From positions 10,125 through 74,124 of the forward strand of contig JAFVEZ010000047.1 of assembly GCA_017475745.1 (NCBI GenBank): a stretch of DNA of 64,000 bases. Direction: 5' to 3'. Source of the stretch: Selenomonadaceae bacterium. GTDB lineage: Bacteria > Bacillota > Negativicutes > Selenomonadales > Selenomonadaceae. The notes under the pieces are model-generated. The model was given only the letters and a program-made list of their open reading frames with translations. It was not told the origin of the DNA and ran no database searches. Within the stretch, counting starts at the first letter, position 1, and every line of letters starts with the position of its first letter. The position numbers were made by a program, and so were the translations under genes. This document shows positions 1-64,000 of this stretch, piece by piece.

Positions 1-768
1 GTCAACGATAATCTTATGGAGCTTCTTATAATGGCCGACGCCTGCAAGAGAGCTTCTGCACATTCAATCACCGCCGTTGTCCCTTACTATGCCTATGCAC
101 GTCAAGATCGCAAAACCCGCGGTCGTGAACCTATCAGTGCCAAACTCGTCGCCAATCTTATGGCAGCAGCAGGCATGACACGCGTCATTACAGTTGACCT
201 CCACGCCGGACAAATCCAGGGCTTCTTTGATATTCCTGTCGATCATCTCGCTGCGGCGCCTGTTATTGCCACATACTTCACTCAACAGAAGTATGAAGAT
301 GAAGTCGTTGTCGTCTCGCCTGACCTTGGTGGTGTCACTCGTGCTCGTAAGTTAGCTGACTACCTCAATAGCTCCATAGCGATCATTGAGAAACGTCGTC
401 CGCGTCCTGGTGAAGCTGAAGTTATGAGTATTATCGGTGATGTCAAGAACAAGACCGCCATTATGATTGATGATATTGTCGATACAGCCGGCAGTCTTTG
501 CGAAGGTGCTAAAGCACTTCAGAGACTTGGAGCAAAGAAGGTTATTGCTGCATGTTCTCATGCCGTGTTGAGTGATCCTGCCGTTGAGCGTATCAATAAC
601 TCCAACATTGATGAGCTTGTCATTACCGATACAATACCTCTTCCACCTGAGAAGCAGTCGCCAAAGATTAAAGTACTTTCAATGGCACCTTCTATCGGTG
701 ATGTCATACTTCACATTCAGGCACGTCGTAGCGTCAGTCAGTTGTTCAGAGATTCAGCCTGGAGCTAA
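1..768 (+). CDS. prs: ribose-phosphate pyrophosphokinase (PRPP synthetase), 5'-truncated by window edge
   Basis: The frame is open from base 1. '[10 protein letters not shown]', '[11 protein letters not shown]' and the PRPP-binding loop '[12 protein letters not shown]' are Prs hallmarks. Confidence 0.93.
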
Positions 769-792
769 TTAATTGAGATTGGAGAAAAATTT

Positions 793-1293
793 ATGGAGAA
801 ATATATTCTAGCGGTATTGGTTGACAATAAACCGGGAGTCTTGACCCACGTCTCAGGTCTCATTAGCCGCCGCGCCTTCAATATCGAGAGTATCTCCGCC
901 GGTTATACTGAAGAGCCAAGTGTCACGCGAATCAACATAGTCGTCAGCGTCGAAAGTGAAAATGAACTCGATCAAGTTGTCAATCAACTCAGCAAACTTA
1001 TTGATGTCATCAAGATCGTCAACCTCAGCAAGGCGCCCTCTATTGAGCGTGAACTTGTGATGATTAAAGTCAAGGCTTCCAAGGAGACTAGAGCGGATTT
1101 GGTCAATATCGTCAACATCTTCAGAGCTAATATTGTTGACGTGACGAGTGAGAACGTCGTCATTGAGATGACAGGACACCAAGGCAAGATCGATGCGATT
1201 TGTGAGGTTTTGAGTGACTATGAGATCGTCGAGATTGCAAGGACTGGTGCCATTGCTTTATCGCGCGGTCCTGTGCCAGTCAAGAAGATGTAA
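793..1293 (+). CDS. ilvN: acetolactate synthase small (regulatory) subunit-like ACT-domain protein
   Basis: 166 aa. The N-terminal ACT domain 'LAVLVDNKPGVLTHVSGLISRRAFNIESI' plus a C-terminal ALS_ss_C-like half match AHAS small subunits. No large subunit is adjacent. Confidence 0.8.
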   Translation: MEKYILAVLVDNKPGVLTHVSGLISRRAFNIESISAGYTEEPSVTRINIVVSVESENELDQVVNQLSKLIDVIKIVNLSKAPSIERELVMIKVKASKETRADLVNIVNIFRANIVDVTSENVVIEMTGHQGKIDAICEVLSDYEIVEIARTGAIALSRGPVPVKKM

Positions 1294-1320
1294 GTTAAAT
1301 ATAGGAGACGGTTTAAGAGA

Positions 1321-2853
1321 ATGAGCAAGAAACCATTTTACATTACAACGCCGATTTACTATCCCAGTGCCAAACTCCATATCGGACATGCTTACTGCAC
1401 GACTATTGCCGATGCCATTGCAAGATACAAGCGCCTTGCAGGGTATGATGTCTTCTTCCTCACGGGTTCCGACGAACACGGACAGAAGATTCAACGCACC
1501 GCCGAAGCTGAGGGTGTCACGCCGCTTGAATACGTAGACAGGATTGTTGCAGGCTTCCAAGAACTTTGGCATCAACTCAATATCTCCAATGATGACTTCC
1601 TCCGCACGAGTGAGCTGCGCCATCAGAAAGTTGTACAAGAGTTTTTCCGTCGTATTCGTGATAGAGGTGACATCTACAAGGGCGAGTATACGGGACTTTA
1701 CTGCACACAATGTGAGAGCTATTGGACTGAACTGCAACTTGACGAACACGGTTGCGGTCCAGATTGTCACCGCCCAATAGAGAAGGTCTCTGAAGAAGCT
1801 TACTTCTTCAAAATGAGTAAGTATGCTGACAAAATCCTTAAGCATATTGAGGACAACCCTGAGTTCATTGTGCCAACCTCGCGCCGCAATGAGATGATAA
1901 ACTTCATTAAGCAGGGTTTGGAGGACTTGTGTGTATCGAGAACTTCATTTGATTGGGGTATTCCTGTACCAGATGACGAAAAGCATGTCATCTATGTTTG
2001 GTTTGATGCCGTAATTAACTATATCACGCCGCTCTTCAAAGATGAAGAGACTTTTAAAAAATTCTGGCCGGCTGATATTCACCTTGTTGGCAAGGAGATA
2101 GTCCGATTCCATTCGATAATCTGGCCGTGTATGTTGATGGCAATGGATTTGCCGCTTCCAAAACAGATTTACGGTCATGGCTGGTTGATTGTCGAAGGTG
2201 ACAAGATGTCTAAATCTAAAGGCAATGTCGTCGATCCTATGCTCTTGATAGAAGAGTTCGGCGCAGACGCAATCAGATACTTCTTGCTTCGTGAGATCAC
2301 CCTTGGACAAGATGGCGGTTTCAGTCGAGATGCACTCATCAATAGAATCAATGCAGATCTGGCCAACGATCTCGGCAATCTCCTACACAGAACCCTTAAC
2401 ATGATTAATAAATTCCAAAGTGGAGTAGTCCTTGAGACTGTCGGCGAGAGTGAGATTGATAAGTCCTTCAAGGCAGACGCAATGCAAACTGTCGCCGAAT
2501 ATAAGAAGCTTATGGACAATATCCAGCTCTCTGAAGCAATCAAGAAGACGTGGGCCTTCGTCAGCCGCGCTAATAAATACATTGATGAGACTATGCCTTG
2601 GAAACTAGCCAAAGAAGAAGAGCAGAAGCAAACTCTTGCAAATACTCTTTACAATCTCGTTGAATCACTGAGGATTATAAGCATACTTATTGCACCATTC
2701 ATGCCGACAACTGCTCAAAAGATATATGGGCAGCTCAATCTTGACAACTTCGCTGAGATTCAAATAGAAGATGTTGATAAATTTGGTCTGTTCCCGGTAG
2801 ATCACAAAATAAACAAACCGCAGCAGCTCTTTCCGCGCATTGAAGTTAAATGA
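1321..2853 (+). CDS. metG: methionine--tRNA ligase (short form without C-terminal tRNA-binding domain)
   Basis: Class I signatures 'HIGHAY' and 'KMSKSKGN' are present, with the Zn knuckle 'CTQCESYW...CGPDCHRP'. 510 aa. Confidence 0.95.
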   Translation: MSKKPFYITTPIYYPSAKLHIGHAYCTTIADAIARYKRLAGYDVFFLTGSDEHGQKIQRTAEAEGVTPLEYVDRIVAGFQELWHQLNISNDDFLRTSELRHQKVVQEFFRRIRDRGDIYKGEYTGLYCTQCESYWTELQLDEHGCGPDCHRPIEKVSEEAYFFKMSKYADKILKHIEDNPEFIVPTSRRNEMINFIKQGLEDLCVSRTSFDWGIPVPDDEKHVIYVWFDAVINYITPLFKDEETFKKFWPADIHLVGKEIVRFHSIIWPCMLMAMDLPLPKQIYGHGWLIVEGDKMSKSKGNVVDPMLLIEEFGADAIRYFLLREITLGQDGGFSRDALINRINADLANDLGNLLHRTLNMINKFQSGVVLETVGESEIDKSFKADAMQTVAEYKKLMDNIQLSEAIKKTWAFVSRANKYIDETMPWKLAKEEEQKQTLANTLYNLVESLRIISILIAPFMPTTAQKIYGQLNLDNFAEIQIEDVDKFGLFPVDHKINKPQQLFPRIEVK

Positions 2854-2881
2854 ACTTTTGTGAAGAACTTGCGGTCGTGGA

Positions 2882-3610
2882 GTGATTGAAATCAAAATTG
2901 AAGCTAAAAACCTAGTCAAAGCCTTCAAGAAACGCACAGTTGTCGATCATGTGTCGTTGAGTGTCGAGAAGGGTGAAATTGTCGGCTTGTTGGGTCCTAA
3001 TGGCGCCGGAAAGACGACTTCCTTTTACATGATTGTCGGTCTTGAGAAGCCGGACGAGGGTGATGTCTTGCTCTCTGACATCAATATAACTCACTTTGCC
3101 ATGTATAAACGTGCTAAACTCGGAATCAGCTATCTCACACAGGAGGCGTCTATATTTCGCAAACTGACTGTGGTTGAAAATATTATGGCAATCCTTGAGA
3201 CCACCAAGCTCAATGCAGAGGAACGTAAGGCAAAGTTAGAAAATCTCATTGATGAGTTCAATATTCGTCATGTTAAGGATCGCAAAGGCACAGAGCTTTC
3301 CGGCGGTGAGCGGCGCAGGGTTGAGATTGCCCGCTGTTTGGCTTTGGAACCTCAGTTTATTCTGCTTGACGAGCCTTTTGCTGGCGTCGACCCGCTTGCC
3401 GTCGCGGATATACAACACATAATACAGTATCTTCAACATCGCGGTATGGGTATACTCATAACCGATCACAATGTTCGTGAGACACTGCACATTGTCGATC
3501 GTGCTTATATCCTCAATGAAGGTAAAATTCTGCTTGAGGGTGATGCCGAAGAGATTGCCAATAGTCCGATTGCAAAGAAGTTCTACCTTGGCGACAACTT
3601 TACACTCTAA
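2882..3610 (+). CDS. lptB: LPS export ABC transporter ATP-binding protein
   Basis: GTG start. Walker A 'GPNGAGKTT' and signature 'LSGGERRR' are present. 'FAGVDP' and '[10 protein letters not shown]' are typical of LptB rather than generic ABC ATPases. Confidence 0.88.
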
Positions 3611-3632
3611 TAGTGATAGTGGTTAAAAATAA

Positions 3633-3663
3633 AGCCTGTTGGTAAAAATACAGGCTATTTTTA
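3633..3663. terminator. bidirectional intrinsic terminator between convergent lptB and gdpP
   Basis: Stem AGCCTGT/ACAGGCT with a 10-nt loop. It is followed by ATTTTTAT on the plus strand and is A-rich on its 5' side. Confidence 0.6.
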
Positions 3664-3696
3664 TGCCCATTGACTTTCATCAATATGATGATAAAA

Positions 3697-5712
3697 TTAT
3701 TGCTTGTCCTCACTATCGGCTTCGGCTATATACGTCTTACTTATCTCAACAATTTGTGCCTTGATTTCCATTAGATCGCCATTTTTGACTTGAGCGCCTG
3801 CTACATTCTGATGACCGCCACCACCGAATTTTTCCATAATGACCTGGACATTGAGTTCACCTGTCGACCTTGCACTGATTCCCACGGTATCGGGCTTAAG
3901 TTGGAAGCAGACTATACTCATTCGGACACTTTCAATCTTTAAAAGTCCGTCGGCAGCTTGAGCGGCAATGACTTGTACATTTGGCATGACCTTATCAATA
4001 TAGGAGATAACCAGACCGCCCTCATAGTATTCCGATCGAGCTTCTGCCTGGGCGAGAGCAACAGTCGTTTCATAGTCGGATTTAAAGAGGTCGCGGACAA
4101 TTACAGGATCAGCTCCACTTCGTCTCAGATAAGAAGCAGCATCAAAAGTACGGGCACCTGTCTGTATTGCAAAGTGCTTGGTATCGACAACTATTCCCGA
4201 ATAAATAGCCGTAGCGTCCAGTTTGGAGATTGGCACGTCATCATCAAAATACATTAACAGTTCCGTCACTAACTCACAAGTAGAGCTTGAGGAAGGCTCA
4301 AGATAGACCATTAACGGATTCTTAACAAAGTTCTCACTGCGCCTGTGATGATCAATGACAATTACATGACTTATTCTCTCCAAGAGTTGTGGTGCGGCTG
4401 TCAAATATGGAATGTGAGTATCAACAACAAAGAGCAGCGGTGCTATAAAGGAACTTGTAGTGACATCTGACGCTTTTACGAAAATATCCTTGTATTCTGG
4501 CTTGTTTTCCATAATCTCAACAAGCTTGTCAATACCTTCGTTCATATCACTGAGAATGATGTGAAACGGCTTGTTCATTTTTCTTGCCATTACAGAGACG
4601 CCCACTGCTGCGCCGAAGCAGTCAAAGTCTTCATTGCGATGACCCATTATAAAAATCTCGTCTGCATTGTCCATGGCATCTTTGATAGCATGTGCTACGA
4701 CGCGGGCCTTTACTCTAGTGTGCTTCTCAACCGCCTTTGCGCGACCACCAAAGAATAGTGATTTACCGTCGATCTTGATTGCTACTTGATCGCCACCGCG
4801 TCCGAGTGCCAAGTCCAGTCCTGCTTGAGCTTCGCTGCCAAGTTCAGTCAATGAGAGTTCAGTTGACGGCTTATCGGCAATGGCAACACCCATTGAGAGT
4901 GTAACGGGTATTTTATTCTTGCCAGAAAGTTGACGCATCTTGTCAAGGACATCAAACTTCTCTGCAATAGCCTTGTCGAGTTGCCGACGCTCCAGAATGA
5001 CTATATAACTGTCTTCCGAGATTTTCCGCATGAGACCAGACAGAGAGTTGATCCAATTATCCAACACCTCGTTGATTGACAACATCAATGAGGTTTTTTC
5101 TGCTTCGGTTAAACCCTGCTTAATCTCGTCATAGTTGTCAATTTGAACATAGATTATCACCGTTCGACTGTTAGCATATTCGATTTTGAGTTTTTCGTGT
5201 GAAGTGATTTCTTGAATATAAAGTGCAGCAAGCGGTACCTGTTCTTCTTTGGGTTTTAAGAGTTTATGTCGAACTTTAAAGAATCTGTCTCCGCTTGAGA
5301 AGGTATATTCACCATCACCGTCAAAGACTTTTTCCGAAAACATACCAGACCAAAATTCCTCAACGAGCATGCCAACTTCAGGTGTTTTCTCGGAATATTC
5401 GTGAGTCCGTTTATTACACCATTCCAAATGACCGTCTTTGTTGACGATCAAAATCGCCTGCGGAAGATACTTTAATGCAAAGAGTACAGTTTCATTGAAA
5501 CTACCTACAACATTCTTACAATAATTGTAAAATTCTTTAGCTCTAACTCTACATCTTTCGCGAGCAAACATAGCCAAGAATACCCACAATGTAAATGCAG
5601 CCAAGGCTAGTATGCGATTGTATTGAGACAACAAACTGATTAAAACCAGCATGACTACAAGGTGGATTATCAAATCAAGCCAAGCAGAAAGATTTCTCGG
5701 CAATAAAATCAC
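3697..5712 (-). CDS. gdpP: cyclic-di-AMP phosphodiesterase GdpP (membrane-anchored PAS / degenerate GGDEF / DHH-DHHA1)
   Basis: Two N-terminal TM helices, 'VIDHHRR' (DHH) and 'GGGGH' (DHHA1). It lies immediately downstream of yybS, as in Bacillus. Confidence 0.9.
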   Translation of the reverse strand: MILLPRNLSAWLDLIIHLVVMLVLISLLSQYNRILALAAFTLWVFLAMFARERCRVRAKEFYNYCKNVVGSFNETVLFALKYLPQAILIVNKDGHLEWCNKRTHEYSEKTPEVGMLVEEFWSGMFSEKVFDGDGEYTFSSGDRFFKVRHKLLKPKEEQVPLAALYIQEITSHEKLKIEYANSRTVIIYVQIDNYDEIKQGLTEAEKTSLMLSINEVLDNWINSLSGLMRKISEDSYIVILERRQLDKAIAEKFDVLDKMRQLSGKNKIPVTLSMGVAIADKPSTELSLTELGSEAQAGLDLALGRGGDQVAIKIDGKSLFFGGRAKAVEKHTRVKARVVAHAIKDAMDNADEIFIMGHRNEDFDCFGAAVGVSVMARKMNKPFHIILSDMNEGIDKLVEIMENKPEYKDIFVKASDVTTSSFIAPLLFVVDTHIPYLTAAPQLLERISHVIVIDHHRRSENFVKNPLMVYLEPSSSSTCELVTELLMYFDDDVPISKLDATAIYSGIVVDTKHFAIQTGARTFDAASYLRRSGADPVIVRDLFKSDYETTVALAQAEARSEYYEGGLVISYIDKVMPNVQVIAAQAADGLLKIESVRMSIVCFQLKPDTVGISARSTGELNVQVIMEKFGGGGHQNVAGAQVKNGDLMEIKAQIVEISKTYIAEADSEDKQ

Positions 5713-5743
5713 TTCCTTAAACCAAAGCTTAACCGATTACAAA

Positions 5744-6721
5744 TTATTTAAAACGGCTTCGATAATCAAAGAACATATCAAACAAGCCAGTAAATGCAAC
5801 AATTTGAAAGAGCATGAAATTTAAAATTACAATCAAGAGTAATAAGCGGCGAATGAGTTTAGAAACCTTAAAACGATCGGCAACAAAACTCAAGACCGAC
5901 AGACCTTGGATAAATCCTACAAGTAGAGCTAAAATATTGGCATTTACTGAGACAGTGTATAGAAGTCTTAAATCTCTTGTCTCGCCCCAATACAGTCCCA
6001 AAAGTGCCAATACCATTAAATACGCAAAAACCGATGGAAAGCTCCATTGAGAGAAAGGCGGCATTTCAGGCACATATAGACCAATCTTTGGAAATATCCA
6101 CTTTGCCACGTAGAAACAAATTACAGTGTTGATGAGTGCCATTAGTAATAGCAAGGTTGGTATGAGCATGCTTAAAAGCGCGATTGCCGGTTCAACCTGC
6201 GACTTTGCCTGATCAATTTGAGCTTGGTCAACACCTAGAGATTCATACATCGCAAAAGTCTGCTCGAAAGATTCCTTGACCATAGCGATTTGAGTGTCAA
6301 GAAAATCTATATCCATTACAAAGAGCAGTAACATAATCGCAACAATCTGAGCTGCAAATGAAACCATCAAAGTTATCATAAATATTTTAATGGCACTAAA
6401 GTTCTTTTGAATGGCAAAGCCAAGCGCCAATCCTGTCAAACCATAAGAAAGAGTCAATCTAATGGTGAGTATCGGTCCGATAAACAATGACAACAAAAGT
6501 GTAGCTGCCATGAGGGCATAAGCTGCCTTTTGAGCGCCCAGTCTCACGGACAACACGGCAAACGGTAACGCCCAAAAGAAGTCAACGAACATTCCTATGA
6601 CAGGCACATATGTTGAAATTAATCCTAAGATGACGGCAATGGCAATTACTAGACCGCCTTCGACCGTCGGAGTTATTTTACTTCTCATTATAACACTCTC
6701 AAGATAAATATTGATAGACAT
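5744..6721 (-). CDS. yybS: YybS-like polytopic membrane protein (DUF2232)
   Basis: Hydrophobic helices run along the whole length and the yybS-gdpP pairing is conserved. The likely true start is the ATG at 6688 (MRSKITP...). Confidence 0.75.
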   Translation of the reverse strand: MSINIYLESVIMRSKITPTVEGGLVIAIAVILGLISTYVPVIGMFVDFFWALPFAVLSVRLGAQKAAYALMAATLLLSLFIGPILTIRLTLSYGLTGLALGFAIQKNFSAIKIFMITLMVSFAAQIVAIMLLLFVMDIDFLDTQIAMVKESFEQTFAMYESLGVDQAQIDQAKSQVEPAIALLSMLIPTLLLLMALINTVICFYVAKWIFPKIGLYVPEMPPFSQWSFPSVFAYLMVLALLGLYWGETRDLRLLYTVSVNANILALLVGFIQGLSVLSFVADRFKVSKLIRRLLLLIVILNFMLFQIVAFTGLFDMFFDYRSRFK

Positions 6722-6786
6722 GTGACAAAAATCACTAAAGTATTTGGTAAATGTGATATAATATCATTAAAAAATGGAGTGATTAT

Positions 6787-7629
6787 ATGTCAATGCCAAG
6801 AATTGGTCATATCAATTTTCTAAATGTGTTGCCTTTGACTTACAGCTATAAACATGGTTACTCGGAAGGAATGTCGTTGACTTACGCTGTGCCTTCCAAG
6901 CTGAACAGTGATATTAAAAACGCTAACCTTGATATTAGTCCGATCTCCTCTATCGAATATGCCAGACAGAGCAAAAATCTTCTACTCTTGCCAAATATCT
7001 GTATTCGTGCAGATTGTGATGTTCAGAGTATCGTCTTAGTCTCAAAGAAACCAATAGAACGGATAAACAGCGATAAAATTACCTTGACTTCAAAATCGGC
7101 AACCTCACATTGTCTCTTGAAGATCATTATGACAGAAGGTTATGGAGCAAGACCGACATATGAGGTAGCAAATATAAGCGCCGAAAATCCTATTCTCGCT
7201 GATACTACAGCTTCACTCTTGATAGGTGACGATGCTCTCTACAATTATTTAAACACACCCAAAAATTTATATTGCTACGACATTGGCAAAGAATGGCACA
7301 AATTAACGAGACACTCAATGGTGTATGCTGTTTGGGTTGTTAGAAAGGAATTTGCTAATGAGTCGCCGGAACTTGTAAAAAATGCCTATAATAAAATCAT
7401 TTCAGGAATGCAAAGTGGTATTAAAAACAAAAATCTTGCCATTAAATCTGTACTTCAAGAGAAGCCATTTACTTACGAGATTTTGGATCAATATTTGGGT
7501 GGAATAATTAAATGGGATCTACCCAAAGAAGCGATTGATTCCCTAATGATTTACTATCAATCTGCCTATAAATTACACTTAATTGACAGTGTGCCTGAAA
7601 TTGAATTTGTTGATATTGCATCAATTTAA
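6787..7629 (+). CDS. mqnA: chorismate dehydratase MqnA-like (futalosine menaquinone pathway)
   Basis: The N-terminus 'IGHINFLNVLPL' and the overall 280-aa layout match the MqnA/DUF178 family. Confidence 0.7.
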   Translation: MSMPRIGHINFLNVLPLTYSYKHGYSEGMSLTYAVPSKLNSDIKNANLDISPISSIEYARQSKNLLLLPNICIRADCDVQSIVLVSKKPIERINSDKITLTSKSATSHCLLKIIMTEGYGARPTYEVANISAENPILADTTASLLIGDDALYNYLNTPKNLYCYDIGKEWHKLTRHSMVYAVWVVRKEFANESPELVKNAYNKIISGMQSGIKNKNLAIKSVLQEKPFTYEILDQYLGGIIKWDLPKEAIDSLMIYYQSAYKLHLIDSVPEIEFVDIASI

Positions 7630-9099
7630 AGCAATGCGAGCATACTCATCAAGCATATCAATAAAAGTCATATGATTACGCTTGCTGGCTTTACTTGTGC
7701 CAATTTCAGATAAAACACCGTTGTAAATGTAAGACTCTACGCTACCAGGAATGAGATTTTCCCAATTTTTATACTCATAAGGTCTTTCGGATACTGCATT
7801 TTGCGGACGACCAATCACTTCCAATTCGCACAAAAATTGAATTTGCTTGGTCTTTGGTCTGATATAGTAGTGCTCAAGGAAATATTTCCTTGACCGAAGT
7901 ACCTTTTTATCAACTTCAGCATAATCAATTCCTTTTTCAGCAGCGTCGGCAATCTCGTTTTCTCCAGAATTAAGATATTGATATAAATTGTCGCCAGACG
8001 TATTAGGAGATTTTTCGATCATTCTAATCCAAACATCAGCCATATATTCGCTTGTTGAATAAGGCATACTGATCCACCGAACTGCACTTCGATCCAAATA
8101 ATATTCGTACGTTTCGTCACTCAACAGCTTAACAAAACGTGCTTTTTGTTTTTTGAGTTTCTTGTCATTTTCAGTTGTGCTGCTCTTTTTTGTCGTTCCT
8201 TCAGTATATGGATTTGATGTATCACCACTCGTTGTAACAGGCGTTGTGACATTTGTTGTATAGCCATTTTCACCTTCGCTGACTCCGTTGTTATATGGAT
8301 CATTAGTGCCAAGTTCACCGCCAGAACCGCTCGTTGTATTCCCAAAAGGAACTTCAGTTACATTTCCAGTTTCACCAGTTGAAATATTTCCACCTTCATT
8401 GAGACTCTCATTTCCGGTGTAATTGATATTCTCTTCAAAAGGCGGATTGTCGACAGGAGTCTCACTGCTAAAAGGATCAACTTCTACTTCCGGTTTTATT
8501 TCTTCTACAGGTGTTTCTATCGACGGATTGTCATTGTAGTTGCCGTTATAACTACTATCACCATTGCCATCATCAGTGGTGCCAACATTACCAGTATTGT
8601 CAGAGGTATTTAAATTTTCAACTTCAATCTCAGGTTTAAAATCCTCTACAGGTGTTTCTACAGGCTGATTTTCATTGTAATCACCGTTATCGCTACTATC
8701 ACCAACATTGCCTTTATTGGCATCATTAAAATTATTAGTACTGTCAGAGGTATTTAAATTCTCAACTTCAACTTCGGGTTTTATTTCTTCGATAGGCTCT
8801 TGAACTTCTGGCTGGTTTACATTTTCAACTGGAATATCCTCTGGCGGCTCAGTTTGAGTCTCTTCTGGAACTTCAGTGGTATTTTCGCTCTCATTGATTT
8901 GTTCTTCTGGAGTTTCGACAATAGTATTGCCCTCATCTATTGGTACATCATTATCAGTAGAAACTGTTTCAGCTTTAGGTTCAAATTCGTCACCGTAAAC
9001 AACTATATCATCATCTTCAGCAGAAACTAAAGGCAATGTAAAGAACATGGACATGACCGTCATTCCAATAATATATTTTTTCCATCTCATTTTACTCAC
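7621..9099 (-). CDS. secreted acidic tandem-repeat protein with an unassigned C-terminal domain
   Basis: The signal peptide is 'MTVMSMFFTLPLVSA|EDDD'. A D/E/N/T-rich region carries 2.5 copies of a unit of about 46 aa ('E(I/F)KPE(V/I)EVENLNTSD...'). The C-terminal 170 aa or so are non-repetitive and aromatic-rich. Confidence 0.7.
   Translation of the reverse strand: MSKMRWKKYIIGMTVMSMFFTLPLVSAEDDDIVVYGDEFEPKAETVSTDNDVPIDEGNTIVETPEEQINESENTTEVPEETQTEPPEDIPVENVNQPEVQEPIEEIKPEVEVENLNTSDSTNNFNDANKGNVGDSSDNGDYNENQPVETPVEDFKPEIEVENLNTSDNTGNVGTTDDGNGDSSYNGNYNDNPSIETPVEEIKPEVEVDPFSSETPVDNPPFEENINYTGNESLNEGGNISTGETGNVTEVPFGNTTSGSGGELGTNDPYNNGVSEGENGYTTNVTTPVTTSGDTSNPYTEGTTKKSSTTENDKKLKKQKARFVKLLSDETYEYYLDRSAVRWISMPYSTSEYMADVWIRMIEKSPNTSGDNLYQYLNSGENEIADAAEKGIDYAEVDKKVLRSRKYFLEHYYIRPKTKQIQFLCELEVIGRPQNAVSERPYEYKNWENLIPGSVESYIYNGVLSEIGTSKASKRNHMTFIDMLDEYARIALN
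8470..8799 (-). repeat. in-frame tandem repeat (about 140 nt unit, about 2.5 copies) inside the acidic secreted protein gene
   Basis: The DNA blocks '...ggttttatttcttc(t/g)a(c/t)agg...' recur near 8500, 8635 and 8775. They correspond to the peptide repeats. Confidence 0.7.
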
Positions 9100-9168
9100 T
9101 CCAATTACCGCAGTAAGCTCTCGCCTTTAGCTGTGAGCAGTCAATTAATAATATAAAAACCATAAAGA

Positions 9169-9226
9169 GTGGACGATCCTGACAAATTTTCAAATTGATA
9201 AATATTTGTCATTTAAGATCATCCAC
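9169..9226 (-). terminator. long imperfect hairpin downstream of the 94-aa gene (probable terminator)
   Basis: The arm GTGGACGATCCTGACAAAT pairs with ATTTGTCA..GATCATCCAC. On the minus strand the hairpin is followed by 'ctctttatggttttt'. Confidence 0.45.
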
Positions 9227-9259
9227 TTTTACATATGCCTTTTTAATAATTGCAAATTG

Positions 9260-9544
9260 TCATTTTTTCGTGACGACTTTGTTGATTGCCTGCTTAACGG
9301 CTTTTCCTGCATTATCGACCACAGCTTCTTTAACTGCCTTGCCCGCAACAACTTCAGACAATATACCAACGAGTGCAGAACTCACAACACCAAGTACATC
9401 TTTAAGAAGTGCATTGTAGAGATCGCCGCCGTCTGTTACACCGCGACCATTAGCTGTGATAAAAAATTTTTTAGGGTGCTCTGAATTTTTCAGTGCCTCT
9501 TCAATTTTATCTTTTATGAGTTTTTCAAGCTGTTCGCTGCCCAT
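9260..9544 (-). CDS. small (94 aa) hypothetical protein with a central hydrophobic helix and a Lys-rich amphipathic tail
   Basis: The RBS GGGAGAG lies 9 nt upstream of the ATG and a terminator-like hairpin lies downstream. I recognise no family. Confidence 0.55.
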   Translation of the reverse strand: MGSEQLEKLIKDKIEEALKNSEHPKKFFITANGRGVTDGGDLYNALLKDVLGVVSSALVGILSEVVAGKAVKEAVVDNAGKAVKQAINKVVTKK

Positions 9545-9735
9545 TTATAGTCACTCTCCCAAAGTAAAAATTTTTTATATCGTAATTTTCTACAATGATT
9601 ACAAAAAATCCTGCCCTGCCTGCCGAAAATTTTTAATCTTGAATGACAAAATTTTAATGTCACTCTAACCATATTCCAAGAATTATTCGTTATACTCAAC
9701 AAGAACTAAAGGGAACCCAACTAAAAAGTAAAGGA

Positions 9736-10443
9736 ATGATAAAAATGACCTCTATGAAAAAGAAATTTTTGACCGGCATGCTTACAGGTGCTTTGTTCTT
9801 TGTGGGCGGCTTGGGAAGTTACAGGGCTTTTGCTGCAGAGTGTCCTGAAAACATTAATCAAATGCCTAAATTTGGGCAAATGGGACATCACGGCATGAAA
9901 TCTCACATGCCAAAACTCTCGGAAGAGCAAATTAATGAGCTTTCAAAGAATATCGCTGAAAAATATGGCTTAGAAGAAGCTGAAATCTCACAAGCATTGA
10001 AAGATCGCAATAACAATCTTCATGATATCAAAGTTGCTGCAATGCTCGCCAAGATCAGCGGTAAAAGTTTTACCTCAGTACTAGAAATGAAGAGCAACTG
10101 GTGGCAAGTTGGAGAGAAGTTAGGTGTCACTTCCGATCAAGTTAAAGACTTTTTCAAACAAGAAATGGCAGAAAAACTCGCCAATGAAAGCTCACTTGAT
10201 ACCAAAATCATTGACGATTTGATTAAAGACGGTTACAATCCTCATGACATTGTCATTGCAGGAAAAATTGCAAAGACCGCGAATAAAAATGTAAAGAGTG
10301 TTTTGGCAAAGAAGAAGATTAACAACACTTGGAGTGAAGTTGCGAAAGATTTTGGCGTTGACATTAAAGAGATTATGCCAAAATACAGCAACTTTAAAGG
10401 AAATCATTTTAATCGCGGCTTCGGTATGACGAATGATAAATAA
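9736..10443 (+). CDS. secreted hypothetical protein with a His/Met-rich stretch and two internal repeats
   Basis: The signal peptide is 'MKKKFLTGMLTGALFFVGG...FAA'. It is followed by 'MGHHGMKSHM'. A unit of about 45 aa is duplicated ('HDI(K/V).A..(L/I)AK......SVL...K....W..V(G/A)..(L/F)GV'). The start is probably the ATG at 9745 or 9754. Confidence 0.6.
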   Translation: MIKMTSMKKKFLTGMLTGALFFVGGLGSYRAFAAECPENINQMPKFGQMGHHGMKSHMPKLSEEQINELSKNIAEKYGLEEAEISQALKDRNNNLHDIKVAAMLAKISGKSFTSVLEMKSNWWQVGEKLGVTSDQVKDFFKQEMAEKLANESSLDTKIIDDLIKDGYNPHDIVIAGKIAKTANKNVKSVLAKKKINNTWSEVAKDFGVDIKEIMPKYSNFKGNHFNRGFGMTNDK

Positions 10444-10484
10444 ATTCAAAATCTTCTTCTGATCAATATTGAACAGAGAGGTAA

Positions 10485-11153
10485 ATGAATATGCTGAAAG
10501 TCAAGATTTGCGGGATAAAAACTCTTGAGACGGCTGTTGAGGCTGATCGAGCTGGTGCAGATTTAATCGGATTTATCTTCTATCCAAAGAGTTCAAGATT
10601 TATCAATCCATTTAAGGCTGCGGAGATAGCCAAATCAATAAACTGTAAAAAAGTCGGCGTGTTTGTTGACGAAAATCCCGGAACCATTAATGGTATTGCT
10701 AGACTCGTAGGTCTTGACTATGTGCAGCTTCACGGCAATGAAGATGCGAAGTTCGCTGCAAAAATTCGCCGTGTTCCAATAATAAAGGCTTGGCGCTACA
10801 ATGATGAGCTTGATATGCGTGAGGTCAACAAATATCCTAGTGACTATATTCTGTTTGACAGTTTCGTTAAAGATAGAATTGGCGGCACAGGAAAAACTTT
10901 TGATTGGCACAAAGCATCGCTTGAGACTCGTAAGTTGACCAAGCCTTTCTTTATTGCAGGCGGTATATCAAAACAGAATGTTCAAGAAGTCGTTAAAATA
11001 TTTAGACCTTATGGCATAGATTTGTCCGGCTCCTTAGAGATTAAAGGTGTCAAATCTATCCATAAGATTCGTGACTTTATGGATTGGGTAAATAACTTAC
11101 GCGGAGAAGAGAATATCTCTACATCTTCTGATGAGGTTGTGTTATCTAAATAA
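10485..11153 (+). CDS. trpF: phosphoribosylanthranilate isomerase
   Basis: 'KICGIKTLETA', 'DLIGFIFYPKSSRFI' and 'QLHG' match the PRAI TIM-barrel family. It is isolated from other trp genes. Confidence 0.85.
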   Translation: MNMLKVKICGIKTLETAVEADRAGADLIGFIFYPKSSRFINPFKAAEIAKSINCKKVGVFVDENPGTINGIARLVGLDYVQLHGNEDAKFAAKIRRVPIIKAWRYNDELDMREVNKYPSDYILFDSFVKDRIGGTGKTFDWHKASLETRKLTKPFFIAGGISKQNVQEVVKIFRPYGIDLSGSLEIKGVKSIHKIRDFMDWVNNLRGEENISTSSDEVVLSK

Positions 11154-11192
11154 ATATGCTATGATGTTGCAATGAGAATAGGAGGTGGCATC

Positions 11193-11660
11193 ATGCAATT
11201 AAAATTTTTATTATTTTTGATTTGTCTTCTCGGTTTGAATATTTCTATTTGTTCGGCGTCAAAGGTCTTTAATGCTGAACAGGCAGCTATTGGCGGAATA
11301 TCAGTCGGCAGCAGTACAGAATATATAAGGAGTATTTACGGCGATCCTAATAAAATACGCGTTGATGAGGACTCAATCAATTCGGACTCTCAAACTTGGT
11401 ACTATGGTGACACTTTTATGATTGATTTTGTCAATGGAATAGCTTCTTGCGTTGTTACTTCAGGTAATAACGGATTGACGACACCAGCTGGAATTACTGT
11501 TGGCATGAAGAAAAAAGAAATGACTTCAAAGTATGGCAGTCCTAAAACTACAGATAAGTATGGCAATCGCGCTATTTATACCTATCAAACTACAAGTGGC
11601 ATTGGAATGGTATTTGTCATTCGTGACGGCATAATCTCAGAAATTCGTGTAAAACAATAA
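11193..11660 (+). CDS. secreted hypothetical protein with two BamE/SmpA-OmlA-like repeats
   Basis: AGGAGG lies 7 nt before the ATG at 11193. The signal peptide is 'MQLKFLLFLICLLGLNISICSA'. The motif 'I(S/T)VG....(Y)..(Y/K)G.P' occurs twice. Confidence 0.55.
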   Translation: MQLKFLLFLICLLGLNISICSASKVFNAEQAAIGGISVGSSTEYIRSIYGDPNKIRVDEDSINSDSQTWYYGDTFMIDFVNGIASCVVTSGNNGLTTPAGITVGMKKKEMTSKYGSPKTTDKYGNRAIYTYQTTSGIGMVFVIRDGIISEIRVKQ

Positions 11661-11669
11661 GGTGAAACA

Positions 11670-12581
11670 ATGGAAGCAATTAAACCGTTGTTATTGGACT
11701 TCTTGCAGCCTGATGACTTTTTTGATAATATACTGGTCATTGAGAGTGTCGACTATTTGCCGCAGCTTCGAGAGAGGTATCCAAAGGCTGGGATATTCGC
11801 AGTCGTCAAAGACGAAGATACTGTGGATAAATTTGCAGGACTTGATGTTGAGTTTCATGTAATTGATTATCGTGAAGAGCGCCTGCCGTTTGAAGAAGAA
11901 TTTTTTGATACAATCATTGGTGACTTAACGCTTGAGGTTGTGATTAATCCACAGGACATTGCTGCCGGTTTCAGCACTTACCTCAAGCAGACTGGAGTTT
12001 GGATTACTAGTTTTAGAAATATTCGCCATTGGTCTGTCATTGATAAGTTGATGCGAGGACGCTTTGGCGGCATTGTTTCAAGACTCTATGCTAAAGTTGA
12101 ATTTGAGCGCTTATGTTATGCTTCATTTTATAAAGAAGTCAGAATGATGCCCGTCGTTAAAACTGCGCCCAAGGGTTTGATTGATAAGCTGGTAGAATGT
12201 GGATTTGAGAATATCAATAATGATTTAGAGACGGAGTTTTGGTTGATTCGTGCATCACGATCAATGCCGGAGCTTTCACTTCTAAAGTCAATGTACACTT
12301 TGGAGCAGCGGCAGAAACTTTCAATCATTCTTCACCGAATTGAATATGGTATCGAAACAGAAGCAAGTGTCAAGAAGTTCTGGCACCTCTACGACAAGAT
12401 TGGATTATTTCCTGATTATACTGCTGCATTTATCAGATCGGTCGTTATCCACCGTGAAAGATTTTACAAGACTTTGATTGCCAAGTCCAATGATCGAAGT
12501 GAGATTGAGGAAATATTATCGGCAGCGGAAGAGGTCAACGAGATGGAACCTGCTTTAGTTGCCGGTGGTGTCTTTAGATAA
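11670..12581 (+). CDS. methyltransferase-fold protein with a non-canonical SAM motif I, plus a C-terminal helical domain
   Basis: 'DTIIGDLTLEVVINPQDIAAGFSTYLKQTGVWITSF' resembles the class I MTase post-II/III region. The GxGxG position reads 'IESVD'. Confidence 0.4.
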   Translation: MEAIKPLLLDFLQPDDFFDNILVIESVDYLPQLRERYPKAGIFAVVKDEDTVDKFAGLDVEFHVIDYREERLPFEEEFFDTIIGDLTLEVVINPQDIAAGFSTYLKQTGVWITSFRNIRHWSVIDKLMRGRFGGIVSRLYAKVEFERLCYASFYKEVRMMPVVKTAPKGLIDKLVECGFENINNDLETEFWLIRASRSMPELSLLKSMYTLEQRQKLSIILHRIEYGIETEASVKKFWHLYDKIGLFPDYTAAFIRSVVIHRERFYKTLIAKSNDRSEIEEILSAAEEVNEMEPALVAGGVFR

Positions 12582-12606
12582 TGATAATGAATTGGAGGAA
12601 TTAGAC

Positions 12607-13818
12607 TTGAACGAAAGTACTCAACAAATATTTGACAAAGATGCAAGAGATTATTTACCGGTGTTTAATCGTTATAAGATAGTTGTCGATCACGGTGAAG
12701 GCGTCTATACCTACGACAACGAGGGCAACAGATATATTGATTTCCTTGCAGGCATTGCTGTCAATGTCCTTGGACACAACTATAGGCCGCTTGTTACGGC
12801 AATCGCAGAGCAAGCGGCTAAAGTCATTCACATTTCTAATCTGTACTATACTAAACCTCAAGCGGACGCTGCTTCCAAACTTGTCAAACTCAGTGGGCTT
12901 GGACGTGCCTTCTTCTGCAATAGCGGCGCTGAAGCTAACGAAGGTGCCATTAAGATTGCCCGCAAATTTGCCCACAATATCGACAAGGACAAGTCACAGA
13001 TAATCACTGCCTGGAACAGTTTTCACGGTCGTACTCTTGCCACTTTAACGGCAACGGGTCAGCCACATTATCAACACGGTTATGAGCCTTTACCTGGCGG
13101 CTTTGACTATGTTCACTATAATGACATTGACGAACTTGAGAAGACGATGAGCGACAAGACTTGTGCCGTCATGCTGGAAACTATCCAAGGTGAGGGTGGT
13201 GTCTATCCTCCTAAGGGTGATTATCTCAAACAAGTCCGCGAACTCTGTAACAAGTACAATGCACTGCTGATTCTCGACGAGATTCAAGCGGGTATCGGGC
13301 GCAGTGGCAAGTTCTTTGCTTATGACAAGTATAACATCAAGCCGGACATAGTAACGCTTGCCAAAGGTCTTGCAGGCGGAGTGCCGATTGGTGCCTTTAT
13401 TACTACGGAAGAGGTTGCAGCAGCCTTCAAACCTGGCGATCATGGTACTACCTTTGGTGGAAATCCTCTTGCCTGTGCCGCCGCTAATGTTGTTCTTGAT
13501 ACCGTTCCTGACGAAAAGTTCCTCAACAATGTCATTGAGGTTGGTAAGTACTTCAAAGAGACCCTATATAATCTCAAGAGTAAATATCCAGAACTGATTG
13601 TTGATGTCCGCGGCGAAGGATTAATTCTCGGTGCAGAGTTGAGCGATCAGAATAAGCTTACAGGTGTAGAGATCGTCAACGAGTGCATGAAGCGCGGCGC
13701 TATAATCAACTGTACTGTTGGTAAGGTGTTGAGATTCATTCCACCGTTGATTATCACCAAAGATCACGTTGATGAAGTTATAAGTATTCTCGATGCTGTT
13801 ATGAATACTAGTAAATGA
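12607..13818 (+). CDS. argD: acetylornithine aminotransferase (class III PLP aminotransferase)
   Basis: 'GIAVNVLGH', 'FCNSGAEANEGAIK', 'DEIQAGIGRSGK' and the PLP lysine context 'TLAKGLAGG' are present. GGAGG lies 8 nt before the TTG at 12607. The track start at 12559 overlaps the upstream gene. Confidence 0.85.
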   Translation: MNESTQQIFDKDARDYLPVFNRYKIVVDHGEGVYTYDNEGNRYIDFLAGIAVNVLGHNYRPLVTAIAEQAAKVIHISNLYYTKPQADAASKLVKLSGLGRAFFCNSGAEANEGAIKIARKFAHNIDKDKSQIITAWNSFHGRTLATLTATGQPHYQHGYEPLPGGFDYVHYNDIDELEKTMSDKTCAVMLETIQGEGGVYPPKGDYLKQVRELCNKYNALLILDEIQAGIGRSGKFFAYDKYNIKPDIVTLAKGLAGGVPIGAFITTEEVAAAFKPGDHGTTFGGNPLACAAANVVLDTVPDEKFLNNVIEVGKYFKETLYNLKSKYPELIVDVRGEGLILGAELSDQNKLTGVEIVNECMKRGAIINCTVGKVLRFIPPLIITKDHVDEVISILDAVMNTSK

Positions 13819-13840
13819 CACTTTGTGTATAATAAATAAG

Positions 13841-13875
13841 ACTGCCACATTAGTTGTGTGACAGTTCTTTTATTT
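13841..13875. terminator. hairpin terminator between convergent argD and rpsR
   Basis: ACTGCCACA/TGTGACAGT forms a stem with 8 of 9 positions paired. It is followed by 'tcttttattta'. Confidence 0.5.
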
Positions 13876-13890
13876 ATGTCGACAATATTT

Positions 13891-14121
13891 TTAGTCTGCA
13901 GTGAACGGAAGAAGTGCGATATTTCTTGCACGTTTGATTGCCACTGTTACCTGGCGCTGATGTTTAGCACAGTTGCCGCTGATACGGCGCGGCAAAATCT
14001 TTCCGCGTTCAGTGATAAATCTGCGAAGTTTCGCAGCATCTTTATAATCAATATTTTCAATCTTATCAACACAGAAGGCACAAACTTTTCTGCGTGGTCT
14101 TCTGCCTCTCTCTCGTCTCAT
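13891..14121 (-). CDS. rpsR: 30S ribosomal protein S18
   Basis: '[15 protein letters not shown]...[15 protein letters not shown]' is canonical S18. It is the last gene of rpsF-ssb-rpsR. Confidence 0.97.
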
Positions 14122-14154
14122 TGAGAAATCCTCCTCTCAATTAATGCTTCGGAC

Positions 14155-14634
14155 TTAGAACGGAATGTCAATATCTCCATCTCTGCCCTTGGAATTTCCA
14201 CTGTCAATCATGTCATCTCCGCCACTAAATGATGGATCAGAAGACCTGTCACTTGAGTAACCAGAATGTCCATAACTTGAGTTAGAATAACCACCATCGC
14301 TGTCTTGACGTTTTGAATCCATAAATTCAATGTTGTCTGAAACGACCTCAGTGATATAACGCTTTGAACCGTCTTGGGTTTCGTAACTTCGAGATTGTAT
14401 TCTGCCCTCAACGAGGACTTTTCTACCCTTTGAAAGATATTTTCCGCAAAACTCAGCCGATTTGTCCCAAGCAACTACATTAATAAAATCCGTTGAATTT
14501 TGCGTCTGACCCTCCACAGGCCTTTTCCAAGATCTATTGACAGCAACCACAAGGGAAGCTACTGCCTTACCGGATTGTGTATAACGAACTTCGGGATCAC
14601 GAGCAAGATTGCCCGTTATAATAACTCTGTTCAT
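14155..14634 (-). CDS. ssb: single-stranded DNA-binding protein
   Basis: The OB-fold begins 'MNRVIITGNLARDPEVRYT'. A Gly/Ser-rich tail ends in the acidic tip 'DIDIPF'. Confidence 0.96.
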   Translation of the reverse strand: MNRVIITGNLARDPEVRYTQSGKAVASLVVAVNRSWKRPVEGQTQNSTDFINVVAWDKSAEFCGKYLSKGRKVLVEGRIQSRSYETQDGSKRYITEVVSDNIEFMDSKRQDSDGGYSNSSYGHSGYSSDRSSDPSFSGGDDMIDSGNSKGRDGDIDIPF

Positions 14635-14636
14635 AA

Positions 14637-14930
14637 TTAAGCCTCTTTCTCATCGGAACGAACGATCATATGCTTAAGAAGCTCATCAGTGATCTTCATA
14701 ACACGATCGCACTCGTCAACGCAAGCAGGCTCACAGGTAACATAGAAGAGAACATAATAGCCCTCAACCTCGTTTTTGATCTCATAAGCAAGACGCTTCT
14801 TGCCCCAGCGATCTTCCTTGTCAACCGTACCGCCGTTAGCCGCTATAAGCTTGGAGAACTTTTCGATGACAGCATTGATAGCTTCTTCTTCAAGCGGCTT
14901 GACGATAAATACTACTTCGTATTTTCTCAC
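14637..14930 (-). CDS. rpsF: 30S ribosomal protein S6
   Basis: 'RKYEVVFIVKP...RWGKKRLAYEI' is present. GGAGG lies 9 nt upstream of the GTG at 14930. Confidence 0.95.
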   Translation of the reverse strand: MRKYEVVFIVKPLEEEAINAVIEKFSKLIAANGGTVDKEDRWGKKRLAYEIKNEVEGYYVLFYVTCEPACVDECDRVMKITDELLKHMIVRSDEKEA

Positions 14931-15038
14931 AAAAAACACCTCCTCTTTGGACTGTGGCTCCGCTCATTCAACAAAATTAATGTCGGAGCAGGGAAGACTG
15001 TAAACGAGTTGCAAAACAACTCATTTAGACAACAATTT

Positions 15039-15067
15039 ACTATATCACTTTTTTACAAAATAATCAA
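15039..15067 (-). promoter_or_regulatory. predicted sigma-A type promoter of rpsF-ssb-rpsR
   Basis: The minus strand reads TTGATT-N17-TATAGT. Confidence 0.45.
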
Positions 15068-15162
15068 GTGTTTTTTGTTATATAATTTCAAGGATCCGGA
15101 TTTTCAGATTCATTAAGGATTTTATTTATATTTAATCTTCACTAACTACCTTTATGATATGC

Positions 15163-15191
15163 TTGACTATCTTGAATTGGAATGGTAATAT
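15163..15191 (+). promoter_or_regulatory. predicted promoter of ileS (extended -10)
   Basis: TTGACT-N17-TAATAT, with TG two bases upstream of the -10. It lies about 25 nt before the ileS start. Confidence 0.5.
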
Positions 15192-15215
15192 GTTTGGAGA
15201 TTTAAAGAGGAGTGA

Positions 15216-18200
15216 ATGAATTTGTACAATAAGGTAGATACTAACTTGAACTTTGCAAGCCGTGAGAAGGAAGTCGAGAACTTCTGGAAAGAACAGGATA
15301 TTGCCAACAAAGCCATTGAGCAGCGCGAGGGCTGTCCAGATTATACATTCTATGACGGCCCACCGACTGCCAACGGTCAACCACACATTGGGCACGTCTT
15401 GACACGTGTCATTAAAGACCTATTCCCACGCTATCAATCAATGAAAGGCAAGAAAGTTCTCCGCAAGGCAGGCTGGGATACTCACGGTCTGCCGGTTGAG
15501 ATTGAGGTTGAGAAGTTGATCGGCATCAGTGGTAAGGAACAGATCGAGAGCTACGGCATTGAGCCATTTATCAAGAAGTGCCGTGAATCTGTCTGGAAGT
15601 ACAAGGGCATGTGGGAAGAGTTCAGTGGCGTTGTCGGCTTCTGGGCGGATATGGATCACCCATATATAACCTACGAGAACGACTATATTGAATCATGCTG
15701 GTGGGCGCTGAAGCAGATTTTTGAGAAGGGCTTGCTCTACAAAGGCCACAAGGTCGTGCCTTACTGCCCGCGCTGTGGTACTCCATTGTCAAGTCACGAA
15801 GTTGCTCAAGGTTACAAAGATGTCAAAGAGCGCTCCGCTATGGTCAAATTCAAGGTCAAAGGTGAAGATGCCTATTTCCTCGCTTGGACCACTACACCTT
15901 GGACACTGCCTTCAAATCTTGCTCTCTGCGTCAATGCCAAGGTAGATTATGTCAAGATCAAGGTTGCCGATACCGTCTACATCTTGGCTGAAGCTCTCGT
16001 CGATTCTGCCTTTGACGGCATTGAGAGTGAGCGTACAATCCTTGAGAAGTTCAAGGGTGCTGACCTTGAGGGCAAAGAGTATGAGCCGCTTTATCCATTT
16101 GCTGATGAGATCGTCGCCAAGGGCGGCAAGAAGGCTTTTTATGTAGTCTGTGATGATTATGTCACCACTGAGGACGGCACTGGCATTGTCCACATTGCGC
16201 CTGCTTTTGGTGAAGATGACAACCGCGTCTGCCGCAAGTACGATATGCCGTTCGTACAGTTTGTCGACGGTAAGGGCAATATGACTGCTGAGACTTATTG
16301 GGCAGGCACCTTTGTTAAAGATGCTGATCCGCTTATTCTCGACGACCTCAAGAAGAGTGGTAAACTCCTTAAGGCGCCAAAATTTGAGCACAGTTATCCT
16401 CACTGCTGGCGTTGCGACACTCCGCTCATTTACTATGCCCGTGAAAGCTGGTTTATCAAGATGACTGCCGTCCGTGATGATCTCCTCAAGAACAACGATA
16501 CCGTCAACTGGATACCACCTGCGATTGGCAAAGGTCGCTTCGGTGATTGGCTGGAGCATGTGCAGGATTGGGGAATTAGCCGCAACCGCTATTGGGGTAC
16601 TCCGCTAAATATTTGGCAATGTGATTGCGGTCACTTGCACTCAATCGGCTCTATTGAGGAGTTGAAAAAACTCTCAAAGAATTGTCCAGATGACATTGAG
16701 CTTCACCGCCCGTATGTTGACAACGTGACCATTGAGTGTCCAAAGTGTCACCATGATATGCACCGTGTACCGGAAGTCATTGATTGTTGGTTCGACAGCG
16801 GTGCAATGCCCTTTGCACAGTGGCACTATCCGTTCGAAAATGAGGACATCTTCAAGGAGAGATTCCCAGCGGACTTTATCAGTGAGGCAGTCGATCAGAC
16901 GCGCGGTTGGTTCTACTCATTGATGGCAATCTCAACGCTTCTCTTCAATGTGTCGCCGTTCAAAAACTGTATAGTTCTTGGACATGTGCAGGACAAAGAC
17001 GGTCAGAAGATGTCCAAGTCCAAGGGCAATGCCGTCAACCCGATGGACGAGTTGAGAGCGCATGGTGCCGATGCCATTCGCTGGTACTTCTACTCCAATT
17101 CCGCGCCGTGGTTGCCGAATCGCTATCACGCCGGTGCTGTTGAGGAATGTCAACGCAAGTTCATGGGTACACTTTGGAACACTTATGCATTCTTCGTCCT
17201 CTACGCCAATATTGACAACTTCGATGCGACTAAATATAATCTCGATTATGATAAACTCAGCGTTATGGATAAGTGGTGTTTGTCGCGTCTCAACACCACC
17301 GTCAAGACCGTTGATGACTGCCTAACAAATTACAAGGTTACCGAAGCTGCCAAGGCACTACAGTCCTTCGTTGATGAACTTTCCAACTGGTTTGTCCGCA
17401 GAATTCGTGCAACGTTCTGGGCGAAGGGCATGGAGCAGGATAAGATCAACGCTTACATGACCCTTTACACCGCGCTTGTCACTCTTGCCAAGGCCGCTGC
17501 ACCTATGGTGCCATTCATCACTGAGAGTATTTACCGCAACCTCGTCTGCTCAATCGACAAGACTGCGCCGGAGAGTATCCATCTCTGCGACTATCCGACT
17601 GCCGAAGAATCAATGATTGACGCCGACCTTGAGCGCAATATGGAGCTGGTGCTTGAGATTGTCGTCCTCGGTCGCGCTGCAAGGAATGAAACCAACCTCA
17701 AGAATCGTCAACCACTTGCGGAGATGTACGTCAAAGCGCCTAATGCTTTGAGTGACTTCTTCGTTGAGATAGTTGAAGATGAACTTAACATCAAGCGCGT
17801 CGAGTTCAAAGACAACATGGACGAATTCATTAGCTACAACATCAAACCTAACTTCCGTGTTCTCGGCAAGAAGGTTGGCAAGGCAATGCCGCAGGTGAAG
17901 GCTGCTCTTGATACTATTGACGCTGCTGCCGCCAAGGCTGCTCTTGATAAGGGCGGTGACTTCAAGTTGGTCCTCAGCTCCGGCGAAGAGGTTACACTGA
18001 CGAGCGAGGACGTTGAGATCAACATGACCCAAAGTGAAGGTTTCAACTGCCAGAAGTATGGAGAAGTCACAATCGCTCTCTCGACAACCCTCACACCTGA
18101 GCTTATTGAGGAAGGCTTCGTTCGCGAGATCATCAGCAAAGTCCAGACTATGCGCCGTGACAGTAACTTCGAGGTCATGGACAAGATCACCGTCAGCGTC

Positions 18201-18359
18201 TTCGGCAATGCCAAGCTGGAGGATATCATCAAGCGCAACGAGGAAGAAATCAAGCGCATTGTTCTTGCTGAGGTCATTGAATATGGCAAGCCTGCCGACA
18301 ACGCCAAGGAATGGAACATCAACGGCGAGAATATCAGCCTGTACTTGACAAAGCTTTAA
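15216..18359 (+). CDS. ileS: isoleucine--tRNA ligase (long, type-2-like form)
   Basis: 'PPTANGQPHIGH' (HIGH) and 'KMSKSKGN' (KMSKS) are present. It has the CP1 editing insertion and is 1047 aa. Confidence 0.96.
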   Translation: MNLYNKVDTNLNFASREKEVENFWKEQDIANKAIEQREGCPDYTFYDGPPTANGQPHIGHVLTRVIKDLFPRYQSMKGKKVLRKAGWDTHGLPVEIEVEKLIGISGKEQIESYGIEPFIKKCRESVWKYKGMWEEFSGVVGFWADMDHPYITYENDYIESCWWALKQIFEKGLLYKGHKVVPYCPRCGTPLSSHEVAQGYKDVKERSAMVKFKVKGEDAYFLAWTTTPWTLPSNLALCVNAKVDYVKIKVADTVYILAEALVDSAFDGIESERTILEKFKGADLEGKEYEPLYPFADEIVAKGGKKAFYVVCDDYVTTEDGTGIVHIAPAFGEDDNRVCRKYDMPFVQFVDGKGNMTAETYWAGTFVKDADPLILDDLKKSGKLLKAPKFEHSYPHCWRCDTPLIYYARESWFIKMTAVRDDLLKNNDTVNWIPPAIGKGRFGDWLEHVQDWGISRNRYWGTPLNIWQCDCGHLHSIGSIEELKKLSKNCPDDIELHRPYVDNVTIECPKCHHDMHRVPEVIDCWFDSGAMPFAQWHYPFENEDIFKERFPADFISEAVDQTRGWFYSLMAISTLLFNVSPFKNCIVLGHVQDKDGQKMSKSKGNAVNPMDELRAHGADAIRWYFYSNSAPWLPNRYHAGAVEECQRKFMGTLWNTYAFFVLYANIDNFDATKYNLDYDKLSVMDKWCLSRLNTTVKTVDDCLTNYKVTEAAKALQSFVDELSNWFVRRIRATFWAKGMEQDKINAYMTLYTALVTLAKAAAPMVPFITESIYRNLVCSIDKTAPESIHLCDYPTAEESMIDADLERNMELVLEIVVLGRAARNETNLKNRQPLAEMYVKAPNALSDFFVEIVEDELNIKRVEFKDNMDEFISYNIKPNFRVLGKKVGKAMPQVKAALDTIDAAAAKAALDKGGDFKLVLSSGEEVTLTSEDVEINMTQSEGFNCQKYGEVTIALSTTLTPELIEEGFVREIISKVQTMRRDSNFEVMDKITVSVFGNAKLEDIIKRNEEEIKRIVLAEVIEYGKPADNAKEWNINGENISLYLTKL

Positions 18360-18399
18360 TAAGTGTTAAAAGTCTCATAATAAATATCATCATTAAAAA

Positions 18400-18431
18400 A
18401 CTGCCACAGCTTATGCGGCAGTTAATTTTTT
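18400..18431. terminator. intrinsic terminator between convergent ileS and deoD
   Basis: Stem ACTGCC/GGCAGT. It is flanked by AAAAAA on the 5' side and TAATTTTTT on the 3' side. Confidence 0.6.
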
Positions 18432-18444
18432 GGTGTACTAGGAT

Positions 18445-19200
18445 TTAATCTTCTATAGCGGTCTCTAAAGCAATTTTCACCATATCATTGAAGGTTGTCT
18501 CTCTCTCATGAGACGGTATCCTCTCATGCGTCAAAAGTTGGTCACTCACCGTAAAGATTCCCAATCCTTGAACGCCGGCTTCTGCTGTCAAAAGATAAAG
18601 TGCAGCAGTCTCCATCTCAACTGCAAGTATTCCGTACTGCACCAACTTCTCATTTAGTGATCGCTTGCCGTCGCCGAAGACACCATTGATATCATCATAG
18701 TCATTGTAAAATCTGTCAGTACAAATGATGTTGCCGACTTCAACAGACATATTGAGCTTACGGGCATTGTTGACGGCTTTTTCCAAGAGGTTAAAGTTGG
18801 CGATAAGTGCATAATTTACGGCACCGCCAAAGACTTGGTGAATGATCGAGGAATCAGTCGTCACGCCTTGAGCGACGATAACATCGCGAAGCTTGGCATC
18901 CTCGTGCATACCGCCGCAAGTGCCGACGCGGAGAAGCTTCTTGGCACCGTAGACATTGATAAGCTCGTGAACATAAATCGAGAATGAAGGAATACCCATA
19001 CCTGTAGCCTGTACCGAGATCGGTACGCCCTTATACTTGCCGGTATAGCCGTAGACATTGCGAATGTCCGTGTAGAGTTTGACATCTTCCATGAAAGTTT
19101 CAGCAATGTGTTTTGCTCTAAGTGGATCACCAGGCAACAAAACTCTCTCAGCGATATCTCCAATATTTGCTGCATTGTGAGGTGTACTCATTAATACCAC
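18445..19200 (-). CDS. deoD: purine nucleoside phosphorylase (DeoD-type, PNP/UDP family)
   Basis: 'LLPGDPLRAKHIAE', 'SVQATGMGIPS', 'RVGTCGG' and 'EMETAALY' are present. The start is probably the ATG at 19191. Confidence 0.88.
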   Translation of the reverse strand: MVLMSTPHNAANIGDIAERVLLPGDPLRAKHIAETFMEDVKLYTDIRNVYGYTGKYKGVPISVQATGMGIPSFSIYVHELINVYGAKKLLRVGTCGGMHEDAKLRDVIVAQGVTTDSSIIHQVFGGAVNYALIANFNLLEKAVNNARKLNMSVEVGNIICTDRFYNDYDDINGVFGDGKRSLNEKLVQYGILAVEMETAALYLLTAEAGVQGLGIFTVSDQLLTHERIPSHERETTFNDMVKIALETAIED

Positions 19201-19203
19201 TCC

Positions 19204-20508
19204 TCAAGCTCTCGGTTTGCCACATTCGGCACAAAACTTGCCTTTGTTGCCTTCGTGGCCACATTCAGAGCAAGTCCACTCAGCACTATCCGCTGGCTTC
19301 GGCTTGCCGCACTCTTGACAGAACTTACCGGTATTCTTTGCACCACATTCGCACTGCCACTCACCTGCCGGAGCTGGTTTAGGCTTGCCACATTCGGCAC
19401 AGAACTTACCGTTATTGCCAGAATGTCCACAGGAACAAGTCCAGCCACCTGCCGCTTGTTGGGCTTGCGGTTTATTCTGCTGTTGATTCTTGCCGATCAC
19501 ATCAAACATTGCATTGACGTTTGAGCCACCGCCCATATTGTTGAGCATGCCCATACCCATAAATCCTGTCATTGCGCCTGCTGTGTTGCCTGCGGCGGTC
19601 TTCATAGCTTCAGCACTGGAAGCAACATAGTTGGCAGCCATCATATCAGGTGAACTCAAAGCCCTCGTGCGCTGGAGGTCTTTAATCATCTGTTGATCTT
19701 CGTCAGGAATGGTGACACTGCTGATACCAAACTCAACAACCTCAATGCCGCGTCTCTCGCTCCACTTTGCATCAAGGACTTTATTCAATACTTCAGCGAT
19801 CTCCATAGTATGAGCTGGCAAGGAGTTCGGACGGATCTCCAATTCAGAGATTTTAGCAAAAGCGGGTTGCAATGCCGTCAAGAGTTCAGTTTTGAGCTGA
19901 CTGTCAATCTGATCGCGAGTATAGCTTTCAGTGACATTACCGCAGACATTACCATAGAACTTAATCGGATCGACAATCCTATAGCTGTACTCGCCGAAGC
20001 AGCGAACAGAAATATCAGCATCTAAGCCTATATTTCTATCAACAGCACGGAACGGAATTGGCGAAGCTGTGCCATATTTATTGCCGACTATCTCCTTGAT
20101 ATTGAAGTAATAGATTCGCTGATCCTTACCAGGAGCGCCGCCGAACGCAAAACGCCTGCCAATCTCCTCAGTCAAAATAGCCAGTTTCTCCATAATAGTT
20201 GAGCCGTTGACCAAGACTGAAGCCGCAGAGTTAGCATCATAAGTGTAGTTACCAGGTTCAGCACAGACTTCCATAACCTTGCCATCATCAACGATAATCA
20301 TACATTGTCCGTCATTGACAACGAGTTTGGAACCGTTAGTGATGATATTCTCGCCGGAAGTGTTACCGCTACGATTTTGAGTACCACCATGACGTTTTCC
20401 GATGGTAACGAGAGTGTCGACAGGAATACTGTCACAGTAATAATAATCTTTCCACTGATCGGCAAGAGAGCCGCCCAATGCGCCCAAAGCCGCTTTTATC
20501 AAACCCAT
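19204..20508 (-). CDS. SPFH/band-7 domain protein (YdjI/COG4260-like) with three C-terminal zinc ribbons
   Basis: The N-terminal 340 aa or so resemble the SPFH 'virion core protein-like' family. The C-terminus carries three copies of 'W.C.CG......GKFC.ECGKP(K/R)'. Confidence 0.7.
   Translation of the reverse strand: MGLIKAALGALGGSLADQWKDYYYCDSIPVDTLVTIGKRHGGTQNRSGNTSGENIITNGSKLVVNDGQCMIIVDDGKVMEVCAEPGNYTYDANSAASVLVNGSTIMEKLAILTEEIGRRFAFGGAPGKDQRIYYFNIKEIVGNKYGTASPIPFRAVDRNIGLDADISVRCFGEYSYRIVDPIKFYGNVCGNVTESYTRDQIDSQLKTELLTALQPAFAKISELEIRPNSLPAHTMEIAEVLNKVLDAKWSERRGIEVVEFGISSVTIPDEDQQMIKDLQRTRALSSPDMMAANYVASSAEAMKTAAGNTAGAMTGFMGMGMLNNMGGGSNVNAMFDVIGKNQQQNKPQAQQAAGGWTCSCGHSGNNGKFCAECGKPKPAPAGEWQCECGAKNTGKFCQECGKPKPADSAEWTCSECGHEGNKGKFCAECGKPRA
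19207..19449 (-). repeat. three tandem copies (about 81-84 nt each) encoding zinc-ribbon modules
   Basis: DNA blocks 'ggcttgcc(a/g)ca(t/c)tc..gaca(a/g)aactt(g/a)cc' recur three times. Confidence 0.8.
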
Positions 20509-20656
20509 ATCTATCTTCCTCTCTATGTTTTTGACATTATAGCATATATTGAAAATTTTTACAATATATGAAAAACTTACAGAATAATTGAAACTTGAAA
20601 AACAATCAAAAATGGTATAGAATAAATCAAACTTATGATGAAAGTTAGGTGAAGTT

Positions 20657-22000
20657 ATGAAAACTCTCGAAGAATTGGATTTAGAATTGATTTGGCACCC
20701 TTGTTCTCAGATGAAGGACTATGAAACTTTACCGCCGATTGTCGTCGATCACGGTAAAGGTTGCTGGCTCTATGACATTCACGGCAACAAATATCTCGAT
20801 GTAGTAAGCTCTTGGTGGTGCAATCTCTTGGGCCACTGCAACCCTAACATTAACGCTGCTATCAAGGAGCAGGTGGACAAGCTAGAGCATGTTATCTTTG
20901 CAAACTTCACTCACAAGCCTGTTATTGAACTTGCTCAGAGACTTGCTGAGATTATGCCAAGTCGCATCAAAAAGTTTCACTTCAATGATAACGGCTCTGC
21001 TGCCATTGAATGTGCTCTCAAGATGTGTTTTCAATATTATTTGCAAACTGGCAAACCTAAGAAGAAATACTTCATGTGTCTGACAAATGGCTATCACGGC
21101 GAGACAATCGGAGCCTTGAGTGTAGGTGCTCTTGACCTGTATACCGAACTCTACAGACCATTGATGTTGAAGACTTTTCCTATTGAAGCACCAGATTGCT
21201 ACAGATGTCCATTCGGTCAGAATCGCGACAACTGTCAATGTGAATGTTTTGCTAATGCTGAGAAAGTCTTTGCGGAACACGCTGAGGAGACTGCCGCAGT
21301 GATCTTCGAGCCTTTGTTGCAAGGTAGTGCAGGTATGAGGATCTATCCGCCGCTCTATATTAAGAAACTTCGTCAACTTTGTGACGACTATGATGTTTTG
21401 ATGATTGCCGATGAAATTGCCACAGGCTTCGGAAGAACCGGCAAGATGTTTGCATGTGATAATGCCGATATTTCGCCTGATGTCATGTGTATTTCAAAGG
21501 GCTTGACTGGTGGTTATATGCCTATGTCTGCCACCTGCGTGAGTGACAAGATTTATGATGCTTTCTACGATGACTATAACACCGGCAAAGCGTTCATGCA
21601 CAGTCACACCTATGCTGGAAACCCTCTTGCCTGTAGTGCTGCTCTTGCGGTGCAGAAGATATTGCGTGAGCAGAATATATTGTCGACGGCCGCTGAAAAT
21701 GCAAAATTCTTGACGGCAGAATTAAACTCAGCTCTCATAGATCACCCGAATGTTGGAGAGATTAGACATATTGGATTAGTACATGCGATAGAATTGGTTG
21801 CAGACAAAAAAAATAAGACGCCATTTGATTCAAAGAGACGTCTTGGATATGAAATCTATAAAAAAGCACTCAAACGAGGTTTATTGTTGCGCCCTCTAGG
21901 TGATGTATTGTACTTCAATCCACCACTGATAATTAATCATGATGAGATAAAGTTTGCCATTGAGACAGCAAAGACATCAATCTCCGAAGTCCTCTGCTGA
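20657..22000 (+). CDS. bioA: adenosylmethionine-8-amino-7-oxononanoate aminotransferase
   Basis: 'LIWHPCSQMKDY', 'SSWWCNLLGH' and 'ADEIATGFGRTGKMFA' are typical of BioA. No other bio genes are adjacent. Confidence 0.88.
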   Translation: MKTLEELDLELIWHPCSQMKDYETLPPIVVDHGKGCWLYDIHGNKYLDVVSSWWCNLLGHCNPNINAAIKEQVDKLEHVIFANFTHKPVIELAQRLAEIMPSRIKKFHFNDNGSAAIECALKMCFQYYLQTGKPKKKYFMCLTNGYHGETIGALSVGALDLYTELYRPLMLKTFPIEAPDCYRCPFGQNRDNCQCECFANAEKVFAEHAEETAAVIFEPLLQGSAGMRIYPPLYIKKLRQLCDDYDVLMIADEIATGFGRTGKMFACDNADISPDVMCISKGLTGGYMPMSATCVSDKIYDAFYDDYNTGKAFMHSHTYAGNPLACSAALAVQKILREQNILSTAAENAKFLTAELNSALIDHPNVGEIRHIGLVHAIELVADKKNKTPFDSKRRLGYEIYKKALKRGLLLRPLGDVLYFNPPLIINHDEIKFAIETAKTSISEVLC

Positions 22001-22026
22001 AGGCTAAATCCTCATCATTGTATGTT

Positions 22027-23349
22027 TTATAAATTCAAGGCTTCTCGTAATTCTTCTGTAATCAATATTATATTGTAGTACCCTTCTGACTGCAATTCGT
22101 AAAAGATGTTATATTGATGTTCTTCTTTGGTTGCAATCAGTATTACATCATGTTCTTTATCAATATTATTCCCTTTAAAGGCAGTAACTGAAATGTCAAA
22201 TAGTTTAGCAGGATTGTTATTCATATCAGATACTAATACTCCTTTAACGGGAATATTTCTTTGATAGAGCTTGAACAAAACATTTGTTGCTGCCTTACCT
22301 GCACCATAAATATAAATATTGCTATAGGTTTTGAGTTTAGATAAAAATCCAATTACATAAGCACGATATTTTTGATTTTTTTCGTATTGATGATAGAAAA
22401 ATTCATTCTTATTACTCAATAATAATTGAACTTCTTTCCATTTATTTTCTTGCCAGTAATTTTTATCAAAATATCCTGCAATATTATCCGTCTCTAAATC
22501 CTCAGACATACGTTTATAAAAGATAAATTTAAAATTATCGGCCATACGGTTAAAATTAAATATATAATGTTTATATTTTAACGGTTCTATTATATATTTA
22601 CATAAATTGTAAATATCTTTTCTTTCCTTCAAAAATCTTTCAATTTCATTAAACTCATCAAAAATACAATAGACTTTTTCTTTGGATTTTACAGACGAGT
22701 TAGGATTATCCTTGCGATAATGTAAAAATGCTTCTTTTATGAAAAATAATCTTTCAGTACAAGCTAATACTTTAAAGACAAATGAAACATCTTGATAAGA
22801 AGCACCAGGTGTTTCATTAAAATAAATATCATTTTTCAATAAAAAACTACGAGAATAAATTGCACTCCAAATTGAAGTTGGCGCTTGAAAGATGGAATTA
22901 TTATTTATCGGTATAAAAATTTCTTCATATGGTGTCAATTTACCAACTTCAATAAATCTTGAATAATCACTAACTTGTTCCCAGTAATTCGACTTCACAA
23001 CCTCAGCATTAAACTTTTTAGCTGTGTTATAAAGAGTATCAAACATCTTTAAATCAGCAAAATCGTCACTTTCGACAATGCCAATATATTCACCTTGCGC
23101 GGCCTTTAATCCACAATTCATTGAATGGCCATAGCCGGTATTTTTTTTGTCTATAACTTTAATTCGACTATCTTGACTCGCATACTCGTTAATAATCTTC
23201 AACGAAGAGTCTGTTGATCCGTCATTTATACAAATAATCTCTATATCTTTCAATGTTTGATTGACAACGCTGTCTAAACATTGGCGAAGATATTTTTCTA
23301 CATTATAGATTGGAATTAAAACTGAAATTTTACACATGATTGTTACCAC
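22027..23349 (-). CDS. family 2 glycosyltransferase with a C-terminal Rossmann-like module
   Basis: The GT2 N-terminus is 'ISVLIPIYNVEKYL...NDGSTDSS' with 'ESDD'. The C-terminal module is 'IYIYGAGKAATNV...VKGVLVSD...DVILIAT'. Confidence 0.85.
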   Translation of the reverse strand: MVTIMCKISVLIPIYNVEKYLRQCLDSVVNQTLKDIEIICINDGSTDSSLKIINEYASQDSRIKVIDKKNTGYGHSMNCGLKAAQGEYIGIVESDDFADLKMFDTLYNTAKKFNAEVVKSNYWEQVSDYSRFIEVGKLTPYEEIFIPINNNSIFQAPTSIWSAIYSRSFLLKNDIYFNETPGASYQDVSFVFKVLACTERLFFIKEAFLHYRKDNPNSSVKSKEKVYCIFDEFNEIERFLKERKDIYNLCKYIIEPLKYKHYIFNFNRMADNFKFIFYKRMSEDLETDNIAGYFDKNYWQENKWKEVQLLLSNKNEFFYHQYEKNQKYRAYVIGFLSKLKTYSNIYIYGAGKAATNVLFKLYQRNIPVKGVLVSDMNNNPAKLFDISVTAFKGNNIDKEHDVILIATKEEHQYNIFYELQSEGYYNIILITEELREALNL

Positions 23350-23353
23350 CTAA

Positions 23354-24541
23354 TTAATACATTTCTTTTGTGTAATATGATTCTATTGGTCTATACCAAC
23401 ATAACTTATTTTTGTCAATGTTCATATTAATTAATTCGTTCATAATTTGTTCTGCTATGTATTTAGATTTTACAGCAATTACTATTAAATCAAAATCTTC
23501 ATTTTCTAAGTTACTTATAGGATTAACTCTTTTTTCTGTGTAATTGTAATTTGAAAAACCTTTATCAACCCAATCAACAATATTACAATTAGAGATTTTT
23601 GATATTTGATTATAATAGTTATAGCCAACTTTACCTGCTCCGTAAATGATTATATTTTTCCCTTCAATTTTATCTATATGTCTAAATAAATAATTAGGAA
23701 TAAGATAATTTATCTCGGAAAGTTGTGTCAACATATATTTTGAAAGAGAATCTGACCAGTAATTCTTAACGTTATCATAAATATTGTAATCATAAAATAG
23801 ATTGCGTACTTGTTCAAACATTTTAGCAATCCATATCATACGTTGTGCTCCTAAAGTAGAAGTATAAGAACCTTCTCTTAAAGAATTATAGTGATAGTAT
23901 GCATTTTTCAAAAAGGAAACACGCCTACATTTTAATAAACACTCTGTTAATGAAATACGATCTTCTCCAAAATTAATGTCATTTGGAACATTTGCATAAC
24001 AATAATCAATAAGTTCTCTTTTAAAAAGATTAGTAAAAATAAAAGGCAATAGTAAAAATTTTTCGTGTACCTGAAAAAACATTTTCCAAATATCAGTGTC
24101 ATTTATTGGATAATCTATAATTCTTGTTTCAAACTTACAATTAATTTGAGTTCCTTCTATTTTTTCGATAATTACACCAGTATTTACAAAATCAGCATCA
24201 GTTTGTATAAGATTTGACAGCATTTCTTCATACATATTTGGCTCAATCCAATCATCACTGTCAACCGTAGCAAAATATTCACCGATAGCTAACTTTAATC
24301 CAGCTTTGCGTGCCGAAACAAGTCCACCATTATTTTTATGAATGACTTGTATTCTATTATCTTTTGCAGCGTACTCATCACAAATACTACCAGAATTGTC
24401 AGTAGAACCATCATTAACTAAAATTATCTGTAAATTTTTATAGGTCTGATTTATAATGCTGTCGAAACATTTTCTCAAATATTTTTCAGTATTATATATC
24501 GGTACAACAACACTGATGAGGGGTTCACTGCTCATAATCAT
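23354..24541 (-). CDS. family 2 glycosyltransferase with a C-terminal Rossmann-like module
   Basis: 'ISVVVPIYNTEKYL...NDGSTDNS' and 'DSDD' are present. The C-terminal module is 'IIIYGAGKVGYNY...IVDWVDKG...DLIVIAV'. Confidence 0.85.
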   Translation of the reverse strand: MIMSSEPLISVVVPIYNTEKYLRKCFDSIINQTYKNLQIILVNDGSTDNSGSICDEYAAKDNRIQVIHKNNGGLVSARKAGLKLAIGEYFATVDSDDWIEPNMYEEMLSNLIQTDADFVNTGVIIEKIEGTQINCKFETRIIDYPINDTDIWKMFFQVHEKFLLLPFIFTNLFKRELIDYCYANVPNDINFGEDRISLTECLLKCRRVSFLKNAYYHYNSLREGSYTSTLGAQRMIWIAKMFEQVRNLFYDYNIYDNVKNYWSDSLSKYMLTQLSEINYLIPNYLFRHIDKIEGKNIIIYGAGKVGYNYYNQISKISNCNIVDWVDKGFSNYNYTEKRVNPISNLENEDFDLIVIAVKSKYIAEQIMNELINMNIDKNKLCWYRPIESYYTKEMY

Positions 24542-26145
24542 TCTCCTATCAATTCAACAATAAATTTTGCAGTTCGTTCGCTTGCATGACCGTCTTCATG
24601 TACGCCATATTTATCAAGAAATTCCTTGACTTCTTGCTTATACTTAGCTTCATCAAAGTTCATTATCTGTTTTGATAATTCTTCGTTAGTAGTTGAGATT
24701 GGAAATGGCAAAGAGTTATAATCAATCAAAAATTCACGCTCATTTTTGATATAATCATCTTTATCAGGTGCGTACAAAAATACAGGTTTCAATATATAAG
24801 CAGGTTCAAACATAATGCTTGAGTAATCTGAAATTAGAATATCAGAAGCTGCTATTAATTCTTGACCGTCATCATATTTACTAACATCTATAACATAATT
24901 TGGCATTTTTATTTGTTTTGCTTTATTTTTAACACTAGGGTGAAGTCTGAGAAGAATTTTCCAAGTTTTTCCAAATTTTTGTTTCAAGGAACTCAATAAT
25001 ATTTCAAAATCTAAAACATTAGAAAAAGTACCTCTAAAATCGCCAATTTTTGCATTAATCATACGAAAAGTTGGAGCATACAATAAAATATGATCGTCAG
25101 TATTTAAATTAAAATGATTATATATTTTTTTCTTGCACTGTTCTTGTAAAAATAAAATATCACTTCTGGGTGAGCCAAATCTTAAATATTTGCCCTTAAA
25201 ATTAAAAGCTTTGCGGCAAGTATCTTCATCTAATTCACTGCCCGATATAACATAATCCATCCATTTACCATTAATTTCAAATGTTTTTCTTCTTTCTTCT
25301 ACATTACTTAAAAAAGGCATATCAAGATGCAATCTCTTTAGAGTAATACTACCCCAATGTTTTACTTGTATATAGAGTTGTTCCTGTCTTTTAATTAAAA
25401 AAGTAGGAACTGTATCATTAACAATCCAAATTTTGGCAGTTTCAACTTCGTAGATAAATTTTCTCCAGTTCTTTTCATTTACCTTCCTAACACCTGAAGG
25501 TATGTCTAAAGATTCAACATCAACAAACCAAACTATGTCAATATCGTTATTCATCATCAAAAGTTGTTTGGTGATATATTTTCCATGATCTTTATAAGTA
25601 CTCATCTTAAAAAAGACTACTTTATTATTTTTAATGGTCTCTTTTTCTACACATTTAATGGCATAATTGCGGCAAAATGTATCTTGTGTTTCAAAAGGTA
25701 CATTTTTTAATTTCATATCTTTTCTATAGTTATATTCAAGATTCAGTATGCTAAAATAACAACAATAGTTTTCTTTTTCTAATTCTGCAGCTATTTCCTC
25801 GTAATATCTCAAACTTGAAATTAATATTACAACTTCATTTGGAGAATAATTGTTTAATATCTCTTTTGATGATATCAAAACAGTTTCAGAATCTTTTAAG
25901 TCGTTTGTATCAAAAAATTCATTTAAATAATGTCCTTGTTTTTCTGCTTCATTATCAATAGCAGCAACTATATCAAGATTACTATTACATCTCAACCACA
26001 AAAAATTTAAAATCTCAGAAATGCCAAATAAAATTATCTTTCTTTTTTGGGCTTCATAAAAAAAATCGTCCCATGTTTTGTCCTTTATCTTAATATTATC
26101 TGTAATGTGTCTACCCATTTCGATTGAACGATCTATTGTGCTCAT
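24538..26145 (-). CDS. CDP-glycerol glycerophosphotransferase (TagB/TagF family) with an N-terminal Rossmann-like module
   Basis: 'LLYAPTFR', 'ILLRLHPSV' and 'LISDYSSIMFE' are TagF-family motifs. A 4-nt ATGA overlap joins it to the downstream GT2. Confidence 0.8.
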   Translation of the reverse strand: MSTIDRSIEMGRHITDNIKIKDKTWDDFFYEAQKRKIILFGISEILNFLWLRCNSNLDIVAAIDNEAEKQGHYLNEFFDTNDLKDSETVLISSKEILNNYSPNEVVILISSLRYYEEIAAELEKENYCCYFSILNLEYNYRKDMKLKNVPFETQDTFCRNYAIKCVEKETIKNNKVVFFKMSTYKDHGKYITKQLLMMNNDIDIVWFVDVESLDIPSGVRKVNEKNWRKFIYEVETAKIWIVNDTVPTFLIKRQEQLYIQVKHWGSITLKRLHLDMPFLSNVEERRKTFEINGKWMDYVISGSELDEDTCRKAFNFKGKYLRFGSPRSDILFLQEQCKKKIYNHFNLNTDDHILLYAPTFRMINAKIGDFRGTFSNVLDFEILLSSLKQKFGKTWKILLRLHPSVKNKAKQIKMPNYVIDVSKYDDGQELIAASDILISDYSSIMFEPAYILKPVFLYAPDKDDYIKNEREFLIDYNSLPFPISTTNEELSKQIMNFDEAKYKQEVKEFLDKYGVHEDGHASERTAKFIVELIGE

Positions 26146-26166
26146 CTCAACACCATCTTAAAATTA

Positions 26167-27378
26167 TTATAATTTATCACAAACAACATTAGGTAAAATT
26201 TTTTCATAATATTTTTTTGACAAATAAGCTGATACTTCTTCATACACAAAGAAATCTTTATCTTTTTGTAGGCCATCTTCTTCTAATATTTTACTTATTT
26301 CTTTTGCATATAAACTAGTAGAAATTATAATTTTATACTCATTTTCAATCACTAATTTTATGTCAGGTTTTATTACTGGTAATGCATGTTGAATTTCATT
26401 TTCTTGAGTTTTTTTATCAAAAATGCAAACAATATTGCGTTCTAAATATTGAAACAACATGAAGGCTTCATCACAAATAGCACCTTTACCCCACAAAACA
26501 TATTTTCCATCTTTAGGAATATAATTTTCTAAAATAGAGGAAGCTAATACATTAGAATTTCTCATTATACGTCTTACAAGATATTGTGATAATTTGTAGA
26601 AAACGAAAGTTTGATAATCGTCTTTTCCATTTGCATATATTTCTTTTTCAACTTTATCTAAATTTTTAATGTATTTTATCATATATGGTCGCCATACCTC
26701 AAAATGCCGACTTCTAGACCATCCATGACATCCGAATGGTAAATTATCTTTCGATAGTTGACTATAAACATGTGATATGTTATGTTCAATAGAAAACATA
26801 TTTGCTATCTTTATATTCGGTACTGAAAAATCTATTGACACATTTTTTCCACAAAAAGCAAAAAATTTATCTTCAATTTTTTCAAAATACTTCCTTTGAT
26901 TACTCTGTTTATAAATTTGTTCACGTTCTCTTGTAATTCTTATAAAGCTTAAAACTTTCCGCAAAGATAATCCACCATTGCCGATCCTACCTATTGTAGA
27001 AAAAGCGAAATTCAGCATGGGAGCACCTATATAATCATAATCCAAAGAACAAAAATACTTTAACTTGTCATAAAATACAAAAGCATCTAACTGGTAAATC
27101 AACATATATTTATAATTCGCAAATCTTTGATAAAATTCTGGCGTTAATAACAATTTACTATATGCGTATCTACTGTTAAGATTATCATCAGGAAAAAATT
27201 CTGCTTTTAAACCTTTACTCGTCAAAAAAGAACGCATTTTTTCAGGTGCCATAAAGCATATAGGATAATCATTTAAAACTGTACGAGCTTGATTTAATGA
27301 TATTTTTTCAGTTTCAGATAATTGTTCTTTATAAGTAGGAATAACAACTACAACCTCATTTTCATTCATTAAAATCAC
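26167..27378 (-). CDS. putative glycan-modifying enzyme (DUF5672-like N-terminal domain) with a C-terminal Rossmann-like module
   Basis: 'VVVIPTYKEQLSETEKISL' and 'QLDAFVFYD...DYDYIGAP...GNGGLSLRK' are present. The family assignment is from memory only. Confidence 0.4.
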   Translation of the reverse strand: MILMNENEVVVVIPTYKEQLSETEKISLNQARTVLNDYPICFMAPEKMRSFLTSKGLKAEFFPDDNLNSRYAYSKLLLTPEFYQRFANYKYMLIYQLDAFVFYDKLKYFCSLDYDYIGAPMLNFAFSTIGRIGNGGLSLRKVLSFIRITREREQIYKQSNQRKYFEKIEDKFFAFCGKNVSIDFSVPNIKIANMFSIEHNISHVYSQLSKDNLPFGCHGWSRSRHFEVWRPYMIKYIKNLDKVEKEIYANGKDDYQTFVFYKLSQYLVRRIMRNSNVLASSILENYIPKDGKYVLWGKGAICDEAFMLFQYLERNIVCIFDKKTQENEIQHALPVIKPDIKLVIENEYKIIISTSLYAKEISKILEEDGLQKDKDFFVYEEVSAYLSKKYYEKILPNVVCDKL

Positions 27379-28829
27379 CTATAAATTTTTATACTTTCAA
27401 AATACTTTTCAACTTTCTCGAATACCATTTTTGGTGTTATAGAATACATACATTCAGGTTTTTCCAGATTTCTAGCACATTTATAATGATTGTCATGAAG
27501 GCAATAACAACCGCCACATTTTTCAGATATAATATTTATATTTTGTGGATAAGCAAATAAATAAGGCTGTGTTGATCCAAAAAGGACTATACACTTTGTG
27601 CCTAATTGAGTTGCAAGGTGCATTAAACCACCCTCAATATCTAAATGAAATATTGCGCCTTTTAAAATATATTTTATTAATTCCAAATTTTCACCTAAAA
27701 TATATCTATCTACTCCAATAATATGATCCGCCGTAGTATCTCCTAGTTGGAGTATTTCAATATTTGGATAATTTTCCTTAAATAATTTAACAAATTCATC
27801 AAAATATTCTTTAGGCCACTGCTTGCTGATCCCTTGCTTATTACCCTTACCCGTTGCACCATTGCCAAAATTTAAAGTAATATAATATTTTAAGTTCATT
27901 TTATGAAAATTTTCTTCAATGGAAGGCATTAAAGGAATATTAACTTTTTGATCTTGAATGTTAAATACATTTGTGTAATTATAAAGACTATAACAATTCC
28001 AACCACGATAAAAACTTCTGCTAAAATGTATCCATACTTGTGACATTGGAAATGTATTGAGTTTATAATTTTTATGATTTTCGATATGTTGTTGCATTTT
28101 TTCAGCAAAATCTAAATTAAATTCTTTCAATTTTTCATAATTTATATGATCTGTTACAATCATGTAAAAAATTGACATTGCAAGAGTATATTTTTTTTGA
28201 TTTGCCACATAGAGTAAACCACCATCATCAATAACTTGATTTAAAGCTGGTTGATCTGAGTATATTGATGAAATATATTTTGATCCATTAGGGCAATAAA
28301 TATCAATCTTTGCTTCTGGTGCCATTTTAGCAATTTCAATAAAAAGTCGTTTCTTTATAATAGCATCACCAAGACCAGGGCCATATTTTAAAGCTATTGA
28401 CAAAGGTGCAGTCTGAAATGCTAAGTTTTCTTGATTATTGTGTCCAATACTGCTAGTATCTGATATAACAATGTTATTTACTTCTTTGCGTGTACCTTGA
28501 AAAACTATTTTTGATTGTTGAATCCCTAAATTTAAAAGAAATGTTTCAACGTCTTGCGCTCGTTGTTCTGCTTTAAAAGCTAAAATTATATAATCAAACT
28601 GAAGCTCCAAAACTCTTTCAGGAGCATAAATTGGCACTATCATTGGAGGATATTTATCATGAGATTTGTCAAGAAATGCCATTACTTTACAGTAATTGGT
28701 CATGAGCATTTGCTGTAAATAATCTTGTCCGACATCTCCAGCACCATAAATTAATATTCTTGAACCAAATGGTATTTTTTCATAAGGAAACAGATATAAA
28801 TATTTATCCATATTAACATTCCTAATCAC
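27375..28829 (-). CDS. GT9 (heptosyltransferase)-like glycosyltransferase with an N-terminal Rossmann-like module and a Cys-rich tail
   Basis: The C-terminal half 'KQWPKEYFDEFVKLF...LQLGD...DIEGGLMHLATQLGTKCIVLFG' matches the GT9 donor-binding half. The tail is 'CGGCYC..C..C'. Confidence 0.6.
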   Translation of the reverse strand: MIRNVNMDKYLYLFPYEKIPFGSRILIYGAGDVGQDYLQQMLMTNYCKVMAFLDKSHDKYPPMIVPIYAPERVLELQFDYIILAFKAEQRAQDVETFLLNLGIQQSKIVFQGTRKEVNNIVISDTSSIGHNNQENLAFQTAPLSIALKYGPGLGDAIIKKRLFIEIAKMAPEAKIDIYCPNGSKYISSIYSDQPALNQVIDDGGLLYVANQKKYTLAMSIFYMIVTDHINYEKLKEFNLDFAEKMQQHIENHKNYKLNTFPMSQVWIHFSRSFYRGWNCYSLYNYTNVFNIQDQKVNIPLMPSIEENFHKMNLKYYITLNFGNGATGKGNKQGISKQWPKEYFDEFVKLFKENYPNIEILQLGDTTADHIIGVDRYILGENLELIKYILKGAIFHLDIEGGLMHLATQLGTKCIVLFGSTQPYLFAYPQNINIISEKCGGCYCLHDNHYKCARNLEKPECMYSITPKMVFEKVEKYFESIKIYR

Positions 28830-30028
28830 AAATTTTTTATTATAAGATCAACTGCTCTTTTGCTAGATTTACCATCTTCCATGACTTCTTCAGTTGTAAA
28901 AAAATCTTCAAGTTTCTTTAAATATTCCTTTTCGTTAAAATTATCTATATCATTGATTAATTGCTCATTTGTACTAGCTACTGGAAATGGAAAGCTGAAA
29001 ATATCACGATATAGCTTGCCACGATCTTTGATATACTTTTCAACATCATCAGCATAAGTAAAAACAGGAATTTTCATAAGTGCTGCGTCCATCATGGCAC
29101 TCGAATAATCAGATATAAAGGCGTCAACGCCTGCCAAATACTCATATAGATCATCTTTAAAACTAATATCTGTGCAAATACTTTTAAGATCATCTGATAT
29201 GTCCATCTTATTGTGTCGCAAGGCTAACTGTGGGTGCAATCTCAATAATATGTGCCATTCTCCACCGAAATGTCTTTCGAGAGCTGATTTTAACAATTTG
29301 TAGTTAAGAGTATCATTTTCTTTATGAACACTTCTAAAGGTACTCTGACTGCCACCACGAAATGTTGGAGCATACATAACTAATTTTACATTAGGCGGCA
29401 AATTTAGCTCTCTACGAATATTTTCATGTTGTTTTTTGACATCATTTATCAAAATATCTGATCGAGGTGCGCCTATCATTACAAAATTTTCATTATAAAA
29501 ACTATTGCTGTACTTCTCCAAAGCGTATTTAGAATTGACTAAAAAACAATCCTCTAAATTTGAATCGTAACGTGTTACAAGTTGAGCAATCTTTGAAAAT
29601 GACTTGCCACGCATTCTTCCAATAGGCTTAATTCCGATCTGTCCATGCCAGGTCTGCATATAAAACTGACCTTTGCGTTTGCGAGTTCCATAATTTTTGC
29701 GAGCATTATCAACCCAAATTTTAGCTGTTGATAAATGATATGCTCGATTCCAAAGAGTATTTTTTACTGCCGTTATCTCTTTTGGAAATTTTTTATTAGT
29801 ATCATTAACAAGCCATATCAATTCATATTTTTCGTCATAATCATTCATTCGACGAATTAACTCTTCAGCGATATACTTGGGACTACAACCATATCCACCG
29901 CCTTCAAAGGCGCTGAAGACGATTTTATTTTTCTTAATTGGTGCCAAGCTGCACAAGCAATATACTGACCAACTAGCAACTGCCTTCAATCGACGATATA
30001 ATATATACAATTCTTCAGAAAGATTCAT
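28826..30028 (-). CDS. CDP-glycerol glycerophosphotransferase (TagB/TagF family)
   Basis: 'MQTWHG', 'VMYAPTFRG', 'ILLRLHPQL' and 'FISDYSSAMMD' are present. Confidence 0.82.
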   Translation of the reverse strand: MNLSEELYILYRRLKAVASWSVYCLCSLAPIKKNKIVFSAFEGGGYGCSPKYIAEELIRRMNDYDEKYELIWLVNDTNKKFPKEITAVKNTLWNRAYHLSTAKIWVDNARKNYGTRKRKGQFYMQTWHGQIGIKPIGRMRGKSFSKIAQLVTRYDSNLEDCFLVNSKYALEKYSNSFYNENFVMIGAPRSDILINDVKKQHENIRRELNLPPNVKLVMYAPTFRGGSQSTFRSVHKENDTLNYKLLKSALERHFGGEWHILLRLHPQLALRHNKMDISDDLKSICTDISFKDDLYEYLAGVDAFISDYSSAMMDAALMKIPVFTYADDVEKYIKDRGKLYRDIFSFPFPVASTNEQLINDIDNFNEKEYLKKLEDFFTTEEVMEDGKSSKRAVDLIIKNL

Positions 30029-30045
30029 GACTAATTCTCCAAATA

Positions 30046-30477
30046 CTAACTAAGACCATCTATACTTTGATTAGAAAGCGGTTTTAATATAGTAGAAGAA
30101 ACATTTGGAGTGTGTGGCAAGTAAACTACAGGAACATTATAAATAGATAAATCCTTTTCAGTTTGAAGCCATCTTTCATTGCCTTTCCAATCGTCTCCAA
30201 TGAATATCGCATTAAATTGGATTTGTTTATAAAGTTCAACTTTATCCAAAGTGTCAACTATTTCACATTTATCTACAGCTTTTAAATTTCGAACAATTTC
30301 TGATCTATCTAACTCATTGATAATGGGTGTCTTTTTCTTATATTGTTCCACAAGTTTATCTGAATTAACCCCAACAATAAGGAACTCACATTGCTCTTTA
30401 GCATGGTTAATTAATCTCAAATGACCGATATGAAACATATCAAAGACACCTTGAGTGTATCCTATTTTATATGTCAT
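30046..30477 (-). CDS. tagD: glycerol-3-phosphate cytidylyltransferase-family protein
   Basis: 'GYTQGVFDMFHIGHLRLI' carries the HxGH motif, and 'TPNVSSTILK' matches the RTxGISTT-like motif. The track ORF is extended 5' to 30567. The ATG at 30477 gives the canonical N-terminus. Confidence 0.8.
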   Translation of the reverse strand: MTYKIGYTQGVFDMFHIGHLRLINHAKEQCEFLIVGVNSDKLVEQYKKKTPIINELDRSEIVRNLKAVDKCEIVDTLDKVELYKQIQFNAIFIGDDWKGNERWLQTEKDLSIYNVPVVYLPHTPNVSSTILKPLSNQSIDGLS

Positions 30478-30508
30478 GTCTTCTCTACACCTAATATTGA
30501 CTTTATTA

Positions 30509-31843
30509 TTAACCTCTTTGATCTTTGAGGAAGTATTCCATTGCCGATGACATAGCAATAGATTCACTTCTTGTCAACTTGAAGTCATTTACACCTCTAT
30601 TGGTAAGCTGCATGAGAAAATCATTAATCTCATACCTCAATCCATCACCCAAGAAAGTTTCACTATATTTTTCAACTTCTCCAGGATTTTCATAATGAAC
30701 TTCAAAATAGGTAGTCTTCCACCAAGGAGCTGTAACTATGATATAACCTTTTGTACCGGAGATTAAGAGTCTACCTTCTGACTTTACTCCTAAACCGCAA
30801 GTAGCAGTTGCGAGTCCTGTTGAGAACTTAAATGAAGCCTTTGTAAAAATATCAATCCCATTTTCGCTCTTAATGGTATCGAATCTTAAATCCTCATATT
30901 CCTCGCCAAACAATTTAAATATAGGAAGCATAACATAGCTGCCCAACTCTAAGAAGCTGCCACCGTAATTGGTGTCAATAAGCTCTCTGTGTTTGGGATC
31001 TTCCAATTTAGTGAAACAAGCTTCAACATTGCGTATGCTGCCGATTTTTCCACTATGAGCAACACCCAAAAGTCTATGGAAGCCTGGACAATAAGCAGTT
31101 TTAATACCTTCCATCAGTATTAAATCTTTCTCTTTAGCATAAGCAAACACTTCTTCTGCTTCAGATTTTTTCAAAACCATAGGCTTTTCACAAAGAACAT
31201 GCTTGCCATGTTCCAAAGAAGTTTTGATATATTCATAGTGAGTTTCATGCGGAGAAGCTATATAGATGACATCAACATCTTTATAAAATTCTTCAAGATC
31301 GGAATATGGATTGATATCCCATTTCTCAGAGAACTTAGCAGCGCTATTTGGGTGAGGGTTATATACACTTTGTACATTAACACCACTGACACTTCTTGCT
31401 TCAACAACAAAACGATTTGCAATGCGACCAGTACCAATTATTCCAATGCGCTGAATATGGCGTTTTTGCTCTCTAAGCATAGTGCTTGAAATATTTTTGG
31501 TGCGTTCAAGATATACAACTTTGCAATAATCATTTATATAGTCGAACTTTCCAATCCAATCCGAACCAACAGTGAAAATATCAATATTATACTTCTTAAT
31601 ATCACTGAACTTTTGTCCGACACTTTCCTCAATGATGATCTCATCAGCAAAGCCAGTTTTCTTCACATTTTCAATTCTTGTCATAAGAGAATCAATAACA
31701 CCTAATTTACCTCTTGCCTTGTCGAAGCTTTCTGTAGTTACGCCGACAATGAGATAATCGCCCAATGCTTTAGCTCTTTGCAAAAGACGATAATGACCCT
31801 CATGGAAAAGATCGAAAGTGCCATAGGTAATTACTTTAATCAT
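30509..31843 (-). CDS. fusion protein: TagD-like cytidylyltransferase (N-terminal) + Gfo/Idh/MocA NAD(P) oxidoreductase (C-terminal)
   Basis: The N-terminal part has 'TYGTFDLFHEGHYRLL' and 'RTKNISSTMLR'. The C-terminal part has 'IGIIGTGRIANRF', 'IYIASPHETHYE' and 'GKHVLCEKPM'. Confidence 0.8.
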   Translation of the reverse strand: MIKVITYGTFDLFHEGHYRLLQRAKALGDYLIVGVTTESFDKARGKLGVIDSLMTRIENVKKTGFADEIIIEESVGQKFSDIKKYNIDIFTVGSDWIGKFDYINDYCKVVYLERTKNISSTMLREQKRHIQRIGIIGTGRIANRFVVEARSVSGVNVQSVYNPHPNSAAKFSEKWDINPYSDLEEFYKDVDVIYIASPHETHYEYIKTSLEHGKHVLCEKPMVLKKSEAEEVFAYAKEKDLILMEGIKTAYCPGFHRLLGVAHSGKIGSIRNVEACFTKLEDPKHRELIDTNYGGSFLELGSYVMLPIFKLFGEEYEDLRFDTIKSENGIDIFTKASFKFSTGLATATCGLGVKSEGRLLISGTKGYIIVTAPWWKTTYFEVHYENPGEVEKYSETFLGDGLRYEINDFLMQLTNRGVNDFKLTRSESIAMSSAMEYFLKDQRG

Positions 31844-31849
31844 ATTATA

Positions 31850-34117
31850 TTAACTCCTCTTTTCCTCTAATTTTTGTTTGACGAATTGATAAATTTTTTC
31901 TCCGGCTCTTCCGTCCATACTAGCATTAAATTTTCTGTATGTTTCTAATTGCGTTTCTCTATCAAATTTTTTACCGGGCAATTTATTATCTAAAAGTTTT
32001 TTCAAAGTTTGAAATGTTCCTTCATAGCAACCATATGGTTCCCATTCTGTTCGTGCTTTAAATCCACTAGAATATCGTACAACTTCTTCCATATCGAAAG
32101 TAATGTCGATCTTATCAAAGGTTTTGGATTTTAAATCAAACTTATAACACTGTCTATCTGAAGACAAATACCAGAAGAATACTTCATCTTTATCGGGCAA
32201 ATATTTAAACATACCTGTATTTGTGTAACTAAAATAACCATTTTTTATTTTGAATGAAACCTCAAATGGTGTCTCCCACTCTTGTATATGACCTGTTTTT
32301 TTGTCGAGTCTGACGAACATATTACCCCAATATGGAACTAGAAATACCTCATTTTCATCACATATTGCACTCGCAAAAGGTCGCTCATTACAAACAATTC
32401 CTTGTGGAATCATTTGACACTGAAAACCTTGTGGAAGCCCAGAGTATTCTGTAACAGTTCCATCTGTCATATTTAATCTTGTAATAGTTTTTCCTAAATA
32501 TGGCAGAAGCCAAAAAGTTTCACCATCAGGCACCATTGATATAAATCCGCCTTTTGTCGGCTTTTGTGAAGGTAATGTTATATACTGCATTTCGGTAGTT
32601 TCTATATTTACAATCAAAACCGCTCTTTTATTTGGTGAGACAAGAAGCAAATTACCATTCCAAATGCCATATGAATCACGATAAGCATAAGAAGGATTGG
32701 GTTGTACGAAAAAGTCATTAAATCCAGAAATATATTTAATTTCATCATTATGAATATTGTAACGCACCAAATAAGGATAATTATTAGGCACGATGAATAC
32801 ATAATCACCAATATGAATAACTTCTGAGAAAAGATGACGACGATTGTCATTTTGAACTTTTTTCAGTGGGATTTTACGTTCTACTTTGTGATCGCCTATA
32901 ACTAATATATCTTGAGCGTAATATGGAAAAACTAAAACTTTTCTATTAATTTCTAATACATGTTTATAATAATTTCCAGCACCATAATCAGAAAGCGTAC
33001 AATAATAATTATAATGATAGTTAGAATCTGAGGATTTATAGAGTTTATTACCTTGTGTTATAATCCAATTTTTACATTCAGGATGGAATACTCTAATAAA
33101 TATATGTTTTTTATCGTCTTCTGTTGGTAAAGTATTTATATTATTATTCAAGAAAAAAGATGGTTTTCCTGCTACACCAAAAAGAGAAGTTACACTGGTT
33201 TTGATGCCTCCTATATATACATCTGAAATAGCTATAGATTTATCAATATCGGCAGTATCATCATATATTCCTATATCATTTTCTATGAAGTACTGTTTAA
33301 GTTGATTGTAAGCAGTTTGAGCTTCTTGACGCATTGAACCTAAAGTTGCATTTATTAAAGGGTGAGGACGCCATAATAAACAAGCATCATCTCTGCCGGA
33401 AAAAGTTTCAAATACATAACGCATCTTTAATAAAAATCTTTCGGTATCTTGGAGTAATCCGCTCAAACTGGTATTATAGAAGTACACTTTTCTTCCATTT
33501 ATCTTTTCTTTCCATTCTTCTGGAGCTTCAGGTGGATTTTGACACATTTGAATAACTCTATCAAACTTTGGCGACCCAAGTGGTTGGAGTTTTTCAACAG
33601 GAATAGAAGGATCAAAAAATGACCTCATTGCTTCAGATTGGATCATTATGTAATCAGAATTATCATATGAAGGCATGTACTTTTGACCTTCAGACATCAA
33701 ACCTGTAGTAGCATAATAAGGTACATAAATTAGTAATTTCGTCAAGAGTTTCAAATTAGATGAATAGAAAGAAGCGTCAACAGAAGTTACAAGATTATAA
33801 TTGTCATAAGGATTGTGAATGAATATTACATCAGGTTTTAACTTCTTGAGATCGACTTTTTTGTAGTCCAAAACAGGAACATCTTTTGGAAATGAGTCTA
33901 TCTCACAATGCCATTTTGCAACTTTTCTATCTGGTGTGAGGTCTGCATAAGGTATAGGGATAACATAAGTATTGCAATATTCTTTATCCTCAAAAGCTGC
34001 TTGCCAAATACTCTCCAAAGAATCCCACATAGAAGCTTTGTATGGAAGAAAGACTATATTTTTTTTGATGTATTTTGAACTTTTGAAACTTTTAAACCTA
34101 CTTTTTATTTTTGCCAT
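31850..34117 (-). CDS. TagF-like glycerophosphotransferase-like domain fused to a 6-7 bladed beta-propeller-like C-terminal region
   Basis: The N-terminal half has 'LLWRPHPL' and 'ISDVY', which parallel the RLHP and SDYSS motifs of the two TagF paralogues. The C-terminal half has blades of about 45-50 aa ('..(V/F)(F/W)(L/I)(V/L)P(Y/N).....(V/I).R(L/Y)(N/D)'). Confidence 0.5.
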   Translation of the reverse strand: MAKIKSRFKSFKSSKYIKKNIVFLPYKASMWDSLESIWQAAFEDKEYCNTYVIPIPYADLTPDRKVAKWHCEIDSFPKDVPVLDYKKVDLKKLKPDVIFIHNPYDNYNLVTSVDASFYSSNLKLLTKLLIYVPYYATTGLMSEGQKYMPSYDNSDYIMIQSEAMRSFFDPSIPVEKLQPLGSPKFDRVIQMCQNPPEAPEEWKEKINGRKVYFYNTSLSGLLQDTERFLLKMRYVFETFSGRDDACLLWRPHPLINATLGSMRQEAQTAYNQLKQYFIENDIGIYDDTADIDKSIAISDVYIGGIKTSVTSLFGVAGKPSFFLNNNINTLPTEDDKKHIFIRVFHPECKNWIITQGNKLYKSSDSNYHYNYYCTLSDYGAGNYYKHVLEINRKVLVFPYYAQDILVIGDHKVERKIPLKKVQNDNRRHLFSEVIHIGDYVFIVPNNYPYLVRYNIHNDEIKYISGFNDFFVQPNPSYAYRDSYGIWNGNLLLVSPNKRAVLIVNIETTEMQYITLPSQKPTKGGFISMVPDGETFWLLPYLGKTITRLNMTDGTVTEYSGLPQGFQCQMIPQGIVCNERPFASAICDENEVFLVPYWGNMFVRLDKKTGHIQEWETPFEVSFKIKNGYFSYTNTGMFKYLPDKDEVFFWYLSSDRQCYKFDLKSKTFDKIDITFDMEEVVRYSSGFKARTEWEPYGCYEGTFQTLKKLLDNKLPGKKFDRETQLETYRKFNASMDGRAGEKIYQFVKQKLEEKRS

Positions 34118-34149
34118 TTTTAGGGTGTTCCTTTCATAAGCATATTACT

Positions 34150-34178
34150 TTTATATCAAAACCCTCAATGAGTGTCAA
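34150..34178 (-). promoter_or_regulatory. predicted promoter of the glycan locus
   Basis: The minus strand reads TTGACA-N17-TATAAA, immediately after the stop of the upstream coiled-coil gene. There is no intervening terminator. Confidence 0.5.
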
Positions 34179-34181
34179 GAT

Positions 34182-35264
34182 TTACTGGATTTTCTCAGAA
34201 ATCTTTTCAAGTACCTTGACATCTTGTTCACTGAGTATGGTGTACTGTTCCAATGCGGTTTTCATTAATCCATTGTATGCGTCTATTTTAGTTGTAAGTT
34301 TAATAATGTCATCTTTCATGGTCTTGATTGCGGTAGTAACATCAATGGCAGCTTTGTTGACATTGTTATTGAGGTCAATTACCTGTTCATTCGTTTGTGA
34401 AATTCCTTCAGAGATATTTCTATTTACTTCACTGAGATTATCTACACTAGAGGTCATTGAATTTCCACTCTCGGATATATAATCTTTCATATCCCTCAAA
34501 TCGGATAGCTTTTCTGATGCCTCAATCATTGAGATTTTAATATCATCAAGCATATTCAGTTTTTCTAAGGTATCAAGCTTGTCTAATTTGTCCATTTTTT
34601 CGTTTAGAGTTTCCATTGTTTTACTGAGTTGTGTCAAATCTTTTGCAAATGGCGGAGCTTTTAACATCTGCCCAATCACTTGCATTAGTTTTAAACCTGT
34701 TTGAACTGTAGTTTGAGAGGATTCTGTAAGCTCGTTAAGTTTATTAGAATTTTCCTCAAGAGTATTGAATTTTTCTTCAAAGTCTGACATCTTTTCTATC
34801 GTCACTTTTAGCAATTTTGTTTCAGCTTCTGAGTTTTCAGCTAATTTTTGCAAAACTTCTTGATTAGATTTTGAATTCTCAACTAAAATATTTATTACTG
34901 TCTTTAGCTCTGAATTTGATTCTGCAATTTCCATTAGGGTATCGAGTCTGTCTAGTTTATCTCGAATTACTTGAAGTTCCTCTTCCAATCTGTCTGAGCC
35001 ATTACTTATCGCTCTTATTATGGCTTCATCAGAATTATCGCCATCACCCAATTTGTGTCGAAGTTGCTGGAATTGTATCTCTAGGCGCTGATGATTTTCT
35101 TCCTGCGCCATTGCTGCTTGCATTATACTTTTTTTGACAAAGAATGCCGAAATGATAGCACAAAGTGCGCCTATACCGATACCTATCACTTCATCGCCTT
35201 TTATTAAGGCACCTATACTCACTAAGGCAAAGAATACTGCTCCTGCCGTTGAGTTTTCGTTCAT
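34182..35264 (-). CDS. membrane-anchored long coiled-coil protein (unknown function)
   Basis: The N-terminus has hydrophobic segments 'GAVFFALVSIGALI' and 'VIGIGIGALCAIISAFFV'. About 300 aa of heptad-like helical sequence follow ('KLDKLDTLEKLNMLDD'). Its start overlaps the upstream stop (ATGA). Confidence 0.6.
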   Translation of the reverse strand: MNENSTAGAVFFALVSIGALIKGDEVIGIGIGALCAIISAFFVKKSIMQAAMAQEENHQRLEIQFQQLRHKLGDGDNSDEAIIRAISNGSDRLEEELQVIRDKLDRLDTLMEIAESNSELKTVINILVENSKSNQEVLQKLAENSEAETKLLKVTIEKMSDFEEKFNTLEENSNKLNELTESSQTTVQTGLKLMQVIGQMLKAPPFAKDLTQLSKTMETLNEKMDKLDKLDTLEKLNMLDDIKISMIEASEKLSDLRDMKDYISESGNSMTSSVDNLSEVNRNISEGISQTNEQVIDLNNNVNKAAIDVTTAIKTMKDDIIKLTTKIDAYNGLMKTALEQYTILSEQDVKVLEKISEKIQ

Positions 35265-36361
35265 TTTATCATTCCTCTCAATTTATCAATATGCTCCTCA
35301 AGTTCACCCTTAACTGTTTCCAGAACTTCGTTGCAGACAAAGTGCTCATATCTATCAAGAAATTCTTCTTTTATGCCGTAGAAGCGACCACCTGGCCTAT
35401 CAACTAACGATAAGTAAATGTGTTCGCTGCCGGACTCATCATTGTTCAAGAAGTTGTGATATTTTTTTGGTGACATCATATACTGAACGAATCGATCATA
35501 TAACTTTTCCTTCAACTGATTCAGATCAACTTCTACATTCCAGATAAAAGCCGCGAGATTTTTTCCTTGCTCATTAGGATTGTATAAGATTTTTCTATAA
35601 AGGTCAATAGCCTCATATATGCCTGCCCTAATGTTTTTGGTTTTTGGGAATAGGACCTTCTGAGCAGCTTCATTATAACACTTCCAAATGTGAGGGCGGC
35701 CTTTGACATTATCAAAGGAAGTTATCTGGGATTTAACCGAAGGATTTAAACAACCGCTAGTTCTCCAATTTTCAATATACTCTGTATAGTATTCACCGCA
35801 TAAATTTACCTGATTGCGAATTTCCTTCAATTCGTGTTCAATGCGGCGTCTCAAATCAGTCACCAAAGGTCTGTGCCAATGCAAGACTTCTAGTACATCT
35901 GTCTCACTTCTTGCGGCAATCACGTCGCGTCCTTTTCTTTTCAAAACAGCCATTCGATTTGCGGCATCAATAATGGGTTCATAGTCAATATCATCTAGCA
36001 AGTCCATAAGCACAAATAAGGTCATCGGTTCATTTCTACCAAACTCTAAAAGATTTGCCAGATTTTCCGTTGATTCTCTGCCAAGTGGATGAGTTTCAAA
36101 CAATGTACATTTATCAAACTTCTTTAAATCAAAATGTAAATCTTCTCCGTAAGTTGGAACAAATACTTCCATACCAGGCAGCATATTGTATGTTGTCACA
36201 ATTAGTGCCGATTCTTCCTCTTGCAGATTGTATTTGACGGTATCATATTTTATCAATATGGTCTTTTGTCCTTGCCCTGGCAAGTCTTTTAAAGATATCT
36301 TCAAAAGCCAGCATACGAAGAGCCATCTTGAATCGTCACCGAGAAATATCCATTTGATCAT
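35261..36361 (-). CDS. cytoplasmic hypothetical protein (alpha/beta N-terminal half, helical C-terminal half)
   Basis: GAGGGG lies 5 nt before the ATG at 36361 (MIKWIFLGDD...). I recognise no family signature. Confidence 0.55.
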   Translation of the reverse strand: MIKWIFLGDDSRWLFVCWLLKISLKDLPGQGQKTILIKYDTVKYNLQEEESALIVTTYNMLPGMEVFVPTYGEDLHFDLKKFDKCTLFETHPLGRESTENLANLLEFGRNEPMTLFVLMDLLDDIDYEPIIDAANRMAVLKRKGRDVIAARSETDVLEVLHWHRPLVTDLRRRIEHELKEIRNQVNLCGEYYTEYIENWRTSGCLNPSVKSQITSFDNVKGRPHIWKCYNEAAQKVLFPKTKNIRAGIYEAIDLYRKILYNPNEQGKNLAAFIWNVEVDLNQLKEKLYDRFVQYMMSPKKYHNFLNNDESGSEHIYLSLVDRPGGRFYGIKEEFLDRYEHFVCNEVLETVKGELEEHIDKLRGMIK

Positions 36362-36384
36362 CTGCACCCCTCACTCAATGAAAA

Positions 36385-37416
36385 TTATTTTATAAAGCTG
36401 AAATGTTCTTTTAAATCGGATTCTTCTTCAGAATTCTGTACATTGATAAATCCTGCACGAAGTGTCCTTAATTTGTCAGTTGTATTGTGATGCTCTTTAT
36501 TGATGTCGAAGATCATATCAGCTATAGCATTATTAAATTTCACCATTAGTCCAAAAATTCCTGTCTCACGCTTTTCGGCTAAACTGTTATTGACAATCTT
36601 AATTTCTTGCTGCAGCCATTCTTTTGTGAGGTTGTCAACATCTTCGGCACCTCTTGGAATATTCACCCTAGAAAGACCCTGCTTGATTTCAGTTAATCCT
36701 CTATTGTATTGCTTTAATTGGTCGATATTAGCTTGAGAGAGGTCTCTGGGTATTCTGAAGTGTTCTCTTACAAAGCGACTTAAAGTCAAAACATCTGTAT
36801 CTTCATTTTGAAAATATTGATTTACGGCCATAGTATCTATATTACTAAATAAATCTTTCTCTGTTGTTGACTCCAATGAATCTGATGATTGCTCACTTTT
36901 ATCCAAATTATCTGTCTGATTTACTGATTGCTCCATTTTAATGGTTTGTTCATTTACTTTGGAAGTTTTGTTTGGTTCGGTGTATTGAATTGCTATAAAA
37001 CAAATGAAAGCTATAACTGCAAGTGCCATTGAACCGACGAATAAATGAGCAGACAGACGGCGAAAAGTCAACAATGACAACGTAAAGAGTGCTGCAAGTC
37101 CAAAGGCTCCGTACATAGTCACAGGCTGCAGAACATTGACGATATCATAGATTTTTATTTTAGATTCAGTACTGAGAATAGGTCGGGCAGTTGACCAATA
37201 ATCATTCCAATTTTGATCCCAAGTAGATTGATAAACTATAGATAAATATGCCAATCCCAAAAGTATCAGTGAGATAGTAGAAAACAGCCATACCATGTAG
37301 GGTTTAGCCTGAACTTTTTTCTTGATACCTTTTCGTAGCTCGTTGAAGGCTGAAAATGCACTGTAAATGAAAAATATTGATAATATCACCAACATTGTGG
37401 CGATTACATAAAACAT
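36385..37416 (-). CDS. 4-TM membrane protein with a low-complexity linker and an unassigned soluble C-terminal domain
   Basis: There are four hydrophobic helices in the first 150 aa or so. An S/T/E/Q-rich linker follows, then a domain of about 150 aa. AGGAG lies 9 nt before the ATG. Confidence 0.6.
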   Translation of the reverse strand: MFYVIATMLVILSIFFIYSAFSAFNELRKGIKKKVQAKPYMVWLFSTISLILLGLAYLSIVYQSTWDQNWNDYWSTARPILSTESKIKIYDIVNVLQPVTMYGAFGLAALFTLSLLTFRRLSAHLFVGSMALAVIAFICFIAIQYTEPNKTSKVNEQTIKMEQSVNQTDNLDKSEQSSDSLESTTEKDLFSNIDTMAVNQYFQNEDTDVLTLSRFVREHFRIPRDLSQANIDQLKQYNRGLTEIKQGLSRVNIPRGAEDVDNLTKEWLQQEIKIVNNSLAEKRETGIFGLMVKFNNAIADMIFDINKEHHNTTDKLRTLRAGFINVQNSEEESDLKEHFSFIK

Positions 37417-37454
37417 AAGATTTTACTCCTAAAATTAACTTGACTTATCTGTAT

Positions 37455-37483
37455 ATTTTAATCCAATTATTAAGAAAGTGCAA
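37455..37483 (-). promoter_or_regulatory. predicted promoter of the three-gene unknown operon
   Basis: The minus strand reads TTGCAC-N17-TAAAAT, directly after the terminator of the 3D-domain gene. Confidence 0.5.
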
Positions 37484-37486
37484 ATG

Positions 37487-37524
37487 TAAAAATTAAAGGC
37501 ACCTCTCAATGATAAGAGATGCCT
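37487..37524 (-). terminator. intrinsic terminator of the 3D-domain gene
   Basis: The minus strand has stem AGGCATCTCT/AGAGGTGCCT (one G-U pair) followed by TTTAATTTTT. Confidence 0.65.
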
Positions 37525-37554
37525 ATATATATATATCAACTCACAATATCTTTA

Positions 37555-38313
37555 TTATCTTAAAACGTAGACAGTGATAGTTCTACGACCAAAACTCATT
37601 GCCTGTTCGTAACTTTCCATGCAGAGATCAATTTTGTAACCATAGATTGCACCGCCAGTATCAGCTGCAATCGCTTCGCCGTAACCAGGGATATAAAGAC
37701 GACTTCCAAGAGGAATTACACTTGGATCAACTGCTGCGACACCATATGTTGCAGGAATACCCATTGCAGTTATGCCTGCACCATTACCATCAGACGGAAG
37801 ATACGCGGTTGCTTCCATTGACATAACAGAAGCATATTGTCCATCATCACCGGAAAAACCAGAAACAGGATTAACCTCTTCAATTTCGTCAATAAATTCG
37901 GGTTCCTCGACAGCTTCGCCCTCTGCAATACCATTCATATCATCAATATTTCCTACATTTGCAAGGGTATGATTGACTACTTCTGTCAACAACTGCTTTT
38001 GATTGTCGTTTTCTGCTAAAGTTATGGAACCGAACTCTGATATTGTAATGCCTGAAGGAAGATTTTTGCTCTCCTCGGCAATAAGTAATTTCATTTCATC
38101 AGAAGGAATTATCTCGTTAGCCTGCTCTGTCTGTGCGGTCTGAGAAAGTGGAAGCTCACTAGTAGGCTGACTAGTGAAACCTGTATTCAACATTGCAAAA
38201 GCGGCAAGGCCGACAAAGAAAGCATATTTCCTCTGCTTATAAGTAAATTTATTTTTAGTTTGAATACCTTTTATTTTATTTTTTAAGTTTAAAATTCTCT
38301 TCAAATTCATCAT
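37555..38313 (-). CDS. 3D-domain cell-wall protein (YocH/YabE-like, MltA-type fold)
   Basis: The C-terminus 'ATAY.....G....TAMG......GVAAVDPSVIPLGSRLYIPGYG.AIAADTGGAI.G.KIDL' is a 3D domain. The N-terminal membrane anchor or signal is 'YAFFVGLAAFAMLNTG'. The track start at 38373 translates leader RNA. The ATG at 38313 is preferred. Confidence 0.8.
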   Translation of the reverse strand: MMNLKRILNLKNKIKGIQTKNKFTYKQRKYAFFVGLAAFAMLNTGFTSQPTSELPLSQTAQTEQANEIIPSDEMKLLIAEESKNLPSGITISEFGSITLAENDNQKQLLTEVVNHTLANVGNIDDMNGIAEGEAVEEPEFIDEIEEVNPVSGFSGDDGQYASVMSMEATAYLPSDGNGAGITAMGIPATYGVAAVDPSVIPLGSRLYIPGYGEAIAADTGGAIYGYKIDLCMESYEQAMSFGRRTITVYVLR

Positions 38314-38380
38314 TGCGTAAACGGCAGGAGCTAGTAAGTGTGCCGATTTTAAGCTCCGCCTTCCCCCTCTCAAGTATTAA

Positions 38381-38440
38381 GATAATAATCTTTGTTAGTG
38401 TTGCTCAAAGACGTTGTCTAACACCAACAAAGATATTATC
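38381..38440 (-). promoter_or_regulatory. long (about 22 bp stem) hairpin in the 5' leader of the 3D-domain gene
   Basis: GATAATAATCTTTGTTAGTGTTG and CTAACACCAACAAAGATATTATC are near-perfect inverted repeats separated by 14 nt. Confidence 0.5.
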
Positions 38441-38451
38441 TCATACTTTTA

Positions 38452-38490
38452 TGAAATTGTACTGAAAAGAATTTGAAATTGTACTGAAAA
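38452..38490. promoter_or_regulatory. four direct TGAAAW hexamers with exact 11-bp phasing (response-regulator-type site array)
   Basis: The plus strand reads TGAAAT-tgtac-TGAAAA-gaatt-TGAAAT-tgtac-TGAAAA. It lies upstream of the 3D-domain gene. Confidence 0.45.
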
Positions 38491-38577
38491 AGAAAAAATT
38501 TTAATTGAGAAAAAATTACACTACCTAAAATTATAAATGATGCAGTCGTGATGATTATATGAACAAGATTAAAATTG

Positions 38578-40296
38578 TCATGATGAGATGGCATTAATTG
38601 TAATATTGGCCTTCAATGGCAATTTTTCGTCAGGTGTAACGTAGAGAGTGTGTTGATTAAAGAAAATAACAAAGCCAGGCTTAGAGCCAGAAGGCTTCTT
38701 GACGAATTTGCAGGCAGTATAGTCAACAGGTACATTTGAGGAATCTTTATATTGTGAGAAGTAGGCTGCAATCTTTGCTGCCGTTATCAGAGTTTCCTCA
38801 CTTGGTTCAATGCCGCCTGTCTTCAATATTACGTGAGAGCCGGGTATATCCTTAGTGTGAAGCCAAATGTCGTTAGGATCGGCATTTTGACGAATTTTAT
38901 CATTTTGATAGTTATTCTTGCCAACGATAATCTCAGTGCCATCAGCTGCATGGAAGATGTAAGGTTGCGCCTTCTTACTGCCGGCGTTTTTTTTCTTGAC
39001 TTCTTTGAGGTAGCGTCCGGCGATAAGTTCAGCCTTAATCTCGTCTATCTCAGCGAGTGTTGTTGAGGCAGTAAGAGAGTGCTCAACCGTCTCAAGGTAA
39101 GCTATCTCTTCACGACAGAGTTTAATCTGATTATTGATGTACTCAGCAGAGCGCTTGAGTTTGTCATACTTCTTGTAAAAGACCTGGACATTGGCAGCAA
39201 TGGTGATACGTCTGTCAAGCGGAATGGTTATCATCTCTCCGTTCTCGCTATAAATATTGACAACCTCGACCTCATCATCGGCGTGATCTTTAATATTATA
39301 TTGATAAGTCAATAAATTGTCAGCGCGGATTCTCCAATCGTCAGCATTTTCAGCTTCGTTGAGCTCTTTCTCTAGGACGGCGATTTTATTAGTTGCACGA
39401 CGCAGCTCATTTCTAACTAGTTTGCCGAGGACTTCTTTGTCAGGCGGAACGTAAGAACCAATTAGATTATTTGCAGCTTCTAACATCTCAGACAATGAAG
39501 AATAGTTAATTGAGTGTGAAGAATCAAGATGATTTAACGTAAAAGCTGATATTGCCAAAACTTTTTTGTTGCCGTCGAGAATCATACAAGGCATAGGCGA
39601 TTTGCAAGTCTCAACGATATCAACTAAAATCTTACCCAACAAGTTAATATCCTCACCAACTCTGAAGGCAACCTCTTTGGCAGTCGTTGGACCAAAACCT
39701 TGGCAAGTATTCATTATGGCTTTATCGAGTCTTGAGGAATCATCGGATTTTATGCGGTTGACAAGTTCTTCAATGGGCGTCGTAAAAGGATCAAGTTTAT
39801 CTTGAGCGGGTGGCAGTTGATATTCTTGATTCGGAAGGACAGTACGGACGCGGCTGTTATTTGTGCCAATCTTCTTAAGGGCGTCAACTATCACACCACC
39901 ATTAATCAATATCATATTGCTATATTTACCAACTAACTCAACGACAAGAGTCAGAGTCTCAATTTTGCCACTTCCCAAAGTGTCCACATCAATAAATATT
40001 ACTCTATCAACTTCATGCTGATGAATGTTTGCAATTCTACCTGCTTCAAGATTTTTCCTGAGTACCATACAGAAGGTTGGTGGCTCCGGCAAATTCTCCA
40101 AAGGTTTTTTAATTAGCTGCATTGAAGGATTTTGAGGATTGACTGATATTTGCAATAAAAAATTCTCACCAGGCTGCCGTATTTGCAAGCAGATTGAAGT
40201 CTTGCTCTGTTGAGTTATTTTGTCAATGCGCCCGCCGACAAGTGCATTTGCAAGCTCAATGGTCAGCGGACGCATTGAAAATCCGTCCAAATTCAT
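38578..40296 (-). CDS. rqcH: NFACT-family ribosome quality-control protein (RqcH / FbpA-like)
   Basis: The NFACT-N start is 'FDGFSMRPL..EL...L.GGRIDKI'. A coiled-coil middle follows, then the NFACT-R 'IWLHTKDIPGSHVILK'. Confidence 0.85.
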   Translation of the reverse strand: MNLDGFSMRPLTIELANALVGGRIDKITQQSKTSICLQIRQPGENFLLQISVNPQNPSMQLIKKPLENLPEPPTFCMVLRKNLEAGRIANIHQHEVDRVIFIDVDTLGSGKIETLTLVVELVGKYSNMILINGGVIVDALKKIGTNNSRVRTVLPNQEYQLPPAQDKLDPFTTPIEELVNRIKSDDSSRLDKAIMNTCQGFGPTTAKEVAFRVGEDINLLGKILVDIVETCKSPMPCMILDGNKKVLAISAFTLNHLDSSHSINYSSLSEMLEAANNLIGSYVPPDKEVLGKLVRNELRRATNKIAVLEKELNEAENADDWRIRADNLLTYQYNIKDHADDEVEVVNIYSENGEMITIPLDRRITIAANVQVFYKKYDKLKRSAEYINNQIKLCREEIAYLETVEHSLTASTTLAEIDEIKAELIAGRYLKEVKKKNAGSKKAQPYIFHAADGTEIIVGKNNYQNDKIRQNADPNDIWLHTKDIPGSHVILKTGGIEPSEETLITAAKIAAYFSQYKDSSNVPVDYTACKFVKKPSGSKPGFVIFFNQHTLYVTPDEKLPLKANITINAISS

Positions 40297-40454
40297 TACT
40301 AATTCCTTCCTCCTTACAATAGTACGTCAAAACATGATATTGAATACTAACTGTTACACTGCAATTTGTCAAGGAAATTTACAATGAACCTTCTTTAACA
40401 GCAACTAATTTGAAATGCATATCGACTGTATCAATGAATTTTCTGACATCACTA

Positions 40455-40483
40455 TTGATATTTGTCAAAATTAGTGATATGAT
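40455..40483 (+). promoter_or_regulatory. predicted promoter upstream of fliG (extended -10)
   Basis: TTGATA-N17-TATGAT, preceded by TGA. Confidence 0.5.
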
Positions 40484-40498
40484 TAATCATCATTATCA
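40476..40498. promoter_or_regulatory. Fur-box-like operator overlapping the -10 element
   Basis: The sequence is GATATGATTAATCATCATTATCA. It contains a perfect 12-bp palindrome ATGATTAATCAT and a 7-1-7-like TAATCAT-c-ATTATCA. It matches 13 of 19 positions of the classical GATAATGATAATCATTATC box when aligned by eye. Confidence 0.4.
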
Positions 40499-40510
40499 AT
40501 TTAAATTTAT

Positions 40511-40534
40511 AGAAAGCTGGGCTTTCTTTATTTA
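40511..40534 (+). promoter_or_regulatory. terminator-like hairpin in the fliG leader (possible attenuator)
   Basis: AGAAAGC-tgg-GCTTTCT followed by TTATTTA. It lies between the predicted promoter and the RBS. Confidence 0.35.
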
Positions 40535-40564
40535 CAAATCATTGATTGCACAGGAGTGATGAAA

Positions 40565-41614
40565 ATGCCGGCAGCAGCAGCAAGCAGCTCAATGGATATG
40601 TACGGCGATGCCAGTAAAAAATTAACGGCTCATGAAAAGGCAGCTATACTGTTTATCGCAATCGGACCGGAATATTCAGCAAAGTTGTTTCAACATATGG
40701 ACGATGACGAGATTGAAAGTATCACATTAGAAATAGCGAACCATAAACAGGTACCCGTAGAACAGAAAGCAGAGATTATCAGCGAATTTTACCAAATGGC
40801 TATGGCAAGGGATTATATCTCCACCGGTGGTTTGGAATATGCTCAAAAAGTCCTGGAAAATGCACTTGGTTCCGACAAGGCAATGGATATTATCAACCGT
40901 TTGACGACAAGTTTGCAAGTCAGACCTTTCGACTTTCTGCGTAAGACCGACCCTTCACAGCTACTCAACTTCATTCAAAACGAGCACCCGCAGACCATTG
41001 CACTCGTTATGGCTTACCTCGAACCCGATCAAGCAGCAATCGTTATGAGTGGACTTGCCACTGACGTTCAAGCTGACGTGGCAAAGCGTGTTGCAATGAT
41101 GGATAGAACTTCGCCAGATATTATTCGTGAGGTGGAAAGAGTGCTTGAGAGAAAACTGTCTTCAATGATGACCCAAGACTTCACCTCTGCTGGTGGTATT
41201 CCTGCGATTGTCGAAGTCCTCAACCGCGTCGACCGTACAACAGAAAAAACCATTATCGAGACTTTGGAAGTCGACAATCCAGAACTTGCAGAAGAGATCA
41301 AGCGTCTCATGTTCGTCTTCGAGGATATCGTCATGCTGGACGACAGATCGCTCCAGATGGTTCTCCGCGAGGTCGATACAAAGGATTTGTCACTTGCAAT
41401 GAAGGCAACGCCGCCAGAAGTCTCCGAGAAAGTTTACAAGAATATGTCCAAGCGCGCAGCAGATATGTTGCGTGAAGAAATCGAGTATATGGGACCTGTC
41501 AAGATTCGCGACGTTGAAGAGGCACAGCAGAAGGTCGTCAATGTCATTAGAACCCTCGAAGAGAAGGGTGAGATTGTCATTAGCCGCGGTCAAGGTGATG
41601 AGATGATCGTTTAA
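40565..41614 (+). CDS. fliG: flagellar motor switch protein FliG
   Basis: All three FliG domains are present: 'KAAILFIAIGPEYSAKLF', 'EHPQTIALVMAYL' and 'MFVFEDI'. The charged torque-helix region 'SKRAADMLREEIEYMGPVKIRDVEEAQ' is present. AGGAG lies 8 nt before the ATG at 40565. Confidence 0.9.
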   Translation: MPAAAASSSMDMYGDASKKLTAHEKAAILFIAIGPEYSAKLFQHMDDDEIESITLEIANHKQVPVEQKAEIISEFYQMAMARDYISTGGLEYAQKVLENALGSDKAMDIINRLTTSLQVRPFDFLRKTDPSQLLNFIQNEHPQTIALVMAYLEPDQAAIVMSGLATDVQADVAKRVAMMDRTSPDIIREVERVLERKLSSMMTQDFTSAGGIPAIVEVLNRVDRTTEKTIIETLEVDNPELAEEIKRLMFVFEDIVMLDDRSLQMVLREVDTKDLSLAMKATPPEVSEKVYKNMSKRAADMLREEIEYMGPVKIRDVEEAQQKVVNVIRTLEEKGEIVISRGQGDEMIV

Positions 41615-41799
41615 TTCTGCCAAGGTTTATGATGATCGTGCTGATATATACGTTACCTTAATGCATAATTATACTCGTGGTCAATATAAGCAATAGGTGA
41701 TGACGCATGAGCACAGACTGACTTTGCTAAAGCTAAAGAATTGGGTACAACGTTTAAAATTCACTTCAATGTAAATGCATTTAACAAGGTGGTGAAATA

Positions 41800-42606
41800 A
41801 TGTTTAGCAAAATAGTCAGAGTGGCGCAGCTAGAAGAAGAGCCTGTCGTCATTAAGTATTCAAACAACACCAAAAATGTCGACGACACTGAAGAGGAAGA
41901 AAAAAACTCCGGCTTTGATGAGGAAACCTTGAATAATATGCTTGCTGAGATTGCCGCCAAGGAACAGCGCGCCATTCAAAAACTAAAAGATGCTGATACT
42001 CAATCAGAGATAGTTATTCAAGCTGCCAAGAATGAAGGCAAACAAATATTAGATAATGCTAGAGCTGAAGCAGATGAAATGAAGGTTAAGGCTGTTCAGA
42101 GCGGCCACGATGAGGGTTACAAAGACGGGCATAAAGAGGGTATCAAAGCAGCAAAGAAGGAACTGGCAGATTCCATAAAACAGGCAAATGCCAAGGCGGA
42201 GAAGACTCTAAAAGATGCAAAGGCTGCAACGGCGGATTACTTCGTCAAGGCAGAACAAGATATAGCCAATGTGGTTATGCTTGCCATTGAGAAGATACTT
42301 CCACAGCACTTTCTCGACGTGCCACAAGTCGTTCTGCCTGTCGTTCGTGAAGCAATCAAGGTTGTTCGCGATCAGAAGGAAGTCAAAGTTCACGTCTGTC
42401 CTGACAGCTATGATATGGTCTTGATGGCAAGGGCAGAGTTCCAAGGCATGCTCACTGATGGCACTGCTATTTTGGAGGTTATGTCTGATGAGAGCTTGCA
42501 ACCAGGTGATTGCGTCATTGAAACTCCGAATGGTGGCGTTGATGCACGTCTTCTAACTCAAATTGAATTAATGAAAAATTCCATACAAAGTGTCTTGTCT
42601 AAATGA
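41800..42606 (+). CDS. fliH: flagellar assembly protein FliH (FliH/SctL family)
   Basis: The N-terminus is a charged coiled coil. The C-terminus '...VHVCPDSY......PGDCVIETPNGGVDARLLTQIELMK' is typical of FliH. AAGGTGGTG lies before the ATG. Confidence 0.78.
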   Translation: MFSKIVRVAQLEEEPVVIKYSNNTKNVDDTEEEEKNSGFDEETLNNMLAEIAAKEQRAIQKLKDADTQSEIVIQAAKNEGKQILDNARAEADEMKVKAVQSGHDEGYKDGHKEGIKAAKKELADSIKQANAKAEKTLKDAKAATADYFVKAEQDIANVVMLAIEKILPQHFLDVPQVVLPVVREAIKVVRDQKEVKVHVCPDSYDMVLMARAEFQGMLTDGTAILEVMSDESLQPGDCVIETPNGGVDARLLTQIELMKNSIQSVLSK

Positions 42607-43613
42607 TTGTTAAAAGACTGTATCTCCGGGCGGCTATATTGACTATTATCTTGATATTGAGTATGCCAATTACCATTGGTTTCGGTTCTATTGATATTGA
42701 GATAAATATTGTTGTTGAAGAAGTTTCGGCTTTTTTGCAAGGTCACTCAAGTGATTCTCCTAACTCAATGATAATTTTTGATATTCGCGTTCCGCGTATA
42801 CTTTTTGCTGCAATCGCCGGTGCAATTCTCTCACTTACTGGAATGTTAATGCAGACCGTCTCACAAAATTACTTGGCTGATCCCTATATTCTTGGTGTTT
42901 CCTCAGGCGCAGGTATGGGAGCGGTTTTTTGCATTGTTACAGGTATTGCTCAATCCTTTGCGCCTTATGGTGTCTATGTTGGAGCATTTCTCGGCGCGAC
43001 ATTGGCAACTATTGTTGTAGTTCAAATTGCTGGAACGAGCAGCAGTCCAATCAAGCTGGTATTAATAGGTATGGGTATATCAGCACTCTTTTCTGCTTTC
43101 ACGATGCTGGAAATATACGGCTCAAAGAACGAAGCACAAGTCAGAAGTGCAATGTTTTGGTTGATGGGTAGTTTCACCGGTATACAGTGGACTATGGTGC
43201 CGATTGCACTTACCGTCTTGATTGTGTTGATGCTATTCATTTGGTTATTCAGACACGAATTGGACCTAATACTTCTCGGAAGAGAAGAAGCCCAACATCT
43301 TGGTCTATCCACTGAACGCATGCAACAGATGGTTGTTGTTGTCTCTTCGATAGCTATCGCTGTGATTGTCTCAATCGCTGGAATAATAGGATTTATAGGT
43401 CTTGTGATACCTCACATTGCAAGATTTATTGGAGAGTCACGTCATGCCGTTATGCTATGGTTCACGAGTTTGATTGGTGCCTTTGTGATGGTTTGGGCGG
43501 ACGTAATGGCAAGATCTATGTTTAAGCCTGAAGAATTGCCGATTGGAATACTTACTGCCTGTCTCGGTGCTCCAATATTCATGCAAATTATCAATCGACA
43601 GTATAAAAGTTGA
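42603..43613 (+). CDS. iron-complex/cobalamin-type ABC transporter permease (FecCD/BtuC family)
   Basis: 'IRVPRILFAAIAGAILSLTGMLMQ...NYLADPYILGVSSGAG' is present and the protein has about 9-10 TM helices. The ATG overlaps the fliH stop (ATGA). Confidence 0.88.
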   Translation: MIVKRLYLRAAILTIILILSMPITIGFGSIDIEINIVVEEVSAFLQGHSSDSPNSMIIFDIRVPRILFAAIAGAILSLTGMLMQTVSQNYLADPYILGVSSGAGMGAVFCIVTGIAQSFAPYGVYVGAFLGATLATIVVVQIAGTSSSPIKLVLIGMGISALFSAFTMLEIYGSKNEAQVRSAMFWLMGSFTGIQWTMVPIALTVLIVLMLFIWLFRHELDLILLGREEAQHLGLSTERMQQMVVVVSSIAIAVIVSIAGIIGFIGLVIPHIARFIGESRHAVMLWFTSLIGAFVMVWADVMARSMFKPEELPIGILTACLGAPIFMQIINRQYKS

Positions 43614-43700
43614 CTTAAAAGAAAGTGTAAGAGATGATGTTAAATGAATTGCAACTCACTGGCAAAAAGTCAATAAAAAGTATTTGATATTGAAACCGGT

Positions 43701-44459
43701 TTGAATATGACAAACATTATGGAAGTTAAAAATCTGTCGTATGTTATCGGGCAGAAGAAGATTTTAGATGATGTGAATGTTGCGTTCGCTGAAGGCAAGA
43801 TCACTGCAATCATAGGTGCAAATGGCAGCGGTAAGAGTACTTTGATGTCGTTTCTCGGCAAAACGAGAGATTGTTATCAGAACATCTTCTTTCATGGTAG
43901 AGATATAAGCGAAATATCTGCACAGGACTATGCTCTTCAAGTTTCAGTTTTACCTCAACATCAAAAGATGATTGCTGACTTCCACGTTGAAGATGTTATT
44001 GTGATGGGGCGTTTTCCATATAAAAAGAGATTCCGCGACTATACCATTGAAGATTATGCCATTGCCCAGAAGGCAATGAAGCGCGCTGGCATTGCAGAAA
44101 TGGCAAAACGAAAGTTGAGCCAAATGTCCGGCGGAGAGATTCAGCGTGTTCTTATTGCCAAGGCTTTAGCACAGAAGCCGGAATTAATTCTCATGGACGA
44201 GCCGACAAATCACCTTGATGTCAAGTATAAAGTCGCTCTAATGAAAACTTTACAGGAATATGGCAAGACCGTCATCGTCGTTTTACACGATTTATCTCTG
44301 GCCGTTCAGTATTGTGATAATGTTGTAGTTATGGTCAATGGCAGAGTCTTAATTCAAGGCAATACACAAGAAGTAATGCAGACGGATTTACTGGAAGAGA
44401 TATTTGGCGTTCCTTTTGTGAGATTTGAACACAAAGGACGTGTATATATAAATTATTGA
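43701..44459 (+). CDS. iron-complex-type ABC transporter ATP-binding protein (FecE/FhuC-like)
   Basis: Walker A 'GANGSGKST', signature 'MSGGEIQRV', Walker B 'ILMDEP' and H-loop 'VLHDL' are present. Confidence 0.88.
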   Translation: MNMTNIMEVKNLSYVIGQKKILDDVNVAFAEGKITAIIGANGSGKSTLMSFLGKTRDCYQNIFFHGRDISEISAQDYALQVSVLPQHQKMIADFHVEDVIVMGRFPYKKRFRDYTIEDYAIAQKAMKRAGIAEMAKRKLSQMSGGEIQRVLIAKALAQKPELILMDEPTNHLDVKYKVALMKTLQEYGKTVIVVLHDLSLAVQYCDNVVVMVNGRVLIQGNTQEVMQTDLLEEIFGVPFVRFEHKGRVYINY

Positions 44460-44500
44460 AATGTATGAGCAGAGCAAAATATTAATTGGAGGCTTTTAAT

Positions 44501-45505
44501 GTGAAAAAGTTTACAAAATCGTTGAAAAAAGGAATTATCATTGGTATGTCAACAATGGCTCTGTTAGGTTTAGCAGGCTGTGGAGAACAACCTGCCAATA
44601 CTCCCGCAAAGGCACCGACTTCCGTTTCATGGACTGAAATGCTTGACGGTCAAGAAGTCACAAATAAAGTTGATAAAGTGCCTGAAAGAGCAATCTCAAT
44701 GTCACAAGCGACAACGGAGATGATGTTGGCACTCGGCCTAGAGGATAAGATGGTCGGCACGGCAATGAAGGAAGAAGATATTTATCCGCCACTTCAAGAG
44801 TCTTATGACAAAGTTAAGGTACTCTCTGAGAAATGGCCGTCTTATGAAACTTTCATGGCGGAGAAACCGGACTTTGCAACCGGTTGGGAAGTACCCTTCA
44901 CCAAGCGCGGTATCCCTGCTGAGAGAATCACATCACAAAATATTCCGATCTTCATTCCGTCATCAATGCAGAAACTTGATGCTGATCTTGACACCGTCTT
45001 TGAAGATATGTTGAAATATGGCGAGATTTTCGGTGTCCAGGAAGATGCTAAAGTTTGGGTCGACGCTCAAAAAGAAATGTTAAAATCCACACAGGAAAAA
45101 ATCAAGAACTTGCCGAAAAAGAAAGTGTTCATTTATGATTCAAGTGACGGTCAACCCTTTACTGCCTTCAAAGGCTATACGACGAACATATTGAAACTCA
45201 TTGGCGCCGATAATGTCATGGAAAATGCAGGAGTTGACAAGACTTGGGCAGCGACAAGCTGGGAAAGCATAGTTGCGGCTGATCCAGAATACATTATCAT
45301 TGCCGACTACAGCAACGGTGTCCGCAATGATGAGGACTTCCAGCAAAAAGTTGCCGCTATTAGGGAGAATCCACAGCTTCAAAATGTCACTGCCGTGCGC
45401 GAGAACCACTTTGTAAAAGTTAAACTCTCAGAGATCACGCCAGGCGTCCGTACTGTTGAATCATTGAAGCGTCTTGCTGAGGAAATCCACGGTATCAAAG
45501 ATTAA
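44501..45505 (+). CDS. ABC transporter substrate-binding lipoprotein (class III periplasmic binding protein, FecB/BtuF-like)
   Basis: The lipobox is 'LLGLAGC|GE'. 'ERAISMSQATTEMMLALGLEDKMVG' and 'DPEYIIIAD' are typical of Peripla_BP_2. GGAGG lies 8 nt before the GTG at 44501. Confidence 0.8.
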   Translation: MKKFTKSLKKGIIIGMSTMALLGLAGCGEQPANTPAKAPTSVSWTEMLDGQEVTNKVDKVPERAISMSQATTEMMLALGLEDKMVGTAMKEEDIYPPLQESYDKVKVLSEKWPSYETFMAEKPDFATGWEVPFTKRGIPAERITSQNIPIFIPSSMQKLDADLDTVFEDMLKYGEIFGVQEDAKVWVDAQKEMLKSTQEKIKNLPKKKVFIYDSSDGQPFTAFKGYTTNILKLIGADNVMENAGVDKTWAATSWESIVAADPEYIIIADYSNGVRNDEDFQQKVAAIRENPQLQNVTAVRENHFVKVKLSEITPGVRTVESLKRLAEEIHGIKD

Positions 45506-45547
45506 TATACACCTGACTTACAAAAAAATATTGAGGAGGGATTTTCT

Positions 45548-46096
45548 ATGGATAGATTTGTACTGCCTTATAAAGGAATGGAACCGCAAATTGCCAATGG
45601 AGTATTCATAGCACCTACGGCCTCTGTAGTTGGAGACGTAGTTATTGGTACAGGCTCAAGCATTTGGTTTGGTGCTACCGTTCGTGGTGACTTCCAACCG
45701 GTTAGGATTGGCGCTTTTACCAACATACAGGATAACACCACAATACACGTCATGGGTGATGTGCCAACTGAAATTGGTAATTACGTGACAGTAGGGCACA
45801 ACTGTATTGTTCACTGTCGTACGATTGGCAATAACTGTCTGATTGGTATGGGTTCAATCATTCTCGGTTATTCTGAAATTGGTGACAACTGCATAATCGG
45901 TGCTGGTACACTTCTTACGCAACACAAGAAAATCCCTCACAACTGCCTTGTTTATGGCAATCCTGCCAAGATTATCCGTGCCATTCGTGATGATGAGATA
46001 GAGGCTCTTCGTGAATCTGCTATGCACTATTTTAAATGTGCCAGAAACTACGATGCCGAATTTAGAAATTTATATGATAGAAGCGAGGAATTGTAA
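45548..46096 (+). CDS. gamma-carbonic-anhydrase-like hexapeptide-repeat protein (YrdA/PaaY family)
   Basis: 'FIAPTASVVGDVVIG.GSSIWFGATVRGD...I.IG..TNIQDN..IH' shows left-handed beta-helix repeats. Confidence 0.8.
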   Translation: MDRFVLPYKGMEPQIANGVFIAPTASVVGDVVIGTGSSIWFGATVRGDFQPVRIGAFTNIQDNTTIHVMGDVPTEIGNYVTVGHNCIVHCRTIGNNCLIGMGSIILGYSEIGDNCIIGAGTLLTQHKKIPHNCLVYGNPAKIIRAIRDDEIEALRESAMHYFKCARNYDAEFRNLYDRSEEL

Positions 46097-46516
46097 ATGG
46101 AAAGAACTTTAGTATTAATTAAACCAGACGCGATTGCAAATAAGCATATCGGTGACATCATCAAGCACTACGAAAAAGAAGGCTTTCAAGTTGCCGCTAT
46201 GAAATTAATGAAGATGACAAAAGAGATTGCTGCAAAACATTACGCTGAACATATTGGCAAGCCTTTTTACAATGATCTCGTTGAGTTTATGACGGCTGAT
46301 CCGCTCGTCGCTATGGTGCTTACTGGCGAAAATGTTATTGCAAGAGTCAGAGAAGTCAATGGTGCAACCAATCCCGAAAAAGCAGCAGATGGCACGATTA
46401 GAAAACTCTATGCGGATAGTGTCACAAAGAATGCCGTTCACGCTTCCGACAGTTCTGAAAATGCTAAAAGAGAGATTGCCATCTTCTTCAGTGAGATTGA
46501 GATTGTAGGTGAGTAA
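46097..46516 (+). CDS. ndk: nucleoside diphosphate kinase
   Basis: 'ERTLVLIKPDA' and 'NAVHASDS' (catalytic His) are present. Confidence 0.93.
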   Translation: MERTLVLIKPDAIANKHIGDIIKHYEKEGFQVAAMKLMKMTKEIAAKHYAEHIGKPFYNDLVEFMTADPLVAMVLTGENVIARVREVNGATNPEKAADGTIRKLYADSVTKNAVHASDSSENAKREIAIFFSEIEIVGE

Positions 46517-46931
46517 AGTGACCAAATTGGAGGTAGCGGCAGGACTCCACGCAAAAGGCTATAACTGTGCTCAATCGGTTGCCTGTGTGTTTGCCGATGA
46601 TGTCAATATTCCTAAAGATATTCTCTTCAAAGCAACAGAGGGCTTCGGTGCTGGAGTAGGCACAATGGAAGGCATTTGCGGAGCACTTTCCGGTGCGGTT
46701 ATGATTGCTGGTCTCAAAAACAGTACTGCTAATCTTGAACAACCAGATTCAAAGGCTTCCACCATGAAAATCTCAAAACAGCTTATAACTAACTTCAAGG
46801 AGCGTGTTGGCTCAATAACCTGCCGTGAAATTAAAGGCAATAATCCAGAACATAAAGTTCTTTGCTCTTGTGATGATTGCATTAAGAACGGTGTTAAACT
46901 CGTTGAAGAATTTGTGATGCATTGTGATTGA
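46509..46931 (+). CDS. C_GCAxxG_C_C family protein
   Basis: 'GYNCAQSVA' and 'GICGALSGAVM' are present, with 'C...C..C' near the C-terminus. Confidence 0.75.
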   Translation: MSKVTKLEVAAGLHAKGYNCAQSVACVFADDVNIPKDILFKATEGFGAGVGTMEGICGALSGAVMIAGLKNSTANLEQPDSKASTMKISKQLITNFKERVGSITCREIKGNNPEHKVLCSCDDCIKNGVKLVEEFVMHCD

Positions 46932-46951
46932 GATATTGGAATCAATATAAT

Positions 46952-46996
46952 ATATCCTCACTTGTAATAATTTTCACACATGAGGATATTTTTTTG
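46952..46996 (+). terminator. intrinsic terminator ending the fliG-to-GCAxxG co-directional block
   Basis: Stem ATATCCTCA/TGAGGATAT followed by TTTTTTT. Confidence 0.65.
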
Positions 46997-47101
46997 CCCT
47001 TATGGCTATAAGCTTGTCAATTTTATAGTTTATCCGGATAAAATAAATTTATGTAAATTAGCAGGATTTTGGCTTTCTATGACTAATACTTAAACAATAA
47101 C

Positions 47102-47115
47102 GTGATTTAATTCAC
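47102..47115. promoter_or_regulatory. Rex- or CRP/FNR-family-like palindrome upstream of fumA-sdh
   Basis: GTGATTTAATTCAC fits GTGA-N6-TCAC. It matches 9 of 10 defined positions of the Rex core GTGAAnnnnTTCAC. It overlaps a possible -35 (TTCACA-N16-TATGCT). Confidence 0.35.
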
Positions 47116-47162
47116 AAGCGAACAAATTTGCGTATGCTATTTTAAATTTAGGAGGGATTACG

Positions 47163-48005
47163 TTGAGAGAGCTGGACGTAAAAGTTATCACTGAAAACGT
47201 CGCTGAGATGTGCAAAGAAGCGGCGTATTATCTGCCAGATGATGTCTATCGCGGTCTCAAGCGCGGTCGTGAGACTGAAAAGTCACCGGTCGGTCAGATT
47301 GTCCTCGATCAAATCATCAAAAATGCCGAGATTGCAAAGGCTGAAGATCGTCCTTACTGTCAAGACACCGGTATGACGATTGTATTTGTGGAGATTGGTC
47401 AAGACCTTCACATTGTCGGCGGCTATTTGGAAGATGCAATCAACGATGGTATAGCAAAGGGTTATACTGAAGGTTATCTTCGCAAGTCCGTCGTTGCAGA
47501 ACCACTCTTTAATCGCAAGAACACACAAAACAATACTCCGGGTGTCATCTATACACAGATTGTACCTGGTGACAAATTGAGCATTACCGTTGCACCAAAG
47601 GGCTTCGGTTCTGAAAATAAGTCCGGCATTAAGATGCTTGTACCTGCTGATGGTGTTAAGGGCGTTAAGAAGGCTGTTATGGATATTATCCTTCATGCCA
47701 GCATGAATCCCTGTCCGCCAATGGTCGTTGGTATTGGTATCGGTGGAACTATGGATCGTGCTGCTCTTCTCAGTAAGAAGGCACTTACTCGCTCTATAGA
47801 TCAGCGCAATCCAATGCCGGAGTATGCCAAACTTGAGGAAGAACTTCTTGAGATGATTAATCAGACAGGTATTGGACCTCAGCTTGGCGGCACTACCTCA
47901 GCACTTGCAGTTAATATTGAATGGGGACCAACACATATTGCCGGTCTGCCTGTTGCTGTCACAATCTGCTGTCATGCAATGCGCCACGCTCACCGCGTAC
48001 TTTAA
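47163..48005 (+). CDS. fumA: class I (Fe-S) fumarate hydratase, alpha subunit
   Basis: 'CQDTGM', 'KGFGSEN' and 'GIGIGGT' match the two-subunit fumarase/tartrate dehydratase alpha family. TTG start 6 nt after GGAGGG. Confidence 0.85.
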   Translation: MRELDVKVITENVAEMCKEAAYYLPDDVYRGLKRGRETEKSPVGQIVLDQIIKNAEIAKAEDRPYCQDTGMTIVFVEIGQDLHIVGGYLEDAINDGIAKGYTEGYLRKSVVAEPLFNRKNTQNNTPGVIYTQIVPGDKLSITVAPKGFGSENKSGIKMLVPADGVKGVKKAVMDIILHASMNPCPPMVVGIGIGGTMDRAALLSKKALTRSIDQRNPMPEYAKLEEELLEMINQTGIGPQLGGTTSALAVNIEWGPTHIAGLPVAVTICCHAMRHAHRVL

Positions 48006-48023
48006 GAAGGAGAGTGATAACTT

Positions 48024-48596
48024 ATGGCTGAAAGCATTAGAATTACAACGCCGTTCACCGAGGAAGATTCACGTAAACTCAAAGCCGGTGACAGCGTTCT
48101 CATAACTGGTACTATCATAAGCGCACGCGATGCAGCTCACAAGGCAATGACAGAAGCTCTCGCCCGCGGAGAAAAGTTGCCTGTTGATTGGAATAACCAG
48201 ATTGTTTACTATCTTGGACCTACACCTGCTAAACCTGGTGATCCTATTGGTTCCTGCGGTCCTACCACTTCGGGACGTATGGACGCCTATACTCCTACGA
48301 TGCTGGCTCAAGGCATCAAAGGAATGGTCGGCAAGGGTTCTCGCGCTCCTGAGGTCGTCGAAGCCATGAAGAAGTATGGCGTCACTTACTTCGCTGCTGT
48401 CGGTGGTGCAGCTGCATTGATTGCTAAATCCGTCAAGAGTTATACCGTTCTCGCTTATCCTGAGCTTGGACCGGAAGCAGTTGCAGCTCTTGAGGTTGTT
48501 GACTTCCCTGCAATCGTTGTCATTGATAGCGAAGGTAACAACTTCTACGAAATTGGTCAGAAACCTTATCGTAACTTCGACATTAATCAGATCTAA
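48024..48596 (+). CDS. fumB: class I fumarate hydratase, beta subunit
   Basis: 'LKAGD.VLITG.I..ARDAAHK', 'GPTTS.RMD' and 'GKG' are present. Confidence 0.85.
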   Translation: MAESIRITTPFTEEDSRKLKAGDSVLITGTIISARDAAHKAMTEALARGEKLPVDWNNQIVYYLGPTPAKPGDPIGSCGPTTSGRMDAYTPTMLAQGIKGMVGKGSRAPEVVEAMKKYGVTYFAAVGGAAALIAKSVKSYTVLAYPELGPEAVAALEVVDFPAIVVIDSEGNNFYEIGQKPYRNFDINQI

Positions 48597-48698
48597 TCCA
48601 AGATGGGAGCAAGGGCATAGAACAAGGGCATAGTAGCAGAGGTTTATTATCCCTTGTTCTTGAAAAACCCTTACACCTAACAAAATAAGGAGGTTATC

Positions 48699-49322
48699 AT
48701 GTTTCACACAACTTTTTATGTGAGAAGGCTGCACTCTCTCTGTGGTCTTTTCGTGCTCGGAATGGTCTTATTTGAGCACATCTTCACAAATTCAATGGCA
48801 ATCTTCGGTCCGGAAGCACTCAACGGCGCACTGGAGATGATGGAACTTATTCCAAAACCAATCTTTATGGGTCTTGAGATTGGCGGTATTGCCGTGCCTC
48901 TGCTCTTTCATGCTATCTATGGCATCTATATTGCGCTCCAGGCTAACAACAATCCTGGTCGCTTCGGCTATCTCCGCAACTGGAACTTTGCCCTTCAACG
49001 TTGGACTGCTTGGTTCCTCGTAGCGTTCCTCATTTGGCACGTCGGTTATCTCCGCTTCTACACCAAGGGCATTACCGGTACGCCTATTTCATGGGAATTG
49101 CTCTATAACTATTTCCAAAATCCTCTCGTAGTTATCCTTTATGTCCTCGGAATGTTTGCAGCTATCTTCCATTTCTGCAATGGTATCACGACTTTCTGCA
49201 TGACTTGGGGTATCACAAAGGGACCTCGCTCTCAGAACGTCATCAGCGCTATCAGCATGGGACTTTGTGCTGTTCTTTGCTTGATTACACTGACTTTCAT
49301 GGGCAGCTATCTTGTACGTTAA
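48699..49322 (+). CDS. sdhC: succinate dehydrogenase/fumarate reductase cytochrome b558 subunit
   Basis: It is collinear with B. subtilis SdhC: 'RRLHSL.G', 'HA.YG.YIA' and 'NW.F.LQR.T' are present. It has five TM helices. Confidence 0.88.
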   Translation: MFHTTFYVRRLHSLCGLFVLGMVLFEHIFTNSMAIFGPEALNGALEMMELIPKPIFMGLEIGGIAVPLLFHAIYGIYIALQANNNPGRFGYLRNWNFALQRWTAWFLVAFLIWHVGYLRFYTKGITGTPISWELLYNYFQNPLVVILYVLGMFAAIFHFCNGITTFCMTWGITKGPRSQNVISAISMGLCAVLCLITLTFMGSYLVR

Positions 49323-49346
49323 TTTGTCGATTAGGAGATATTTAAA

Positions 49347-51176
49347 ATGGCTAAAGATATGACGAAGAAAAAGATAATCATCGTCGGCGGAGGCATTTCA
49401 GGTCTTCTTGCGACGATTAAAGTCTGTGAACTTGGCGGAGAGGTTGATCTATTCAGCTATTGTCCAGTCAAACGTTCACACTCACTTTGCGCTCAGGGTG
49501 GTATCAACGCCTGTATGGATACCAAGGGTGAGCACGACAGCATTTATGAGCACTTTGACGACACCGTTTACGGTGGCGACTTCTTGGCAGATCAGATTGC
49601 TGTCAAGGGTATGGTTGAGGCTGCTCCAAAACTTATCAAGATGTTCGACCGCATGGGCGTGCCGTTCACTCGTACTGCTGAAGGTACTCTTGACCTTCGC
49701 AACTTCGGCGGTCAAAAGAATAAGCGCACTTGCTTCGCTGGCTCCACTACCGGTCAGCAAATTCTCTATGCTCTTGATGAGCAAGTTCGTCGTTGGGAAG
49801 TCAAAGGCGCCGTCAAGAAGTATGAGTTCTGGGAGTTCGTTAAGATCATCAAGAACAAAGAGGGCATTTGCCGTGGTATCGTCGCTCAGTCAATGAACAC
49901 TATGGAGATCAAGGCCTTCAAGGGCGACACAGTTATCCTTGCAACCGGCGGGCCTGGCCAAGTGTTCGGTCGCTGCACGGCTTCTACTATCTGTAACGGC
50001 TCCGCGGTTAGCGCAGTTTATCAGCAAGGTGCTGAGATTGCAAATCCGGAGTTTATACAAATCCACCCGACAGCAATTCCTGGTTCCGATAAGAACCGCT
50101 TGATGTCCGAGGCTTGCCGTGGTGAAGGCGGTCGCGTTTGGGTATGGCGCAACAATCCAGAGACTGGAGAGCGTGAGCGCTGGTACTTCCTTGAGGATAT
50201 GTATCCTGCTTACGGTAACCTCGTTCCGCGTGATGTTGCCTCTCGTGCAATTTTCAAGGTCTGTGAGCATATGAAACTTGGCATTGACGGTGAACATCGT
50301 GTCTACCTTGATCTCTCTCATATCGACGGTGACTACCTCAAACGCAAGCTCGGCGGTATACTTGAAATGTACAGCGAGTTCGTTGGTAAGGACCCGCGCG
50401 AAGTTCCAATGGAAATCTTCCCAAGCGTCCACTATTCAATGGGCGGCATTTGGGTTGATAGACTCCACAACACCAACATTCCGGGTCTTATGGCCAGCGG
50501 TGAGTGCGACTATCAATATCATGGCGCCAATCGTCTTGGTGCTAACTCTCTACTGAGTGCTGCATATTCTGGCACAGTCTCCGGTCCGGAGGCTATGAAG
50601 TGGGCAAAGACAGGCAACAAAGGTTCCGAGCTTACCGACGCCGAAATGGAAGCAGCACGTCAAGAAGTTCAAAACGAATATGACAAAATCCTTCAGATGA
50701 ACGGTAACGAGAATGCCCACAAGCTCCACCACGAGATGGGCGACTTAATGTATAAATACGTTGCAATCGAGCGCGACAACAACGGCCTTGATGCCGCGCT
50801 GGTTGAGTTGAAGAAGCTCCTCAAGCGCTGGGATAATATTGGAATCACCGACCGTGGCAACGTTGCCAATCAAGAGGCGATGTTCGTTCGTCAGCTCCGC
50901 AATATGATCCTCTATGCTATGGCAATCGCTAAGGGTGCAAGAATGAGAGATGAGTCCCGCGGCGCTCATGCAAAGATTGTCCTTGAGAACGGTCAACGCA
51001 AACTCGATAAGGACGGTGAATTGGTGTTTATGGGTCGTGACGATGAAAAGTTCATGAGAGTCACCATTGTCAACTACGATCAACAGACCGAAGAGCCGAT
51101 CATCAGTTACCGCGACTTCGACCATTCGCTGATTAAACCTCGCGCCCGTAACTATGCGGTTGCAAAGAAAGAATAA
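49347..51176 (+). CDS. sdhA: succinate dehydrogenase/fumarate reductase flavoprotein subunit
   Basis: FAD motif 'IIVGGGISGL', 'HSLCAQGGIN' (the His for covalent FAD), 'HPT' and 'ESRGAH' are present. Confidence 0.93.
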   Translation: MAKDMTKKKIIIVGGGISGLLATIKVCELGGEVDLFSYCPVKRSHSLCAQGGINACMDTKGEHDSIYEHFDDTVYGGDFLADQIAVKGMVEAAPKLIKMFDRMGVPFTRTAEGTLDLRNFGGQKNKRTCFAGSTTGQQILYALDEQVRRWEVKGAVKKYEFWEFVKIIKNKEGICRGIVAQSMNTMEIKAFKGDTVILATGGPGQVFGRCTASTICNGSAVSAVYQQGAEIANPEFIQIHPTAIPGSDKNRLMSEACRGEGGRVWVWRNNPETGERERWYFLEDMYPAYGNLVPRDVASRAIFKVCEHMKLGIDGEHRVYLDLSHIDGDYLKRKLGGILEMYSEFVGKDPREVPMEIFPSVHYSMGGIWVDRLHNTNIPGLMASGECDYQYHGANRLGANSLLSAAYSGTVSGPEAMKWAKTGNKGSELTDAEMEAARQEVQNEYDKILQMNGNENAHKLHHEMGDLMYKYVAIERDNNGLDAALVELKKLLKRWDNIGITDRGNVANQEAMFVRQLRNMILYAMAIAKGARMRDESRGAHAKIVLENGQRKLDKDGELVFMGRDDEKFMRVTIVNYDQQTEEPIISYRDFDHSLIKPRARNYAVAKKE

Positions 51177-51201
51177 TCCGTCTTGAAAAGGAGAGAAAAC
51201 C

Positions 51202-51951
51202 ATGGCTGATAAGAAAGTCAGGTTCGTCATTGAGCGGCAAGACGGACCTAATGATAAACCGTATATCCAAGAATTTGACGTTGATTGGCGCCCAAGTCTC
51301 AACGTCGTTGCAGCATTGATGGAGATTCAGAAGAACCCTGTCACAGTTGATGGCAAGAGAGTCCCGCCGGTCGTTTGGGAATGTAACTGCCTTGAAAAGG
51401 TCTGTGGCGCTTGTATGATGGTCATTAACGGCAAGGCAAGACAGGCCTGCTGCGCTCTGATTGATGAGCTTAAACAACCTATCGAACTCAAGCCTGCTAG
51501 GACATTCCCTGTTATCCGTGATCTGCTGATTGATAGAACGAGAATGTTTGAAGCTCTCAAGAAGATTCAAGGTTGGATTGAGCTGGACGGTTCCTTTGAG
51601 TCCAGAGAAGCTCCTATCCAGAATCCTTACACTGCTCAGACTGCTTATGAAATTTCACACTGCATGACTTGCGGCTGCTGCCTGGAAGCTTGCCCGAATG
51701 TTGGCCCTCAGTCTGACTTCATTGGTCCTGCGCCTACAGTTCAAGCTTATCTCTTCAATCTTCACCCGCTTGGAAAGTTCGATGCACCGAAGAGACTTAA
51801 TGCCCTTATGGAGAAAGGCGGCATCACGAGCTGTGGCAACTCACAGAACTGCGTAGAAGTTTGCCCGAAGTCAATCAAACTCACCACCTATCTCGCACAG
51901 CTCAACCGTGATGTGAATATTCAAGCGCTTAAAAACATCTTCGATAATTAA
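51202..51951 (+). CDS. sdhB: succinate dehydrogenase/fumarate reductase iron-sulfur subunit
   Basis: The Cys clusters are 'CNCLEKVCGACMM', 'CMTCGCCLEAC' and 'CGNSQNCVEVCP'. Confidence 0.92.
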   Translation: MADKKVRFVIERQDGPNDKPYIQEFDVDWRPSLNVVAALMEIQKNPVTVDGKRVPPVVWECNCLEKVCGACMMVINGKARQACCALIDELKQPIELKPARTFPVIRDLLIDRTRMFEALKKIQGWIELDGSFESREAPIQNPYTAQTAYEISHCMTCGCCLEACPNVGPQSDFIGPAPTVQAYLFNLHPLGKFDAPKRLNALMEKGGITSCGNSQNCVEVCPKSIKLTTYLAQLNRDVNIQALKNIFDN

Positions 51952-51974
51952 ACATTAAATCATACTGACTCAAG

Positions 51975-52013
51975 CAACACCTTCGGAGTAGAAACTTCGA
52001 GGTGTTGTTTTAT
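51975..52013 (+). terminator. intrinsic terminator after sdhB
   Basis: Stem CAACACCT/AGGTGTTG followed by TTTTATT. Confidence 0.65.
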
Positions 52014-52058
52014 TATAAAAATTACTAAAAGTTTTCTGAAAAAAATCTAAAAAATCAC

Positions 52059-52087
52059 TTGCATAAATTCAAATATGAATATATAAT
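52059..52087 (+). promoter_or_regulatory. predicted promoter of proBA
   Basis: TTGCAT-N17-TATAAT. Confidence 0.55.
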
Positions 52088-52106
52088 GAAAACACCTGAA
52101 TAGTAT

Positions 52107-52922
52107 ATGGAGGCTGGAAAGTTGAATGTGTCAAGAGCAAGATTGAAAGAAGCAAACCGCATTGTCATAAAGGTCGGCACGAGTACATTGGCTTATCCTC
52201 AGACTGGCAAACTCAACCTCTACAGGATAGAACACCTTATCAGAGAGATTGCTGATTTGCACAACGCCGGCAAGGAGATAATCTTTGTGTCAAGCGGTGC
52301 AATCGCAGCCGGCATAGGTAAAATGGGTCTACCCGGCAAACCTGATACAGTGCCGGAGAATCAAGCTCTTGCAGCTATTGGGCAAGGTGTTCTAATGCAC
52401 ATCTATGAAAAGTTCTTCGCGGAATATGGCAAGACTATGGCGCAACTTCTGTTGACCGGCAATGATACTGTAGATGAGCATGCCCGCGAGAACTCGCGTA
52501 CCTCACTACTTGCAATACTCAAGATGGGCGTAATACCCGTTATCAATGAGAATGATGCTGTTGCGACAGATGAGATCAAGATCGGTGATAACGACAATCT
52601 CTCTGCCATGGTAGCGGCAATGATAGATGCTGAGGTTTTGATAATCCTCACTGATATTGACGGAGTTTACACTGGCAATCCTAAACTTGATTCAAATGCC
52701 AAGCTGATAGATGAGATTCCAGAGATAACGCCGGAGATTGAGCAACTTGCGGGTGGCGCTGGTACCAAGCTTGGAACTGGCGGAATGTATACCAAGATTC
52801 AAGCTGCCAAGATTGCCAAAGCAGCGGGTGTGTCAACTCTTATAGTCAAAGGTTCAGAGAGTGGCACGTTGAGACAGTGCTTACAGGGCGCTAATATTGG
52901 TACTATCTTTCCGGCTTATTGA
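52107..52922 (+). CDS. proB: glutamate 5-kinase (short form, no PUA domain)
   Basis: 'RIVIKVGTSTL', 'VSSGAIAAG' and 'GDNDNLSA' are present. The true start may be the TTG at 52122, after GGAGG. Confidence 0.9.
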   Translation: MEAGKLNVSRARLKEANRIVIKVGTSTLAYPQTGKLNLYRIEHLIREIADLHNAGKEIIFVSSGAIAAGIGKMGLPGKPDTVPENQALAAIGQGVLMHIYEKFFAEYGKTMAQLLLTGNDTVDEHARENSRTSLLAILKMGVIPVINENDAVATDEIKIGDNDNLSAMVAAMIDAEVLIILTDIDGVYTGNPKLDSNAKLIDEIPEITPEIEQLAGGAGTKLGTGGMYTKIQAAKIAKAAGVSTLIVKGSESGTLRQCLQGANIGTIFPAY

Positions 52923-52953
52923 GGAACAAGGAATAAGTACTTGCTAACATTGA

Positions 52954-54225
52954 TTGGAGGGAAATGAAATGACTGAGATTAAGCAAACCATTGAGAAGAA
53001 AGCATCGGCGGCAAAGAAGGCAAGTGTCAAACTGGCAAATCTGTCGACCGTTATCAAGAATGAAGCACTGTTGAATATGGCAGCTGCACTCGTGAAGAAG
53101 AAAGAAGAAATACTCAAGGCTAATGCTTTGGATGTTGAAGCAGCTAAAGTCAAGGGTGTCAAGACTTCGTATATAGATCGGCTCACACTCAACGATAAGA
53201 GGATTGAGGATATGGCGGAAGGTCTCAAGCAGACTGCCGCTCTGCCCGACCCTATCGGCACTGGTGATATGTACGTTAAACGCCCAAATGGGCTGGAAAT
53301 TCGCAGAGTTAGGGTACCATTCGGAGTAATCGGTATCATCTATGAAGCAAGACCAAATGTCACTGTCGACGCTGCAGCACTCTGTTTGAAGTCCGGCAAT
53401 GCTTGTATTCTCCGCGGCGGCAGCGAAGCAATCAACTCCAACAAGTGTATAGTCAAGATACTCCAAGATGCGGCCTACAATGCAGGTGTGCCTGAAGGTG
53501 CAATTCAATTCATTGACATCATTGACCGAGATGCCGTTATAATGATGTGTAAGCTCCGCGGTATCATTGACATTATTATACCTCGTGGTGGTGCAGGACT
53601 CATCAAGCGTGTGGTGGAAAATAGCTCCGTCAATGTCATTGAGACCGGCACCGGCATCTGTCATGAATTCGTTGATGTCTCTGCCGATTTAGATATGGCG
53701 ATTAATATTGCCATCAATGCCAAGACTTTAAGGCCTTCCGTTTGCAATGCAATAGAGACTTTGCTGATTCACAAAGATATTGCCGAAAAGTTCCTGCCAA
53801 TGGTCAAGATGGCGCTTGAGAAGAAAGACGTTGAGCTTAGAGGTTGTAAACATTGCCTTGAGATTTGCCCAGATATGAAGGCAGCAACCGAGGAGGATTG
53901 GGAGACAGAATACAACGATCTTATCCTCTCGATTAAGATTGTGGATAGCGTTGAAGCTGCCATTGAGCACATCAACAAGTATAACACCGAACACTCTGAC
54001 ACCATCATCACGCAGGACATCAAGAGTGCTCACAAGTTCTTGCAAGAAGTCGATGCGGCTGCGGTTTATGTCAATGCTTCAACAAGATTTACTGACGGTT
54101 TTGAGTTCGGCTTCGGCGCTGAGATTGGAATCAGCACTCAGAAGATGCACGCCCGCGGACCTATGGGACTCGAAGCTCTCACTACAACCAAGTATATCAT
54201 TTACGGTGAAGGTCAAGTCCGCTGA
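52954..54225 (+). CDS. proA: glutamate-5-semialdehyde dehydrogenase
   Basis: 'GVIGIIYEARPNVT', 'LRGGSEA' and 'CNA.ETLL.H' are present. The probable start is the ATG at 52969. Confidence 0.92.
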   Translation: MEGNEMTEIKQTIEKKASAAKKASVKLANLSTVIKNEALLNMAAALVKKKEEILKANALDVEAAKVKGVKTSYIDRLTLNDKRIEDMAEGLKQTAALPDPIGTGDMYVKRPNGLEIRRVRVPFGVIGIIYEARPNVTVDAAALCLKSGNACILRGGSEAINSNKCIVKILQDAAYNAGVPEGAIQFIDIIDRDAVIMMCKLRGIIDIIIPRGGAGLIKRVVENSSVNVIETGTGICHEFVDVSADLDMAINIAINAKTLRPSVCNAIETLLIHKDIAEKFLPMVKMALEKKDVELRGCKHCLEICPDMKAATEEDWETEYNDLILSIKIVDSVEAAIEHINKYNTEHSDTIITQDIKSAHKFLQEVDAAAVYVNASTRFTDGFEFGFGAEIGISTQKMHARGPMGLEALTTTKYIIYGEGQVR

Positions 54226-54355
54226 TGATTGTTGGCTATCTTAGAACAATTCGGAATTACTGGAAGACTCCAAAGGGTAGACATGACATTTTGGATTATT
54301 TGAAGGCGATTGTGATGATTGTATTGACAACGTTGATTGTATTGGAGGTGTTGAG

Positions 54356-54961
54356 GTGAAAGTTGGTATAATGGGCGGAACGTTTGATCCGATTCATACT
54401 GGTCACTTGGTGACAGCCGAAGCAGTCCGTGACGCCCTCGATCTCGATGAGGTATTGTTCATACCTTCAGCCAGGCCACCTCACAAGCACAGACGCGACA
54501 TCACCTCTCCGGAGCATAGGCTTGCAATGACTGTACTTGCAACATGTTTTAATCCAAAATTTCGCGTTTCGTCGATTGAGATTATCCGTACGGGGCCTTC
54601 ATACGCTGTTGATACTATTGACGCTCTCAAGCGTGAGTATGAGGTTGGCACGGAGTTTTACTTCATTCTCGGTGCTGACGCCGCGTTGGAGCTTGCAACT
54701 TGGCACAATGCTCATCAACTCATTGAGAAATGTCACTTCATTGCCGCCACTCGTGAGGGTACTGATATTGACATTGAAGCAGTTGAGACGCAATTCGGAG
54801 ATATTGGGCGCGGACGACTTCAGAGAGTAGAGACACCGAAGATTGAGATATCTTCAACTGATATTCGTGACAAGCTTCGGCGTGGTCGCTCAATTCGATA
54901 CTTGGTGCCCGATACCGTTGAAGCTTATATCAGAAAGGAGCAGCTTTATTATGACGATTGA
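54356..54961 (+). CDS. nadD: nicotinate-nucleotide adenylyltransferase
   Basis: 'GIMGGTFDPIHTGH' and 'ISSTDIR' are present. GTG start 7 nt after GGAGG. Confidence 0.92.
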   Translation: MKVGIMGGTFDPIHTGHLVTAEAVRDALDLDEVLFIPSARPPHKHRRDITSPEHRLAMTVLATCFNPKFRVSSIEIIRTGPSYAVDTIDALKREYEVGTEFYFILGADAALELATWHNAHQLIEKCHFIAATREGTDIDIEAVETQFGDIGRGRLQRVETPKIEISSTDIRDKLRRGRSIRYLVPDTVEAYIRKEQLYYDD

Positions 54962-55523
54962 CGAGATGAGACGCCTGCTGCAGAGCAGATTGAAGAAAAG
55001 TCGCTTTGCTCATTCAATCGGCGTGGCAGATACCGCTGTTAAGCTTGCCAAGAGATTTGGCGTTGATACGGAGAAAGCCTATATTGCTGGCCTTCTGCAC
55101 GATTGCGCCAGAGAGTTTGAAGACTCACAGCTTCCTGCTGAAGCAAGTAAGCGCGGCATTGAGATTGGTGAAATTGAAGTGAGAATGCCGCTTCTGCTGC
55201 ACTCTTACATTGGTGCAATGATGATTAAAGAGACTTACGGCGTAGATGATCCCGAAATTTCACAGGCAATCTGGAGACACACTGTCGGCGGCAGAAATAT
55301 GACTGACCTCGACAAGATTATTTACTTCGCTGATATGATTGAACCTCACAGAGATTATCCCGGTGTCGATCACTTGAGAGAATTGGCGGAGACAGCTTCA
55401 CTTGATGATATGCTTCTCGCGGGCCTTAGTGAGTCAATAATTTTCATAGTTCAGAAAAACTCACTCATACACCCGAACACTGTCATCACTCGAAACGAAA
55501 TATTAATGAGGAATTGGAAATGA
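54951..55523 (+). CDS. yqeK: HD-domain bis(5'-nucleosyl)-tetraphosphatase YqeK
   Basis: 'RFAHSIGVA' and 'GLLHDCAR' are present. The ATG at 54951 overlaps the end of nadD, keeping the conserved nadD-yqeK pairing. The track ORF start at 54843 is an upstream extension. Confidence 0.85.
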   Translation: MTIDEMRRLLQSRLKKSRFAHSIGVADTAVKLAKRFGVDTEKAYIAGLLHDCAREFEDSQLPAEASKRGIEIGEIEVRMPLLLHSYIGAMMIKETYGVDDPEISQAIWRHTVGGRNMTDLDKIIYFADMIEPHRDYPGVDHLRELAETASLDDMLLAGLSESIIFIVQKNSLIHPNTVITRNEILMRNWK

Positions 55524-55577
55524 GGTATTGTTAAAGAAAATTACAATATCTAATCATCATTTCCAATTAAAAGTACA

Positions 55578-56579
55578 ATGGCTAATCTAACTAAAGACAA
55601 TATCGCTAAGAAACGAAAACTGCTTAACAAGCGGCGGAGGATTAAATTCTTTCGCTTCGTTTTTATGGTTATATTGCTTGGGTTGGCTGCCATTGCTGTT
55701 CTCTTTATCGGTGTCAGTGCCTACAATATCGGCAGTCACTTTGTCAATGAGTTTCAGACTATGTATCAAGGTTACAATGATCGCAAGACTGCGCGTCAAG
55801 GTAACCCTAACCCGCGCTTCGACGGCTACACTAATATTTTGATAATGGGTGTTGACGAAGGCGCAGCGGACGGTGAGGAGTCTCTTCCAAATGCTGATAC
55901 AATCCTGCTGTTGAGCTTCTCAAATGAGACTGGACGCTCAAGGATAATATCAATTCCTCGTAATACCTGGGTTACTCTTGGCGGTGGCGCGGGTGGCGGT
56001 GCTGGCCGAATTGGCAACATGTACCGAATGGGTGGTGCCAATATGATGGTGCGTCAAGTCTCTAATCTTCTCAACATTTCGATTCACCAATATATAATTA
56101 TTGATATGAGAACGTTTGCCGATCTTATTAATGTACTTGGCGGCTTGGATATATACGTTGAAGAGGATATGGATTACGACGATCCTGAGTCTGGACTTTC
56201 TATTCACTTACAGCAAGGTTATCAGCATCTCGACGGTGAAGAAGCACAGAAGTACTTGAGATTCAGAGGAGAGAAACTCGGCGATGTTGGAAGAGTACAG
56301 AGACAGCAGAAATTTATCAAGGCACTCTATGAGAAGGTGCTTCAACTTGAAACTATCCCTAAATTACCTGCTATTGCTGATATCTTCCAGCACCGAATGG
56401 AGACGAGTGCAGAGCTGTTTGATTCCGCTCATCTTGCCAATGTGCTTCGGAAGATGAGCAGTGATCCGCCAACGACGACAATGCTGCCGGGTATCGAGGA
56501 CGACGAAGGTATTTGGGAACCAAACTATGCACAGATTGACGCTAAGATCAATGAGCTGTTTCCGGACAGTCAACAGTAA
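55578..56579 (+). CDS. LytR-CpsA-Psr (LCP) family glycopolymer phosphotransferase
   Basis: It has an N-terminal TM anchor, 'NILIMGVD', 'ADTILLLSF' and 'ISIPRNTWV'. A Gly-rich insert 'GGGAGGGAG' is also present. Confidence 0.85.
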   Translation: MANLTKDNIAKKRKLLNKRRRIKFFRFVFMVILLGLAAIAVLFIGVSAYNIGSHFVNEFQTMYQGYNDRKTARQGNPNPRFDGYTNILIMGVDEGAADGEESLPNADTILLLSFSNETGRSRIISIPRNTWVTLGGGAGGGAGRIGNMYRMGGANMMVRQVSNLLNISIHQYIIIDMRTFADLINVLGGLDIYVEEDMDYDDPESGLSIHLQQGYQHLDGEEAQKYLRFRGEKLGDVGRVQRQQKFIKALYEKVLQLETIPKLPAIADIFQHRMETSAELFDSAHLANVLRKMSSDPPTTTMLPGIEDDEGIWEPNYAQIDAKINELFPDSQQ

Positions 56580-56599
56580 ATATAACGGAGGTGTGATAG

Positions 56600-58105
56600 A
56601 TGAACTCTGCAATACAACCTTCTCTTGAAGGCTTTAAAAGGTTTGCCGAAAAGTCTAACTTGATTGCAGTCTCGACAAACATTAATATGGATTTAGATAC
56701 GCCGGTGTCGATCTACTACAAGCTCGTCAATGAGGATAAGGGTTTTATACTTGAGTCAGTAGATACCACTCACCAAGCTTTCGGGCGTTACTCATTCATT
56801 GGCGCGGAGCCATTTGTACGCTTGCAGGTCTTCAAAGATAAGCTAATGATTAAGGAAGGCGACCTCATGAAATCCATTGAGGGCGATCCGGTCTCAACTA
56901 TAAATCGCTATATGTCTGCTTACAAACCTGCCAGGCTTGATAAAATTCTGCCACTTGCCAATGGCGGAATGGTCGGTTACTTTAACTTTGAGGTAGCTGC
57001 GACATTCGACAGAGTGCGCGGTGTAGAGCTTGGTGATGAGGAACTCTTGGGACAGTTTATGATCTGTAAAATCCTCGTTGTTTATGATGCTCTCAAGAAT
57101 TCTGCACAGTTGATCTACTTGGCTGATGTCCGCAACCGTGACAATCTTGATGAGTTCTACAATGAGATTGTCGATAAAATTAACGACTTGAAGTCAAAAC
57201 TTGCTGTGCCACTTAAATTGACTGAAGCTCACACTCAAAGATTGAAGGTCAGAAAAGATACAGTTGACTTCAATGCGAAATACGGAGAAGCACCACAAGA
57301 CTTCATTGACGCAATCAACAAAGCGAAGGAACATATCTTCGCCGGTGATATATTCCAAGTTGTGCCAAGCCGCCAATTCCGTGAGAAGATCACTAAACCA
57401 GCTTTCTTGTTCTATCGCAGGTTAAGACAGGTCAATCCTTCACCATATATGTTTTACTTCAACTTTGGCAGTGTAAAACTTGTCGGCGCCTCACCGGAAA
57501 TGTTAGTAAAAGTTGCAGGCTCAACGGTTTATACATATCCAATCGCTGGAACACGTCGTCGTGGACAGGACGAAGCAGAGGACGCGGCACTTGCTACTGA
57601 GCTTCAATCCGACATCAAGGAATGTGCTGAACACTCAATGCTTGTTGATCTCGCCCGCAATGATTTGGGCAGAATCAGTGAAGCAGGGACTGTCAAGGTG
57701 CCTAAATATCGGACGGTTGAGTATTTCTCTCACGTCATGCACATGGTCTCTAGTGTTACTGGTACATTACATAATAACTATACGCCAATGGACGTTTTAA
57801 AGGCCACTTTCCCAGCAGGTACAGTCAGCGGCGCTCCTAAGTTGAGAGCCATGGAGATAATCAACAGCCTTGAGCCTATCAAGCGCAATGCCTATGCTGG
57901 AACTGTAGGTTATATGGATTTCTGCGGTAATATGGATATGTGTATAACGCTTAGAACTATGAGAATTGAAAACGACGACACAGCTGTAATTCAAGCAGGT
58001 GCAGGGATAGTTGCCGATTCCGTTCCGATTAATGAATACAAGGAAATTCTCCAAAAAGCAAAGGCACTGTTTGAAGTTGTTGAGGAAGTTGAAAATGATG
58101 ATTGA
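56600..58105 (+). CDS. trpE: anthranilate synthase component I
   Basis: 'GFILESVD', 'FPAGTVSGAPKLRAMEII' and 'GAGIVADS' are present. The GTVSGAPK motif favours TrpE over PabB. Confidence 0.82.
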   Translation: MNSAIQPSLEGFKRFAEKSNLIAVSTNINMDLDTPVSIYYKLVNEDKGFILESVDTTHQAFGRYSFIGAEPFVRLQVFKDKLMIKEGDLMKSIEGDPVSTINRYMSAYKPARLDKILPLANGGMVGYFNFEVAATFDRVRGVELGDEELLGQFMICKILVVYDALKNSAQLIYLADVRNRDNLDEFYNEIVDKINDLKSKLAVPLKLTEAHTQRLKVRKDTVDFNAKYGEAPQDFIDAINKAKEHIFAGDIFQVVPSRQFREKITKPAFLFYRRLRQVNPSPYMFYFNFGSVKLVGASPEMLVKVAGSTVYTYPIAGTRRRGQDEAEDAALATELQSDIKECAEHSMLVDLARNDLGRISEAGTVKVPKYRTVEYFSHVMHMVSSVTGTLHNNYTPMDVLKATFPAGTVSGAPKLRAMEIINSLEPIKRNAYAGTVGYMDFCGNMDMCITLRTMRIENDDTAVIQAGAGIVADSVPINEYKEILQKAKALFEVVEEVENDD

Positions 58106-59261
58106 TGTAACTTCAACGATTGGAAGTAGATAAAATGCCTGCATATCGCGACGAAAAGACCAAAAATTGGTATGTGCAATTCAGATACACTGATTGGCAG
58201 GGTAAATCAAGAAGCACTACCAAACGAGGTTTCAAGACAAAGAAAGAAGCTCTTGCTTATGAATATGAGTTTAAATCTACTTCAAAAGAGCGAGTTGATA
58301 TGACTATTGCAGAGCTTTCCGAAAGATACCTTGAAGATAGAAAACTACACATTAAGCCCAGTAGATATGCTTCAATGGAACAAATAATACGAAATCATAT
58401 TCTGCCGTATATAGGCAACTTGAAGCTATCCGAATTAACACCTTTGACCATGAGACATTGGCAGAATGAGTTAATTATACAGAAGTTTTCACCTTCTTCC
58501 TTGGTTACATATCATCGTCAATGTTCAACATTGCTGAACTTTGGTGTTAAATATTATGGAATGAAAGAAAACCCTCTGAGAAAAATCGGCAGTATGGGTA
58601 AAATGGAAACTAGGGTCAATTTTTGGGAGCCTGAAGAGTTCCAGCAATTCATAGAAGCAGTGACTAATCCTAAATATAAATTGTGCTTTCTCTTGCTCTT
58701 TTACAGTGGAATGAGAGTTGGAGAATTATTAGCACTAAATGAAGGAGATTTTGATTTTACCAAGAATAAGATTAGTATAACTAAAAGTCTTATGCATGTT
58801 ACCAAGGAAATAACAACTCCGAAGACAGAATCCAGCGTTCGTGTAATAGAAATGCCCGTTGGTGTCATGCAAGAAGTCAAAAAGTACATTGACAGTCTTG
58901 AGGAAGTATCAAGCCCTTTATTTCAAGTGGCACCTCAAACATTATTGCAAGCATTACAACGGTATGCAAAAGTGGCAAATGTCAAGGAAATATGCCTTCA
59001 CGATCTTCGCCACAGCAATGCAAGTTTCCTCATACATGTCGGAATACCGATAACGACTATAAGCAAGCGACTTGGTCATAAATCACCAAATATAACCCTT
59101 GCAGTTTATTCTCATATGTATAGGGAAAGTGACGCTCAGGCCGCGAGGTTTTTACAAGAAAATTTTGTTCGTCAATCGTTCGTCAGTAAAGAATAATCTC
59201 CAAATTTCAATGGCAAAATTGTTTATTATTACAACGTTTATTTTAAGAGGAGCATTTTCTG
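58106..59261 (+). mobile_element. integrase-only insertion (or remnant of an integrative element) between trpE and trpG
   Basis: This 1.15-kb segment is more AT-rich by eye. It contains only the integrase gene and splits an otherwise adjacent trpE/trpG pair. I found no convincing flanking direct repeats. Confidence 0.4.
58135..59196 (+). CDS. int: tyrosine site-specific recombinase (phage/ICE integrase with AP2-like arm-binding N-terminus)
   Basis: The N-terminus is 'KNWYVQFRYTDWQGK...GFKTKKEALAYE'. The catalytic set looks intact: 'GMRVGELLAL' (Arg), 'HDLRHSNAS' (HxxR) and 'LGHKSPNITLAVYSHM' (His...Tyr). Confidence 0.88.
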   Translation: MPAYRDEKTKNWYVQFRYTDWQGKSRSTTKRGFKTKKEALAYEYEFKSTSKERVDMTIAELSERYLEDRKLHIKPSRYASMEQIIRNHILPYIGNLKLSELTPLTMRHWQNELIIQKFSPSSLVTYHRQCSTLLNFGVKYYGMKENPLRKIGSMGKMETRVNFWEPEEFQQFIEAVTNPKYKLCFLLLFYSGMRVGELLALNEGDFDFTKNKISITKSLMHVTKEITTPKTESSVRVIEMPVGVMQEVKKYIDSLEEVSSPLFQVAPQTLLQALQRYAKVANVKEICLHDLRHSNASFLIHVGIPITTISKRLGHKSPNITLAVYSHMYRESDAQAARFLQENFVRQSFVSKE

Positions 59262-59834
59262 ATGATTCTGTTGCTTGATAATTATGATTCGTTTACATAT
59301 AATGTCTACCAACAAGTCTCTGCACTCGGCGCGGAGGTTGAAGTTATTCGTAATGATAAAATTGATTTAAATGAAATAGATAATAATCGTTATAATGCTG
59401 TAATTATTTCTCCGGGTCCGGGCGTTCCAAAAGATGCAGGCATAACGGAGCAGTTGATTAATAGGTTTAAGAGTGTACTTCCAATTTTAGGCATTTGCCT
59501 TGGTCATCAAGCTATTGGTGAAGTTTTTGGTGGCAAAGTTGTTCGGAATAAAGAGATTGTTCATGGTAAGACTTCGCCGCTTCGCCATAATGGTAAAGGC
59601 CTTTATCAAGGATTGCCGCAAAATGTTGAGATTGGACGTTATCATTCGTTGATAATTGAGCGCGAAAGCTTGCCAGACTGTCTGGAGATCACCAGCGAAC
59701 TTGAGGACGGCACTATAATGGGCGTTCGTCATAAGGAATATGATGTTGAGGGTATCCAATTTCATCCCGAATCTATTTTGACTATTGACGGCAATAAGAT
59801 GATGCAAAATTTCTTAAAACATGTCGGTCGTTGA
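59262..59834 (+). CDS. trpG: anthranilate synthase component II (glutamine amidotransferase)
   Basis: 'ILLLDNYDSFTYN', 'GICLGHQ' and 'GIQFHPES' are present. Confidence 0.88.
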   Translation: MILLLDNYDSFTYNVYQQVSALGAEVEVIRNDKIDLNEIDNNRYNAVIISPGPGVPKDAGITEQLINRFKSVLPILGICLGHQAIGEVFGGKVVRNKEIVHGKTSPLRHNGKGLYQGLPQNVEIGRYHSLIIERESLPDCLEITSELEDGTIMGVRHKEYDVEGIQFHPESILTIDGNKMMQNFLKHVGR

Positions 59835-59836
59835 GT

Positions 59837-60775
59837 ATGAATATAATAATAAATATGTTGTCACGAAATTTTGTGATGATTCTCGACGGAGCCCTTGCAA
59901 CGGAGCTCGAAAAACGCGGTTTTAACATCAATGATAAACTATGGTCGGCAAAAGCTCTAATCGAAGCACCGGATTTAATTAAATCTGTACATTTGGATTA
60001 TTTGAAAGCTGGAGCGAACATAATAACAAGCGCGAGTTATCAAGCAACGATTGAAGGATTTATGAAGCATGGTTTGTCGCATGATAAAGCAGTAGATTTG
60101 ATTAAGTTATCGGTCGAGCTTGCAAAAGAAGCGTGCAAAGAATTTAAAAATAAATTTGTCGCAGCGTCGATTGGACCCTATGGAGCGTTCTTGGCGGACG
60201 GGTCTGAGTATCGCGGCGATTATTTAATTGGTTACAATCAACTAAGAGAATTTCATGATGAGCGCATGGCGATTTTAGCTTCCACTAATCCTGATCTCTT
60301 CGCCTGTGAAACTATTCCTTGTTTTGTTGAAGCTAGGGCTATAGTCGATGAATTAAAAAAATATCCAAAGTTTTGTGCTTGGATTTCGTTTTCTTGTAGG
60401 GACGGTAAACATATTAGCAATGGTGAATTGATTGCGGATTGTGCAGCTTGGCTTGATACTCAATCTCAAGTTGCAGCTATTGGAGTAAATTGTACGGCAC
60501 CTGAGTATATTGAATCGCTCATCAAAGAGATTAGAAAATCCTCTTCCAAGCCAATCATTGTCTATCCTAATTCCGGTGAAGTGTTTGACGTTCAAACCGA
60601 AACTTGGCAAGGATCGCCTGTTTCCTTTGCTGACTATGCAAAGATTTGGTATGAGACGGGTGCAAGAATTATAGGTGGTTGTTGCCGAACGACACCACAA
60701 ACAATCCAAAGTATAAGCAAAGCTCAATGGTATCAAAAGATAAGGAATGATTATAATGAAAATAGCTATAACTGA
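59837..60775 (+). CDS. mmuM: homocysteine S-methyltransferase
   Basis: 'ILDGALATELEKRGF', 'SASYQAT' and 'GGCCRTTP' (zinc ligands) are present. The exact start is uncertain (59831-59876). Confidence 0.85.
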   Translation: MNIIINMLSRNFVMILDGALATELEKRGFNINDKLWSAKALIEAPDLIKSVHLDYLKAGANIITSASYQATIEGFMKHGLSHDKAVDLIKLSVELAKEACKEFKNKFVAASIGPYGAFLADGSEYRGDYLIGYNQLREFHDERMAILASTNPDLFACETIPCFVEARAIVDELKKYPKFCAWISFSCRDGKHISNGELIADCAAWLDTQSQVAAIGVNCTAPEYIESLIKEIRKSSSKPIIVYPNSGEVFDVQTETWQGSPVSFADYAKIWYETGARIIGGCCRTTPQTIQSISKAQWYQKIRNDYNENSYN

Positions 60776-61511
60776 TTATGACGGTACCCTCAGAGACTTA
60801 AAGAGTGGTATTGTTCCACAATCCAACATTGAAGCAATCCAAAGATGGCGCAAAGCTGGCAACAAATTCGGCATTGCAACAGGTAGAAATATCAGTATGC
60901 TTGATTTTGAGCTGAAGAACTATGACATCACGCTTGATTTTGTCGTCTGTGTCAATGGCGCAGTTGTCCTCGACAAAGAACGCAATATCCTCCACAGTGT
61001 CAAGATTCCGCCTTCAGTGGTCAAAGAGTTTATAAAATTACCGCTTGTGACGGACTCTGATAATCAAATTATTGTCTTTTGTGAGAGAAAGATTTTTTCA
61101 ATTCGTCCTTATTCAGAAATGCCAATCGAATTGGTACCCAAAATCCCTTTTGATGAGCTTGCCAAACGTGAAGATGTAGTTCAATTTGGAATTAAATTTA
61201 AGACTGCTGAAGAATCACTCAAAATGAAAGAGCATTTACCAAAGATATTCCCCATGCTCGGCGGCAACCCTAATAGGAACTACCTTGATATTAACATGAG
61301 CGGTGTAGACAAGAAGTATGGAATATCTCAACTTTTAAAGATAATGGATTGGCAAAATTGTCCGCTGTTCGTAATTGGTGATGATTCCAATGATTTGCCG
61401 ATGATTGGAGAATATAAGGGCTATACAGTAAAAACTGCCGCTCCATTTATGCATGAAGCAGCAGTCAAAGTCTACGATTCCGTCGGTGATATGCTTATCA
61501 ACAATCTTTAA
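60756..61511 (+). CDS. HAD-IIB (Cof-type) phosphatase
   Basis: 'ITDYDGTL' is motif I and 'GDDSNDLPM' is motif IV. AAGGAA lies 9 nt before the ATG at 60756. Confidence 0.8.
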   Translation: MKIAITDYDGTLRDLKSGIVPQSNIEAIQRWRKAGNKFGIATGRNISMLDFELKNYDITLDFVVCVNGAVVLDKERNILHSVKIPPSVVKEFIKLPLVTDSDNQIIVFCERKIFSIRPYSEMPIELVPKIPFDELAKREDVVQFGIKFKTAEESLKMKEHLPKIFPMLGGNPNRNYLDINMSGVDKKYGISQLLKIMDWQNCPLFVIGDDSNDLPMIGEYKGYTVKTAAPFMHEAAVKVYDSVGDMLINNL

Positions 61512-61513
61512 GA

Positions 61514-62821
61514 TTAATCTATACAAGGACAAGCCGGCTTATCAAAATATTCACTAATGATCTTAACAGCGCAGTACTCACCACACATGGAGCAGGTTTC
61601 TTCATTAGCTTCATTGCGAGCGCTGCGCTTCTTCTTTGCAAATTCCGGATCGATTGCAAGCTCTATTTGAGTCTCCCAATCAAGCACCTTGCGCGCCTTG
61701 GCCATTTGTAAATCCCATTCCTTGGCACCTTTGACGCCCTTGACAATATCCGCAGCGTGAGCAGCAATCCTCGAAACTATAACACCGTCATGAACATCTT
61801 GAATCGTTGGCAGCGCAAGATGTTCAGCAGGTGTCACATAGCAGAGGAAATCTGCACCACTGACAGCCGCAAGAGTGCCGCCGATAGCCGCAGTGATGTG
61901 GTCATAACCAGGCGCAATGTCAGTGACAAGAGGCCCAAGCACATAGAAAGGTGCATTGCGACAAAGGCGCTTTTCAAGTTTCATATTCGCTTCAATTTGG
62001 TCAAATGGCACATGCCCAGGACCCTCAACCATTACCTGAACACCGCGCTTCCAAGCTCTGTCGACAAGTTCGCCTAGTGTAATTAACTCTGTCAACTGAC
62101 CGCGATCAGTGGCATCAGCAATGCAACCCGGTCTCATACCGTCACCAAGGCTGATTGTAACATCGTACTTCTCGCAAATGTCAAGAATGTCATCATAGCG
62201 CTCAAAGAATGGATTCTCTTTCTCATTGTGGAGTATCCACGCGGCAATGAATGAACCACCGCGGCTTACTATATCCATCTCTCGCTTTTGTCGACGCATT
62301 CTCTCGATTGCTTCACGTGAGACACCGCAGTGGATTGTCATAAAATCAGCACCGTCTTTAGCCTGTGTCTCAATGGTTTTCAAAATATCTTCTTCAGTCA
62401 TTGCAACAACCGCGCCGTGTTCACGAATTGCCTTGACTGTTGCCTGATAAATCGGCACTGTACCAACCATGATAGTTGAGTGTTCGATTATTTTTTTGCG
62501 TGAAATGTCGATATTGTTGCCTGTCGACAAATCCATTACTGAGTCAGCACCGCATTTGATTGCTTCGTCGAGTTTCTCAAGTTCAGGTTCAATATCTGGA
62601 AAAGTGCTTGAAGTGCCAATATTGGCATTAACTTTAGTTTTGAGTCCTTCACCTACTCCGCAAGGTTTTAGCGAAGTATGGTTGATATTAGCGCAAATTG
62701 CTATCTTACCGCAAGCCACGCCTTGACGAATTTGCTCAGATGACAGTCCTTCATTCTCCGCGACGATTTTCATTGCTTCAGTGATTTTACCCTCACGGGC
62801 AAGCTGCATTTGTGTTGCCAT
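61514..62821 (-). CDS. thiC: phosphomethylpyrimidine synthase
   Basis: The radical-SAM ThiC family is indicated by 'VMVEGPGHVP' and the C-terminal cluster 'CSMCGEYCAVK'. Confidence 0.95.
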   Translation of the reverse strand: MATQMQLAREGKITEAMKIVAENEGLSSEQIRQGVACGKIAICANINHTSLKPCGVGEGLKTKVNANIGTSSTFPDIEPELEKLDEAIKCGADSVMDLSTGNNIDISRKKIIEHSTIMVGTVPIYQATVKAIREHGAVVAMTEEDILKTIETQAKDGADFMTIHCGVSREAIERMRRQKREMDIVSRGGSFIAAWILHNEKENPFFERYDDILDICEKYDVTISLGDGMRPGCIADATDRGQLTELITLGELVDRAWKRGVQVMVEGPGHVPFDQIEANMKLEKRLCRNAPFYVLGPLVTDIAPGYDHITAAIGGTLAAVSGADFLCYVTPAEHLALPTIQDVHDGVIVSRIAAHAADIVKGVKGAKEWDLQMAKARKVLDWETQIELAIDPEFAKKKRSARNEANEETCSMCGEYCAVKIISEYFDKPACPCID

Positions 62822-62848
62822 CTTAATCTCTCCTTCACTTTATCTATT

Positions 62849-63616
62849 TTAATCATGCAAAAAGCCCGTTAAAGGATCAGAAGCAGAGGCACCGCGTGTC
62901 AGTATTCGTCCAAGTCCCGCAAGATAAGCTTTGCGACCTGCTTCGATAGCCTGTCTGAATGATGACGCCATAAGCGAAAGGTTGCCCGCCGTTGCCAAGG
63001 CGGTGTTTGCCATTATCGCTGCTGCGCCCATTTCCATTGCTTCACAAGCCTGCGATGGTCGACCTATTCCTGCGTCGACTATGATCGGCAATTCAATCTC
63101 ATCAATCAAAATCTGAATGAAGTCACGCGTTGCAAGCCCTTTATTTGATCCAATCGGTGCTGCCAATGGCATAACCGCTGCTGCTCCGACTTTCACTAAT
63201 TCGCGTGCAACATTGAGATCGGGATACATGTACGGCATAACGACAAAATCTTCTGCCGCCAATATTTCAGTTGCCTTAATTGTCTCGTAGTTGTCCGGCA
63301 GTAAATACTTGGAATCACGCATGATCTCAATCTTCACGAAGTCGCCGCAACCTAGTTCGCGTGCTAACTTTGCGATTCTTACCGCTTCTTTAGCATCGCG
63401 GGCACCGGAAGTATTAGGTAATAACGTCACATTCTTGGGTATGTAGTCAATGATATTTTCATGCTCTTTAGTGTTTGCCCTGCGGACAGCGACAGTAATA
63501 ATCTCTGCTCCGGCATCTTTGATAGCTGATTCAATTAACTTCATTGAGTACTTGCCGGAACCGAGAATAAATCTTGAATTAAACTCATGTCCACCGATAA
63601 TTAATTTGTCTTCCAT
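62849..63616 (-). CDS. thiG: thiazole synthase
   Basis: '[12 protein letters not shown]', 'VKIEI', '[11 protein letters not shown]' and 'VDAGIG.PS' are present. Confidence 0.93.
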
Positions 63617-63627
63617 TTAATCACCTC

Positions 63628-63754
63628 AAAATAAATGAGAGACCGCCAAAACAGGAAGTCTCTCAAATTTAAAATCCCTACGTTGGCATTATCCAAATCA
63701 GGTTTGGTCGAAGGTCGCACCTTCCTCTCAGCCTGTAACACAAGCTCCCATATA
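63628..63754 (-). promoter_or_regulatory. TPP (THI-box) riboswitch with terminator expression platform
   Basis: The minus strand reads 'GGGAGC..GGCUGAGAGG..ACC..AACCUGAUUUGGAUAAUGCCAACGUAGGGAU'. A hairpin GAGAGAC/GUCUCUC plus AUUUAUUUU follows, then the RBS GAGGUG and the thiG ATG. Confidence 0.88.
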
Positions 63755-63826
63755 TATTTACTTTTCAAATATGCTGATTGATATACTTTTCGCAATTAAG
63801 GTTAATCTATTACAATGCTAATGTTT

Positions 63827-64000
63827 TTACTGTTGATTATTGATTGTCCTGTTGAATCTGCTTGTGTCCATTGTGCGAGATTGGAATGGTTGAACCACGC
63901 TTGTCTCAGGACTTTCTTGAGGTTTCTTCTTTTTGTCTGCAAACGGATTAGGATCTTTGTCCGGTTTTTCCTTCTTAGTATCAGCAAGATAGACTGTTAA
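63827..64000 (-). CDS. 3' end of an unidentified gene continuing beyond the window
   Basis: The minus-strand frame is open from base 64000 to the TAA at 63829-63827. It encodes a Lys/Pro-rich tail '...KKEKPDKDPNPFADKKKKPQESPE...'. No assignment is possible. Confidence 0.3.
   Translation of the reverse strand, partial: LTVYLADTKKEKPDKDPNPFADKKKKPQESPETSVVQPFQSRTMDTSRFNRTINNQQ

Follow-up and report, generated by a model that had tools for sequence, protein, structure and literature searches.

The second and third genes (g2 and g3) of a three-gene operon at positions 34182–37483 of the window (the entire stretch of 64,000 nucleotides from a Selenomonadaceae bacterium that was analyzed) are best explained as a pair that derives from the accessory half of a six-gene operon for dynamin-like proteins (DLPs), no longer has DLPs beside it, and would serve as a membrane scaffold; the probability of this reading is estimated at roughly 0.55. 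Given this descent, the pair would constitute a membrane-associated module beside the adjacent glycan genes, not their missing exporter; the teichoic-acid-like island is a neighbor of the triad, not its partner.

As anticipated in the original prediction, the triad consists of three real genes; they are co-oriented and tightly packed on the minus strand. The open reading frame of g1 (36385–37416; 343 aa) is preceded by an AGGAG ribosome-binding site and followed, after 23 nt (∼20 nt had been estimated), by g2 (35261–36361; 366 aa), for which the ATG at 36361, behind a GAGGGG Shine-Dalgarno sequence, is a likelier start than the GTG at 36367 of the open reading frame list. The start of g3 (34182–35264) overlaps the stop codon of g2 (ATGA), also as predicted. 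Its product, however, comprises 360 aa and not ∼300, while its description as a membrane-anchored coiled coil held with regard to the anchor and the helical domain. All three genes are under purifying selection (pN 0.15–0.28 versus pS 0.68–0.86). The triad had been described as sharing the AT-rich composition of the glycan island, but its GC content (0.35–0.38) is intermediate between that of the island (0.30) and the flanks (0.40–0.44). None of the three proteins matched a curated family among the Pfam, NCBIfam, PADLOC, and PHROGs models; the earlier failure to place them in a family is thus confirmed for sequence profiles but not for structure, where g2 displays a GTPase-like fold.

The claim that the operon follows a clean terminator and has its own promoter was borne out. 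The terminator of the upstream 3D-domain gene (37497–37524, minus strand; a 12-bp stem with five GC pairs, then TTAATTTTT) forms the start boundary of the triad transcription unit, and a TTGCAC-N17-TAAAAT promoter (37455–37483, minus strand; TTGCAC at 37483–37478 and TAAAAT at 37460–37455) could be read from the sequence. Consensus scans alone performed at chance level (32 promoter-like sites versus 29.3 expected, four terminator-like sites versus 3.7). The promoter is kept as TTTGCAC-N17-TAAAAT in the window and in the related loci L004, L008, L009, and L021/L022, whereas the intergenic DNA around it has diverged; proteins of the five related loci sharing it are 51–85% identical. GGAT directly before the −10 element is also kept in most promoter-bearing loci, and a stem-loop with a T-run again lies upstream of g1 in L008, L009, and L021. 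At the other end, no terminator-like site was seen in a scan of the 64-nt gap between g3 and the following gene for a 755-aa protein, as had been noted before; the gap contains a promoter-like TTGACA-N17-TATAAA motif (34150–34178, minus strand), which is common to the window and L009, and measures only 15 nt in L004. No profile match backs the earlier label of the 755-aa protein as TagF-like.

The AF2 model of g2 (pLDDT 90.8, pTM 0.75) consists of a small-GTPase-like α/β domain (residues 1–160) and a helical domain (residues 166–365), that is, a GTPase-fold domain with a helical stalk or neck; together with the ATG start, it agrees with the cytoplasmic α/β plus helical protein of ∼366 aa envisaged previously. 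The best Foldseek matches in the PDB were bacterial and eukaryotic members of the dynamin family, namely 5oxf_C (1.1e-6), CmDnm1 (6fgz; 2e-5), and IniA (6j73; 9e-5), the list also including Drp1, BDLP (2j68), and EHD4; a structural comparison of this kind had been proposed with the original prediction. The N-terminal domain aligned with Rab and Rap at a TMt of 0.5–0.59. A weaker first model, as well as a viral structure library, yielded the same matches; across two libraries, numerous independent entries for GTPases and dynamins reached probabilities of 0.99–1.00, and the top 50 included no rival fold class. Global TM-scores against full-length dynamins were low (0.24–0.33) because g2 has half their size, and RMSDs were high (8 Å versus Rab, >20 Å versus full dynamins).

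The GxxxxGK[ST] P-loop (G1) of the dynamin superfamily is absent between β1 (residues 2–8) and α1 (residues 11–20) of g2, where only three loop residues (G8-D-D) are found and the sequence reads G8-D-D-S-R12 instead. The whole g2 family, for which an exhaustive search returned 57 representatives, carries LGDxS[RK] at this position; the DLPs encoded in the same operons as distant family members carry G-x-x-S-x-G-K-S. Neither g2 nor the 38 family members compared matched Pfam Dynamin_N or MMR_HSR1. Alignment of g2 with these DLPs by hhalign was not significant (probability 0.9%), and the sole stretch paired, likewise without significance, was LGDxS--RY of g2 with VGEFSAGKST of the DLPs. After a β-strand, the family consensus VLMDLPRxxGSTD resembles the DLPG (G3) motif by eye only, without statistical support, and where the family has LMDLPRxxGSTD, the clade of the window reads LMDLLDD. 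A G4 motif was not seen in g2. The [GA]S[ST]D loop occurs in five of five DLP-linked members and in none of 12 DLP-less members. Owing to its truncated P-loop, g2 is probably a dynamin-superfamily-like pseudo-GTPase, and the three-residue loop suggests that nucleotide binding was lost. The earlier statement that no P-loop is present was thus right at the level of sequence, but the fold is GTPase-like nonetheless. Pseudo-GTPases, such as CENP-M and the pG domains of p190RhoGAP, retain the G-domain fold with degenerate nucleotide-binding motifs and presumably act as scaffolds or regulators; g2 has no sequence or specific structural relationship to these two examples.

Bacterial DLPs act in membrane tethering, membrane repair, and phage defense, and are usually encoded as pairs in an operon (PMC6104087; PMC12998192; 10.1101/2022.05.11.491447, a preprint). 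Among the ∼40 distant representatives of the g2 family, the context was readable for five (L024, L025/26, L027, L028, and L029), and in all five, g2 directly follows three Dynamin_N genes, with stop and start codons that mostly overlap or abut. It is followed in each case by a hairpin-anchored helical protein resembling g3 and, in four of the five (the fifth contig ends first), by a gene for a protein of ∼100 aa (99–128 aa in L025, L028, and L029). From locus to locus, the DLPs correspond as 1:1 orthologs. DLP1-DLP2-DLP3-g2-g3-small protein is a conserved, previously undescribed operon, to whose members the homology of the g2 from the window is significant (profile E 1e-13 to 5e-48; 6.5e-7 for the most distant, L029). 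The DLPs are devoid of TM segments, unlike g3. Homologous to the small protein is a 95–102-aa ORF that follows g3 in four Selenomonadaceae loci (L001, L013, L018, and L020); in L018, a GmrSD gene directly precedes the g3-small protein pair. Of the six genes, only g2 and g3 occur in the window, together with g1: within its 64 kb there is neither a dynamin gene nor a homologue of the small protein, and dynamin genes are missing from the g2-g3 locus of rumen Selenomonadaceae.

A single membrane anchor had been postulated for g3; hydropathy analysis revealed a hairpin of two adjacent N-terminal hydrophobic helices instead (residues about 5–23 and 24–47), followed by a long helical or coiled-coil domain predicted to be cytoplasmic and ending in a conserved Y341-x-x-L-S-E-Q-D348 motif. 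The proteins at the g3 position of the dynamin operons all share the hairpin and a C-terminal Y-x-x-[IL]-[ST]-[AE]-[QK]-D motif. Homology at the level of sequence is weak or absent: the g3 profile scored 23.8 bits on the g3 of L025, that of L024 was not significant by HMM, and comparison of the two groups by hhalign was not significant either. The gene follows g2 in L001, L004, L005, L007, L009, L011, L013, L021, and L023, and the two are adjacent in at least nine DLP-less loci. As five Selenomonadaceae loci (L012 and L014–L017) contain g2 without g3, the pair is not obligate. Assignment of g3 as ZorA of Zorya or another MotA-like protein was rejected, as only the coiled-coil tail of ZorA aligned (20–26 bits versus a cutoff of 750 bits) and a MotA domain is missing; the same applied to Wzz/PCP proteins, to which there was no Wzz match and from which the position of both hydrophobic helices, adjacent at the N-terminus, differs.

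The original description of g1 as a 4-TM protein with a low-complexity linker and a further domain was supported by both hydropathy and alignment: TM helices at residues 1–25, 39–64, 99–118, and 121–148 precede a variable, low-complexity linker (∼150–190) and a conserved helical domain of ∼150 aa, which ends in FSFIK and, judging from the positive-inside rule, may be periplasmic. Its homologues form 33 clusters, every one at least 51% identical and none with a Pfam domain, and are confined to the sub-clade of the window. In all loci whose contig continues beyond g1 (L004, L007, L008, L009, and L021), g2 lies directly downstream; the contig of L022 stops after g1.

The complete triad recurs in L004, L007, L009, and L021, which answers whether it co-occurs in other genomes: the core is g2-g3, and g1 belongs to one sub-clade. 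The glycan island, with two GT2 and two Glyphos_transf genes, cytidylyltransferases, and no recognizable exporter, adjoins the genes in only some loci and not always, as had been asked: the pair occurs without it in L001, L005, L007, L011, L013, and L023, and no glycan genes lie near g2 in L001, L005, L007, L011, L016, L017, and L023. Around the triad, the window encodes core housekeeping functions (RqcH, the 3D-domain protein, flagellar genes, and tRNA synthetases); elsewhere, DLP-less g2 genes adjoin PlsC and ORFs resembling RadA and GyrA by eye.

This distribution bears on the explanation preferred originally, namely that the triad supplies the export or chain-length control otherwise lacking for the teichoic-acid-like polymer next to it. 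It could draw on the lack of an exporter in the island, the unterminated and, in L004, merely 15-nt gap to the 755-aa gene, the recurrence of the order g1-g2-g3-755aa-CTP_transf/GFO in L004, L009, and L021, surface-glycan genes near related modules in L020 (PS_pyruv_trans) and L028 (Glyco_transf_61 and PS_pyruv_trans), a 453-aa ORF upstream in L013 that resembles UDP-glucose dehydrogenase by eye, and sub-threshold matches of g1 to Wzy_C (E 0.014) and DUF4131 (E 8e-4). Yet, the pair is found without glycan genes nearby, and even the full triad in L007 lacks the island; g2 is soluble with a GTPase-like fold, the helical domain of g3 is predicted to be cytoplasmic, unlike the periplasmic coiled coil of Wzz, and the deep relatives reside in dynamin operons. 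There was no match of g1, g2, or g3 to the ABC, MOP/Wzx, TagGH, or Wzz families, and no profile of an ABC protein, permease, or 10–14-TM flippase was found; g1 has four TM helices, and its Wzy_C and DUF4131 scores are noise. Such an export role is therefore very improbable, which removes a false lead. The alternative offered alongside it, an unrelated membrane-associated system for stress or phage defense riding on the island, was broadly right in kind, given the probable descent from a dynamin operon, while the function itself can only be surmised.

That the triad is a self-contained anti-phage system bordering a variable surface-glycan island is also quite unlikely, even though the DLPs of the ancestral-type operon match the models for LeoA and LeoBC of Eleos (E 1e-8 to 1e-23), and two-gene dynamin systems protect against phages (10.1101/2022.05.11.491447). 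That operon is located after WYL regulators in two cases (L025 and L028) and next to HEPN/MNT, HNH, and NERD-UvrD genes, to which the GmrSD gene of L018 may be added. Within the triad, however, there is no effector domain and no PADLOC match beyond coiled-coil noise; the genes lie in housekeeping surroundings, inheritance within Selenomonadaceae looks vertical, and no copies were found on plasmids, phages, or IMG/VR contigs. Doubtful, too, is the view that the dynamin likeness merely reflects a generic three-layer α/β fold with helices, g2 being an unrelated regulator or enzyme that shares dynamin operons in some lineages. The insignificant profile-profile comparison, the high RMSDs, the lack of a recognizable G1, G4, or G5 motif, and motifs such as FExFPFxKxST and LMDLPRxxGSTD, which fit no curated family, would all suit it. 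Against it stand the Foldseek probabilities, obtained without a competing fold class, and the linkage to three dynamins in all five distant relatives sampled, a gene order that argues for a physical complex.

With bacterial DLPs (Nostoc BDLP, Campylobacter Cj-DLP1/2, Mycobacterium IniA, and B. subtilis DynA), g2 shares the GTPase-fold head and helical stalk, an operon with three DLPs in distant homologues, and, as in DLP pairs, membership in a multi-subunit, membrane-directed gene set. It differs from them in size (366 versus 600–800 aa), in the lack of a Dynamin_N match, a Walker A/G1 motif, or a paddle, and in that a separate, hairpin-anchored protein, g3, seems to take over membrane attachment. 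The DLPs of the six-gene operon, with their LeoA and LeoBC matches, and its defense-like surroundings with WYL regulators recall Eleos, but Eleos consists of two dynamin genes without accessory genes (10.1101/2022.05.11.491447), whereas the six-gene operon combines three DLPs with g2, g3, and the ∼100-aa protein; the triad itself is not Eleos, as PADLOC gave no LeoA/LeoBC match for its proteins and the window holds no dynamin. The resemblance to Wzz/PCP, TagGH, and Wzx is restricted to membrane proteins beside a glycan locus and the coiled-coil-like sequence of g3: in Wzz/PCP, two TM helices flank a periplasmic coiled coil, unlike the N-terminal hairpin and cytoplasmic helical domain of g3, and the four TM helices of g1 bear no transporter signature of TagGH or Wzx exporters.

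If g2-g3 indeed descends from the accessory half of the dynamin operon, g2 would be a miniature dynamin-like protein, GTPase-fold head plus helical stalk, whose phosphate-binding loop, shortened to G-D-[DE]-S-R, most likely precludes canonical GTP binding and hydrolysis. The ATGA overlap would allow g3 to be made in a fixed ratio with g2. As the sole integral membrane protein encoded by the ancestral operon, g3 would sit in the cytoplasmic membrane with its hairpin, project its helical domain and C-terminal motif into the cytoplasm, and, through the g2-g3 interaction we infer, dock g2 on the inner membrane face. The pair could thereby mark or stabilize stressed membrane as a scaffold or adaptor that needs no nucleotide, and, in the ancestral operon, recruit the three dynamin GTPases, or regulate them, so that membranes are repaired or phages countered. 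In rumen Selenomonadaceae, where the dynamins are no longer adjacent and the 3–4-residue [GA]S[ST]D loop of g2 would have been lost, the pair may work by itself or together with dynamins from another part of the genome; g1 would be a lineage-specific addition that may couple it to the envelope. More speculatively, g2, g3, and the ∼100-aa protein might be the hitherto unrecognized membrane-anchoring and sensing subunits of a new, WYL-regulated system of six genes with three dynamins that repairs membranes or wards off phages; rumen Selenomonadaceae would then have adopted the pseudo-dynamin with its anchor as a self-sufficient membrane scaffold that requires neither a nucleotide nor a dynamin GTPase.

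To our knowledge, membrane targeting and regulation of bacterial DLPs are largely unknown, and these proteins have been described mainly as pairs. The six-gene operon joins three dynamins to three uncharacterized accessory proteins: a putative pseudo-GTPase, the sole membrane-anchored component, and a small helical protein. One lineage has kept two of these three under strong selection with no dynamins next to them, which makes g2 and g3 candidates for the receptor or regulator of a dynamin and the lineage a natural "dynamin-less" experiment.

The triad of consecutive minus-strand genes consists of g1 (36385–37416; 343 aa, with an AGGAG ribosome-binding site in front), g2 (366 aa, starting at ATG 36361) and g3 (34182–35264), which encodes 360 aa and not the ∼300 aa previously estimated. 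The ORF listing gave GTG 36367 as the start of g2; ATG 36361 lies 5 nt past a GAGGGG ribosome-binding site, and the resulting 366 aa are common to all homologues. As read from the sequence, g1 and g2 are spaced by 23 nt (originally put at ∼20 nt) and the g2 stop overlaps the g3 start in the ATGA described before. The promoter TTGCAC-N17-TAAAAT was present on the minus strand where it had been placed (TTGCAC, 37483–37478; TAAAAT, 37460–37455), after a terminator with a 12-bp stem (37524–37497, minus strand) directly past the upstream 3D-domain gene. A consensus scan for promoters performs at chance level here (32 promoter-like sites versus 29.3 expected). TTTGCAC-N17-TAAAAT is kept in the window and in the related loci L004, L008, L009 and L021/22, within intergenic DNA that has diverged around it; GGAT directly 5′ of the −10 element is also kept in most of these, and terminator-like hairpins also lie upstream in L008, L009 and L021. 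The 64 nt that separate g3 from the following gene, encoding a 755-aa protein, had been described as lacking a terminator, and no terminator-like site was found there; they contain TTGACA-N17-TATAAA, common to the window and L009. Because pN (0.15–0.28) is well below pS (0.68–0.86) for g1, g2 and g3 when the window is compared with four related loci, the three are real genes under selection; conservation and the low pN relative to pS also rule out that they are chance ORFs.

As stated in the original prediction, none of the three proteins could be assigned to a family: g1 and g2 gave no above-noise match in Pfam, NCBIfam, PADLOC or PHROGs, nor did 38 diverse relatives of g2. For g3, the same collections returned only sub-threshold matches of the coiled-coil type (ZorA tail, Mce4_CUP1, SMC, tape measure); a ZorA-like, SMC-like or tape-measure identity was rejected because coiled-coil regions alone align, far under the cut-offs. 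The g3 profile also matched MCP cytoplasmic domains (E 4e-7), beside designed coiled coils, sigma-1 and SNAREs, which was read as generic coiled-coil similarity and not as membership in the MCP family. Among 5.8 billion proteins searched, each protein had only 22–33 homologue clusters, a single one of which was named (“hypothetical protein”). A genome scan located the family in uncultured rumen Selenomonadaceae (Negativicutes), and a metagenome locus scan with the window-clade alignment added one fragment.

A PDB sequence search with g2 profiles returned no match. The first structural model of g2, built from 19 close sequences, had a weak N-domain and a pLDDT of 72.5; its structural matches were already bacterial dynamin-like proteins (DLPs). 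It was superseded by a model from a 38-sequence alignment (A2; pLDDT 90.8, pTM 0.75), which comprises an alpha/beta domain (residues 1–160) and a helical domain (166–365). Foldseek matched this model in the PDB to a Campylobacter DLP (5oxf_C, E 1.1e-6), CmDnm1 (2e-5) and IniA (9e-5), and also to Drp1, Nostoc BDLP and EHD4; the N-domain matched dozens of Rab/Rap GTPases (TMt 0.5–0.59), and a viral structure library yielded GTPase and dynamin-type proteins only. Between beta1 (2–8) and alpha1 (11–20) there is only G8-D-D, followed by S11-R12, and the family-wide motif at this place is LGDxS[RK] and not GxxxxGK[ST]. An exhaustive profile search enlarged the g2 family to 57 representatives, mostly full-length (350–400 aa), with the further motifs FExFPFxKxST and VLMDLPRxxGSTD, the latter resembling the “DLPG” G3 motif of dynamins by eye only. 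On the basis of the model, we conclude that the fold of g2 is probably dynamin-superfamily-like and that its G1 motif is degenerate; nucleotide binding would thus have been lost. The earlier statement that the triad contains no P-loop is correct for the sequence; in its fold, however, g2 is GTPase-like.

In all five distant contexts read (L024, a Dialister protein within its 90% cluster; L025/L026; L027; L028; L029), g2 directly follows three Dynamin_N genes, each encoding ∼760–830 aa, with stop and start codons that mostly overlap or abut. It is followed by a gene for a 314–389-aa protein at the position of g3 and, in L025, L028 and L029, by one for a small protein of 99–128 aa. This six-gene operon spans L025:969–10386, L028:1664–12710, L029:2811–12534, L027:1189–9521 (where the sequence stops within the g3-position gene) and L024:1039–10176 (with split DLPs and no gene call for a small protein after g3). 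The three DLPs are one-to-one orthologues across the loci and match the Eleos LeoA and LeoBC models. WYL regulators lie upstream of the operon in L025 and L028, and HEPN/MNT, HNH and NERD-UvrD genes occur near it. An hhalign comparison of g2 with the co-operonic dynamins was not significant, and the sole stretch it aligned was “LGDxS--RY” of g2 with “VGEFSAGKST” of the DLPs.

For the g3-position proteins of the dynamin operons, hhalign against the g3 family of the window was likewise not significant, the two being too diverged. The link between them is drawn from a g3 HMM score of 23.8 bits on the L025 protein, and from an N-terminal two-helix hydrophobic hairpin and a C-terminal motif, Y-x-x-[IL]-[ST]-[AE]-[QK]-D-x-x-h-h, both common to all g3-position proteins. 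The membrane anchor originally ascribed to g3 is borne out in its hydrophobic N-terminus, but this consists of two adjacent helices and not of a single anchor. As the DLPs contain no TM segment, g3 is predicted to be the only integral membrane protein of the operon. In L001, L013, L018 and L020, the ORF after g3 encodes a homologue of the small protein (blastp E 1e-6 to 1e-12, one weak pair 4e-3); the small protein has the motif QFxxY[RH]RAxxYL...C[EQ]KxF. The 64-kb window itself contains neither a dynamin gene nor a homologue of the small protein. One feature of g2 follows this division: a loop of 3–4 residues, [GA]S[ST]D, is kept in 5/5 DLP-linked members and deleted in 12/12 Selenomonadaceae members without an adjacent dynamin. 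The position corresponds to residues 112–134 of g2 in the window (DNA about 35960–36028). The loss was probably one evolutionary event; as an element linked to cooperation with dynamins, the loop is a candidate for a contact or for a part of the nucleotide site.

Mapping the window proteins onto all fetched loci showed which neighbours are constant. The triad recurs in L004, L007, L009 and L021. The full order 3D-g1-g2-g3-755aa-CTP_transf/GFO-Glyphos_transf is found in L009 and L021, and from g1 onward in L004; in L007, g1-g2-g3 precedes unrelated genes. L005, L011 and L023 carry g2-g3 without g1 and without the glycan island, whereas L001 and L013 (42–45% identity) carry g2-g3 and an ORF of ∼100 aa, next to PlsC/ABC genes or a 453-aa ORF that appears UDP-glucose dehydrogenase-like by eye (L013:355–1716). 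A solitary g2 is present in L012 and L014–L017 (38–44% identity; adjoining ORFs are, for example, RadA- or GyrA-like by eye), and g3 with the small ORF but without g2 in L018 and L020. As the partners vary across loci, the conserved core is g2-g3; g1 is confined to a single sub-clade (≥51% identity) and the island is an occasional neighbour. Directly 5′ of the g3 homologue and its small partner, L018:1099–4452 and L019:1015–4419 contain a GmrSD (type IV restriction) gene, and no g2 was detectable on these contigs; this represents a further decayed or rearranged version of the module beside a defence gene. Directly after g3, L007:11962–12963 and L023:11229–12194 share a conserved ORF of 321–333 aa (68% identical; surroundings otherwise different), which has no Pfam or PHROGs match, is absent from the window and may be a further accessory gene. 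Two genes 3′ of the triad in L007 (14027–14860), a 277-aa ORF has an N-terminus that is FtsZ/tubulin-like by eye (..IKVIGVGELGAKVINHAIE..).

The island beside the triad encodes two GT2 proteins, two Glyphos_transf proteins, a DUF5672 protein, a GT9-like protein and cytidylyltransferases, and is predicted to be teichoic-acid-like. Its first gene (31850–34117, minus strand), for the 755-aa protein, had been called TagF-like; no TagF or other match was obtained in Pfam, NCBIfam or PDB sequences. This protein is conserved at the island head in L004, L009 and L021 (58–64% identity) and, judged by these searches, appears to be itself a family without assignment to known ones. The AT-rich composition said to be shared with the island applies in part: the GC content of the triad (0.35–0.38) is below that of the flanks (0.40–0.44), but above that of the island (0.30). 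Just past the far island end lies another membrane-organisation gene, for an SPFH/Band-7 protein (19204–20508, minus strand; 434 aa, Band_7_1 E 2.5e-22). Two further ORFs of the window, 7621–9099 (minus strand, 492 aa) and 9736–10443 (plus strand, 235 aa), have no Pfam match at E ≤ 1e-4. In lineages other than that of the window, related modules also have surface-glycan genes close by, for example PS_pyruv_trans and methyltransferase genes (L020:1974–4909), Glyco_transf_61 (L028:13295–21215) and the UDP-glucose dehydrogenase-like ORF seen by eye in L013.

The observation of the triad is thus confirmed, and its earlier interpretation partly supported. That the island has no recognisable exporter was confirmed on gene content, and the triad had been proposed to supply this export or length control. 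A weak, recurring closeness to surface-glycan genes (window clade, L013, L020, L028) speaks for this proposal, but such neighbours may reflect shared residence in variable genome regions, and the variable gene context and the nature of the proteins contradict it. A stand-alone defence system is weakened as an explanation by the housekeeping neighbourhood, by apparently vertical inheritance and by absence from mobile elements: tblastn with g2 and its DLP-linked relatives gave no hits to plasmids or phages, and IMG/VR contained no relative. Prophage or plasmid cargo was rejected on the same lack of plasmid and phage matches, together with the housekeeping neighbourhood. That g2 resembles dynamins purely through generic fold likeness is weakened by the operon linkage in 5/5 contexts.

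The reading that fits best is that the g2-g3 pair of the window descends from the accessory half of a triple-dynamin operon of six genes. Bacterial DLPs mostly occur as operon pairs and act in membrane tethering and repair (PMC6104087); the two-gene Eleos dynamin system and DynA are anti-phage factors (10.1101/2022.05.11.491447; PMC12998192). Whereas Eleos has two dynamin genes, the operon found here combines three DLPs with g2, g3 and the small protein. In the literature searched, neither a triple-DLP operon with accessory genes nor these accessory proteins nor dynamins in Negativicutes were described. The likely mechanism is that g3 would anchor g2 at the inner membrane face, where g2 would serve as a scaffold or adaptor independent of nucleotides. 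For g1, the four TM helices and the K/R-rich loops on the cytoplasmic side predict a C-terminal helical domain in the periplasm; g1 follows the 3D-domain cell-wall-binding gene in every locus except L004 and L007 and might couple the g2-g3 pair to the envelope. The system would thus be a variant of dynamin-like membrane systems, in whose ancestral form the scaffold would recruit or regulate the DLPs, and in Selenomonadaceae this scaffold would work alone or with unlinked dynamins.

Follow-up and report, generated by a model that had tools for sequence, protein, structure and literature searches.

Gene content of the fliG-fliH locus

The stretch of Selenomonadaceae DNA analyzed in this work (64,000 nucleotides of contig JAFVEZ010000047.1; hereafter, the window) contains a plus-strand array in which the flagellar genes fliG and fliH are followed by genes of an ABC importer and by three tightly packed genes of other functions (Table 1). 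The fliG open reading frame spans positions 40556-41614 and opens at a GTG codon at 40556; the true start is likely the ATG at 40565, located 8 nt after AGGAG and also called as the start in an independent assembly (L091), which gives a protein of 349 aa. Profile matches confirmed both family assignments of the initial annotation: FliG scored 451 bits against TIGR00207 (cutoff 226.7) and 150, 118 and 156 bits against the Pfam domains FliG_N, FliG_M and FliG_C, respectively, and FliH scored 56 bits against PF02108 (cutoff 24.1). The EHPQ and MFxF motifs (the latter as MFVF) are present in the FliG translation, and its C-terminal region with the charged torque helix aligns without gaps to Thermotoga maritima FliG (1LKV). 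The absence of fliF and fliI next to the pair also held, and the pair is isolated within the window: FliG and FliH were the sole matches when FlgB through FliK were searched against all 64 kb by tblastn, and no other flagellar family was found by Pfam among ~58 larger ORFs, a set that leaves out the five ORFs at 48699-49322, 51202-51951, 54843-55523, 59262-59834 and 60747-61511.

Table 1. Features of the fliG-fliH-importer array and its upstream region (window coordinates)
Feature	Position	Strand	Evidence or remark
rqcH/NFACT gene, divergent from fliG	38578-40296	-	Pfam NFACT_N, 377 bits
Divergent intergenic region and fliG leader	40297-40564		AT-rich, 29% GC
Sigma-70-type promoter-like sequence TTGATA-N17-TATGAT	40455-40483	+	10/12 match; TG before the -10 element
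Fur-like AT-rich sequence	40476-40498		contains 12-bp palindrome ATGATTAATCAT (40479-40490)
Weak leader hairpin, then T-rich tract	40511-40527	+	7-bp stem, -6.5 kcal/mol
Palindrome AATCATTGATT in fliG leader	40537-40547		P ~0.43 in Markov sequences matched for length and composition
fliG, flagellar rotor/switch protein	40565-41614	+	Pfam; TIGR00207; alignment to 1LKV
fliG-fliH spacer, 185 bp	41615-41799
fliH, regulator and stator of the flagellar export ATPase	41800-42606	+	PF02108
FecCD/BtuC-type permease, single gene	42603-43613	+	PF01032, 287 bits
ABC ATPase of the importer	43701-44459	+	start probably 43707
Substrate-binding lipoprotein, class III	44486-45505	+	Peripla_BP_2; LAGC lipobox; start probably 44501
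Hexapeptide gamma-carbonic-anhydrase-like protein, ndk and C_GCAxxG_C_C protein genes	45548-46931	+	three tightly packed genes
Probable intrinsic terminator, ATATCCTCA ... TGAGGATAT then T7	46952-46996	+	-11.7 kcal/mol

As proposed earlier, the permease gene starts before fliH ends, the two sharing 4 nt (ATGA), and the ATPase and the lipoprotein follow on the same strand, as was confirmed by Pfam and by the lipobox. The terminator placed at 46952 is plausible. Between positions 41669 and 43610 of the plus strand there is no consensus promoter, and terminator-like sites inside the array are not more numerous than in shuffled sequences (3 were observed in the scan, fewer than the 5.1 in shuffles). 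The array from fliG to ~46952 is probably a single same-strand unit, in which the importer would be co-transcribed with fliG-fliH and the three distal genes probably share the transcript; the relatives have no hexapeptide-ndk-C_GCAxxG_C_C genes at the position corresponding to 45548-46931. The fliG-fliH spacer has no Rfam match and no consensus terminator, and it holds a single weak promoter-like site (9/12). In the relatives, the two genes overlap, are separated by a short gap, or flank 1 to 4 cargo genes.

Upstream region and candidate regulatory sites

The divergent rqcH gene occupies the upstream breakpoint, where fliF is located in the relatives, and the region between rqcH and fliG has no detectable homology to any relative locus compared. 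A minus-strand promoter-like sequence, TTGACA-17-TAGTAT, is present at 40372-40344. On the plus strand, the sequence at 40455-40483 is indeed the best promoter-like match ahead of fliG and is the putative promoter of the array; no sigma-28-type sites were found upstream of fliG or fliH.

The regulation of the array by Fur, as suggested in the initial annotation from an operator-like sequence, was not upheld. This sequence is present and overlaps the -10 element of the best promoter, but its score is at or near the chance level: it matches the Escherichia coli box at 13 of 19 positions (P ~0.25), a score reached or exceeded at 54 positions of the window, and the Bacillus subtilis 7-1-7 box at 12 of 14 (P ~0.017), which is equaled in an unrelated intergenic region (18360-18444). 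The perfect 12-bp palindrome within it is real, but 12% of Markov sequences matched for length and composition contain one of this kind, and the window contains 20 perfect palindromes of 12 bp. Likewise, the second palindrome and the terminator-like hairpin in the leader do exist; the former is at chance level and the latter is weak.

Gene order in related genomes

The layout recurs in metagenome assemblies made independently from three samples: one sample gave L081 and L092, and the other two gave L091 and L093. The 76.8-kb scaffold L091 covers the genes from rqcH through fliG, fliH, permease, ATPase and binding protein to the hexapeptide protein and ndk, with both intergenic spacers 100% identical to the window; L093 covers rqcH and the start of fliG, and L091, L092 and L093 all contain the rqcH-fliG junction. 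L081 differs from the window by one SNP in 1750 bp.

All relatives outside the clade of the window that have enough flanking sequence show the canonical order flgB-flgC-fliE-fliF-fliG-fliH-fliI-fliJ, i.e., the Firmicute fla/che-type basal-body operon, as in Selenomonas sp. ND2010 (L002), S. sputigena (L015) and the codY-linked locus L097. The window genes are orthologues of the fliG and fliH of this operon (FliG is 80-87% identical to that of L002 and L097), and their order is kept. Unlike the canonical operon, the window lacks fliF and fliI on either side of the pair and has 185 bp between its two flagellar genes, and the pair, apparently with its own sigma-70-type promoter, is followed by non-flagellar genes.

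The closest relatives, sister lineages from rumen-type metagenomes, have the fliG-fliH-importer block immediately downstream of flgB-flgC-fliE-fliF. In L082, L083 and L084 (FliG 98.9% and FliH 89% identical to the window at the amino acid level), the order is flgB-flgC-fliE-fliF-fliG-fliH-FecCD-ABC-PBP; L082 keeps flgB to fliH, with the importer in place of fliI and the permease nearly adjacent to fliH. The same order is found in L089 and L090 (FliG 97.7%, FliH 87%), in which the ATGA overlap is identical to that of the window; in L089, the binding protein gene is followed on the same strand by a cation-efflux gene, two small genes and fliI. The permease also follows fliH in L095 and L096, where it has an in-frame stop at codon 39, and in L116, where a spacer of ~360 bp lies between them. 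The fliH-permease junction is conserved in at least five lineages. Since relatives combine flgB-to-fliH with the same importer, and in one of them the operon resumes with fliI, the importer is probably cargo inserted after fliH of an ancestral flagellar operon. In sister lineages, the slot after fliH is occupied by an MmeI-type restriction enzyme (L085), a PIN toxin pair (L088) or a metalloenzyme (L086), and the flagellar operons of the clade are heavily fragmented.

FliG is under strong purifying selection: between the window and L082, pS is 0.61, pN is 0.016 and dN/dS is ~0.013, with ~4 differences in 349 residues. For FliH, pN is 0.084 at a saturated pS of 0.80. Contig L094, assembled from the sample that also yielded the window-strain contigs L081 and L092, has flgB-flgC-fliE-fliF and then an amino-acid permease gene, without fliG, and the ranking of the relatives by its FliF agrees with that by the window FliG and FliH. 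This contig, the relatives and the selection together suggest that the genome of the window also has fliF, fliI and the remaining flagellar genes.

Substrate specificity of the importer

The BtuC, FecD and FhuB matches of the permease are all below the NCBIfam cutoffs, and so are all importer matches with respect to the equivalog cutoffs, those to iron-specific models being far below. The best PDB match of the importer's binding protein is 4n01_A (E 1e-139), an unnamed protein with no known ligand that is its closest solved counterpart; the importer's binding protein matches ShuT, BtuF and CeuE only weakly. More informative are the orthologous cassettes located away from flagellar genes (FecCD 64-85%, PBP 72-83% identical). 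Four of them have cobalamin riboswitches (95-103 bits; L103, L104, L105 and L106), and two others directly follow genes for methylmalonyl-CoA mutase, MeaB and further proteins (L102 and L107). Because of these linkages, a corrinoid importer is likelier than the iron-complex importer initially proposed, and we consider a corrinoid (vitamin B12) type most likely, through guilt by association with orthologues 72-83% identical. The cobalamin riboswitch was not found in the window and is absent from all flagellar-linked copies.

Similar to BtuCD-BtuF and the riboswitch-regulated btuFCD of Firmicutes, this type II system has one permease gene, which implies a homodimer, an ATPase and a class III Peripla_BP_2 protein, and its orthologues have the riboswitch or mutase-MeaB context described above; unlike them, the window cassette is embedded after fliH without a riboswitch, and it resembles E. 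coli BtuC and BtuF at a level below the NCBIfam equivalog cutoffs. With the Fur-regulated ferric-siderophore and heme importers (FhuBCD, FecBCDE, HmuTUV) it shares the permease, ATPase and binding protein superfamilies and an AT-rich Fur-like palindromic sequence near the promoter, but it differs in the background-level Fur score, in the weak iron-specific matches, in the regulatory context of the orthologues, which points to B12, and in having no outer-membrane receptor or TonB nearby. No TonB, ExbB, ExbD, TonB-dependent receptor or MotA family was identified among the annotated ORFs of the 64 kb, which argues against the proton-motive-force-driven uptake machine that had been envisaged.

Origin of the arrangement

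We regard it as probable that fliG and fliH are ordinary flagellar genes, displaced by rearrangements and joined to importer cargo. The three-gene importer cassette would have been inserted between fliH and fliI of the flgB-flgC-fliE-fliF-fliG-fliH-fliI-fliJ operon in a lineage ancestral to a rumen-type clade of Selenomonadaceae, arriving without its riboswitch, and the permease start and the fliH stop would have become fused. Two later rearrangements in the window lineage would have replaced the upstream fliF by rqcH, in divergent orientation, with a new AT-rich promoter region, and put housekeeping genes in the place of fliI. FliG would still be a rotor protein on FliF and FliH a partner of FliI, with fliF and fliI elsewhere in the genome; the importer would be co-transcribed with the pair from the sigma-70-type promoter at ~40455-40483, with probable translational coupling to fliH, and would form no physical partnership with FliG or FliH.

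It is unlikely, by comparison, that the adjacency is adaptive, i.e., that corrinoid uptake gave up its B12 riboswitch and became wired into the flagellar basal-body operon as part of a foraging program in which uptake rises with motility. In such a scheme, selection would keep the permease translationally coupled to fliH. Despite saturated synonymous sites, the window, L089/L090 and L095/L096 all retain the ATGA junction and L082 has the two genes nearly adjacent, whereas the fliF/fliG, fliG/fliH and importer/fliI junctions were broken or invaded repeatedly over the same period; hence, the coupling could be selected rather than neutral. The absence of the riboswitch from flagellar-linked copies, in contrast to free-standing orthologues, fits as well. 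However, the unrelated cargo after fliH in L085, L088 and L086 resembles an insertion hotspot and not a functional pairing, the permease of L095/L096 has the in-frame stop, and the spacer in L116 uncouples the two genes.

A loss of motility, with fliG and fliH as decaying leftovers in a transporter operon, is very improbable: the separation of the pair from every other flagellar gene in 64 kb and the fragmentation of the operons in the clade are offset by intact ORFs with all motifs and domains, and by the low nonsynonymous divergence of both genes from L082 across near-saturated synonymous divergence.

Still harder to credit is the re-use of FliG and FliH in a Fur-regulated, proton-motive-force-driven iron-uptake machine of a diderm, an idea based on the MotA-ExbB analogy. 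In its favor are a FecCD-family permease tightly coupled to fliH and the 12/14 B. subtilis match over the -10 element, but ABC importers are driven by ATP and not by the proton-motive force, orthologous cassettes are under B12 riboswitches, and the Fur-like score does not stand out. FliG_N, the domain that binds FliF, is fully retained; the orthologues lie directly after flgB-flgC-fliE-fliF, and the window FliG differs from that of such an operon at 1.1% of residues. An assembly or binning chimera, in which flagellar sequence was joined to that of an unrelated transporter, has practically no probability left and is already refuted, since L091, L093 and L081 from separate assemblies reproduce the junctions, and the break within fliG in one sample (L081 begins and L092 ends there) is explained by the co-occurring L089 species, whose FliG is 98% identical.

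Displaced flagellar genes with inserted cargo, the reading preferred here, have parallels in the scattered flagellar genes of Helicobacter and Campylobacter, where small groups are dispersed among housekeeping genes, and in glycosylation islands, which place non-flagellar cargo inside flagellar clusters. In the clade of the window, the cargo between the fliF-to-fliI core genes comprises the ABC importer, restriction and toxin genes, and unknown proteins. Unlike in Helicobacter and Campylobacter, the dispersal is recent and confined to one clade, while other members of the family keep the long operon. Thus, the locus probably represents an unusual, lineage-conserved gene order of ordinary proteins rather than a new machine.

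Results

Gene array and authenticity of the layout

In the window, eight genes lie on a single strand between 40556 and 46931, with rqcH/NFACT as the divergent upstream neighbour of fliG (see the table). The layout was found in independent metagenome assemblies from three samples. The same-strain scaffold L091 (76.8 kb) spans rqcH through ndk, and its upstream region and inter-gene spacers are 100% identical to those of the window; two other same-strain contigs, L092 and L093, cover rqcH and the start of fliG, and a fourth, L081, extends from fliG through the fumarate reductase genes with one SNP in 1750 bp. One sample has an assembly break within fliG, because a second species occurring there (L089) carries a FliG that is 98% identical. 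The window layout is real.

Features of the window and of related loci (L-numbers)
Feature	Location	Strand	Evidence or remark
Best promoter-like site	40455-40483	+	TTGATA-N17-TATGAT, TG before -10
fliG	ORF from GTG 40556, likely start ATG 40565	+	ATG 8 nt past AGGAG; same start called in independent contig
Palindrome TAAATGCATTTA	41772-41783		perfect, 12 bp
fliH	41800-42606	+	PF02108, 56 bits (gathering score 24.1); PF06635, 27.9 bits (23.3)
FecCD-family permease, one gene	42603-43613	+	PF01032, 287 bits; ATG overlaps fliH TGA (ATGA, 42603-42606)
ABC ATPase	3' of permease	+	PF00005, 103 bits
Peripla_BP_2 lipoprotein (PBP)	3' of ATPase	+	PF01497, 82 bits; LAGC lipobox
Hexapeptide gamma-carbonic-anhydrase-like gene, ndk, C_GCAxxG_C_C gene	in this order after PBP gene	+	
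First convincing terminator	46952-46996		hairpin + T7
Four consecutive large ORFs	31850-37416	-	755, 360, 368 and 343 aa; no significant Pfam family
Anthranilate synthase component I gene	56600-58105		
Phage-type integrase gene	58120-59196	+	
thiC	61514-62821		
thiG	62849-63616		
TPP riboswitch	63658-63761	-	Rfam, 62 bits
Non-flagellar genes among fliF, fliG, fliH and fliI	L089:3881-9966 and 13712-15278; L085:5222-9989; L088:8510-11428		
104-116-aa conserved protein	L082:13698-14048; L089:14964-15278		no Pfam match
Permease gene with in-frame stop	L095:13800-14812		codon 39; also in L096
fliI and pyruvate kinase gene	L099:68-2846		
Group II intron domain	L102:5214-5290	-	45 bits

The gene-level observations of the initial annotation were correct: Pfam HMMs assign the first two genes to the FliG and FliH families, the fliH stop codon overlaps the permease start, and neither fliF nor fliI lies beside the pair. 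By tblastn and Pfam nothing else flagellar is present in the 64 kb, the FlgB, FlgC, FliE, FliF, FliI, FliJ and FliK of a relative matching FliG and FliH only; nor did tblastn reveal remnants of the non-flagellar genes that interrupt the flagellar operons of relatives. The Pfam annotation covered ~58 of the larger window ORFs, with five excepted (48699-49322, 51202-51951, 54843-55523, 59262-59834 and 60747-61511).

Elsewhere in the window, the four large ORFs without a Pfam family are flanked by a 3D-domain protein and a glycerophosphotransferase/glycosyltransferase cluster, and are kept in L091 and L092. The integrase gene directly follows the anthranilate synthase component I gene, within an apparent trp-related gene run.

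Family membership and constraint of FliG and FliH

FliG, whose partners are FliF, FliM and MotA, is normally encoded 3' of fliF. The window protein has the complete three-domain architecture (FliG_N, PF14842, 150 bits; FliG_M, PF14841, 118 bits; FliG_C, PF01706, 156 bits), scores 451 bits against the equivalog model TIGR00207 (cutoff 226.7) and carries the EHPQ and MFxF motifs (NEHPQT and LMFVFED in translation). Alignment to Thermotoga maritima FliG (1LKV) is free of gaps throughout the middle and C-terminal domains and covers the torque-helix region, as seen in KNMSKRAADMLREEIEYMGPVKIRDVEEAQQK. Among genomes, rumen Selenomonadaceae match best; FliG identity is 88% to a sheep rumen MAG and 86% to Selenomonas sp. 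ND2010.

FliH is a fast-evolving protein. In the window its FliH/SctL domain exceeds the Pfam gathering scores, whereas the match to the NCBIfam equivalog TIGR03825 (FliH_bacil) stays under the cutoff (106 bits vs 148.9). No sequence match was obtained in the PDB, and the exact-sequence look-up returned none, the protein being one residue off the deposited copies. Orthology is backed by the position of the gene between fliG and fliI in L097 (a relative with canonical gene order), in the sister lineage L088 and in the L089 array.

Between the window and the close relative L082, FliG shows pS 0.61 and pN 0.016 (dN/dS ~0.013); the corresponding values for FliH are pN 0.084 and pS 0.80 (saturated), and for the importer genes dN/dS is 0.03-0.07. 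FliG, together with the N-terminal domain that binds FliF, is therefore as constrained as a functional rotor protein should be, which argues against both decay and re-use.

The fliH-importer junction in relatives

The order flgB-flgC-fliE-fliF-fliG-fliH-fliI-fliJ was found in every relative outside the clade with enough flanking sequence among the loci fetched by FliG, and none of these 80 loci (one genome per species) had an importer after fliH or rqcH before fliG. A search with FliH recovered this clade, whose members are closer relatives from rumen-type metagenomes (~19 clusters, 79-90% identity). Here fliF does precede fliG in the orthologous loci L082, L089 and L095, the place occupied by rqcH in the window. 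L082, L083 and L084 (FliG 98.9%, FliH 89%) have flgB-flgC-fliE-fliF-fliG-fliH-FecCD-ABC-PBP, with unrelated genes next. L089 and L090 (FliG 97.7%, FliH 87%) share this order with one gene inserted between fliF and fliG and four between fliG and fliH, and their fliH-permease overlap is the same ATGA; beyond the PBP gene of L089 follow a cation-efflux gene, two small genes and fliI, on a single strand throughout. In L095 and L096 (fliF-fliG-fliH-FecCD-ABC) the overlap is also 4 nt, and in L116 a spacer of ~360 bp separates fliH from FecCD.

These contexts are decisive: they indicate that the importer is cargo acquired by the operon of a common ancestor, in the position between fliH and fliI, and that at least five lineages have inherited its junction with fliH. 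Of the synteny considered in the initial annotation, the conserved junction thus stands, but in relatives it lies inside full flagellar operons. No publication on the fliG-fliH-importer arrangement was found in a literature search.

In L095 and L096, contigs of two samples, codon 39 of the flagellar-linked permease gene is an in-frame stop, which may reflect either pseudogene formation or recoding.

Insertion and breakage of the flagellar operon

In sister lineages other genes occupy the slot after fliH: L085 has an MmeI-type restriction enzyme, L088 a small ORF and a PIN toxin gene with fliI next, and L086 unrelated metabolic genes. Further breaks occur after fliG in L001 and L008, and in L099 pyruvate kinase, not fliJ, is encoded directly 3' of a fliI with 96% identity to that of L089. 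Judged by gene order, the flagellar operon appears to be a hotspot of insertion and breakage within the clade.

Many non-flagellar genes lie among fliF, fliG, fliH and fliI in L089, L085 and L088, encoding 239-550-aa proteins without a Pfam match, an NTP-transferase-like protein, a HAD hydrolase, a DUF697 GTPase, a PIN toxin pair, a cation-efflux protein and a CutA-like protein. The fliG-fliH insert, consisting of no-Pfam proteins and the HAD hydrolase, is common to L089 and L085 (64-68% identity). The conserved 104-116-aa protein, 66% identical between L082 and L089, is encoded 3' of the importer in the former and directly 5' of fliI in the latter, and may represent an unrecognised flagellar-associated gene. 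An apparent likeness between the small post-PBP gene of L082 and the hexapeptide protein of the window was insignificant.

Probable location of the remaining flagellar genes

L094, a 53-kb contig from a sample shared with the window-strain contigs L081 and L092, carries flgB-flgC-fliE-fliF with an amino-acid permease gene directly next; it is without fliG, and tblastn detected no trace of that gene 3' of fliF. Ranked by the FliF of L094, the relatives fall in the order L082, L089, L095, L085, L086, L088 and L097, the same as with the FliG and FliH of the window. We infer that L094 comes from the same genome and is the expected other half of the fliF/fliG break. The FliI search, in which 90% clusters merge species, yielded one canonical locus (L097) and the fliI-pyruvate kinase locus (L099), and did not single out the fliI of the window species itself. 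Nearly complete flagellar gene sets have been described in four genome bins of Quinella, a rumen member of the Selenomonadaceae (PMC9585023). A flagellar system is evidently present in the clade and probably in the genome of the window.

Substrate of the transporter

The designation "iron-complex" is a superfamily label only. All NCBIfam matches of the importer (BtuC, FecD, FhuB, heme, "F420-0") remain under the curated cutoffs, including those to the Btu models (BtuC 223 bits vs 334, BtuD 125 vs 281, BtuF 47 vs 234), and the nearest solved structure to the binding protein, 4n01, has no named ligand. A permease scan of metagenome contigs recovered orthologous cassettes of three genes, located apart from flagellar genes (FecCD 64-85%, PBP 72-83% identity). 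In L103, L104, L105 and L106 a cobalamin riboswitch (RF00174, 95-103 bits) lies 5' of the permease gene; in L102 and L107 the cassette ends a same-strand array of MeaB, methionine sulfoxide reductase and small ORFs, with methylmalonyl-CoA mutase in L107. The single permease gene of the window corresponds to a BtuC-like homodimer architecture. Together, the riboswitch- and mutase-linked orthologues and the single permease gene point to a corrinoid importer as the probable identity of the transporter. No cobalamin riboswitch was detected in the window or in the scanned flagellar-linked loci L082, L089, L090, L095 and L116. In L102, a group II intron domain match lies just past the PBP gene.

Regulatory motifs and co-transcription

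An internal promoter uncoupling the importer from fliGH, an alternative raised in the initial annotation, was not found: no promoter-like site with at least 9/12 matches occurs on the + strand between 41669 and 43610. Since the first convincing terminator is the hairpin at 46952-46996, in agreement with the initial reading, co-transcription from fliG through the last gene is plausible.

The Fur-box operator proposed upstream of fliG scored at about background. The sequence matches the E. coli box at 13/19 positions (P ~0.25, composition-matched sequences) and the B. subtilis 7-1-7 box at 12/14 (P ~0.017), a score equalled by the unrelated IleRS/PNP intergenic region 18360-18444; these two boxes were the reference for scoring. 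In blastn against all fetched loci, the region upstream of fliG and the spacers, that between fliG and fliH included, matched only same-strain contigs, so that no phylogenetic footprint of the box is possible. The Fur-like sequence is real, and is weak evidence for such an operator.

Among the other leader elements, the 12-bp and 11-bp palindromes have P ~0.12 and ~0.43, the hairpin is of -6.5 kcal/mol, and terminator-like sites are not enriched over shuffles. No sigma-28-type promoter was found 5' of fliG or fliH, and rqcH has its own divergent promoter-like site. Rfam detected no riboswitch or other RNA in 40250-42000, its sole match in the window being the TPP riboswitch 5' of thiG and thiC, as expected for thiamine biosynthesis genes. 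CodY-box matches in the leader (11/15) were at chance level (P ~0.47). Within the 185-bp fliG-fliH spacer, a perfect palindrome lies just 5' of the fliH ribosome-binding site; being one of 20 such in the window, it may well be due to chance.

Discussion

The window array is best read as a flagellar-operon fragment that has been displaced and carries a B12 importer as hitch-hiking cargo. Its proteins are unremarkable representatives of known families; what is unusual is their gene order, a trait of one clade. The initial annotation had raised the speculative idea that FliG and FliH were re-used with a proton-motive-force-driven iron-uptake machine. The overlap of fliH with the permease gene is genuine; however, the full flagellar operons of relatives, the low dN/dS of FliG and the B12-linked orthologues speak against re-use. 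Nor does the Pfam scan of ~58 larger window ORFs support energisation by TonB/ExbBD: the functions assigned were housekeeping ones, and the TonB, ExbB, ExbD, Mot and TonB-dependent receptor families were all absent.

An extension of the displaced-fragment reading would have the importer give up its riboswitch on capture by the flagellar operon, its coupling to fliH being selected for co-expression of B12 uptake and motility, and the fliF-to-fliI core serving as a tolerated hotspot for transporter, restriction, toxin and unknown genes. We consider this scenario as a whole unlikely.

The analysis disposes of a tempting but mistaken idea, the recruitment of flagellar rotor proteins to an iron-uptake machine. 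A core flagellar operon that is normally rigid appears to have been repeatedly invaded and split in one clade while the constraint on FliG was kept, and one may ask how the dosage and hierarchy of flagellar genes are maintained once the operon is split. The re-labelling of the transporter as a probable corrinoid importer matters for rumen Selenomonadaceae, in some relatives of which the B12-dependent methylmalonyl-CoA mutase is encoded beside the same cassette (L102, L107).
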